DNA of 63,572 nucleotides, the filler included, from Hausera hauseri (lineage: Eukaryota): assembly GCA_046269625.1 (NCBI GenBank). It is 12 parts of 12 records of this genome, joined end to end, with 100 filler letters (N's around TTAATTAATTAA, not from the genome) between each part and the next. Parts side by side here need not be neighbours in the genome. Positions count along the whole stretch, not along the records: positions 14,404 to 22,329 come from JBJURY010870959.1; 11 more parts are not named here. One strand, written 5' to 3'. Below the pieces are notes generated by a model. The model was not told the DNA's origin. It did no database searches and was given only the letters and a program-made list of their open reading frames with translations. Each line of letters starts with the position of its first letter. The stretch's first letter is position 1. Positions 1 through 63,572 of the stretch are shown here, in pieces. Position numbers and translations under genes: made by a program.

Positions 1-11059: not shown

Positions 11060-14000
11060 GGAATAATGATAGGAATGAGCGGAATGACAGAAAGAGATAA
11101 CGGAAGACTGAAGCACGGTAACTGAGGGTGAATTGAAATTATGATAACTACAATTTCGGAAGAAACCAAGGTAATTAAAGAAATGATAACAATGGGAAAT
11201 TATATAATGACAATGGAAATAGAGATAACAGATATAATGGGAATAATCAACAAGGACCGTCGAATCAGAATACAAATAGAAATATGAGGAGATCAAAATC
11301 GCGTGTAAACGAAGATGGTTGAAAGAGAATCGGCCGGAATGGAAATTTAATTTGTTATACAGGCGGTATAAAAAGACACATAGCAAGGTCATATCCAAAT
11401 CCACGAAGTGTTTCGTTCACTGAACCTAATAAAGTGAGTATAATTAAAACTAATGAAAACTTAAAAATGATGAATGCGCACCGAGGCGACACCAACCTGG
11501 TTATGGAATTACAGGATTTGCGAAAACATGAAAATCCAGAGAGAAACTGGTAATCCACAAGTATTAAAGGCCAGAATCGCGTATGAAAGTAAATTGCGGT
11601 TAATGGAAATTTATCGCGGAGTGGCAGAACTGCAATAAGAGCATGGGTATTCCGTAACACCAAATTACTCTAACATGGCTCCAGAAAAGAGTATTCTGCT
11701 AATTACCAAAGAGATAAATCAAATAGAAGTTCAATAACTTCGTTAAACGTAGACTTAGACGCAAAGCCTGAACCGGTACTACTGATAAAATCGAAAACGA
11801 ATATACGGTACCGGTTGTACTCAAAATAAAGAAAAATAGAAGCAGAAGCTTGTCAATCGAAAAGAAACATATAGGCTACTCACGGTCACCGGCAAAGAAA
11901 GAAGTTCCAAAAAACGGAAGACTTAAACATCGTCGTAAGTGACGTTTCAAGTTTAAATACTCTACACATGGAAGAGCAGCCAATAGAAATATCGAATACT
12001 CGGAGAGTAACCGAAGAGCTGATAGATATGAAAAACGAAATTAATGAAATATGTCATTTACCGCTTATCGAAGACGAAAAGGAACAAAACGAAAATTTGG
12101 GTGGAAAAATATGGGAAATTAGAAAATCACTGAAACGTCCCGACGAATTAAAAAAGATTAGAAATGCTCCAATTCGTCCAGAAACACTGCGCCAAAATTT
12201 AGCGAAATTCCAACAAATAATCAAACAGGTGGATGCTTCCGGAAGAACAACAATTTGCTGAAAGAATTTACAAAAAGCAAAAAATGTATAACGAGAGGAA
12301 ACTAGAGGAAGAAAACTATTCGGACGAATCAGAAGAAACGTCTCAAGAACTGGTAGAAAAGTGGAAAAACAAATTGAACTCATGATGTTGAACGTCATTT
12401 TGGTTATCACGATCGAAAACGACGGAGGGAACCTATATTCTTGTACAGACGAAAATTTGTAAATATGAAAACGCGAAGAATGGGCTCAAATGATGACGAA
12501 CCTAAGAGAGGAGACGCGGTCTCCAAAATGAATAGATATAAAATGTTCTCAGTTATAAAACCGCCGCTACCCATATTTCCCCCAACGGAACCAGTATACG
12601 AAGACTGCGATAGACGGTCAATGAACACATATAAGTTAGAAATTTATTGGAAACCGTTTAGCTATGAACATCCTTACGAAAGAACAAAACAATACAGAGT
12701 GTTACGGAAAATATATCAATCTAGAGAAAACGCTGCACCTTATCGGCGACAGTCGGTTGACGACCACAAAGTGCTATATTCTCCAAGAATACCTCGTAAT
12801 ATAGAAACCAGATCAACAGTTTGATGAGACCGAAGGATGCAGACATTACGAAATACAGTAATGCATATTGTGAGGATATAAATGAGAACAGATGTTCTGA
12901 ATTTAAATCAGAAATATTTTTAAATTTAAATTAAGATTTTGATTTGGTATTAATTAAAAAAATAATTAATTAAAATTTTAATGTAATATCAAAAATCTGA
13001 TTTGAATTTGGAAAATTTGTTTCAAAATAAATAATTTGGATTATAATAAAAAATTTCTACTGGTGTTTACTTTTCAATGAGTAATCTCAAACGATCCAAT
13101 TCTGATTCAGCAGTCATATCAGAGGGCGGGTGTTTTCCAACCCTACCCCGGCTGGGCAATGACGTGAACGGCGTGGATGCGCACGCTGCTAACACATACA
13201 AATAACCGAGAGCTGCTAGTCAGCACTGATGAAGGAGGGGATGAAAATTGTGTTAGCAATAAACTATACCAGAACGGAGAATTAAGGCAACTAGCAGAAA
13301 ACATAGTCACCTCACCAGAGGTTGGACACAAATTATCTACGATTAAACAACCAAAGGTTGTATCGAATTGTTATGGGGCGGTAGCAGAAGGAAGATAATT
13401 CACCAAAATTAGTATGGAAGATTAGGAAGTTTATGCATTAGTCAGCACATGATCTGAAATGTCATTTATCAATTATAATTTGATACCTCAAACATTACGC
13501 AAACAATTATACCCACCCTTAATATCTGACCCCGGAAGCGTTAAAGCCTTTGGCCAAGCATCAAGACCAAAATTCAAATGGAATCCTAACGTTCACATAA
13601 TTGTCCAAATATTTCAACATGAATTCTCTAAAATGGATTATCTAACAGACTAGGTAGTATTAGGATGCGATGTATCAAAACATTTACCAAATATAGCAAT
13701 AGACTTGCACGCTACAAAGCTAATCGAGCTCGGATCAATAAAAGGAGCAAAACCTACTAAAGAAAGAACATTTGGAAAAGTATGGATTACAGTAGATGAA
13801 AATATTCCGCCCAGAACAGAGATGTTGATATACGCACAAATTCGTTAAGACGACGATCAACCAGTATACGTCGATCCACAAGAAAGAATAAATCCAAACA
13901 TTATACTCAATTACGTATTAACAAGAGTATCATCAGGTCGCGTACGGGTTAGAATAGCAAATAATGCTCCAACTTCCGTTAAACTCTATGCTAACACTAT

Positions 14001-14303
14001 TTAGGTTATAAGTAAAGAGTATCATCAATAACCATTGAAGAGAAATCATATAAATGTGCCGAATTATCACCAGTTGTTATGTCGCTATGAATAAATTATT
14101 GCTAAAGATGAAGAGGATATTAGTAGAACTAAAAGCTTAAAATGAACAATTTCACTTAAGAAAAAGCCTGATCTAATGATGAGATTGATCTTGAATATAA
14201 GAAAATGCCAAAATAGTGTCCGCTGCCTCATTCTTTAAGACCCGAAATAATTAAAGAAGTTGATAGTATGTCGAAAGCTGATATAATTAGACTGAGCTAT
14301 AGA
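11060..14303 (+). mobile_element. Degraded Ty3/Gypsy element: gag, ORF-X start, internal deletion, glycoprotein tail, protease, start of RT
   Basis: Degenerate zinc knuckle CYTGGIKRHIARSY (11353-11394); 11968-12380 homologous to C4 14456-14850; 12385-12824 homologous to C4 19480-19907; protease region homologous to C4 20160-21080. Confidence 0.85.
12893..13194 (-). mobile_element. Putative 302-bp solo LTR nested in the C3 Gypsy element
   Basis: TGTT...AACA termini, near-TSD CAGA/CATA, absent from the homologous C4 region; one GC-rich end and an AT-rich body. Confidence 0.5.
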
Positions 14304-14403
14304 NNNNNNNNNNNNNNNNNNNNNNNNNNNNNNNNNNNNNNNNNNNNTTAATTAATTAANNNNNNNNNNNNNNNNNNNNNNNNNNNNNNNNNNNNNNNNN
14401 NNN

Positions 14404-17400
14404 AGAATTAGAAAAAGAGGAAGACTTCACCATTATTTTAAGAGATGAAGCAGAGTTGAATACTCCTGTTATAACACAAGACGCTCCGGAAACAATAAAG
14501 ATTCCAAATATTGAGGAAATTAATGAAATATGTCCGTTACCACCAACCGAAGAGAAGTCAAAAGAGGAAAAATCTATTAAATTTGGGAAGATTAGAAAAT
14601 CTTGGAAAAATGCAAATGAACTAACCCAGATAAGAGACGTACTGAATGATCCCGAAAAGCTACAGGAGAACTTGCAAAAACTCCAGCAGAGGAGTAAACA
14701 GTTGGATATCTCCGGAAAAGAACAACAGTTTATAAAAAAGTTATATAAAAAGCTTAAACCAGGTTCTCAGAAAAGGGAAGAAAATACATCGCACGAACTG
14801 CAAGAAATGCCGCAAGACTTGATAAAAAGTTGGCAAAATAAATTAGAACTGTGGACAACGAACGATATCGATTTTACGAAAATATGGTGGAATAAAAAAG
14901 AACCGTTTTTCGATCAAGTTAATCAAGCACAAGGATTGTTAAACACATTAAAAGGTAACCCGAAACTAAAACGCGTAAAACGTAATTTAAAAGGATTGCA
15001 ACACAAGATTGAAGAAGCAATAATTTCTTATCTTCATAGTAAACCAGTATACGAACTGACTAATGCCGACTTAGAGATATTGAGTATAGACCAAATCGAT
15101 ATTTCCTTTTTAATAGAAATGTGCAACTTAATAAAGAATAAACCTAGGAAATACCTAGATCTAAAAATACGTATAGAAAGAGAAAAGGAAATACGAACCA
15201 AAATTAACGACTTTAGGATCGGTATAGTTTACCGTAAAAAGCCAGAAGCACAGAGAATAATATGTGATTGTCTTCTCTAATTCGATGAGTATAGAGAAGA
15301 ATTCAATTATATGAAGCAAATCATAAAATTTTTACGAGGACCAGATCATGAACTGAAAGAAGTTCTTGAGGCATTAGACGAGATAATATATGCTAAACCA
15401 GCGATACCTGAACAATTAAGGAAGTGGATAGACTTGTTACCTTCCATAGCAGGAATAATAAATGAAATATGGAAAGATTTTGCCGTGGTTGAGCCGATAA
15501 TGAAACACCAATTGGAAGAAATGCTAATAGATATCGGTACGTTGGAAGATGAAGCGAAATTGCGAATTAAATTCGAATCATTTCGAGAATTTGATTTTAT
15601 GAGCCAGAATCAAGATCTGACAACGTTAACAGAAATATATACTATGATAGAGGAGAAAGACTTCTACAGAAAAAGAAACAAGCTAAGTGATCTTCAGCTA
15701 AGTTTATTAAACTTCCGTTGGGAAGGAATACAGAACCTAATGCAGAAATCGTTAAAGGAAATCTCTGTACAAGAGATAGAAACATTGGAAATATGTAACG
15801 ACCACCGGATTTCTCTGGCATAGACACTACAGTATTTACAAAATCCAGTTAAATGGACACCAGTTTTTCACCTACATTGCCACACCGAACTAACAGAAAT
15901 TAGAAAGGATCTTCAGCTGACGGCCGACGAAGCCAAGTTCATAGGCAGGCTAATGGACGCAATAGATTCAGACGCTGAAGTACTAAATCAAATGCACAAA
16001 TTAATCTTACTACTAACAGAAATGGCAAAAATCAACGAAGTAGTAGCTAAACGACTAACAAATCGAATAAGGCTGGTAAAAGAAACCCGGCTACGCTCCG
16101 AAAAAAGACAACGCGAGCTAAACGAGTTACTCAGAGAAACAGAAGTTTATTAAAACAAGTATTCCCTCACGGAATCCGAAATGAATGATAACACGGAATT
16201 TATCCATAGATGGCAAAGAGACAGAATAGCGGAAATGACTAGTTATCAGGAGAGAGTGCTGATACAACCAGAAGAAATGTGCCGATTTATAACATTTATA
16301 CAACAGGCGTGAAAAAACAAAGAGGGCTTTAGAATATCCGTTATGAAAATACTGCAACCGCGACTGAGGGAACTACGCGAAAGAGTCCAGGTCTGACATG
16401 CGGCAATAATAAACTACGAGTTACCTGACGCAGATAATGAAGCTGAGTGGGACGAGTATCTCCAAGACCTAACTGAACAAAGTCAGAGAACTCCAAGACG
16501 AATTTATGAATCACTTACTGGTGCACAAAAGACGAAATTTGATGTACAAATGCTACTGGATCCCACACTAGACAAAAAGAAACTGAGCAGTATGTTGAAA
16601 CAAAACATAAGCGAAGATAAATTAAAGAAGTTGATTCCGACCTTGACTAAGCTACATAGTGAGAACACTGCATACAGTGCCGTTCCCAAACTCCTAATAA
16701 TAGAATACGCTAATCGTTTGAGAAACAAACAAGAAGCGGAGATTAAGGTGAAAATATCATCAGAATGGATGGATGATGAGGAATTCGAGTGCACTACTAA
16801 CACCACCGTTGCAGATATAAGACAACAAATAATGGATAAGGTGGTTAAGAAGGAGTTAGTTACCGGCTCTATTTCAGAGGAAGGATATTAGATGAGTTAG
16901 AATCCTTAATAGACGTAGGGATCATACCCCACGAAGAAAATCGAATTATAGCAATAATTGTCAATGAACAAACCAAAGACAAAGCCATAAGGAAGGCACA
17001 TACAGAACACTGTTTCGGAAAAATTGTGGGAATTCAGGACGCCGCAATGTACTTTGAATATTTACAGACGAACGACGATAAATCACCAAAACTTTACCGT
17101 TAGTAAAACCGAAACGGAAGACCAAGAAAAGTAAAGGAAATTGACTATAACGCATATCTAATCAGGGAATTGAGGCCATTATCAGTACCTACCCCGAGCT
17201 CAGATAATGAAGAACTAATCAAACTAATGAGAGATTTAATCAGGATAGTTAATTATACTAGGCTCCAAGGAGACCTATTATCCTAGAAGGAAAGGTTAAT
17301 ATACAATGTAGCTCGGACCATGAAGATTTCGCGATATAAATTATCTAAAAACACCATCCCTGACGAAACACTAATTAACAGAATTATGATAGGCAATACG

Positions 17401-17625
17401 ACGGAAAAATGAAGGAAAGCCTTGATATATTTGGCGATAAAAACAAATCCTCTTCGAGAAAATGAAATCGACAAGTCGATCGGGCTAGCTAGAAAAGCTG
17501 CAAGAAGAATACCTAAAGAAATAAAATGGGCTACATTGTTCAAAAAGGAGGACAATGGGAAAAGAACTAATAACTTAGAAGACATGGTATGAAACATCTT
17601 TTCGAGTAAAGGGAACGAATCAAAT
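14404..17625 (+). pseudogene. ORF-X, ~1000-codon Lys/Glu/Leu/Ile-rich, probably helical protein of unknown function
   Basis: Consecutive + strand ORFs (14456, 15311, 15953, 16550) separated by stops or frameshifts; N-terminal part conserved in C3. Confidence 0.55.
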
Positions 17626-19907
17626 TGGTTAATCAATCTCCTAACGATAGTGATGTTAGTGAAGCAGATGGGAGCAGTTACTATATACGACTGTGACAAA
17701 TTTATGGTGGGTCAGAAATATTCCTTAATGGATTTAGAAACATGCGACGACGCAAGACCTCATAAGCTGGAGACAATAGAAAAGGGATATATATATTATA
17801 TCAACAACGGGAATTAATTGCAATGGATACAACGGAATGCATGATACGGAGATTGCGCAGCGTTTTTCATTGTGGTAATATGCACGGGCATTTTTCAGTT
17901 ATAAAATCAACGACACCATTAATTCCAATGAACGTAGATAGACAACATTGTTTAGGAACCCGGCTAACAGTTAAGATGGTTTGGGATGGCATGGAGTTAG
18001 AAGCCCAGGAAGGAAAGATCATTAGCGCCTACAAAGTGGCAATCAGAAAACTAAATATGCACACGGGATATTGTGTCAGAGCCGAATATGATATCATAAA
18101 AGAAAAGGAAGGAGGAATAGTAGTGGTAAAATTTTATGAAACTGAGTTACGATCCCTAAAAGCGATGTTTCATAGTGTTACCAAACTATTTACTGAAAAT
18201 CAAAAATGTCGCATACAAGATGGCGCTTGTACGTTCCGAAGTTCAGTTGTTGTATAGAGTCCGCCTTCCAAGAGAGAGTGCAACTTCATTAAAATCAAAA
18301 AGTTAAAATTCAATGAGACAACCTGAAAACGCTAAACAAATAAATTACACGCTAATACGAGATCGAGGGAAGACGTAATTGAACATTCCACACCGACGAT
18401 ATTGATATCGGACACACATGGGTTAAAGTTTATTAGGAAGGACATGTTAACACGTTGTGATATAGTTATGTATGCCACAAATTCCGAGGCATTTTTCGTA
18501 GCAAAAACCAAAATCAACATAAAAACGTACGATCTGAAAACGCAAGACATACGGATTGAGGATTACCCCAAAAATAGCGATGACTATTTCTGTTATAAAG
18601 GACAAACCGGAATAGCAGAGCTATATCACAAAATGATAACAAATGACTGCAGGTTAGATACTGAAGTCATAGGAACCAAATTGGCCTTAATTTATGCCAA
18701 CCCAGAATTGGCATCACCGATTATACCCATAAAAGATGGTGTCTTTGGACGAGTTACTGGAGAAGTTCTACTAACTTACGAATGCGTAAAAAGAGATGTG
18801 CCAATAAACGTAGAGGAGAAAAGATGCATAGAAGAATTACCGGTCATCTATGAGAATATGCCGAGATTAGCAATGCCACTCACTCGAGTATTATTTGCAA
18901 ACTCAACCGAACCAACGATACTGAAGGAATGCAAAACGAGCCTGGGTGAGCCCATGTTTCGACGTAGCAGTACAGACTGTATAAGCTTACCTAATGGAGG
19001 CGCTACTACAGCCCCTAGCAAGCTAACTGGAATTAATCTAATCAAAGGACTATCAGAAGAAAAGTTTAAAGATACAGCCAATAAAGAAATTTATAGACCA
19101 AAGGGCATAGAAGCCTTTAGGCAATTTTTAGCATTTCAACGACAAAGAACTTATGAACTAAATCGAGCCATGTCGATGGTCATGGACGATACTCGTTTAC
19201 AGGCAAAATGGAAATCATTATTAGGCGCTAACCACTATCAAAGGGTAACATCAAAAATACTGTATAAAATGCGGCGAAGGTTTCTAATTTTCGGACAAGC
19301 CGCGTCTGGATTGCTAGCTATCTACTTTTTGGTTCAACTATTCAAAGCAGTAATACAAGCCATCATCAACGGATATGAAATATTCACATTAACAGGATTC
19401 TCTTGCAAAATTTTGGCAGCAATCATCACGCCTTTTGGAAAGTAGCTTAAGGCTACGAAAAAAACCGCTGGAAAAACGACGTAGAACGTCATGTTGGATA
19501 CTATAACCGAAAGCGGCGAGGAAAACCCTCGATTTTGTATAGACGTAAAAATAAAACAACAGTAAGACGAAAGGATGATTCATATGATGACGAGCGTAAG
19601 GGAGGAGAAGGAAATTCTAGAATAAAGATGTACAAAATGTACTCGGTAATTAACGCACCATTGCCAATCATGCCACCAATTGCACCAATATATGAAGACT
19701 GCGACCGCAAATCGATCGTATGATGTATCCAAAATATATCAAAAACCTATTAATTGTGAGGATCCTTACGAGAAACCAAAACATTATGGAGTACTACGAA
19801 AAATGAACGCTATAAATCAAGGACCAACAGAAAACGACCACGGGATACTATATTTAAAAAGGATACCGTGTCACATAAATTCAAAATCAAGAATCTGGGA
19901 GAACTAA
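17626..19907 (+). pseudogene. Chuvirus-like envelope glycoprotein with signal segment, TM region and cytoplasmic tail
   Basis: WLINLLTIVMLVKQMGAVTIYDC..YSLMDLETC; ECMI..VFHCGNMHGH; CRIQDGACT; LTRCDIVMYATN; GVFGRVTGEVLLTYEC..RCIEELPVIY..PLTRVL; TM FLIFGQAASGLLAIYFLVQLFKAVIQAIINGYEIFTLTGFS; pattern resembles chuvirus G. Confidence 0.75.
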
Positions 19908-20099
19908 AAACTGTGTTCGATCTCAGGTTTACTACCACAAGAACCTCTCATGGACAGTCGTGTTATTGAAATAACAAATAAGGACTTATATCCGAACGAA
20001 AAATTAAGACAATTAAGACAAGGTATCATTTTATAGCCACAGATAACAATAAATGAACATAGAGTTTCTACTACAAAGCAATTAAAGACAGCGTCAAAT

Positions 20100-22329
20100 T
20101 GCTACAAAACAGTAGCAGAAGGAAAACCCTTCGCTAAAGTACACATCGAAGATTGGGAAGTGTATGAATTAATCGATACGGGATCAGGGAAGTCGTTTAT
20201 AAAATACGAATCAATACCAACCACACTACGAGAACATTTATGCCCACCATTATCGTCAGATCCAGGTAGCGTAGGGGCATTTGGGCAAATATCGAAGCCA
20301 AAATTTAAATGGACACCTACCATTTATATGATGGGCCAAGCACTTCAACATGAATTTGCGATAATGGACCAGTTAACAGACGATGTAGTACTAGGTTGTG
20401 ACATATTGAAACAAATACCAGGTATGGCAATCGATGTGCATAATGGAAAATTAATTGAACTCAAACCAATAAAAGGGACAAAAGTAATAAAGGAAAGGAA
20501 ATCAGGCGAAGTATGGATTCCGGTAGATGAGGACATTCCACCTAGAACCGAAATGACAATTTTCGCACAGATTCGCCAGGATGAAGATCTGCCTCAAGAG
20601 AATATAGATCCAAACCTTATGTTTAGCAATATTTTATGTAGAGTAGTGACGGGACGAATACCTATCAGATTAATGAACAATGCATCAATTCTCGTAAGAT
20701 TGTACGCCAACACTACTCTAAGTCACACTTTTAGAGTATCGACAGTGACAATAGAGGAGAAACCATACAAGTATGCTGAATTTCCACCTCAAGTTGAAAC
20801 CAAATTCTCTCCCGAAGCGTATTGCAAATTTTACGAATTATTGTGTAAATTCCGTTCAATAATAGTGCAAAACGAAGAAGACATAAGCAAAGCAAAGGCT
20901 CTAAGATTAACGATTCCATTGAGGAAGAAACCCCGCTCAAATGACGGAATCGATCTAGAAGAACAGAAAATGCCCAAGTGGTACCCACCTCCTCACTTAT
21001 TGAGATCAGAGATAACTAAAGAGGTAGAGCGAATGTTAAAGGCCGACATAATTCGACCAAGTTATCGATCATGGTACTAACCTATACTTATGGTTAAAAA
21101 GAAAGAAACTACAAAACATAGGTTTTGTATAGATTACCGGACATTGAATACGCTTATGATGAAAGATTCGTTTCCCATACCGTCAGTAAAAGAAGCTTTA
21201 GACAGACTATCAGGACCGATATGGTTTACCACTTTCGACTTGCAGTCGGGATACTGGCAAGTGGAAATCGAAGAAGAAGATCGATATAAGACAGAATTCA
21301 AAACACACGATGGTGTATACGAATTTAATGTTATGCCTTTCGGCATCACCGCCGGACCAGCTATCTTTACCAGAATGATGAATAAAATGCTCATGGGACT
21401 TGATCATGCTTTCGCGTACTTAGATGACGTGATGATAGCATCATAAACAGAAGAAGAACATGTAAAGGACATTGAAGACACGCTTATGCGATAAGAACAA
21501 GTCGGATTAAAACTAAACCCGAAGAAATGTAAATGGGTACAGAATGCAGTATCGTACCTCGGATACATAGTTGAAGAAGGAGGATCGAAACCAGATAAAT
21601 CTCTACTAAATAAGATATCCGATTGCATGGAGCCGCAGAACTAAAAAGAACTAAGAAATTGGTTGGGCCTAGGTGGGTATTATGCAACTTACGTACCAGA
21701 CAACTCAAAAATTAATGCACCATTATATCGTTTACTTAAAAAATGAACTAAGTGGATATGGACAGAAGTGGAACAAAAAGCATTCGATGAAATGAAAAAA
21801 ATCTTGACAAGCGAACCCGTTGTAAGATACCCAGATTTTAACCTAATATTCATAATTAAAACGGATGCAAGTAAAGAAGGTATAGGGTACGAATTAGCTC
21901 AGAAACGTGAAGACGAAGAATTAGAACATCCAATAGCCTAAGGAGGACGCTCATTAAAGAAAGCAGAAAAGAATTTTTCGGTTACCGAATTAGAAACGGT
22001 AGCCGTTAAGGAAGCATTACGACACTTTAATGTCTATGTTTACGGACAGAAGATTATAATAGTAACGCATAACAAAGCAGTTACAACATTGAAAGGACCA
22101 GCTAACAACCCAACATACAGATTAAATCATTGGATCGAGGAAATTTTACGATATAATATTGAATTCCAATATAAACCAGGTAACAAACACGTTGACGCCG
22201 ACGCTTTGTCAAGATTGAAAACAAAAACGAGCGCAATCATCACACTTAAGAGACCACAACTTAAACAACTAATTGAACGACAAAGAACCCTAATATCGGA
22301 TAAGACAATGAGAATTACAGCTGAGCAAG
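20100..22329 (+). pseudogene. Gypsy pol: aspartic protease, RT, RNase H (runs off the contig before integrase)
   Basis: LIDTGS, VVLGCDIL, RFCIDYRTLN, FDLQSGYWQV, MPFG, AYLDD, KTDASKEGIG, SVTELE, HVDADALSR. Confidence 0.93.
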
Positions 22330-22699
22330 NNNNNNNNNNNNNNNNNNNNNNNNNNNNNNNNNNNNNNNNNNNNTTAATTAATTAANNNNNNNNNNNNNNN
22401 NNNNNNNNNNNNNNNNNNNNNNNNNNNNNTGAATGAGTTAATTGTTATATCAACTTTTATAATAAATTTCTAATGAATAATTCAGTCTTACAATTACCAA
22501 ATGACGCTCAGGTCGGAATGGTAGATACGCGATCTACTAACATACCAATTCCAAATCTTTTTAAAAAATCGAGCAGACTGAAGTCGGACATAGATATATT
22601 CATTTTTTAATATAAGAAAAAACTCCACGAAATCAACATTCAAAAGCCTACCGACGGACAACTCGCCTGTGTCGACCTGCTGATTATAATCGGTCCTCA

Positions 22700-23572
22700 G
22701 TTAACCGACAAAAAAATCGCCAATTTGACAACGTTCATACAACAATTCTTGGACAACAGCGACAACAATCACAAAATCCAGAAGCGAATTTATCGCTATT
22801 TTGAACAAATCACAGCATCCAACACTCCGACGAATAATTCGTATACGAGCGAGAATCTCGCACAAATTCTCGGTAAATTCAAACGATGGCAATTGGTCAA
22901 ATCGGATTCATGGAAGTGTCGAATTAAAACGTTGAACAACTTGTTGAAATTGATGAATTTCTATCAAAAAATTGCCGAACTGACGAACGATTTCTTCAGT
23001 GAAATAATCATTTGTCTTAACGAACGAAACAGGAAAACGCGTGCGGTACTGATTTGATGCTCGTTAAGGGTATTATCGGGTGCAATGATTTTTACGACAA
23101 CGAACAGACACTCGTCAATTGTTTGACGAGAGTGGTAGATCGCCTAATTTCATGTTTCCGCGAGAATACCACCGATCTGACTCCGGCTGGGATTGAATTT
23201 AAAAGCTCTCTGTCCAAAGCTCTCTTTCCGATTTTGTCCGAAAACCGACTATCACGTGTTGTACGACTCGAACAAATCGCCAATACACTGTCTGTGGTTT
23301 TGGACATATTCCGAACGTACGATAGTAAATCACAAAATCGAACGTTGGTTCAGTGCGGACTGAAACGAAAAAACATGCACGAAACCATGTATAGTACCGA
23401 TAATGCTTACGTACTTTGGTATGCTTACCGTTCGCCGGTACCGATGACATTCAATTCGACTCCTGCACAGCACGTTAATGATGCCCCACGGGCATTGTCG
23501 GTGTTTGAAAGTAAATTGAGAGAATTAGATCAATCATCGAAAATGTTTGAACACTCACTCGAATTGAATTAA
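22700..23572 (+). pseudogene. Fragment of an unidentified helical (possibly HEAT-like) host protein
   Basis: Two abutting ORFs 22725-23057 and 23054-23572 with amphipathic-helix composition; no family recognised. Confidence 0.3.
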
Positions 23573-23804
23573 TCAAAAATTGCCAACTCCAACAAACGAA
23601 ATAAATTCGATGACTCCAGCATAACACTCTCGGATTAGGCATTTTAAAACTCATTTAAACATGGACCGAGTAGTGATAAGAACAATTCACAACTCGAGTC
23701 ACAAAAAGACATTTTGAAAAAGTTGCACGAATTATGGAAAGCTATCAATCATTGTTCTTCTATCCTTAGAGTAATCGATTTGAACAAATACGACATTTTT
23801 ATCC

Positions 23805-23950
23805 AACTGCAACATCAGAACTTATTCGGCAATGCGACGAATAAACCAGAATTATTCGGCTATTCATCAACAACATGCTACGGATTCGGTGCACAGACAT
23901 CGTCGACATTCGGTGAGTTTGGTGCCAATCAGAAATTCGGCGCAACGATT
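23805..23950 (+). pseudogene. FG-repeat nucleoporin-like fragment
   Basis: QNLFGNATNKPELFGYSSTTCYGFGAQTSSTFGEFGANQKFG. Confidence 0.5.
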
Positions 23951-24599
23951 GTGTCATCGATACCATCCAATACAACGACCATCGGTATCGATAATCAGGA
24001 CGATTCCTTTTTGCAGCCGCGGAGGGTTCTCAATTTGATATTTCCACGACCGTATGGTGTTAGTAATTTGTTCTTATTGAATGCTATATCGACAGTCTAC
24101 GCTAAATTGCTGAAGGGAAATTCGGATATCCCGCATTTCGTTGCCCGCCCGCCGAGGTGGAGATTACGACCGCCAACCTTGCACCGGTCGGTCGGATAGC
24201 ACTTTCAATGTCGGCCCTAAATCATGCCCCCAGACTTACCAGTCCCTTCACCTCCATTCTCTTTATAATAACATTCACATATATACCCTCCATACTACAC
24301 ACCCGCATATCCCCACCTTTTAGACCCACCTTTCTTCTATCCTTGGTTTTTCTGACTTCTATCTTAGCCATCACGGTACCATCATACATCTTAACGACAA
24401 CTTTACCTTCCTTTTCAAATCACGCTTGCTTCAATATACATCTTCATATCCGTGGTGGAATGAATTTCCCACCAACTATCGACACCACGGATACAACCAC
24501 CACAAAAAGGCCAATACCCATTCTCTACTACTCCAAACCAAACCATCCACTTTCTTCAATCAATGAAAATCCCCAAAAACATCCTACCAATACTCCATG

Positions 24600-25950
24600 C
24601 TGCACTAAATACTTCATAGATATTGAAAAGTCCAGTAAAACGTGACTTCACTTTCATCAACTCTGGCTACAGTCTAATTGTATCACAGATTCCTTATCTA
24701 AAGCCCACAGCTTATTCAATCTTCTTTCAAACGCCATAAAAGCCTCAGTCCACAACGTACTAGACATCTTCCAACACTCTGACCCTTATACTCAATTATT
24801 CGACTCTGTATTAAAACAGACCAAACCTTCAACTGATTCCATAATGCAGCGTTTCTTTAACGAAAATGCACTGGGGACACAAAAACCCAGTGACTTCTTA
24901 CGCACCTCATTACCACACTTGCGTACTCTTGGAGTAACTAAGGAACATAACCCGGATCTTCTACGACATTATTTTCAGAATGCTTTACCTACTCAAATCC
25001 GGGTCCTTCTTACCGTGGCAGGAGACTCCACGCAGCTTGAAAAATTGGCCGAATTGGTCTACAGGACATACGATGTCCTACACATAAATTCGAAACCCGT
25101 AGTTTCAGCAGCAGTTGCCGCTAACGACGTACAAACAACTAACACGCCCATAGAACAGCAGCTAAATCAGCTACGTACTGAAAATATTGCATTTCAGGCA
25201 ACTATAAACAACATAAATAATAAATTAAATGTATTGTCTTTGTTCAGACGAGGGGGTTTTGCCGCTTTCCGTACCCGTTCTACGTCATGAAACCTCTCAC
25301 TATTGCCTGCGCGTTCGTCGATTTGCAACTATCACAGCAGATTTAACACAAATGCTCAGAAATGCTGCCTGGATTGCCAATTTTGCAACCAGAAGTTTCC
25401 CCCGGACACCGTTGTTTGCATTTATCACGCGATATTCAAAAATCAATCACGTAAATGTATCCCTGGCTGTACCTTCAAATCCAACACAAAGGACGGACAT
25501 ACTGCCTTCACTTCTTACAGTCGTCCTAGTTTACCTTTCCAAAAAAACTAACTTTGCCGCCAGAGGTCACGGCAAACTCTGGCAAAGGCACTCTTTCACA
25601 TGCTAACCGCCAACACATGTCTTTCGCAGTCTTCACGCTAAAGGCTGCAATCACTGGCCCTACAACTCAATCTCTTTACTTCCATATTGATAAAAGGGCA
25701 GCAATTTCTCTATTACCGCAAACCTTTCCTACACAAAATTCTCCATTCAAACTTAAGTCTTTATATACTGCTTCAGGCCAGCCGCTGCACATCTCGGGCA
25801 CGGCTGCACTGTCTTTTACATTACCAAATTTCTCTACATCTTTCCGCTGGACGTTTACAGTCGCTAACGTCCAATAGGCAATCCTAGGATCTGAGTTTCT
25901 CTCACACTATAACCTACTGGTTGACTGCAGCCAGCGATGTTTGAGAAAAG
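24600..25950 (+). mobile_element. Degraded Gypsy gag-protease, CsRn1/Kabuki-like
   Basis: LGTQKPSDFLR gag motif, two CHCC-type knuckles (CNYHSRFNTNAQKCCLDC; CIYHAIFKNQSRKCIPGC), decayed protease HIDKRAAISLLP and ILGSEFLSHYNLLVDC. Confidence 0.8.
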
Positions 25951-26673
25951 GCACCGTTGGCGACATTTCTGGTCATGTAAATAGCGTTTCGACTACCGCG
26001 CAGTCGACCGTGGGGCGGAAGTCAATCTTAAGAAAGTCTGCGAATAATTCGATTTTTTATACCAATAATTCAAATTTTCATAATAATAATTCAATTCGGA
26101 AATTTTAAAAAAATAACACTAATATATGATCGAGATTTAATGTCGACAATTGTGGTACTGCTACCAACGTTCACTCATTCAAGAAAAATACTTCAGCCAA
26201 CACTATTTTAAATTCAACAATCTTGCACCAAATACCACTTGACAGCACATCATCTAACAACTCGCAAATTGCATCCGCTACTGCTCAAGCCGTTTCACCA
26301 CTTTCACCGAATCTCACAGCTACCTACAACTTTACAACAGTTCATCAACACATCTTGTCCACGCGTACTCAAAAAAGACCGTACTTTTACNNNNNNNNNN
26401 NNNNNNNNNNNNNNNNNNNNNNNNNNNNNNNNNNTTAATTAATTAANNNNNNNNNNNNNNNNNNNNNNNNNNNNNNNNNNNNNNNNNNNNCACTGGATAG
26501 CAGTACATGTACTACCAAATCATATGTATTATCCATCATCATTGGTGACGAAATTGGAACGTATGCGGCAACCCGTCACATACAATGACATTATGTATCA
26601 ACATCCATTGACATTTCAATTTATATAAAATTGTTATAAACGTTGTTGTTGTGTTAATAAATGTTATGAAATA

Positions 26674-27140
26674 ATGGCTGTCTTCTTTATTGACTTGGAG
26701 GGATTTGTGAATAATAATAATGAATGCATTATAAAGGAGCTGTGTATAATGCCGTGGATAATATGTTTAATTCACTACATTATGTATTTGCGTAAGTGAA
26801 TTTTAGTATAGTACATGCAGTATATGCTATTTTAGACCTACAATGCATTGGTGCACAAACAAGACACAAGCAACAAATACCTATTTGACGCAACATCATC
26901 ACAAACTGATGTGGGAAGAATATATTACCCAATTTTGTAAAGATTGCCTCATGCGAGACATTGACACTGTGTGATATACGTAAGGCTACGGTCTACGTCA
27001 AGAATCATGCTGATGGGCGAAAGAAGATATTTAACATTACATTTCCAGAATTACGAATATGTGCATATGAATGTACAAAATTGGTAACTATACCAAAGAA
27101 CATTACTTGTAAGACAACACGATATTTTTACAAGATTTAA
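26674..27140 (+). pseudogene. Polinton-associated exonuclease-like gene with a 44-nt intron
   Basis: MAVFFIDLEGF..IIKEL..HYVFA^PT..TNTYLTQHHHKLMWEE..VYVK; GTAAGT..TTTTAG intron at 26792-26835. Confidence 0.55.
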
Positions 27141-27176
27141 TACAAAAATACAACACTACATAACAAAGATATTTGC

Positions 27177-30100
27177 ATTAATGCAACATGCCCGTGAGGT
27201 AGTGTGTTTATTCCATCACCCATCATCTGCCTTCTATCATCATCAAATCTAGGCTTTTCTTCTGTAATGTTACTGTCTCAATGTCATAAGTCCTAGACTG
27301 GATCCTTCGCATCTCTGATATGATGAGTCTGCTCATGCAGAACTCTCACATAGTCATCGAAGCCAATCTTCTTGGCTCAGGCCGCCCTTTCAACCCCTTT
27401 AGCCCGCTTCCTTACTTGACCATATACATCAATGACATACATTTTGGACCTAAGAGCCACAAATCTCGAGATGATTGCCACATTCATCTCGTCTTTAAAT
27501 TTCCCAAGGACCTTTTGTTGGTAACTGAATAGTTGGGATGCTCCTTCGGATAGTCAGACGCGTCCATATGCTGAGCCAACTTAGCAAAGTCCTCATAAAT
27601 GTCCTCTGTATGGATCTGATAGACGAAACTATCAGCATCCATATACATCAGCTTTATGGACTTGAATGTGGGGACCATGATGATCATGTAAAATTTGTAC
27701 ATCAAGGTCTTTGCCAGGTCCAGTATTGCCATACCCACATATATGGGCTTGTTGAATTGCAAGGATGTTTTCAACATATAGATGCTGACCAAGCTCTTCG
27801 CATATATGTTACTGCTGTGGAAGTTGGGCTTGGCAATGAGCATCTTTGCCCGCTTCCACGCAGAGACTAGTTCGATGTTGATCCTGTTGCGGATGTTTTC
27901 CATGGTCTTGCAAAAAACGCTGTTCTTGTAAAGCTTGAACTGGTCCTTCTGAAAGTCGTTCTTAAAATTTTGTCCGTAGCTTGGTATTGAGATCAATATA
28001 TGGCTGAAGCCAGTTGGACTAGCTGAACTGCAGGGCCCGATGGATCTTCGTAATGCGGAATCCATTTCTTACCGCCTACTGAAGATTTATGCAGTGGACT
28101 ACATACCTCTCCCTATTACCCAGATGACAGAGCAGCTTTCTCTGCTTTCCATGGAGCAAAGGCTTGATCTCAGGGAGGAAAGGCAGCTGTTGATGCCTTG
28201 TGTGGATAGAAGCTGGATATTCTATATCAACCTCCAGTATGCATCCCGCATCTGCAGAGGGATCCAGGTCCGGTATAGGGATGTTTTCAGGATGCTCGAC
28301 CCACTTGAAGTCATCATGTGGCAATGGGGCGCTCATTGCCCATCCATACAAATTGTTGGCATCCAGGTAAGAAATATATGATGACTCCTTTGTTGAGTCG
28401 TATTCAGCCATATACTTGTTGCTGGCCTCACTATACCGGTGAATGGCCTAGCATATTCCGCCTCTAATGCCTCTCTCGATCATAAGGATCATGTCGTAAT
28501 CCTTGATGATCTGCATGATTATATATCTCAGCATAGATGCCCAACGCATCCCTGGAGTCTTAAAAAAATGAGCCGGATCCAATGCATGGCTCTTCATTGT
28601 AACATCCCTGAAACTCTCAAAGACATCCGTCAGAAGCAGCACGTCCGTCGTGAGGTATATGTCGCTGTATTCTCCTAATGTTCGACATTGAACGCATGCC
28701 AGACGTTCTGAGAATGCTGGTAGTCCTCATCACTGATATCGCAATCAGAGGATATTGTAAAAGTCTCTTGGCCGATAATGAGGTCTAATCCAGTGTTTCC
28801 CATGATGTGACAGTCATAGGGAAACACGCCTTTCCTTTTGACGAAGTCAAATGTAGTACGGAAGAACCTCTTCGTCTCCTTGAGTTCTTCTGCAAGAAGG
28901 TTCTTCACTAAACTAACAAGCGAAAACGACATGAATCGGAAACTGTCTACGAAGCGAAGCCTGATTTTCCCAACATGCTTCGTAAATCTGATGTACTTCT
29001 CTACACTGTTGGGGATCACATCAATGTTTCCTTCAATGCTGCCAAGTTCCCGAACAATGAAATGGGAATCATGGCCACTGAGATTGTGGAACATTACAGG
29101 AACATATGTACATGTCTTGCAACGTAGTTTTCAGTTGTTGCATGCCGCGCCTCGATATGTGCCTGTAAAATGGCAATGATCCCTGACTTTATAATTCTCC
29201 TTAGTGAATGATTTGGAGCAAAAGTAACATGCTGTTGCCTTGCGCCATTCTTCTTGTTGCTTCGACATGCTCATTGTATCCTTATGCTGCAGCAGGATAT
29301 CTCCAGGCCTATGAGCCATATCTTCAAGTCATTTCATGAAATGAGCTGCTGCGCCTGGACCTCTGAATAGATATGGTTCACTGTCCAGTCCTTTGGCATA
29401 CATGCAATATGATGAAAGCTCATGATATTGGTAGGCCGTTGTGCTGCTATATTGGGGATTATGACTGCAACTCTACTGGACGCAGAATAGCCTCAAAGTC
29501 CCAAGTGATAACTATTAGGACCTTGATCTTCTTCTCGAACTCCTTGAATTCAATGTAATCCTCCTTGGGAAATTCTGGCCTCATAAAATAATTATTGTTG
29601 CAGTACATCTTGTGCTCTTTCAGCATCAATACAGCTACATCGCCGCTGAAATGGGACAAGCATAGTTTGCATATTTCTATTTGTCCATGATGTTTCGTAA
29701 TTTGTGATCTGACTAGCCGTTCAAAGTCTGATCCAAAGATAATGTTTCTTTTCTCCATCGTCTAGTAGGAGGAGATCCCTATGATCTTCCAATTCAGCAT
29801 CGCATATTTGCAGGGGATAGAATTTGTCCTCCTCATCGAATCCCAAGATATTGATGGACATGTTGTTGACTTTTCCTATTTTTTGACTTCATCTATGGAT
29901 GGAGGGAACTTGATACATTGGAAGTCATAGTTGCGCTGCACATCCTTATATAGCCAAACTCGTGAAGCATGACTTTGATCAGTTACGAGTTTTGATAGAA
30001 CGGCATACATGAAACACATGTTGGCGCTATTATGGACATTGACACATGCTTTTTTATTAACGATCCCATCTAGGAGCATGAAGGAGTACTTGTGAACATA

Positions 30101-30415
30101 CACAAGTAACTTCCTGATGATTGACAGAGTTCAGCCGCTCTTCTTATCTTGGCTCTCCCCGGCTTCACGTACCAGCTTCCCGTGCGCCTCTTGCAGCCAT
30201 TATGCTATATTGGTATTTTCCAATATGGACCTATTTTTTGTCTTAAAGACCCTATTGAATTCTTCGCCATGAACAATGATGTATGTGACCTCCAGTTTCA
30301 TATTGACCTTAATATATTTGAGCTCAGCCATGTGGTCCTGAAGAATTCCCTGTCTCGTCCTTTGTGTATAAGAGGAAGTCTTGGAGGGTTGTTTGACCAG
30401 TTGCATCAATAACAT
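27177..30415 (-). pseudogene. Polinton/Maverick-type protein-primed PolB, degraded
   Basis: CVNVHN..CFMYAVL, WDFEAIL, CYFC..VRDHCHFTGTYRGAACNN, FHNLSGHDSHFI, FVDSFRFM, YLDANNLYGWAM, KNSVFCKTMEN, KPIYVGMAILDLAK, YMDADSF. Confidence 0.92.
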
Positions 30416-32243
30416 CTGCGGAATTTTCTCTTTAATGCTGCCGCATCAACTGGCCGCTGTCTTTGGCTTTTTGATGGAGCATCTGCTGCCCCAGCTGCTA
30501 TGCGTTTTATTCCTGCATCGGGCCTTGCTACCAAAGCAGACTGTACAAGTGGCTGTGTTGCCGAAGCAGGCTGCTGCTCATTAAAGATGACCTTCTTTGA
30601 CTTTGACTTGAAATCTGTCAAATGTGCAATATGATCGAAGATGCAGTATTCTCCATGTATTCTCCATCATATAGAGCCTTACATCCTGGGCAAATATAAT
30701 AGAGGATCCTATTGAATTTGTATCCATAATAGTTCCTCATAGTATTATGACAGTTCTGAGGGTTGTATATTGCACATGTGCAATACATGTATGAACTGCA
30801 TCTTCGATTTTGCTTAGACATGGAAGTCATTATTGACATAGTGGTATAGAATATGTTTTTTCGACTTGGTGAAGGGAATCAGGTGTTGTTTATGCGCATT
30901 TTAAAAGTCTTCATATTTGGTCTAGCAAACTACCTCACATGTAGAGCATATATAATACTCAGCCCTGTTTTATGGATGGCTGAAGTATTTCTGCATAATG
31001 TTATGGCAATTTTTGGACTAGTAAATTTGAGCCAAGCACTGTTTGTATAGATTGCACATCTAAAAATCAATCAATAATTTGAGGAGCACAAATAAAAGTC
31101 TCGCCATTCGTGGAAGCGATNNNNNNNNNNNNNNNNNNNNNNNNNNNNNNNNNNNNNNNNNNNNTTAATTAATTAANNNNNNNNNNNNNNNNNNNNNNNN
31201 NNNNNNNNNNNNNNNNNNNNCTTAGATCTTTACCATCCACGTTTATGTCCTCTAGCATCTTAATAATTTCTTGATGCTTAACTTTGTCAAAAGCCTTAGT
31301 GTAGTCAATAAAACACAAATAAATAAACCTTGCAATAGTGACATTAAATGGTTGTTTCTCATCATAAATGTGTCTTGAAATTACTTAAACTACTTACTGT
31401 GTCTTGTTCTATGACGGAGTATGACTGTTTGAATTTAGAGATTGGGAATTCGAATCACCAAATACTCAAATCTTTCGTTTTCGAAAAGTTGAATCTATTG
31501 TGCCTTTTCCGCATTTCGAATCTCTTGAATCCTAAACATTTTAACTCACAACTTTGGACAGACTTATTAACATCCAACAGAAGCATGCATTAAGCAAAGA
31601 ATGTAACTATTGCATTTGCACTGGAGCATTAATATCACCTCAGGGCGACTCCGAGTGCCACACTGTTTTCGTATGTGGAATTAGCCAGAATGTTCTAGTA
31701 ACTGGTGCACTGCACTGTCTCAAAGTTAACTCTCAAATCGTTTCAACAGTTCTAGTAATAAGACAACTTATTAGGTCATGGATGTCTTTAGAACCCGTGC
31801 TATGGAATATAAAAAATGTGTTGTACAGAAAGACTATCTTGTCTGGCATTACAGCTGGATTAAAAAGAAAGTAGGCTGAACCAGGAACATGTTCAAATGA
31901 AAGGTTTCTGCTTTTTCAAATTGTCCTAAATGTGTTCAGTTTCATTTTTTATGAACCGGCCCTAAATTTATCACGACGTTCGGTAATTTTTTACAACCTT
32001 TACTGCCCTTTAAAATGCAGAACTTAAGTTCACAAATGTGAGGTTTATTTGATTCTAAATCCTTCTATAGGATGCACGGAGGATTCGTACGATAAAATAA
32101 TATGAACTATCCGTTTTGAGAAAATATTTCTGGTTTTGAAATTTCGGGTTTTGTGCAAGATTTAAAGTCATTATATTAAGAACATTATATTGAACTGTGT
32201 CGAGTCATTTAACATTTTGTGGCTTAATACACTTTCTATTTAG

Positions 32244-32514
32244 GGAGAACATACGATTGTTGTTGTAGCAGAAGATCAAGGAACACCAAGTCTCTCGTCA
32301 GAATTATCATTAAAGGTCATTATTGACAATTCAGTACCACAATCATATCGCCCAATAAGTAGTTCATTCTTTCTGTACAACAACAAGCTGGTCATAATCA
32401 TTGTTGTTGTTTCAACAATTCTCGTTTGTGGAATACTTATTTCCGTGATATGTTTGATAACAAACTGCAGAAATCCCCATGGTCGACATGCAGTACGAAT
32501 GCAATATGATGGAG
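32244..32514 (+). CDS. Protocadherin/cadherin exon (end of last cadherin repeat plus TM helix)
   Basis: TAG/GT-bounded exon encoding GEHTIVVVAEDQGTPSLSSELSLKVII..LVIIIVVVSTILVCGILISVICLI; missed by the ORF track. Confidence 0.75.
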
Positions 32515-33708
32515 GTAATTTCATGTTTGTTTACTTTAATTGGATGTTCTGCTTTTATATCATACATACGGTTTAATAGAATTAAAAATGAAAATGCAGT
32601 GTTTTCTAAGTGTAGTATTTTCTTTGAGGAGAGTATTTATTAATCGATAGAAAATGATCGTTCAACCTTAGCAGGCACCAACAATGGCAACTTTATCTCT
32701 AAACGAAACTCACCATTTTCTTGACTAACTGCCTCTAACATGAATTGATTCATGCTGTACATTGTCATTGATTAATAACAAGTTATTTCAGTAGGCCGCA
32801 GATGATTCCGAAAAGAGTAGACAATTTCCAAATTCCACTTCTTAAGAAATAATTATTTATGTTTAAAATATGTGCTGTTCAACTTCTATTGTCTGGCCAT
32901 CAAGTTTGTGGATATTTTCAATGTAAACAGATGGAAATCAGTCCACGAACTTAAGTGCCATAGCATTCAGGTGAAATAAGGTGGTGAATTATTCGGTTTT
33001 CCACATACAAGTGTATGACTCATTTCAAAGTAAAAATATCATTTTGAAGTGTTACTCTGTGTTGAATATAAATAAATGTAAATGATATATTCAGTTGTTA
33101 TGTCACACAAATGCCGTCAATGGTTTCGTGTTGGCTGTCGGCCTTGTTGTGTCCGCATCAGTTTCTTCGGCGATATTTGAAATGAAGTTTAAAAAATGAA
33201 GGAGTGTAATATACTTCTGATTAGTACATTTTATTCTCCATGAAATTCTACACTTGGACGTTATATTTAAAGTTAATTTAAGAAACAATGAAGCTGAGTT
33301 TCAGAGTTTCGTAAAATGGTTTTACTGGCAATTAAGCGTTATAATGTAATGAAAAGTTACGAGGATCAATAAAACAGAAGACAAAGAATATCGCGATTTC
33401 GCTAAATCATTCGTTGCATGAAACAGAAAATTGAAGGCCTTTTTGTGTCAACATAAAAAATATGATTGCTCAAAATATCAAAGTACCTAACGATCATCAA
33501 CTTACTGTTAGGCCACTAGGATTTAAATGCGGAAGAAGCTGTATCAAGATTAGAACGATGACAGAATTAGAAGAGAATAGAGCAATAAGCATAACACTTA
33601 CCGACGTTCAAAAGAAACAAAAGATACCTACAAAATGCCTAATTGACTCACGAGCATCTCCGAGTTTGCTGTAACGCTTTACGATGAAGAACCTACGATT
33701 CAGAATTT

Positions 33709-34425
33709 GTGTTAGTACGAAAGGATTCAGGGAGTATCAAGGCTCTAACCCATCAAGGACCCAGGACATATGCGCAACTCAAAAATGATAGTGAATGTGA
33801 CGACGATGGGCAACCAAGTGTTACGACACCCGTTGTAAAGTCCTCACTATTTAATAAAATAAGAGAAATGACCGTTCTCATTCGACCTCACGCTTCATCT
33901 TATGATCATAAGCGTTCCGTTTTAGAAAATGTTACAATATCTTCCACGTCCACTTCCCTAGTTCTATTTACCCAACCTGACTTAAATTTATATAAAATAA
34001 AACTTATTTGTAAGTTAGGTCAAAAGATTGTAGCAAAATGCATAATCACTCCAGATGATACTATAGTACCATGCGCAGATCTAAATCCAAACACTAAGTA
34101 TACAGTCATATTGCAATTATATAGAGATGATAATACAATAATCTCCACTAAATTATTAACAGCCTTGACAAAGGCTAAAATGCAACAAGTAAAGAATAAA
34201 ATAAGTACCAGCTCAGGCAAAAATCTACCACTACCAAAATCACGTTATACCTACTGCCTGATAGAACTAATACTAATAAGCACAGTATGCCCCATAGTTC
34301 TCCTACTTCTGTTAGCGCTCATTATAAAAATAATCGTTTGTACGCAAAAACGTCGCAAATCAAACTGGGTTAGAATAGACATGCGACGTATACCGAAAAT
34401 CTTGGATACTGATAATCCAAGTTGA
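33709..34425 (+). CDS. Single-pass membrane protein with an FN3-like domain (probably element-borne)
   Basis: NVTISSTSTSLVLF..DLNPNTKYTVILQ (FN3 LxPxTxY motif), TM LILISTVCPIVLLLLLALIIKIIV, basic stop-transfer KRRK. Confidence 0.5.
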   Translation: MLVRKDSGSIKALTHQGPRTYAQLKNDSECDDDGQPSVTTPVVKSSLFNKIREMTVLIRPHASSYDHKRSVLENVTISSTSTSLVLFTQPDLNLYKIKLICKLGQKIVAKCIITPDDTIVPCADLNPNTKYTVILQLYRDDNTIISTKLLTALTKAKMQQVKNKISTSSGKNLPLPKSRYTYCLIELILISTVCPIVLLLLLALIIKIIVCTQKRRKSNWVRIDMRRIPKILDTDNPS

Positions 34426-35120
34426 CGATGACTTCTGTGGATTGTTGTCGACGCAATCCGAAAAATTAAGATAACTGAATATTACTCAATTACCGCAAAA
34501 ACCAATAAGAAATTTAAAATAACAACAATTACCAAATCGAAATATATGATAACCGCTGTACTATATTTAAGATTTTGTCATATGTATATGACATTGATTT
34601 TTATAGTAACGGACATTCAGGCCGTGCAGCGCAGCAAGAATTTTTATGAAAACACCAGAATTCATCTCATAAATGCAAATCCTTCCAACCAATATCATAT
34701 CCGAGTCAATAAAAACACGTACAGTCTCAATTATTCACTAGTTAAGCAGATACCCAACAATCTCAAGGGGTATGCAATTGGAAATCAATCTATGGCATTA
34801 GTCCACATCACAAAGGCCACCTCATTTCCTCTACACGATTTGATCAGTTTCTCGGATAAATTTCTAGTGTTAACATTTACAATATCATTGGCAAGTTCCA
34901 GATAAAGGTCAAGGACATCAAAACAAATCAACAAAGAGACCTAATCAATTTGGACCCAAATCACGGAATGGTGCGCCCATTCGAGGTAATTAAAAGAAAT
35001 ACTCTCAAGATTCGTACTTTAACTAATCGGATCATGCTTGGAGTGGGACTAATAAAAGCTGAACCCATATGGACAACACCTCCCTAAAGAAAATGTTTCA
35101 ACCTGACAAAATCCGATTAT

Positions 35121-35650
35121 TTGAAATATACAGATAAATTATATGGACGGGTGTCAAAGATCTCCGACAAAGACACTGTGGTGGCCGCAGTCAATCTGGC
35201 CTATGACCAAAACAACCAACTCATAGCAATAGAATGTTCAGTAATAAATCTCCAAGGAGACACCTTGTTTCACATCATGATCACTCCTCGACAAAGAGTC
35301 AACAATTTTGACTCCCATATTACCAGGCTCACTGAAAGTAACATTAACAATCAGATGGACGCTAATACATTCTATCAAAAGATCTCAGCCGTCCTGAATA
35401 ACAAGATAGTCGTTGGAGCCGTAGTACTAGAGATGTTACGGAAACATCTCCTCTGTCCGCTGCGTCGAATTATGGAAGTGTGTGATGTGCTTTATCACGA
35501 AGACATAATTCGGACGTACAAATTAAAAACCAAGACTTATTATTGGAGTTGGCAAAGAAGTTCTATGAAATGAAAGGAATGCCATTCCGCAGTATGGCAT
35601 TAGTGCAATGTTATCATGCCTTATATAAAACTCTACGTTGGGACGATGAA
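35121..35650 (+). pseudogene. DEDDh (REX4/ISG20-like) exonuclease-fold remnant
   Basis: ECSVINLQGDTLFHIMITP..VNNFDSHITRLTE..NKIVVG..LLELAKKF; ExoI acidic residues absent; frameshift near 35545. Confidence 0.55.
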
Positions 35651-36652
35651 TTAATAAATGAGACAACGGTTTCCGACAGGGTTCTAACAAGACCAAAAGA
35701 GCCATCCTTTAAGAAACGAAGGATTGAGATAGAAGAAGAAATATTGGTGGACGGCGAAATCTATGTGCCCGATGGCCTTCGATATAAATCCTCGTCAGGA
35801 AAGACTATATTTCGCTTTATGTCGTTAATCAGTAAAAATTCGGGACAATCTTCTTTGAACCCCCATCGGAATTGATTGAATTGTCAGCTAGTACCTGAAA
35901 ATTAAACAAATAAAGATTAAAAACAAACAATGAATACTTCCCAGACAATCTGAATAAACAATCTGAATTCCCGTTGTGATTCTAAAAGTAAAAAAACATT
36001 TAATTTAAGTGATTAAAAATAAACAATGAACATTTACTTGTTGATTTTCGTGATTAAAATGAACTGATTTTGTTATTTTTGAGTCGATTGTGTAAGTTTC
36101 GTTGACGTTGTGATAAGTATAAATATCAGTATGAAAAGACATTAAGACACAATTGTACAACGATTCTTGTATTTGAAACTTTGAAAGTTCTTGTACATTT
36201 TATTCGTTTACGTAAGTTTTGATTATTGTAATTACGGTATCATAATTTTGCTTCCTTATTGACTAAGTTTTTATGTCTAATATTGATTATATACATAATA
36301 TTTTGTTCCTTTCTTATTATATTTTTGTATTTTAATAATAAGTAACTAAATAACATTCTTGAGTAACTGGTTATCAGCCGTCCAGGTCAAATCTACCTGA
36401 CGGCGTCCTGAGTAATACTAACTAAAGACTGTCAAATAAACCGTAGGATCAAGTAATCAACCGCCTTCTCTCGAGCTTGTTATTATTCAACACATTACCT
36501 ATAAGTTAGTGTTAGGTAGGATCAACACCTCTATCTCCCGCTATCCAGAGCATCGATACCTCACAAACTACGTAACCTTGTTCTAATCGCTAATTTGATT
36601 ATCGTCCAATTAATAAGTCTCTCCCAAAGCAAATTAGTGATAGTTGAACAAC

Positions 36653-36668
36653 TGGTGCCGTGACCCGG
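36653..36668 (+). promoter_or_regulatory. Primer binding site complementary to tRNA-His 3' end; LTR ends at ...TTGAACA 36650
   Basis: TGGTGCCGTGACCCGG versus animal tRNA-His complement TGGTGCCGTGACTCGG; 2 nt after CA and ~135 nt before gag. Confidence 0.8.
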
Positions 36669-36802
36669 GACCTCTCGCAATATCTTAAAAGTCTACATTT
36701 GGAAGAATCAAAATTACAACTACGAAAGGCACTAGGTACCAAGAAGATAAGGAGCCTCATTACGGTTTAGAGTATCTGGATAATTTGTCAGAAGAAAGCG
36801 AT

Positions 36803-38146
36803 ATGGCAAACCATAATGCAAACGTAGTAGAACAGTACGTCCAGTCAAAGGCGGACTACATCTTACCCATGAAGAAGTTTAGTGGAAAGGAAGACGTACA
36901 GGATTTTATGATGGAATACGCAGTGTACTCCTGAAGCTTTGGATGGAGCGACCAACAACGGATGGAAAGATTGCCTTTTCATTTAAAGGGAATAGCCCTA
37001 ACAATTTATTTTCAGATGCCAGAAGATAACAAGAAGGACTGAAAGTCCATTAAGGATTAGTTGCCACAGAAGTTTCTAGTTGATCCCTCTGAAAAGGGGA
37101 GGATAGAAAAATTTATATGAAGAAGGCAGCGCAAAGATGAATCAGTCCAAGATTACGTATGTGCACTGGAAAGATTGGCAACACGGGCATACCCCGACGT
37201 AACGATGAGAAGCAATGCATTGTTGGCCCAATTCCAATACGGATTGGAAGAAAAGCTAAGGGCAATAATTTTACAAGCCGACCCGTCTACGTTTTAAGAA
37301 GCTATAAGGAAAGCTCGTAAAGCTGAACGAGATATGAAACTATATAGATGGAACAAGTCTAAAAGCTACGAAGATAAACAAGATAAAAGGAAGAACAATA
37401 GTACACAAAAATATCAACGGTATGATAGGAACAGGAGCCCATTCCAAACATCAGCTACGGAAGCTGAATCAGATGTGTAGGAAAAGGTCAGATTTAAGCT
37501 GAAGAACGATGGAAAAAAGTCGAACTATAAGAAGAAATCGTCTATGAAAGATGGAAGGGCATTACCTAATATAGATTCAGAAGGGAGATTGAAATGTTTT
37601 AACTTCAATAAATATGACCACATAGCAAAAACATGTAGGTCACGAAAAAGGGGAACTTCAAAGTCCAATGACAATAAACAAAAGAAGGATTATACGTCAG
37701 CCACTTCGGACGAATCATCCGACAAAGAATGTGAAACAGAAGATAGCGAACAATAAATCAAAAAGAAAGATAAAAAGAAAGAAATTGTAAACTATGTTCA
37801 CAAGATATTATCTCAAGGCATGAAAAAGCAGTTAGCCATAGAGTTGAAGGACTATAAACTCAATAGAAACGGCTGAGAGAAAATAGTATTTCCGTAACGG
37901 AAGAGAAGCCAAAAAGAGGAAAACCTCGACAAAGAAGAAAGAAAGGTAATAAAAACATAATAGAAGAGGGGGAATCCAGAGAAACCTCTGCGGAGAAAAG
38001 CGAGGTAGAACAAAAGAAAAGAGGAAGAGAAAAAGTAAATCTGGTGAGTCAACGTCAGAGCAGAGTGAGAAAGAAGTACAACCTACAAAAATTTTTGATG
38101 AGACCGTCATTGAACAAGTGATACATGATATAGACGTGGATTTGGA
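36803..38146 (+). pseudogene. Gypsy gag, degraded
   Basis: KFSGKEDVQDF..LPFHLKGIAL..RRQRKDESVQDY..LERLATRAYP..FQYGL; degenerate knuckle CFNFNKYDHIAKTC; multiple stops. Confidence 0.85.
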
Positions 38147-39119
38147 NNNNNNNNNNNNNNNNNNNNNNNNNNNNNNNNNNNNNNNNNNNNTTAATTAATT
38201 AANNNNNNNNNNNNNNNNNNNNNNNNNNNNNNNNNNNNNNNNNNNNCTTCAATGACGTGGAGGTAATTTGTATCATTGTGATATGAGAAAATAATCACAA
38301 AGTAAATGTCTATTGTATACAATGAAAACAAACCTTTGATGTAAATATGGATGCAATTTCATTTCACGTTTGTCTTATTTAAAAAATGTCTTTGGAAAAC
38401 AATTCATCACGTTACAGTCTCTCAAAAAAGCCATGGTACAGCGAATATTCGCTCAGAAATTTCCAATTGTATAATGGATACAACTTGCATTATCTGCGCA
38501 ACGCTATTCAATTGCCATTGACGCAAACGGTCAAAATGAAAAATATGGTTTATTGGTGAAACAGATCAGCGACGACGATTTGAATACTATGGAAGACACA
38601 AATAAAAAAGTTTACAGTGATTTGGAGTTATGTGAGATACATCGTCGATTTTTCTCAAAGGAAATATGGCAAAAATTGTCAGTTCACATAATGGAGAAAC
38701 AGCAGCAACAGTTTTGCAACTACAAGGAGCTAAAGGCTACCTGACACTGAAACTCAAAGGATTCAAGGAAAGGAGCGGCGTAAAATACCCAATATGGAAA
38801 ATGGGGAAGTTTACTATGATTTAACTAACTGTGTTTTTGTGAATTCAGTTTTTCGACGATCAAAAAATAAATGTATTCGTGTTACATATTTTGTTTTCTC
38901 GTGCAAGGTTTTTGTTTTACTTTTACTTCTCTCTTACTTAATAATAATAGTTTTAGTAAGTAACCGAAAACAAAACACAAAAGACACTGAACAAAATACG
39001 TTATGGAAATATAAAAAACAATGTACATAAGACAATTGTCAATGATTGTCACAATAACTGAACTGATTTGTCTGAACCGACAGAGCACCGACTGTTTGGA
39101 CGTGCGTTTATTTCAGCCG

Positions 39120-42100
39120 CCAATGTTTATACGCTCAACTTTATTTCGCCCCATCAACTTTCGCTTATCATCGTTACATGACAAAGCGATTTTGCACTAG
39201 TTATTGTGTACAGCTAGTGTTCAGTTGTTTGGATGATAGCTTGAGACACAACAGCAACTGATTGTCCTCCTTCTGCCGTTTCTTCGTATATACGACGATA
39301 ATCACCGTGGTCGATTTCCGTCTGTCTCAGCTGGACTCATTTTGCCCGCATTTTCGGTCCACAATCCGTCAGAAGACTGTAGTACTTTGGGCGTAGGAAT
39401 AACCATTCCCGATAATGAACCTTGCCTTCACTTTTACTCTTGAAGCAACCGATTTTGTTGGTGATTGCGCTGCTGTACAACGGATGATCCGATGGATAGT
39501 TGGACGTGTCCAGTAATCCATCTGACTGCATATGCTACAATAGCTTTTCGTGACTGGCTGTTGTCAGCCACAGGAAAAAACTGTCTGTGTCACCGGAAAT
39601 TATACTAATATCACAGCCGTCAAACATTTGCCGGTAACGTGCCAAATCGCGATACTGTAGCTCATACATCCACAACTTGTTCAGGCCCAATACCAACTGT
39701 CCGATGTAACTTGGCCGGTCCAGAACGAATTCTTCTCTGTTTAACAGCAGGGCAACCAATCCATCGTGAACGTGCATTGACCGCCGAAACTGCGCCTTAC
39801 TCGTGTACGTAACCAACCGCTTTTCGCTATTGCATAGGCGTACATTGAGCCGCTGTTTCAGATTCTTCACTGTTTTTCCGTACAGAGAATTGTTTTTCAA
39901 CTTGTACTAGTCCTTTTCGAACTTTGTGAAAGCTGTCGTTCGTTTCTCCGAATTTTCGTCGATGTACGCCTTGAATATGGGAGCCTGACCAAATGGGATT
40001 GCACGATGCAGCTGGGTGACGCGTACACTGAGCTGTATGTAGAACTGTAGAAGACGCCAATGGACCACGTAATTCAGCTTTGGTTCATGCTTCATGATCA
40101 GTTTCTTCACTTTTGAGCCTGGCGGACATTGGTTAAATGGTGCGACCGGTAAATCGTCCAAAACGTCATGCAGTTCATCTGGTACCACGAGATCAACCTC
40201 CATCAAGTATCCGACAGAGATGCCATGTCTGCTCGTGGTAGGTTGACCATTATGTCGTCCAGATCTTGTGTGTCGGCAGCCCATTCGAATGAACCGTACG
40301 GCAAGGGTTACGAAAGCGCCCAGCCATGCAGGTTATTTATATCAATATACAGCAGTGATGTGATATCGGTAGTACTGACCTGATGCTTGTTGACAAATGT
40401 CATGCCGCAGCGAATACCAACATTAAACAGCCGGTACATTTTCGGGTGTTTCAGCAGCTCAATGTCTCGATCCAGTGACGTTAGAGCAGTATGGAATAAA
40501 ATTTGAGTAGCTCCAACATATCTTCCGCCAGCGCTTTGGTCCGTAATGCTTGAAACACGTCGGCTAATAAGTACACGTCCAGTTTAAGATACTGGAGCAT
40601 GTAATCCAACAAGTTTCTACAGCCGAGTTCTGTGCAACACCTCTGTGCTTTCTGGTATTCATTTTCTGCGATACCTATGCATCGCTGCGGTAATTCCTCT
40701 GCTGTCCGGAGTCGCTCATATGATGTTTCAAAGTCAATATGTGCGTGCAATATGTGCGGGAAACTGCGTCAGTGCTATCGGCACATCTGTCAAGGCATTT
40801 ACCATCTTTGTTAATGATTTATTGAGAAATTGCAATGAATCAAGGAAGCGCATCTGGAACCGGTTTATACGAACAGACATCCATAAGTTTTTTTCCATCG
40901 TAGTCGGAATTATGGATAGTTCCCAGTGCAGAAATCCGTTTATTGCCCATTTCAAAATATGTGACAATAATAACCCCTGAAGTTATGAAATACCACTGGA
41001 AAGAATAGCCGCACATGCTTTGCCAAATTGCATGAATTACATGCTGATCCAAGATATCGACCAGTAAAATGATCGTGATTCGTCACAAGCCGCTCCAGTG
41101 CGTCAAACGGTAATATTTTGTGGCAAAGGTAACATTTATCTGTGACTGCAAATATAAGGCGTTCATCTTTATCTGTCCACATCAAGAGTTTATTGCTATT
41201 TCTACTACCAGGATGCGATTTCAGTTTCCACTATGGTTTGCAAATGCTGCAAGAAATGGCGTACACAATTCCATCTGTGGAAAACATAATATTGAGTTTG
41301 ACCTACGGCTTTTATTGGGACAACCAACATGCGGACGGCAATTGGAACATGTTTTTTGTCATATATGTTGTGCTGTGGTAAGGTAGGTACGATATCGGCA
41401 TATACTACATATGCCTCACTGTCCGTTTTTGACCAATCAGTGAACCTGAGTTCCTGTTTGAGGGCATGACATACATTGTGGTTCCTGACGAATTTTGTCT
41501 GTACACAGTCACATGTTTCTTCCATGTTGTTTGCGACCTGAATCCATGAAGATATACAGGACCCCATTTACATTGTATCAGTTTTTGGAGGAAATGGTCA
41601 TGCTCTATGTTCAGTAGTCTGTCCAGATTTGCCACGGCAACGTAATGGTAATTTTCTTTTTGTTCCAGTAGCAACAAATTTACTGAGCGGCCATTTGGGT
41701 TCAGACTACGATAGATTATATCCACATGAGGATTTTTGTAAATTTCTTCATCCGCTGGTATTTCTATTATTGTGTTATACCGGAACACGTTGATTGCCAG
41801 TGTCGGATTACGCTGTTCAAAAGCCGGAATGGATTTCAGTTTCATCGGCATCCAGCTTTCATCGAAATTCAATTCGGAAAAATATTTCTGATACCTTTTT
41901 GGACGAGATGCAATCTCTTTCCACTTCGTTATATTTTAATACCGCCAGAATACTGTAAAGAAAACGGTATTCATTGTTAGTATTTTTTACATTCACTACC
42001 GCCAGAGACTGCTTCAGAGCTGCAAGTGTCAGTACGAATGATCGGCCAGACAAATATATTATGTCACTGGACTTTGTTATGATAAAGTCGAGGGTGGCAA

Positions 42101-42309
42101 TTTTTATAATTCACCATCCACTACCCTTTTCCGTATAGTTGGCGATTTTCTCGTGCTTTTCGCCTATGTACCATTGTTTCCTGTCACCTTCAACGTTTTC
42201 AAATTCTGCAAGTGCATAATATTGCACTTTGCAGTAATGTTGGAATATCTCCACTTCTGATTCCAACCAGTTGCGCACATATTGCGGAACATGTCTTAAT
42301 TGCGTTGTT
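39120..42309 (-). pseudogene. Polinton/Maverick-type protein-primed PolB, degraded
   Basis: KGSGW, VVNVKN, CYLC..HDHFTGRYLGSACNSCNL, FHNFRGY, FLDSLQFL, KNNSLYGKT, LDRPSYIGQ, ISGDTDSFF, IGCFKS. Confidence 0.92.
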
Positions 42310-42409
42310 NNNNNNNNNNNNNNNNNNNNNNNNNNNNNNNNNNNNNNNNNNNNTTAATTAATTAANNNNNNNNNNNNNNNNNNNNNNNNNNNNNNNNNNN
42401 NNNNNNNNN

Positions 42410-45400
42410 CAAATGTTGTAAAGGGGAATTGCAGAAATGCCAAATGATGTAAGGGGGAATTGAAGGAGTGCCAAATGATGTAAGGGAGAATGGAAGAAGT
42501 ACCAAATGATATAAGGCGGAATTGAAGAAGTGCCAAATGATGTAAAGTGGAATTGAAGAAGTGCCAAATGATGTAAAGGGGAATTGAAGAAGTGCCAAAT
42601 GCTGTAAGGCGAAATTGAAGAAGTGCCAAATGATGTAAATGTGAATTGCAGAAGTGCCAAATGATGTAAGGGTGAATTGAAGAAGTGCCAAATTATGTAA
42701 GGGGCAATTGAAGAAGTGCCAAATGATGTAAAGCGGAATTGAAGTATTTCCAAATGATGTAAGGGGGAATTGAAGAAGTGCCAAATGATGTAAAGGGGAA
42801 TTGATGAAGTGCCAAATGATGTAAGGGGGAATTGAAGAAGTGCCAAATGATGTAAGGGGCAATTGAAGAAGTACCAAATGATGTGAGGCGGAATTGAAGA
42901 AGTGCCAAATGATGTAAAGGTGAATTAAAGAAGTGCCAATTGATGTAAGGGGCAATTGAAGAAGTGCCAAATGATGTAAGGGGGAATGGAAAAAGTGCCA
43001 AATGTTGTAAATTTGAATTGAAAAGTGCCAAATGATGTAAGGGGCAATTGAAAAAGTTCCAAATGGTCTAAAGGAGAATTGCAGAAGTGCCAAATGATGT
43101 AAGTGGGAATTGAAGATGTGCCAAATGATGTAAGGTGGAATTGAAGAAGTGCCAAATTATGTAAAGGGGAATTGAAGAAGTGCCAAATGATGTAAGGGGA
43201 ATTGAAGAAGTGCCAAGTGATGTAGGGAGGAATTGAAGAAGTGTCGAATGATGTAAGGGGGAATTGAAGAAGTGCCGATTGGTGTAAAGGGAAATTGAAG
43301 AAGTGCCAAATGATGTAAGGGGCAATTGAAGAAGTGCCAAATGATGTAAGGCGGAATTGAAGAAGTGCTAAATGATGTAAGGGGGAATTGAAGATGTGCC
43401 AAATGTTGTAAAGGGGAATTGCAGAGGTGCCAAATGATGTAAGGGGGAATTGAAGACGTGCCAAATGTTGTAAAGGGGAATTGCAGAAATGCCAAATGAT
43501 GTAAGGGGGAATTGAAGGAGTGCCAAATGATGTAAGGGGGAATTGAAGAAGTACCAAATGATATAAGGCGTAATTGAAGAAGTGCCAAATGATGTAAAGG
43601 GGAATTTAAGAAGTGCGAAATGCTGTAAGGCGGAATTGAAGAAGTGCCAAATGATGTAAGGGGGAATTGAAGAAGGGCCAAATGATGCAAAGGGAAATTG
43701 AAGAAGTGCCCAATGATGTAAATGGGATTGAAGAAGTGCCAAATGATGTAAGGGGGAATTGCAGAAGTGCCAAATGATGTAATGGGGAATTGAACACGTG
43801 CCAAATGTTGTAAAGGAGAATTGCAGAAATGCTAAAAGTTGTAAGGGGGAATTGAAGGAGTGCCAAATGATGTAAGGGGGAATTGAAGAAGTACCAAATG
43901 ATATAAGGCGGAATTGAAGAAGTGCCAAATGTTGTAAAGGGGAATTGAAGAAGTGCGAAATGCTGTAAGGCGGAATTGAAGAAGTGCCAAATGATGTAAG
44001 GGGGAATTGAAGAAGTGCCAAATAATGTAAAGGGGAATTGAAGAAGTACCAAATGATGTAAAGGGAAATTGAAGAAGTGCCCAATGATGTAATTGGGAAT
44101 TAAAGAAGTGCCAAATGAGGTAAAGGGCAATTGCAGAAGTGCCAAATGATGTAAAGGGGAATTGAAGAATCTCCAAATGATGTAAGGGGGAATTGAAGAA
44201 GTGCCAAATGATGTAAAGGGGAATTGAAGAAGTACCAAATGAAGTAAGGCGGAATTGAAGAAGTGCCAAAAGATGTAAAGGTGAATTAAAGAAGTGCCAA
44301 ATGATGTAAGGGGCAATTAAAGAAGTGCCAAATGATGTAAGGGGGAACTGAAGAAGTGCCAAATGTTGTAAAGGTGAATTGAAAAGTGCTAAATGATGTA
44401 AGGGGCAATTGAAGAAGTGCCAAATGTTGTAAAGGGGAATTGCAGAAGTGCCAAATGATGCAAGGGGGAATTGAAGAAATGCCAAATGATGAAAGGTGGA
44501 ATTGAAGTAATGCCAAATGATGTAAAGGGGAATTGAAGAAGTGCCAAATGATGTAAGGTGAATTGAAGAAGTGCCAAGTGATGTAAGGAGGAATTGAAGA
44601 AATGTCGAATGATGTCAGGGGGAATTGAAGAAGTGCCGATTGGTGTAAAGGGAAATTGAAGAAGTGCCAACTGATGTAAGGGGGAATTAAAGAAGTGCCA
44701 AATGATGTAAAGGGGAATTGAAGAAGTATCAAATGATGTAAAGGGGAATTGAAGAAGTGCCAAATGATGTAAGGGGCAATTGTAGAAGTGCCAAATGATG
44801 TAAAGGGGAATGGAAGAAGTGCCAAATGTTGTAAAGGGGAATTGCAGAAGTGCCAAATGATGTAAAGGGATATTGAAGACGTGCCAAATGTTGTAAAGGG
44901 GAATTGCAGAAATGCCAAATGATGTAAGGAGGAATTGAAGGAGTGCCAAATAATGTAAAGCGGAATTGAAGAAGTACCAAATGATGTAAAGGGGAGTTGA
45001 AGAAGTGCCAAATGATGTAAAGTAAAATTGAAGAAGTGCCAAATGATCAAAATGCGAATTGAAGAAGTGCCAAATGGTGTAAGGGGGAATTGAAGAAGTA
45101 CCAAATGATGTAAAAAGGAGTTGAAGAAGTGTCAAATGAAGTAAAGGGAAATTGAAGAAGTGCCAAATGATCTAAATGGGAATTGAAGAAGTGCCAAATG
45201 ATGTAAAGGGAAATTGAAGAAGTGCCAAATGATCTAAATGGGAATTGAAGGAGTGCCAAATGATGTAAGGGGGAATTGAAGAAGTACCAAATGATGTAAA
45301 GGGGAGTTGAAGGAGTGCCAAATGATGTAAGGGGCAATTGAAGAAGTGCCAAATGATGTAAAGGGGAATTGAAGAAATGCCAAATGATGTAAAGGGGAAT

Positions 45401-46779
45401 TGAAGAAGTGCCAAATGATGTGAGGTGAATTGAAGAAGAGCCAAATGATGTAAGGAGCAATTGAAGAAGTTCCACATGATGTAAGGGGGAATTGAAGAAG
45501 TGCCAAATGATGTAAAAGGAAATTGTAGAAGTGGCCAATGATGTAAATGGGAATTGAAGTAGTGCCAAATGAGGTAAAGGGCAATTGAAGAAGTGCCAAA
45601 TGATGTAAAGGGGAATTGAAGAAGTACCAAATGATGTAAAGGGCAATTGAAGAAGTGCCCAATGATGTAAATGGGAATTGATGAAGTGCCAAATGATGTA
45701 AGGGGATTTGAAGAAGTGCAAAGTGATGTAGGGAGGAATTGAAGAAGTACCAAATGATGTAAAGGGAAATTGAAGAAGTGCCCAGTGATGTAAATGGGAA
45801 TTGCAGAAGTGCCAAATGAGGTAAAGGGCAATTGAAGAAGTGCCAAATGATGTAAAGGGGAATTGAAGAAGTGCCAAATGATGTAAGGGGGAATTTAAGA
45901 AGTGCCAAATGATGTAAAGGGGAATTGAAGAAGTACCAAATGATGTAAGTCGGAATTGAAGAAGTGCCGAATGATGTAAATGTGAATTAAACAAGTGCCA
46001 AATGATGTAAGGGGCAATTGAAGAAGTGCCAAATGATGTAAGGGGGAATTGAAGAAGTGCCAAATGTTGTAAAGGTGAATGGAAGAAGTGCCAAATGATC
46101 TAAGGGGGAATAGAAGAAATGCCAAATGATGTAAGGGGGAATTGAAGAAGTACCATATGATGTAAAGGGGAATTGAAGAAGTGCCAAATGATGTAAAGGT
46201 GTATTGAAGAAGCGACAAAAGATGTAAATGTGAATTGAAGAAGTGAAAAACGATGTAAGGAGCAATTGAAGAAGTGCCAAATGATGTAAGGGGGAATTGA
46301 AAAAGTGCCAAATGATGGAAAGGGCAATTGAACAAGTGCCAAATGATGTAAAGGGGAATTGAAGAAGTACCAAATGATGTAAGGGGGAATTGAAGAAGTG
46401 CCAAATGATATAAAGGGGAATTGAAGAAGTACCAAATGATGTAAGGCGGAATTGAAGAAGTGCCAAATGATCTAAGTGGGAATTGATGAAATGCCAAATG
46501 ATGTAAGGAAGAAGTGAAGAAGTAACAAATGATGTAAAGAGGAGTTGAAGAAGTGCCAAATGATGTAAATTGGAATTGAAGAAGTGCCAAATGATGTAAA
46601 GGTGAATTGAAGAAGTGACAAATGATGTAAAGGTGAATTGAAGAAGTGACAAACGATGTAAGGGGCAATTGTAGAAGTGCCAAGTGATGTAAGGTGGAAT
46701 TGAAGAAGTGCCAAATGATGTAAAGGGGAATTGAAGAAGTATCAAATGATGTAAAGGGGAATTGAAGAAGTGCCAAATG
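42410..46779 (+). repeat. 31-bp tandem satellite A (~141 units), consensus TGCCAAATGATGTAAAGGGGAATTGAAGAAG
   Basis: Fills all of C9; minus-strand ORFs repeat every 31 aa (3 units). Confidence 0.97.
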
Positions 46780-46879
46780 NNNNNNNNNNNNNNNNNNNNN
46801 NNNNNNNNNNNNNNNNNNNNNNNTTAATTAATTAANNNNNNNNNNNNNNNNNNNNNNNNNNNNNNNNNNNNNNNNNNNN

Positions 46880-48965
46880 GCCCCTGCTACTCCAGGGCAG
46901 CCGGAAGTTTCCAGAGAGGGGCCTGTGCTGAGTCAAGTCCCCCCTGTTGATGACCCTTATCTCCAGGAGTCCTCGAAAGAGCTGATCTGTCCACAAACAC
47001 AAGAACCAGAGAGATCAGGACAGGTCCCATCAAGACTAGACCTCTGTCCCCTCTACAGGGGTGCTCTGTCCCTCCTGTAAACCCACCGTCTCTGATGTGA
47101 TCAGATTACCTTTGAGGCAGGACAGCTGGTGGAAGTTTCTTGACATGATCACTGTCCCGGTGCCATGCAGGACGAAGTGCAGGGAGTAGCCATGAAGACC
47201 CAGCTCTGGGTCCGAGTCTCCAACAGGTGGAGGGTCTGCAGGCTCCAAGTACGGGCTGCAGGAAGGGACACAACTCAAAGCTTAAAAAGACTAAAACCCT
47301 CTGATGAGGTATTTATTTGTTTGTTTAAAGGGACAGAGCTGAAATCAGAGACAACTGAACACATGAAGGAGGAGAAGTGAACAACCTGATTGGAGACCCC
47401 AGCAGACTCCTCTCCACCAGTTTGTGTAAATGCAGGCAGATCATGATGAAGGTCACCTGGTCCTGACCCTAAACACACACTGGGGGTTATTAAAGGTCAG
47501 CTGGAACCATGAGGAGAAAAGCTTAGGCTGCTCTGTTCACCCTCCACATGCCGACGATGACGCCCGGCTCGAAAAACATAAGTTTTACCAGACTGTCGTG
47601 ACCGATAAGGCGACCGCAAGACGTTTTTAAGTGGAGGTTTAGAATCTGAGAGCGCCAGCTAGACCTGCAGGAAGAGGACAGGAACCATGACTTTCACAAC
47701 ACAAACTACATATATGGAGTTTGAACTGCCAATCAGAAAACTGCTACAGTAATGGCTCCTACTACCTGGTTCTGGAGGTCTCCTTCCTGACTCCGTACAG
47801 CTGGATGCTGCTGATGTTATGATATTTGATGGAGAAGCCTTGGGTCCAGCTGAGGATCACAGAGGACTCAAAGAAATGGACCTGGCTCTGCTTCTTGGTG
47901 ATCTTCCATCCTGTGCAGCTGGAGACAATAAGCTCCCAGCTCACGTTCATGTACCTGAAAAAACAAGAAAAATATCATACGATAAAAATAAAATAAACCC
48001 CAAAAATATTAAACAGAGCTGTGTCATTTATTCACTTCAGCTAACACCAGCTAATCACTCCAGCTAACATCAGCTAATCACTCCAGCTAACATCAGCTAA
48101 TCTGTCTGCATGGAAGCAGATCTTTAAAAGAAAATAAAACTCAGTTTATTAAAGTGTCTTAAAAGTATATTTCCTGTATGGACATGTTTCTGAGTTCAGC
48201 TCATGCTCGCTAACAAAGCTAGCAGCTAAAAGTCATGGCTGTTGCGTGGGGAGCAGCAAGCCCACCAACAAACCCCACTTAACCAGGTGGGGGTCAGGAG
48301 GAGCCCACAAAGACGGGGAGGTTAAATCAAGCAGAGCAGTTTACAGTTCAGACATCTGAAACACCCAACATATGAAGACCCAACTGCTCCTAAAGAGCTG
48401 ATCAAAACAGAAAATCTACAGGCTTAGTAATTAAAAGTGAATAAAAAGTGAACGTTGTGTTTTAGTCTCGTACCCGAGGACCCCCTTTGTGTTCTTGGGC
48501 AGGCCGGTGTTCGGATTCCGGTAATTTAGGTATATCCCCCACTTCAACTTCTCTTGTCTGGCAACAGCGTTGAAATACATCTTCTTCCATCCGCTCACTG
48601 TTTGCTCCTCCTGTTTTTCTGCCGCTACCAGCACCCAATCCACCGCCCACTCCACCCCCCAGTCATCCTCCCAGTCATCCACCCAGTGATCCTTCCAGTC
48701 ATATTCTGCCTCGGCTGAACTCGGCTTCTGGGTGTGACTCCTGAACTCCGTCTCGTAAATCTTCTCCCACAAGAGGCTGCAGATAAAAGATATTTTAACA
48801 GACATCAAAAAGCAATCCTGTTTCTGTGATCTCAGATCTTTGGCTGATCAGAAGACTCACTTGTCGTTGGAGAGTTGGTGGAAGAGTCGGCTCACGTGGC
48901 TGATGCTCAGCAACGAGGAGACGTCCAGGTAAGACAGAATCCTCATCAGGATCTCAGACGGGAGC
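46880..48965 (-). CDS. fbxo15: F-box only protein 15, internal exons (48965-48861, 48776-48474, 47954-47766, 47664-47386, 47255-47110, 46986-46880), teleost-like
   Basis: F-box LPSEILMRILSYLDVSSLL; DPELGLHGYSLHFVLH; QHRPLSGNFRLPW; canonical AG/GT boundaries. Confidence 0.8.
48037..48100 (+). repeat. Intronic ~22-bp minisatellite (CAGCTAACATCAGCTAATCACTC-like)
   Basis: About three tandem units. Confidence 0.7.
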
Positions 48966-49544
48966 CTGAGGAGGACAAACAGATGGAGAACAAGAGGAGG
49001 TGAAGTCTGTCTTCCACCAACCAGCCTTTTGCTCGTGGGCTGCGTCGATCCAGAATTTGTCCCACAAAAACCAACCTGACTCAATAACTCTACACTGAAG
49101 ACTAGAAATTTAAATGAAAAAATATATTAAATTACAGAAAATGACAATTTATATCTGATCAATTCCAACAGTTTTAATTGAATATATTTACAAATCTTAC
49201 TAGCATTTTAATTGTGTTTTAAACTGATTTGTGGGGAAATTTCTTCCTTTTTACCAACTAATATTTAAAATAAATTAAAATAAACATTAAACACGTTCAG
49301 TTGTCAATAATAAGTTAATATTCAGGAGGATAAGGGGTTTGTTTAAGGCTAATTTACTATAGAAAACTTATCATTTACGTTTGCTGCTAAGTAGCATTCT
49401 GTCAAAATAAGTAAAATGGGTTGGGAGAGCAGACAGCCAATCACAGCTCACTGACGTCATACATCAACCAATCACTTTTTTCTTCTTCAATGAAACAACC
49501 AATCACAGAGCAACAACGTCCCTCCTCCAATTTAGCGATTTAAG

Positions 49545-52060
49545 AGGAGGCGGGACAAGATGGCGGGTTGAGTGGTTGTGTTAGCTAGAGCTTGCATAGC
49601 AAGTCCTACATTTTACATAACTTTTAACTTAATTCTCCACTACAAAAAGACTGAAATGGTATCTCTAAAGGCTAATAGATCTCTCCAACATAAAGTTGAC
49701 TCAAAAAAGAAAGAAGCAGCTACAAACAAAGACCACCACTACGCAGGAATGGAACTCTCCACTCAAGGTAAAAGGGAACGAGGTGACTCCATACCCTCAA
49801 CTCCAAGCAAGATATCGGGGGGAAAATGACTCAGGTAAGTTGAAGGAAGAAATGAGGAGATTTCCCTCAAAGATATAATGAAAGGAATCATGACACTAGG
49901 AGAGAAAGTGGACAATATTGAACAACAGGTGACACAAAGCAGTGTTATGCTCGCTAGCCTAGCCATAGCAGTGGAGTTTAATGCTAACGAAGTTAAAGAA
50001 TGTAAGGCAAAGGTGAAAGAGCTGGAAAAGCTAAATGAACAACTTCGAGAGGAGAATGCTGACCTTAAAATGAGGCTCAGAGAACAAGAAAGATACAGAA
50101 TGAGGTGGTGCCTTCGTATAAAAGGCTTGAAGGAGGAGAAGGATGAGGATATCAGGTTTTTAGTCCTACAGACTCTGAAACGCGTCATTCCTGAATCTGA
50201 GTCAAGGCTGGAGGAGGCAGTGGATGTGGTACACAGACTGGGCAAGAAGATGGAGAACAAACAAAGGAACGTCATTGTCCTCTTCACACGAAGGTTGATG
50301 AAAGAAGAAATATGGAGGAAAACCAAAAAATGCACTTACTGCAGAGAACGAGGAATCAAGTTTGCTGAAATGTTACCCAAAGAAGACTGGGAGGAGAGAA
50401 ATTGCCTGTGGCCACTTATTGATCAAGCCAGGAAAGGTGGCCTTTTTCTGTGGCCCTTTTGGATATATTGATGGACGCCAAATCAGAGAAGATGCACATC
50501 CGAAATAAGATGGAGACGCAAGGTTGTTAGAGGACTTGCAAAAGCAGCTCTTAGTAAATATCACTCTTTGTTGATTGTTTAACTGATTCTAAGGTTAAAC
50601 TCTTTTCAGTTCAAGGTTAGTTTTTTCTCTTTCTTTTCTTTTTTTGTGTACTTGTTTAATGTTAAATGAAAACATTTCATTTGGTTCACTCAATGTTAGA
50701 GGTTTAAAAGATATTGTCAAAAGGAAAGCATTATTTTTGTTTTTGAAAGGACAGAAGTCAAATTGCTTTTTATTTCAAGAGACTCATTCTTCAAACACAG
50801 ATGAAACTTTTTGGACTAAGCAGTGGGGTGACAAGATGTTATTCAGCCATGCTACAAACCGAACTGGTGGTGTTGCAATTTGTTTTAATAGTTTCCCTGG
50901 AGAGATTGTGACACACAAAGGAGATTAAAATGGACATTGGTTAACAGCGGTGACAAAAATTGATAAATTGTTCCTCATTATAGTTAATGTTTATGGCTTT
51001 AACAATGACTGCTTAAACAGAATCCTACTAGATGACTTATCTCAGGTTATACTGGAACTTAAAACACGGTACCTCACAGATCATATAATTTTGGGAGGGG
51101 ACTGGAACATGACTCCAAATGAATGGCTGGATAGGTGGCCCCCAAGATTAGGCAGACAACAATACAATGGATTGGTAAATAATTTTATGATGGAAAATAA
51201 CCTAACTGATGTGTGGAGAACATTGAACCCAGAGCTTACTGAATATTCATGGATAAACCGAATGGACAATGTAAATCCAGATTAGACTATTGGTTGATAA
51301 GTGATGATCTTTTATCATGCACCACAAAAACTATAATCTCTAAAGCACCGCTATCTGATCACTGTTTAATAAGTTTAATAATCGGACCTAGTTTAAATAC
51401 AATAAGACATAAAGGCTACTGGAAATTTAACACCAGTTTATTAGACAACGAGGAATATTGCATTAAAATTAAAAAAATTATTAAGGATGTGGAAGCTGAT
51501 GACTCAATCAAAGATTACGTAAATAAATGGGAGTTTTTAACATATAAAATAAGATTGGATACTATACATTTCTGCAAAGAACTTAGGAAGAAGGGAAGAC
51601 AATATGAATGTGATTTAATCAGAGACATTAATCAAACTTGTAACTCCTCTGATACAAATACTCAGATTTTAATGGAATTACAAACTAAATTAGATGCTTT
51701 ATATTTGCAAAGGGCAAAGGGTGCTTATGTCAGATCAAGAACAAGATGGATGGAATCAGGAGAAAAGAATTCTTCTTACTTTAGTCGTTTAGAAAAAAGT
51801 AGACAAAAAAGGAACTCAGTAACTACTTTGTTGATCAATGATGAGGAATGCAATGACAGTAAGAAAAATATAGAAAAAGACATTTTTAATTTTTTTCCCA
51901 ACTTATACTCCACTCACTTCTCAGCAGATGACTCTAAATTTCTTTTTGAAAAAATCCAAGATAAAATTCCGCAAACTGAAGAGTCATTTAAAAATTTGTG
52001 AGATTCAGAGTTTAGACCAGAGGAATTAGAGGCAGTGATCCTTAAAGGCCATGGTTGAGA
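49545..52060 (+). mobile_element. L1/Tx1-type LINE, 5' half (5' UTR, ORF1, APE endonuclease), truncated before RT
   Basis: AAGATGGCG 5' motif; ORF1 coiled coil plus RWCLRIKGLKE..VHRLG; ORF2 SLNVRGL, FLFQETHS, GGDWN, SRLDYWLIS, SDHCLI, GYWKFN; frameshifts. Confidence 0.9.
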
Positions 52061-52477
52061 AACAGAACTTCAGCCACAGGACTTTAGGACTTTCAGGAAC
52101 AAAGAGAGAGTGCACCACAAAACATGAAACTATGATTATGAAATCAACATAACAGATTGAGTATTTGAATGATAACATTTTATTTACTCCTATCATTCCC
52201 CCCTGTTTATCATAGAAAATACTCAATACTGAAACATAAGGTGGAAGATTAACTGTAACAGTAACAGCAGTAAAATTCATAAAAACAAAATAAACTGAAC
52301 ACCAAAAAGTGAATAAATGAGAACTATTGATAGAAAATAAAATGAACACCATAATCACAATAAGTGAGTAATACTGATTAAAATGTAAACAACTCAACAC
52401 TGGAGCATCTGAAACACTTTTGTGTGAAAAAGACAATAAAGAACACATAAAAATGATAGACATACACGCAATTAATA

Positions 52478-53131
52478 ATGGATCTTAATAATAATGCAGT
52501 ATTTCAGATAGTTGGACCTAGTCGTAGTCTGAAAATCCACTTTGTATGTCAGCTATTATAGAGAGAGGACATGTTTAAAAACCAGTTTTATAGTATCTTT
52601 TGGTATCAAGGTAGAGGTGAGGAAAATGCACTAACACAACATGAATTTTGCAAATTAAAATGCATAACGGTCGTCAGTGGATTTGACGAGAACTGGCCTT
52701 CACGTCTTCAAAAGGGTGATGTCACTGTAATTGACGATCTGTTCCAGGAGGCAAATAAGGAAGCAGACTTTAACTATTTATTTACAAAGATCGCAAGTCA
52801 TAAAGGGGTTACGGTAATATTCATTATTTAGAACCGTTTCCCTCAGAGAGATAATCATCGTACGAGGAACTTAAATGTCCATTACTTTGTCATATTTAAG
52901 AACCCAAGAGATCAAACCGTAGTGGATTATTTGGTTACACAAGCATTTCCTCATAATGAGAAATATCTTATAGATGCATTCATGGATGCAACAAGAAAAC
53001 CACATGGGTACCTCTCTATCGTCTTTACTCAGCAATGCTCTGATGATAAACGAATTAAAACCAATATATTCCATCCTAAATGCATAACCATTTATAAACA
53101 AAAGAAAAATAACGTATGTATGCAATCATGA
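52478..53131 (+). pseudogene. Polinton/adintovirus-type A32-like packaging ATPase, degraded
   Basis: IVGPSRSLKI (decayed Walker A), VTVIDDL (Walker B), LFTKIASHKGVTVIFI, YFVIFKNPRD, AFMDATRKPHGYL, RIKTNIF. Confidence 0.85.
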
Positions 53132-53524
53132 ATTTTCGCAAAGTGTATATTAAAGTCAAAGCAAAGGCTNNNNNNNNNNNNNNNNNNNNNNNNNNNNNNN
53201 NNNNNNNNNNNNNTTAATTAATTAANNNNNNNNNNNNNNNNNNNNNNNNNNNNNNNNNNNNNNNNNNNNACCTGATATTACATGTGCAGTAATAAAAGGT
53301 ATTAATATTTCTTGTTCCGATAACACATAGCATGGACAAAGTCCCTTATTTGGCTCATGTAGCTAGTCATAACGATCACAAGTCAAAGTACATGGCAATT
53401 ACTGTCGGTCATATGCAATTCACACACCACCAATAAAGAATGTTACAAACATGTGTTAAAATTCAAGGTCATCAACAGTCACAAAGTATTTAAATAACTC
53501 TTGAGTGGAATTATCGTAATTGAA

Positions 53525-53782
53525 ATGATTTACGTGACTCTTCTTTTTGTTGCAGCGTCTTGTGTTCTGGTCAAATCAGAGACCTGCCATCTTCCCGATT
53601 ACTGCTCATGGCCAAAAGCTAATGGACTGGCTTATCTAGGAGCTGGAGGATGTAACCGTTGTTTCTGTTCGAACAATGGTGCTGGAGCCTGTACTGCGAT
53701 GTTTTGTAATTTGACCCATGAACAGTGCGAACAAGTTAAGGCGGAAAATATGGCAAAATATAGAGAACATGTATCTCAGTAA
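53525..53782 (+). CDS. Secreted pacifastin-like cysteine-rich protease inhibitor, 85 aa
   Basis: Signal peptide MIYVTLLFVAASCVLVKS; C..CNRCFCSNNG..CTAMFC motif; TATA-like TATTTAAA at 53487; ATTAAA downstream. Confidence 0.7.
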   Translation: MIYVTLLFVAASCVLVKSETCHLPDYCSWPKANGLAYLGAGGCNRCFCSNNGAGACTAMFCNLTHEQCEQVKAENMAKYREHVSQ

Positions 53783-54435
53783 TGATGTCTAATTCGTGGT
53801 TTTAAATAGCCATTAAACAAATTTCTGCATTTTGATGTTATATGGTTTCGTTTATTCAGTTAAAATACTAAATCAGTTTGATAAAAGCGAAAAAATTATG
53901 AAAGTACAGTAAGTCATCTATTCCATGCATCTTTGGGTAACTTGAGCTAGTTAAATAATACTTAAATGTTACTTTTATTTAAATTTTATTACGATCGACA
54001 TATTCACCCAATGATACACTAAACAATCGACATACAGGATAGATACATTCACATGATTTTTGGAACGGTAAAGAAAGTATTTTAAATTTTAATACTTACC
54101 CCCACATTTCAATTTCATGAAATCATGTTAATAAACATTATGAAAAGAAAAATAAGTACTGAATAATTTAATTAAAATTTCATTACTTAACAAATATGGA
54201 GGAATAATAAATTAAGGTGAAGTTGTAAAGGTGAATGGACGACATATTGCGGTACAAGACAAGTGCAAATTATCACAGATTAGATTGTTTGTGTTTTGTT
54301 TCACTGCAGTTGATATTACAAAAAATTATTGGCCACTTTTAAATTGTAAAAGTTACAACCTTACTATTCAAATAAATATAAAAAAATGGATAAATCGCTT
54401 TAAGTACGACGTTATGTATTTATGTAATTTACACG

Positions 54436-57400
54436 TAATGTAGTACATCTTATTGGTACTTGTGTAATATGTGATACATCTTGTTGGCACTTGTGTATTA
54501 TGTGATACATTTTACTGGTTTTTGTGTATTATACATTACATATTACTGTTACTTGAGTATTATGTGATACATATTATTGGTACTTGTGTGTTATGTGATA
54601 CGTCTTGTCGATACTTGTGTATGATGTGATACATCTTATTGGTACTTGTGTATTTTGTAATATATATTGTTTGGTCTTGTGTATTATGTGGTACATATTA
54701 TTGGTAGTTGTGCATTCTGTGATACATCTTACTGTTTCTCGTGTATTATGTGATGCATCTTATTTTTACTTGTGTATTATGTGATACATCTTTTTGGTAC
54801 TTGTGTATTATGTGATACACCTTGTTGGTACTTGTATATTATGTGATACATCTTACTGGTTCTTGTGTATTATGTGATACATCTTGTAGGTACTTCTGTA
54901 TTATATGACACATCTTACTGTTTCTTGTGTATTATGTTATCCATCTTATTGTTACTTCTGTATTATGTGATACATCTTGTCGATAGTTGGTATGATGTGA
55001 TACATCTTATTGGTACTTGTGTATTATGTGATATATATTGTTGGGACTTGTGTATTATATGATACATCTTGTTGTTACTGTTGTATTATGTGATACATCT
55101 TAACGGTACTTGTGTATTATGTGATACATTTTATTGTTACTTGTGTATTATGTGATACATCTTGTTGTTACTTATATATTATGTAGTACATCTTGTTGGT
55201 ACTCGTGTATTACGTGATATATCTTGTTGGTACTTCTGTATTATGTGTTACATTTTGTCGATACTTGTGTATCATGTGATACATCTTATTGGTACTTGTG
55301 TATTATGTGGTACATCTTATATGTACTTGTGTATTATGTGATCCATATTATTGGTACTTGTGTATTATATGATCCATATTACTGGTACTTGTGTATTATG
55401 TGATACGTCTTGTTGGTACTTGTGTATTATGTGTTAAATCTTGTTGGTACTTGTGTATTATGTGATACATTTTACTGGTTCTTGTGTATTATTTGATACA
55501 TCTTATTTTTCCTTGTGTATTATGTGATACATCTTATTCGCACTTCTGTTTTATGTGATACGTCTTGTCGATACTTGTGTATTATGTGATACATCTTGTT
55601 GGTACTTGTGTATTATATGATACATCTTATTGGTTCTTGTGTGTTATGTGATACATCTTATTGGTACTTGTGTATTATGTGATACATCTTGTTGGTACTT
55701 GTGTATTATGCGGTGCATATTATTGGTCCATGTGTCTTATGTGATACATCTTGTTGGTACTTTTGAATTATGTGATGCATCTTATTGATACTTGTGTATT
55801 ATGTGGTACGTCTTCTTGGTACTTGTGTATTATGTGATACACCTTACTTGTACTTGTGTATTATGTGTTACACCTTATACGTATTTGTGTATTATGTGCT
55901 ACATCTTATTGGTACCTGTGTATTATTAGGTACATCATATAGGTACTTTTGTGCTATGTGATACATGTTACTGGTACTTGTGCATAATGCGGTACGTTTT
56001 ATTTGTAATTGTGTATTTTGTGATACATCTTGTTGTTACTTGTGTATTATGTGGTACATCTGATTGTTACTTGTGTATTATGTGGCAAATCTTATTGGTA
56101 GTTGTGTATTATTTGATACATCTTACTGGTTCTTGTGTATTATGTGATGCGTCTTATTGGTACTTGTGAATTACATGATACGTCTTGTTGGTTATTGTGT
56201 ATTATGTGATACGTATTGTTGGTACTTTTTTATTATGTGATACATCATTTGGTACTTGTGTATTATGTGGTACATCTGATTGTTACTTGTGTATTATGTG
56301 GTAAATCTTATTGGTAGTTGTGAATTATTTGATACATCTTACTGGTTCTTGTGTACTATGTGATGCTTCTTATTGGTACTTGTGTTTTATATGATACGTG
56401 TTGTTGGTTACTGTATATTATGTGATACGTCTTGTTGGTACTTGTGTATTATGTGATACATCTTGTTGGTACTTGTGTACTATGTGATACATTTTACTGG
56501 TTCTTCTGTATTATGTGTTACATCTTATTGTTACTTGTGTATTATGTGATACATCTTATTGGTACTTGTGTGTTATGTGATACGTCTTGTCGATACTTGT
56601 GTATTATGTGATACATCTTATTGGTATTGTGTATTATGTGATACATCTTGTTGTTACTTGTGTATTATGTGATACATTTTAGTGGTTCTTGTGTATTTTA
56701 TGATACATTTTACTGGTATTGTGTATTATGTAAAACAACTGGTTGGTAATTTGTGTTATGTGATACATATTAATGGTACATGTGTATTATATGGTACATC
56801 ATATTGGTACTTTTGTATTATGTCATACATGTTTCTGGTACTTGTGCGTAATGCGGTACGTTTTACTTGTAGTTGTGTATTATGTGATACATCTTGTTGG
56901 TACATGTGAATTATGTGATACATCTTACTGGGCCTTGTGTATTATGTGATACATCTTATTGTTGCTTGTGTAATATGTGTTACATCTTATTGGTACTTGT
57001 GTATTATGTGATACGCCTTGTCGATACTTGGGTATTATGTGATACATCTTGTTAATACTTGAGTATTATTTATACATCTTATTCGTACTTTTACATTATG
57101 TGATACATCTTATTGGTACTTGTGTATTATATGATCCGTCTTGTTGGTTGTTGTGTATTGATTCATACGTATTCCTGGCACTTTTATATTATGTGATACA
57201 TATGTTGGTACTTGTGTATTATGTAATATATCTGATTGGTATTTTCCTATTATGTGGTAAAGCTTATGCGTAGTTGTGTATTCCGTGATACATCTTACTG
57301 GCTCTTGTGTATTATGTTATACACCTTATTGGTACTTGTGTATTATGTGATACATCTTATTGGTCCATGTGTATTATATGATACATCTTATTGATACTTG

Positions 57401-58931
57401 TGTATTATGTGATTCATCTTTTTGGTACTTGTGTATTATGTGATACATCTTGTTGGTTCTTGTGTATTATGAGATACATATTAATCGTTCTTGTGTTTTA
57501 TGTGATACATCTTATTTTTACTTGTGCATTATGTGATACATCTTAATGGCACTTGTGTAATATGTGATACGTCTTGTCGATACTTGTGTATTATGTGATA
57601 CATCTTGTAAATACTTTTGTATTACGTGATACATTTTGTCGACCCATGTGCATTATGTTATACATCTTGTTGATACTTGTGAATTATGTGATACATCTTA
57701 TTGGTACTTGTGTATTATGTGATACATCTTGTTGGTACTTGAGTATTATTTGATACTTCTTGTTGGTACTTGTGTATTATGTGGTACATCTAGTTCTCAC
57801 TTGTGTATTATGTGATACATTTTAGTGGTTCTTGTATATTATATGATACATATTATTGCTACTTGTGTATTATGTGATACATCTTATTGGTACTTGTGTG
57901 TTACGTGATACATATTATTGCTACTTGTGTATTATGTGATACATCTTATTGGTACTTGTGTATTATGTGATACATATTGTTGGGACTTGTGTATTATGTG
58001 GAACATCTGATTGGTACTTGTGTATCATGTAGTTAATCTTATTGGTACTTGTGTATTATGTGATGCATCTTATTGGTACTTGTGTATTAGGTAATACATG
58101 CTTTTGGTACTTGTGTATTATGTGATACATCTTACTCGTTCTTGTGTGTTATGTGATATATCTTATTTTTACTTGTGTATTATGTGATATATATTATTGG
58201 TACTTGTGCATTATGTGATACGTCTTGTTGGTACTTCTGTATTATGTGATAGATCTTGTTGGTACTTGTGTTTTATGTGATACATTTTACTGGTTCTTGT
58301 GTATTATATGATACATCTTTGTGTTACTTGTGTATTATGTGATACACCTTATTGGGACTTGTGTGTTATGTGATAAGTCTTGTAGATATTTGTGTATGAT
58401 GTGATATGTCTTATTGTTACTTGTGTATTATGGGATACACGTTATTGGTACTTGTGTGTTATGTTATACCTCTTGTTTGTACTTCTGTATTATGTGATAC
58501 ATCTTGTTGGGACTTGTGTTTTATGTGATACATCTTACTGGTTCTTGTGTATTATGTGATACATCTTATTTTTCCTTGTGTATTATGTGATACATCTTAT
58601 TGGCACTTCTGTATTATGTGATACGTCTTGTCGATACTTGTATATTATGTGACACATATTGTTGGTACTTGTGTATTTGTGATACATATTATTGGTACTT
58701 GTGTATTATGTGATTCATCTTATTGGTTCTTGTGTATTATGTGATACATCTTATTGGTACTTGTGTATTATGTGATACATCTTATTGATACTTGTGTATT
58801 ATGTGGTACGTCTTCTTGGTACCTGTGTATTATTATGTACATCATATTGGTACATTTGTGCTATGTGATACATGTTACTGGTACTTGTGCATAATGCGGT
58901 ACGTTTTATTTGTAATTGTGTATTTTGTGAT
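54436..58931 (+). repeat. 31-bp tandem satellite B (~145 units), consensus CTTGTGTATTATGTGATACATCTTATTGGTA
   Basis: Continuous array running to the contig end. Confidence 0.97.
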
Positions 58932-59031
58932 NNNNNNNNNNNNNNNNNNNNNNNNNNNNNNNNNNNNNNNNNNNNTTAATTAATTAANNNNNNNNNNNNN
59001 NNNNNNNNNNNNNNNNNNNNNNNNNNNNNNN

Positions 59032-61330
59032 CCACACTGGTCTATACTCCTGGAACGTTATGCCTTTTGGTCTAAAGGGATCTCCAGCGACGTATATGTC
59101 CTTAATGAACATCGTGTTGGAGGGCATGCAACGATTCGTCTTGGCATACATCGATGAAGTCCTCATATTTACCACAAGAGACATCGAGGATCACCTCAAC
59201 CATGTGGAAAAAGTTTTCCACCAAATGCGGCAACATCATGTCAAGCTCAAGTTAAGTAAGTGCGAGTTCTTGAAGACAGAAACCAGATACCTTGGGTTCA
59301 TCATTACACGAGAGGGCATCAAACCAGACACAGACAAAGTAGCGGCAATACACCAGATGCCACCACCATGGAACATCAAAGAAGTTCACGGATTCCTGGG
59401 TACCTGTGGGTACTATCAGAGATTCATTAAAGACTTCTCGATTACCGCTGAACCGTTGGTTGCCTTAACTCGCTCGATTTCGCTCGATTTCGCTGGGATG
59501 ATGAATGCAATACAGCTTTCGAACACCTTAAGGACCAATTAACTGTGGTCGCCTTACTATCTTACCCAAACACCAACAAGGGATTCATATTATATACTGA
59601 CGCCTCAGAGTACGCTATTGGCGCAGTTCTCTCACAGGATGATGGCAAGGAACTTGTTAATGGGAAATTAAGGAAGAAAGAGAAACTCATTTACTTCCTC
59701 TCCCACCAGTTAACAAAATCGCAAAAGAAATGGCCTGTTGTGTAGAAAGAAGCTTACGCCATTCATTACACATTGCAAAAGCTGAATTTTTATTTGCACA
59801 ACAGTAAATTTGTAGTGTGTACAGATCACATGCCGTTGAAGTCAATGCTACGCTCAGATGTCCAGAATAAACGTATTCAACCATGGATTCTTAACTTCCA
59901 AGGGTATAACATGGATATCGAATATATCACTGGACCGGAAAATACTGCAGCAGACTTACTGTCAAGAATACCGGAAACCACAGCGGTTACAACCACCACA
60001 GAAGCAGTACCAGAAGAAGAAGGCACTCCTGACATCGACGATCACGCCCTCCAGATATCAGCGATCAACTCCAATCAAAAAGAAACATATGAAGCCGACA
60101 CCGACTGTCAAAGTGAAGATCAGAATGTCCAACAAATTGATATGCAAGCAGAACAGGAACAAGACCCAGAATTAAAACTGATAAGAAATGATCTTCAGTC
60201 AGGCGACACCGGAAAGATCCGAAAGTGGAATAAGTTTACAGTGGAAGATGGAGCTCTGTATCGAATTAGTGGCCGACAGAAGAACAGTCTCCAGCTATGC
60301 GTACCCAAACATATGACAGCGATGGTACTCAATCAATACCACGACGAGATAGGTCATCTGGGACGAGATCGTACCACTGAGATGATCACTCGGAAATATT
60401 TTTGGAAGAACATGGAGAAAGAGGTTAGTGAATATGTGAAGAGTTGCCACAGGTGCAAGTTACATAATATGGAATTCCTGAGACACCCATTACAAGAACC
60501 AGATTATGCTTCCTTCCCTTTTGAGAAGATTAGCATTGACTTGTCAGGTCCACACCCAGTCACGCCCTCGGGGAATAGTTATATCCTACATATAGTAGAT
60601 GTCTACAGTTGCTGGCCGGAGTTATATGCACTTCCAGACAAGTCGGTCAACAGAATTCTTGAGATACTCTTACAAGAATTTATCCCTCGATATGGATGTC
60701 CGAAGGTTCTGATATCCGACAACGGTAGAGAGTTCGTCAATAAAGCCATGTCAGAAACCCTCAAACAGTTGAACATCAAACACGTCTGAACAGCCACCTA
60801 CAACCCAGGTGCAAATGGGATCAACGAGCGACAACATGTTACCCTATATGACGTGATTGCCAAATACGCTAACAATCAACCAAAATAATAGGATCTGTAT
60901 CTCCAGCAAGCAGCTATGGTTGTTCGTATAATGGAAAACGGAAGCAGAAAATATGCTCCTTATGAAATGATCTTTGGGTGCGAACCTATTCTACCCCTCG
61001 ATAATTTGTTGAAACCCCATCAGTTATATTATGGTGAAGAATTCCATCAATATGTCCTACAGACGTTACACGAAATTTCGATGAAGGTCAGCTGTAACTT
61101 AAGAGAAGCGTTTAGACAATAAAAAGAATACCTCGAACCAAAGACCATCAGTCAAGAATTTATGATCGGAGATAGTCTATTACAAGAATCACCGTCGTAC
61201 GTCTAAGATGGACAACAGATGGGTTCCAGGTTACCAAATAGTCGAAAAACGAGGACCTGTCACGTGCGTGATCAAAAATTCAATACACTGGGCAGGCCAC
61301 TACCACAACAACTAGTCACTTAAGAAAAGC
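59032..61330 (+). pseudogene. Gypsy pol: RT C-terminal part, RNase H, integrase
   Basis: MPFGL, YIDE (mutated YxDD), YTDASEYAIGAVLSQ, TDHMPL, AADLLSR, HHCC (HDEIGH..CHRC), IDLSGP, SDNGREF, NGINER; stops and frameshifts. Confidence 0.93.
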
Positions 61331-61361
61331 AGATAACCCATTCCCTGATGTAGAACGTCCA

Positions 61362-62369
61362 GTGGAGAATTACCGATCCCGAAAAACCAGATATGTAGTC
61401 CCTCCCAACGAAAGTAATTCAGAGACGTCCACGACCAACTCTGACACAACATCCGATGCCAACACACAGTTCCAAGAGGAAAGCGACACCAGATACGAAA
61501 TTGTCCCCACACAACAAAGAACATTCACCCGACAGAAAGAAACACCTGCTCTAACTACTCCTGACGAAAATTTCGACAATACTGCTCCTTATAAAAACAA
61601 CAGGTTAGCAGCAAGAAAACGTTTCGTGGAAGCAAAGACACGACAATTGAAAAGAGCCAGACAGATTTGAGAAACATCTTCGGAGGATAGTGATATTCCC
61701 CTAATGGAAAGGAAAAGACGATTAAAGGATAGAGCACTTCGCCTGATGCAAGAAGAGGACGAAGACAAAGACGCCACACCGCTTGAAATACCCCATGAGA
61801 CCACATCAGATGAAGACTCATATGGTACGGTAGTTGTGGACCCCTCTGACACTGAAACATCAGAAATGGAACGAATCGTGAGACATGCAAAACGAACTAG
61901 AGACTTAGGAACTTGCAATGAAGATGCACCACAAACTAAAACCCAAAGACAAGCGGTCTTGAAGCAGAAGTACCTTCAGAAAGCCAGACAGTTCAGACGC
62001 CAACAAGACGGAGACCGAGCCAAAATTACAGCAGTTGTAGGACAAATTCGGGCTACAGCACAGGAAAAAGATAGAGAAATACAAGACATCCAGTCAACAG
62101 TGGCGGAAGTACTGGCAGAGAAACGCAATGCGGAAGCTCAAGTCAAAAGTCTCCTCACACAAGTTAAAGAAAAAGATAATACATTACACGAAATGGAAAG
62201 GCACACGAATGACCTAGAAAACGAAAATACGATGAAGTCCATACCCATCACGAAACTACGAAAACGGCTCACAGGGATGATTACGTGCAGCAAAGATGCG
62301 ACGGAAACGAAGCAAAGCTACCCAGGCAACGATGATAGTACACTAGACGGGAATACAGTTGAGAAATAG
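61362..62369 (+). pseudogene. Acidic and coiled-coil accessory ORF downstream of integrase
   Basis: ORFs 61362-61670 and 61704-62369 are in the same frame, separated by one stop; S/T/D/E-rich then heptad-rich. Confidence 0.45.
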
Positions 62370-63572
62370 ACATATAGAAATAACGACATTGTAAGATTGC
62401 TGTTACAGCCAGTAGGGATGTTAGCATAGAGCTAACTCCAATTACACTTTTCCCCACACGCAACGAACGTAGGCAATGAATTATGGGCGTTTGTTACCAA
62501 CACCAAACTTCAAGCCAAGAAACTAGGTAAGGTCGACGGCAAGATCATCCAAACAGAAGTTCAGATTACCAGACCACTTACAAGCATGAAATCATGAGGA
62601 GTCTCCGGGAAGATATTTGCCGCTACAATCTCCCTATAGCAAATATCTTCGTCGAAAAGAGGGGCAGATTAGGGATAACGAACACCAAGAATGACCATCG
62701 GAAACAGCAGAAACAGACAAACGGATGAAGCAGATAAGAGGCAGGTTTGCCATACGCACCGAACCGTAACACTAGTGAACAGCAATCTGTTGCCAAAACA
62801 AAGAGAAAAAAGTACACGAAGACACGAAACGATCTGTGTACAAGGAAGGTTGAGAGTATTTAGGTCCACGAGCGACGAGTTTAAAAAATAAAAACAGTTG
62901 CCGCAGAGAAAACACGAACACTTGCTGTCAGAGCTCTGAATGGGACACTTCGGTAGAAGTATTTGTGTTATGCGAGCTGTATGTCCGTTGGACGACCTCT
63001 ACGCCATATTGGGAGAGTTTTGAATTATATGGGACTGTGTGTCCATTGTTTTTATACAAGCCAGCAATAGAAGGCCCTGTGTCAGTCGACTATATGGAGC
63101 TTCAGAAGTTTTATATCGTATTAGAAGATTTCTGGCCATTATCTCATTTGTAAACCCAGCGCTGTGACTAGGAATATTTCTAAGGATCTTCAGTGTATGA
63201 ATATTCGGTATAACCGTGAGTACGATAATTGTGTAGTAGGAATTAGTAAGATACAATTAGGATCCGCTATGTATACTGCAGGACATTACAGCCAGCGCAC
63301 ACATGGAGAGTTTTGTAGCGTACATATCTGAACTCTAAGTGAACAGACATAGTTGTCAACGCCATAATTGGTTGATGTGCACACTTAATTAGTGCGGGAT
63401 CCCTAGATAGTTGTATTTATGTTAGATGTGGTGGCTCATGTACATTGTGAACATTTATATTTACTCGTAACGGCGGCAATGGAGTGTACGTGCGTGCGCC
63501 TTACGGTCGGCCCCGCCATTGCTTCCATGTGTTAATGTCTAACCTCCCTACTGTGTGGAGTGAGGTCTGTTT

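Follow-up and report, generated by a model that had tools for sequence, protein, structure and literature searches.

Organization of the locus

The window that we analyzed is a 63,572-nt stretch of 12 contigs joined by N spacers, and the contig described here, C4, occupies positions 14404-22329 as a whole contig of 7,926 nt within a fragmented and repeat-rich assembly. On the plus strand, which carries every feature given below, C4 reads from 5' to 3' as a helical region, a ubiquitin-like domain, a weak Bcl-2-like domain, a signal-like segment, a class III glycoprotein, a tail, a protease, a reverse transcriptase (RT) and an RNase H. The order glycoprotein, tail, protease, RT and RNase H on one strand that an earlier note had proposed is confirmed, while the gag knuckle which that note placed in front of them is absent from C4. 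The contig starts within the region upstream of the glycoprotein (ORF-X) and ends just past RNase H, with neither gag nor integrase on it; in database relatives integrase follows RNase H. C4 is decayed, with many stops and frame changes: it is a member of a high-copy Ty3/Gypsy family that has been inactivated by mutation.

Pol is of Ty3/Gypsy type, as first proposed, with RVT_1, RT_RNaseH and RT_RNaseH_2 all above cut-off and with Ty3 RT the best match of the RT among solved structures (E 4.9e-76, compared with 1.3e-54 for caulimovirus-type and 2e-28 for retroviral enzymes). The aspartic protease (20121-20417) contains DTG at 20175 and matches Pfam RVP at E 8.6e-5, and at 3.2e-4 with X at stops. 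The RT (21096-21572; RVT_1 E 1e-35) has YLDD at 21417 and in-frame stops, and it is followed by RNase H (21759-22154; RT_RNaseH_2 E 8.4e-30, RT_RNaseH E 8.7e-24) before the contig ends at 22329, ahead of integrase. A BEL/Pao origin of C4 was rejected, as the Pfam scans returned no BEL/Pao-type family and the RT-RNase H is of Gypsy type. Between protease and RT lies a conserved spacer domain (20508-20750), recognized with a profile from 7 relatives that within the window matches only C4 (iE 1.8e-5) and the related copy C3 (iE 5.6e-7). Since this profile also matches 16 of 80 other Gypsy loci, the spacer is not diagnostic.

A class III glycoprotein upstream of pol

On the evidence of sequence and model, a signal-like segment, a class III ectodomain and an anchor give C4 an HSV/gB-type envelope. 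An internal, signal-peptide-like segment at 17626-17676 is the sole hydrophobic peak upstream of the ectodomain and aligns with a pre-ectodomain segment in 11 relatives; from the alignment, cleavage is predicted before 17677. The gB/chuvirus-type ectodomain (17677-19283) has a frame change near 17787 and stops at 18255, 18324 and 18333. Pfam PF24664 (Monjiviricetes_fusion) matches two open pieces of it at E 3.6e-8 and 5.1e-35, and a translation with X at stops at E 5.2e-43 over profile positions 61-593 of 653. An AlphaFold2 model of 17766-19442 (105-row alignment) reached a pLDDT of 87.7, and its top Foldseek matches were chu-like virus G (E 1.2e-30) and herpesvirus gB (E 1.8e-11). The earlier identification of a chuvirus-like class III fusogen is thus borne out by both profile and structure. 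The membrane anchor region (19284-19442), in which the main hydrophobic helix (19284-19340) is followed by another hydrophobic stretch (19380-19436), was seen by hydropathy, has helices predicted in the model and shows a motif common to relatives. Word-indexed protein searches with an env piece and a protease piece found no match, nor did env and RT searched against viral contigs, and nowhere in the env alignment was conservation high enough to scan for loci.

The region upstream of env

ORF-X is not without features, since a ubiquitin-like and a weak Bcl-2-like domain lie at its end. Its front part (14405-16550, ∼715 codons, the start lost at the contig edge) is probably helical or coiled and has in-frame stops at 15278, 15821, 16151, 16310 and 16394. 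This part contains no Pfam family at threshold and no BLAST match among the env relatives, 16397-16888 gave no useful match against Atlas, and a single-sequence fold of ORF-X was not usable (pLDDT 35.6). These ∼700 residues of ORF-X, left without explanation, may be a novelty of the C4 family.

A helical domain followed by a ubiquitin-like domain occupies 16559-16965, with a frame change near 16850. Against a profile of P0010, P0018 and P0024 this region ranked at the top of 2976 windows (E 4e-4), and with X at the break it scored 25.3 bits, which 0 of 500 shuffles reached. The ubiquitin-fold label depends on Pfam matches below cut-off, to UCH_UBL1 (E 0.013) and PI3K_rbd (E 0.03) in C4 and to ubiquitin in the relative P0024 (E 0.031), while homology to the relatives' domain was scored separately.

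The Bcl-2-like domain (17290-17565) is decayed and weakly supported, with a BH2-like motif in a second frame. Pairwise against P0024 it scored 65 (0 of 1000 shuffles), or 54 in a single frame (5 of 1000); the same comparison with P0006, P0007 and P0018 was not significant. Profile scores ranged from 8.0 to 12.8 bits depending on where X was placed (0-2 of 500 shuffles), the break having been picked after the motif was seen, and the signal was absent from a one-frame window scan. Three of the five relatives scanned match Pfam Bcl-2 below cut-off (E 0.001-0.2) and P0006 matches Bcl-xL structures at E 0.01; the Bcl-2-like part of P0024 gave no usable match against Atlas.

The signal segment had been described as continuing the upstream frame across one TGA at 17590, without an intervening ATG. 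Both details stand, but four further stops lie upstream in that frame (17101, 17104, 17284 and 17410). The BH2-like motif near 17527-17560 sits in the frame adjoining that of the signal segment, which suggests that there are probably additional frame changes in this region.

The tail and an env-less related copy

From the anchor to the protease extends a coding tail (19443-20120) with stops at 19443, 19721, 19905 and 20034 and two frame changes. Its mismatches to C3 by codon position (21/19/49 in 81 codons) show a third-position excess, which argues that the tail is under protein-level constraint. That it leads toward the protease, as had been suggested, is supported by diverged contigs that bridge 19326-19492, 19856-20015 and 19873-20059. 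A Tyr-Pro motif at 19989 recurs at this place in 10 of the 11 relatives, whereas shuffling gives 2.5 on average, and this conserved motif ahead of the protease may be new. We rejected the motif as the exact protease N-terminus, given that its distance to DTG spans 30 to 92 residues; it is possibly a sorting motif, or a site that the protease cuts at some other boundary. In the open literature, subscription journals aside, we found no paper on this motif.

C3 (10960-14303) is a related copy with ∼66–69% nucleotide identity to C4 in four blocks (BLASTN, TBLASTX); the first 335 nt of ORF-X are 65.5% identical. It reads as an N/R-rich gag-like end, a degenerate knuckle, the ORF-X start, the tail, the protease and the spacer, and the ORF-X start joins the tail directly at ∼12380, such that ∼4.6 kb including env is missing. 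The gag knuckle that had been assigned to the element by way of C3 fared less well than its surroundings. Only 2 of 4 zinc ligands are present near 11356 and a profile of 8 knuckles from relatives failed to detect it, while 5 of 7 relatives compared have counterparts both of the N/R-rich stretch preceding it and of an R-x-V-x-F motif that follows. By this position and motif we infer the gag of the C4 element from its deleted relative.

Database relatives with env before pol

When env was searched against 1.84 billion representatives, retroelement polyproteins ranked first (E 3e-70 to 7e-26) and free-standing glycoproteins of ∼650 aa came behind them (E 5e-20 and weaker). Among 16 long env matches scanned, 5 contain env, protease and RT in one ORF and 5 more have env and protease by Pfam; a gag or knuckle family lies upstream of env in 3 of those matches plus P0024. 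Two cluster members add full env-PR-RT-IN ORFs, giving 7 relatives with env, protease and RT in one ORF. P0024, P0018, P0010, P0279 and P0005 share with C4 the series env, Tyr-Pro motif, protease, spacer and RT. The helical and ubiquitin-like domains before env recur in P0024, P0018 and P0010 by profile and in P0279 by eye, and a Bcl-2-like domain in P0024, P0018, P0006 and P0007. These unnamed polyproteins are only 23–31% identical to C4 in env and 40–44% in RT-RNase H, and several have 2-7 protease copies whereas C4 has a single recognizable one. With RT-RNase H at most 45% identical to any match, the C4 family is divergent and may be new.

Frame continuity among family copies

The C4 family is high-copy: 20,120 contigs match it in run X1, which may equal the source sample, and 1,677 in X2, with 30 of 30 bins covered. 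The matching contigs show 1894 differences from C4, and no single one spans the whole stretch. Over the env-protease side, to which this support from other copies applies, most copies differ from C4 inside the three stops there. The X1 depth differing was 131.9 of 140.9 at 19443-4, 197.1 of 202.3 at 19905-6 (14 contigs) and 415.4 of 437.5 at 20035. Together with the 7 one-ORF relatives, this upholds the earlier suggestion of a single polyprotein as the likely native state of the family.

We also considered the same element and order with env or pol as a separate ORF, that is gag-X-env followed by pol through reinitiation, splicing or read-through. C3 has stops at the site matching 19905 and then ∼400 nt of extra AT-rich, non-coding DNA before the protease region, with an ATG at 13077, consistent with pol as an ORF of its own in the C3 subfamily; the depth of matching contigs also dips at 19860-19950. 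Set against this, the X1 copies differ inside the 19905 stop, diverged contigs cross it without a gap, the relatives have one ORF, and the stretch from 17590 to the signal segment is free of ATG. A separate ORF seems to us very improbable.

Phylogenetic placement and host

In the env tree, C4 falls in an 11-row group with elements bearing the ubiquitin-like and Bcl-2-like domains (SH-aLRT 98), within an 18-row group (99); the sole BEL-like match, P0072 (DUF5641 then env), lies in the other half of the tree. The RT-RNase H tree places C4 with all 7 env-before-pol proteins, which were picked by env and not by RT, and with 2 loci that may or may not carry env, and separates it from the remaining 66 Gypsy loci (99). 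The grouping recurred when 29 rows were analyzed under a mixture model (98), and a 9-row RT tree was unresolved. The RT-RNase H trees are quick searches in which C4 is a long branch whose placement within its group is unresolved. The other loci came from a metagenome RT scan that returned 80, and the profiles of env and of the ubiquitin-like and Bcl-2-like domains matched none of these; the 68 with at least 330 aa of RT-RNase H entered the tree as context only. Because both env and RT trees place C4 with env-before-pol elements, its layout looks inherited rather than newly captured.

This bears on the earlier proposal that the C4 Gypsy lineage captured a chuvirus-like glycoprotein independently, which would have happened in parallel to Burro and the nematode elements. 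Published GAG-ENV-POL elements are described as not monophyletic in the POL tree (PMC13524379), C4 is a long branch, and its top structural matches are chu-like virus glycoproteins; as BFVD lacks retroelement envs, however, its ranking cannot reveal the donor. The C4 env resembles other retroelement envs, at up to 31% over the long matches, more than it does free-standing glycoproteins, the domains before it have homologs in these same retroelements, the RT groups with them too, and the layout has already been published. We consider a fresh capture very improbable.

That the glycoprotein stems from a separate viral insertion, from a preceding or nested element beside a Gypsy pol or from misassembly is rejected as highly unlikely: in arthropods, chuvirus-derived insertions are reported often to adjoin fragments of Gypsy and BEL elements (PMC10084718), and the assembly is fragmented, without a spanning contig and with C3 lacking env, but self-comparison of C4 found no repeat >30 nt and hence no LTR pair flanking the glycoprotein, no LTR-like repeat separates it from the protease, diverged contigs bridge both the env-tail and tail-protease junctions, the tail is constrained, relatives show this order within a single ORF, and C3 keeps both env flanks in that order, as an internal deletion would.

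As for the host, an Hsp70 on contig C1, linked to C4 by the shared window only, falls with Dugesia (92/86) in a group of flatworms (93/97), on unstarred branches and with Schistosoma outside that group. The host of the C4 family is on this placement likely a flatworm.

A proposed Gag-X-Env-Pol polyprotein

Taken together, we conclude with good confidence that C4 is a dead copy of a high-copy Ty3/Gypsy element, likely of a flatworm, with a fusogen upstream of PR-RT-RH, likely as part of a single Gag-X-Env-Pol polyprotein that descends from an ancient lineage of Burro type. In such a polyprotein, synthesis of Gag and X (helical, ubiquitin-like and Bcl-2-like) would take place in the cytoplasm. 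Translocation would begin at the internal signal segment, behind which signal peptidase would cleave, and the ectodomain would pass into the ER lumen until the anchor stops transfer, which would leave the tail and Pol back in the cytoplasm, where the element's own protease could free the enzymes. Pol would then enter the particle through its link to the Env tail and not through one to Gag, with a stoichiometry of ∼1:1:1. Particles would bud with the fusogen and could enter neighboring stem or germ cells, and the ubiquitin-like and Bcl-2-like domains may be accessory, host-modulating cargo.

A bolder extension appears doubtful when all of its parts are taken jointly. It holds that Pol is delivered by the fusogen tail and not by Gag, that Tyr-Pro(-x-Leu) is a YPxL-type budding signal, and that these elements are obligate enveloped, ESCRT-budding retroviruses with a flavivirus-like polyprotein. 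In this view C4 would also mark a deep new family, perhaps from flatworms of a group for which no such elements are on record, and C3 would have lost env through deletion of both membrane segments at once.

The C4 family bears on how a single polyprotein with a membrane-crossing fusogen mid-way is processed and packaged, and on cell-to-cell spread of such elements in animals that reproduce through adult stem cells. For this question of processing, packaging and spread the conserved Tyr-Pro motif is a concrete handle.

Comparison with known systems

An env invariably placed 3' of pol is no longer a valid expectation for this group, and C4 does not constitute a new enveloped lineage as had been proposed, as env-before-pol is known from planarian Burro (PMC6431247) and from nematode, bryozoan and flatworm Gypsy elements (PMC13524379). 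In Burro, env is in frame and separates gag from pol; the order is SUMO-like, BCL2, env, PR, dUTPase-like, RT (PMC6431247). Compared by description, Burro/GYPSM1 and C4 share a Ubi/SUMO-like domain, a mononegavirus-related env, protease, spacer, RT and RNase H, and the weakly supported Bcl-2-like region of C4 would correspond to the BCL2-like domain of Burro; env occupies the same position in C4, between the Bcl-2-like region and the protease. C4 further resembles Burro in the very high copy number of its family and in its probable flatworm host, and decayed Burro copies are noted for Dugesia japonica (PMC6431247). Burro/GYPSM1 is >30 kb, with long LTRs, an ORF1 of ∼4,900 aa and MATH, BIR, RING (AIR1) and ankyrin cargo (PMC6431247). 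The Pfam scans found no MATH, BIR, RING or ankyrin in C4, which we therefore file as Burro-like and not as Burro; the front of its ORF-X also has no match, and its spacer has no Pfam dUTPase match where Burro has a dUTPase-like domain.

Anakin, a BEL/Pao element with a chuvirus glycoprotein in mosquitoes (PMC7642597; PMC10084718), shares the PF24664 superfamily with C4 and differs in retroelement superfamily. The non-canonical nematode endogenous retroviruses (Sacco et al. 2022, cited in PMC13524379) are, like C4, of Gypsy (metavirus) type, with a captured RNA-virus glycoprotein before pol, and their hosts are nematodes. Chary and Hayashi (PMC13524379) catalogue GAG-ENV-POL Gypsy elements with gB/chuvirus-type env in Nematoda, Bryozoa and Platyhelminthes, with 9 entries from flatworms (Macrostomum 1, Prostheceraeus 2, Schmidtea 6) and 10 from bryozoans in their table. 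C4 resembles them in layout, with a Gypsy POL and, before it, a gB-type env related to Chuviridae envelope genes. By description those elements are intact, many with LTRs, whereas C4 is decayed and partial and would fail the catalogue's rule of intact, uninterrupted ORFs. The main text of PMC13524379 contains no occurrence of ubiquitin-like domains, Burro or dUTPase. The ubiquitin-like/Bcl-2-like/env block is common to several unnamed database elements beyond the described planarian ones. To this Burro-like GAG-ENV-POL group, whose layout is itself published, C4 adds a strongly diverged and very abundant family.

Organization of the C4 element

The window consists of 12 contigs with N spacers between them, and the contig at 14404-22329 (C4; GC 37%) is taken up over its whole length by the element. 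With X written at stop codons, its plus strand reads as ORF-X, the region 5' of the glycoprotein (828 codons, five stops), a stretch in another frame, closing with the signal-like segment and the first part of the ectodomain (328 codons, six stops), the glycoprotein (559 codons, three stops), a tail, and pol (807 codons, seven stops). Pfam matches were PF24664, the Monjiviricetes fusion glycoprotein (E 5.2e-43), RVP, RVT_1 (1e-35) and RNase H (8.4e-30), and the best solved match for pol is the Ty3 RT (E 4.9e-76). Gag and integrase are absent from this contig. The first 715 codons of ORF-X matched nothing in Pfam or among the env relatives, and a single-sequence fold of them was unusable. Frame translation reproduced two details of the earlier note, the TGA at 17590 and the absence of an ATG before the signal-like segment at 17626.

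We modelled the glycoprotein with AlphaFold2 from a 105-row alignment (pLDDT 87.7). The model matched chu-like virus glycoproteins with a best E of 1.2e-30 and herpesvirus gB with a best E of 1.8e-11 (TM about 0.37-0.40). By its predicted fold the C4 glycoprotein is thus a class III fusogen, and the chuvirus-like identity proposed from sequence is upheld by both PF24664 and the model.

Evidence that env is part of the element

An LTR between env and protease was looked for as a sign that the glycoprotein belongs elsewhere. C4 contains no repeat longer than 30 nt, only 17 short direct families and no off-diagonal BLAST match. C3, a window contig holding a related, env-less copy, matches C4 in four BLAST blocks at 65-69% identity. 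Mismatches between the two by codon position are 21/19/49 over 81 codons of the tail and 44/38/89 over 179 codons of the protease; with a pattern like that of the protease, the tail is coding.

In C3 the order is an N/R-rich stretch, a degenerate knuckle, the start of ORF-X and then the tail from about 12380. About 4.6 kb, including the ectodomain and both membrane segments, is missing, and judged from this alignment the gap reads as an internal deletion. The gag knuckle that the earlier note took from C3 keeps two of four ligands and was not picked up by a profile of knuckles from eight relatives, while a motif 3' of it is shared with five of seven relatives. Since the C3 knuckle is degenerate and missed by the profile, a gag upstream of the C4 ORF-X is only inferred.

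The C4 family is represented in two public sequencing runs by 20,120 contigs (X1) and 1,677 contigs (X2) at an identity to C4 of at least 80%, with 30 of 30 bins covered. The X1 contigs divide into 1,049 at 99% or more, 3,135 at 95-99%, 7,856 at 90-95% and 8,080 below 90%; as X1 is possibly the source sample, these counts show copy number inside one genome rather than spread. Among the 40 of 101 matches listed for 19300-20200, contigs with 22-34 differences span the anchor-tail junction (19326-19492), and such diverged contigs also run from the tail into the sequence ahead of the protease (19856-20015, 19873-20059). In the same listed matches most of the depth departs from C4 within the stops at 19443, 19905 and 20034, which for this reason look private to the C4 copy.

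Env, pre-env domains and RT probably share one history

A full HMMER search with the C4 glycoprotein recovered 307 proteins with E values up to 0.001, with retroelement polyproteins on top. Nearly all of the relatives are entered as proteins of assemblies under no name of their own. We scanned 16 long matches for Pfam domains. Five of these (P0005, P0008, P0011, P0017, P0022) carry env, protease, RT and RNase H in a single ORF, and five (P0007, P0009, P0010, P0013, P0016) carry env followed by protease. A Pfam gag or knuckle family lies 5' of env in P0010, P0016 and P0024. Beyond these 16, P0155 and P0279 are full env-PR-RT-IN ORFs, the former with ankyrin repeats. P0007-P0010, P0013, P0016, P0155 and P0279 contain 2 to 7 DTG/DSG protease-like copies per polyprotein, and in several of these a membrane protein follows integrase at the C-terminal end. 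NCBI lists P0005, which is a full Gypsy env-pol polyprotein, as a Flavobacteriaceae MAG hypothetical protein; the entry is probably animal DNA within a bacterial bin.

The gag-env interval of the relatives holds two domains, one helical plus ubiquitin-like and one Bcl-2-like, with all Pfam and PDB matches below cut-off. In C4, 16559-16965 is the best of 2976 windows for the helical plus ubiquitin-like profile. Placing X at the frame change gives this stretch 25.3 bits, a score that none of 500 shuffles attained. The Bcl-2-like stretch at 17290-17565 is weak, being significant against one of four relatives and scoring 8-13 bits with a frame break picked after the motif had been seen.

In an env tree of 53 rows from a quick search, C4 lies within an 11-row group of ubiquitin-like/Bcl-2-like elements (SH-aLRT 98), nested in an 18-row group with env-before-pol proteins (99), and most free-standing glycoproteins of ~650 aa fall outside C4's group. 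In an RT-RH tree of 76 rows, including 68 of 80 metagenome loci, C4 groups with all seven env-before-pol proteins and with the metagenome loci L001 and L002 (99), whose contigs start too near RT for env to show. A mixture model on 29 rows (quick tree) gave the same split (98). C4 is a long branch here, at 45% identity or less to any RT-RH. The agreement of env, pre-env cargo and RT points, at the level of sequence, to a single inherited architecture, and the independent capture by a Gypsy lineage suggested in the earlier note is unlikely, as each of these ties C4 to env-before-pol relatives. L001 (7268-10371) and L002 (6861-9920), close RT relatives of the C4 group, have two extra ORFs of 443-491 aa 3' of the long pol ORF.

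Proposed topology and a Tyr-Pro motif

We propose that a single internal signal segment together with one main anchor would give a cytoplasm-lumen-cytoplasm path, with Gag-X outside the ER, the ectodomain inside, and tail and Pol outside. Signal peptidase would split X from Env, and Pol would stay tied to the Env tail until released by the element's own protease. Hydropathy reveals a second hydrophobic stretch at 19380-19436; a crossing by this stretch alone would make Pol luminal, so the scheme requires that it does not cross, and we take it as a putative re-entrant or surface helix. C3 has stops at the site corresponding to 19905 and extra AT-rich DNA ahead of the protease region, which counts against a polyprotein.

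Ten of 11 relatives carry a Tyr-Pro dipeptide 30-92 residues ahead of their first protease DTG, against a mean of 2.5 and a maximum of 7 in 2000 shuffles; the count leaves out P0013, cluster-mate of P0279. Five of the 11 have the YPxL form (shuffle mean 0.21, maximum 3). C4 has Tyr-Pro at 19989 with no Leu at the YPxL spacing, and in C3 the proline is missing. YPxL acts as a late domain bound by ALIX, retroviral proteases cut at aromatic-Pro, and YxxL serves as a sorting signal; for this motif the three are alternatives that sequence does not distinguish here.

Host and other sequence in the window

The intact, intron-free Hsp70 of contig C1 (2250-4175) groups with two Dugesia proteins (92/86) inside a group with cestodes (93/97); neither branch is starred, and Schistosoma falls outside. 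On this basis the host is likely a flatworm, the Hsp70 being joined to C4 by the shared window only. The two ends of C1 share an exact repeat of 77 nt.

Contig C7 holds a decayed Gypsy gag (36839-38146) with a knuckle-like motif and 54% identity over 159 aa to the P0024 gag (E 9e-41), a second env-in-the-middle family of the same group in this assembly. Three ORFs of 245, 157 and 161 aa lie 5' of it (33688-35573) and may represent the 3' end of another copy in front. The 245-aa ORF has a membrane segment and a weak match to the post-integrase domain of P0005/P0279/P0155 (iE 0.034); the 161-aa ORF, for which Pfam gave nothing at cut-off, may be exonuclease-like. An intron-free PI3-kinase gene piece (9907-10897; Pfam PI3K_rbd, PI3K_C2), which may be captured host sequence, lies directly 5' of the gag-like stretch of C3. 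The start of the C3 element (10951-11059) has a 110-nt inverted match of 79% in contig C2 (7023-7132), adjoining a DNA polymerase B fragment. Fragments of protein-primed, Polinton/Maverick-like DNA polymerase B occur at 5997-7106 (Pfam DNA_pol_B_2 E 9e-18) and, recognized by eye, at 27484-29130 and 41405-41935. Other Gypsy sequence comprises a gag-like stretch in C5 (24646-25877; DUF7041, E 0.047) and an element in C12 (59032-62369) with RT, RNase H and integrase, at 31% identity to the C4 RT-RH. Tandem repeats with a unit of roughly 31 nt form two long arrays, at 42410-46779 and 54438-58931. LINE-like ORF1 and ORF2 pieces in C10 (49839-52001) may be akin to teleost L1/Tx1 elements, which would be compatible with some fish DNA among the contigs.

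Comparison with published elements

C4 belongs to a divergent Gypsy family of the Burro-like GAG-ENV-POL type, of which it is a dead copy; the finding is real, was rightly noticed and is mostly known already. PMC6431247 describes Burro, the planarian giant Gypsy-like elements, as one ORF with Gag, Ubi2/SUMO-like, BCL2, env, PR, dUTPase-like and RT domains, matches its env to mononegavirus glycoproteins of arthropods and fish, and presents it as the first case of an env placed in frame between gag and pol. The catalogue of such elements in PMC13524379 reports gB-type env in GAG-ENV-POL Gypsy elements of Nematoda, Bryozoa and Platyhelminthes, citing Sacco et al. 2022 for the nematode case, and finds the chuvirus-like glycoprotein of mosquito BEL/Pao also beside Gypsy pol.
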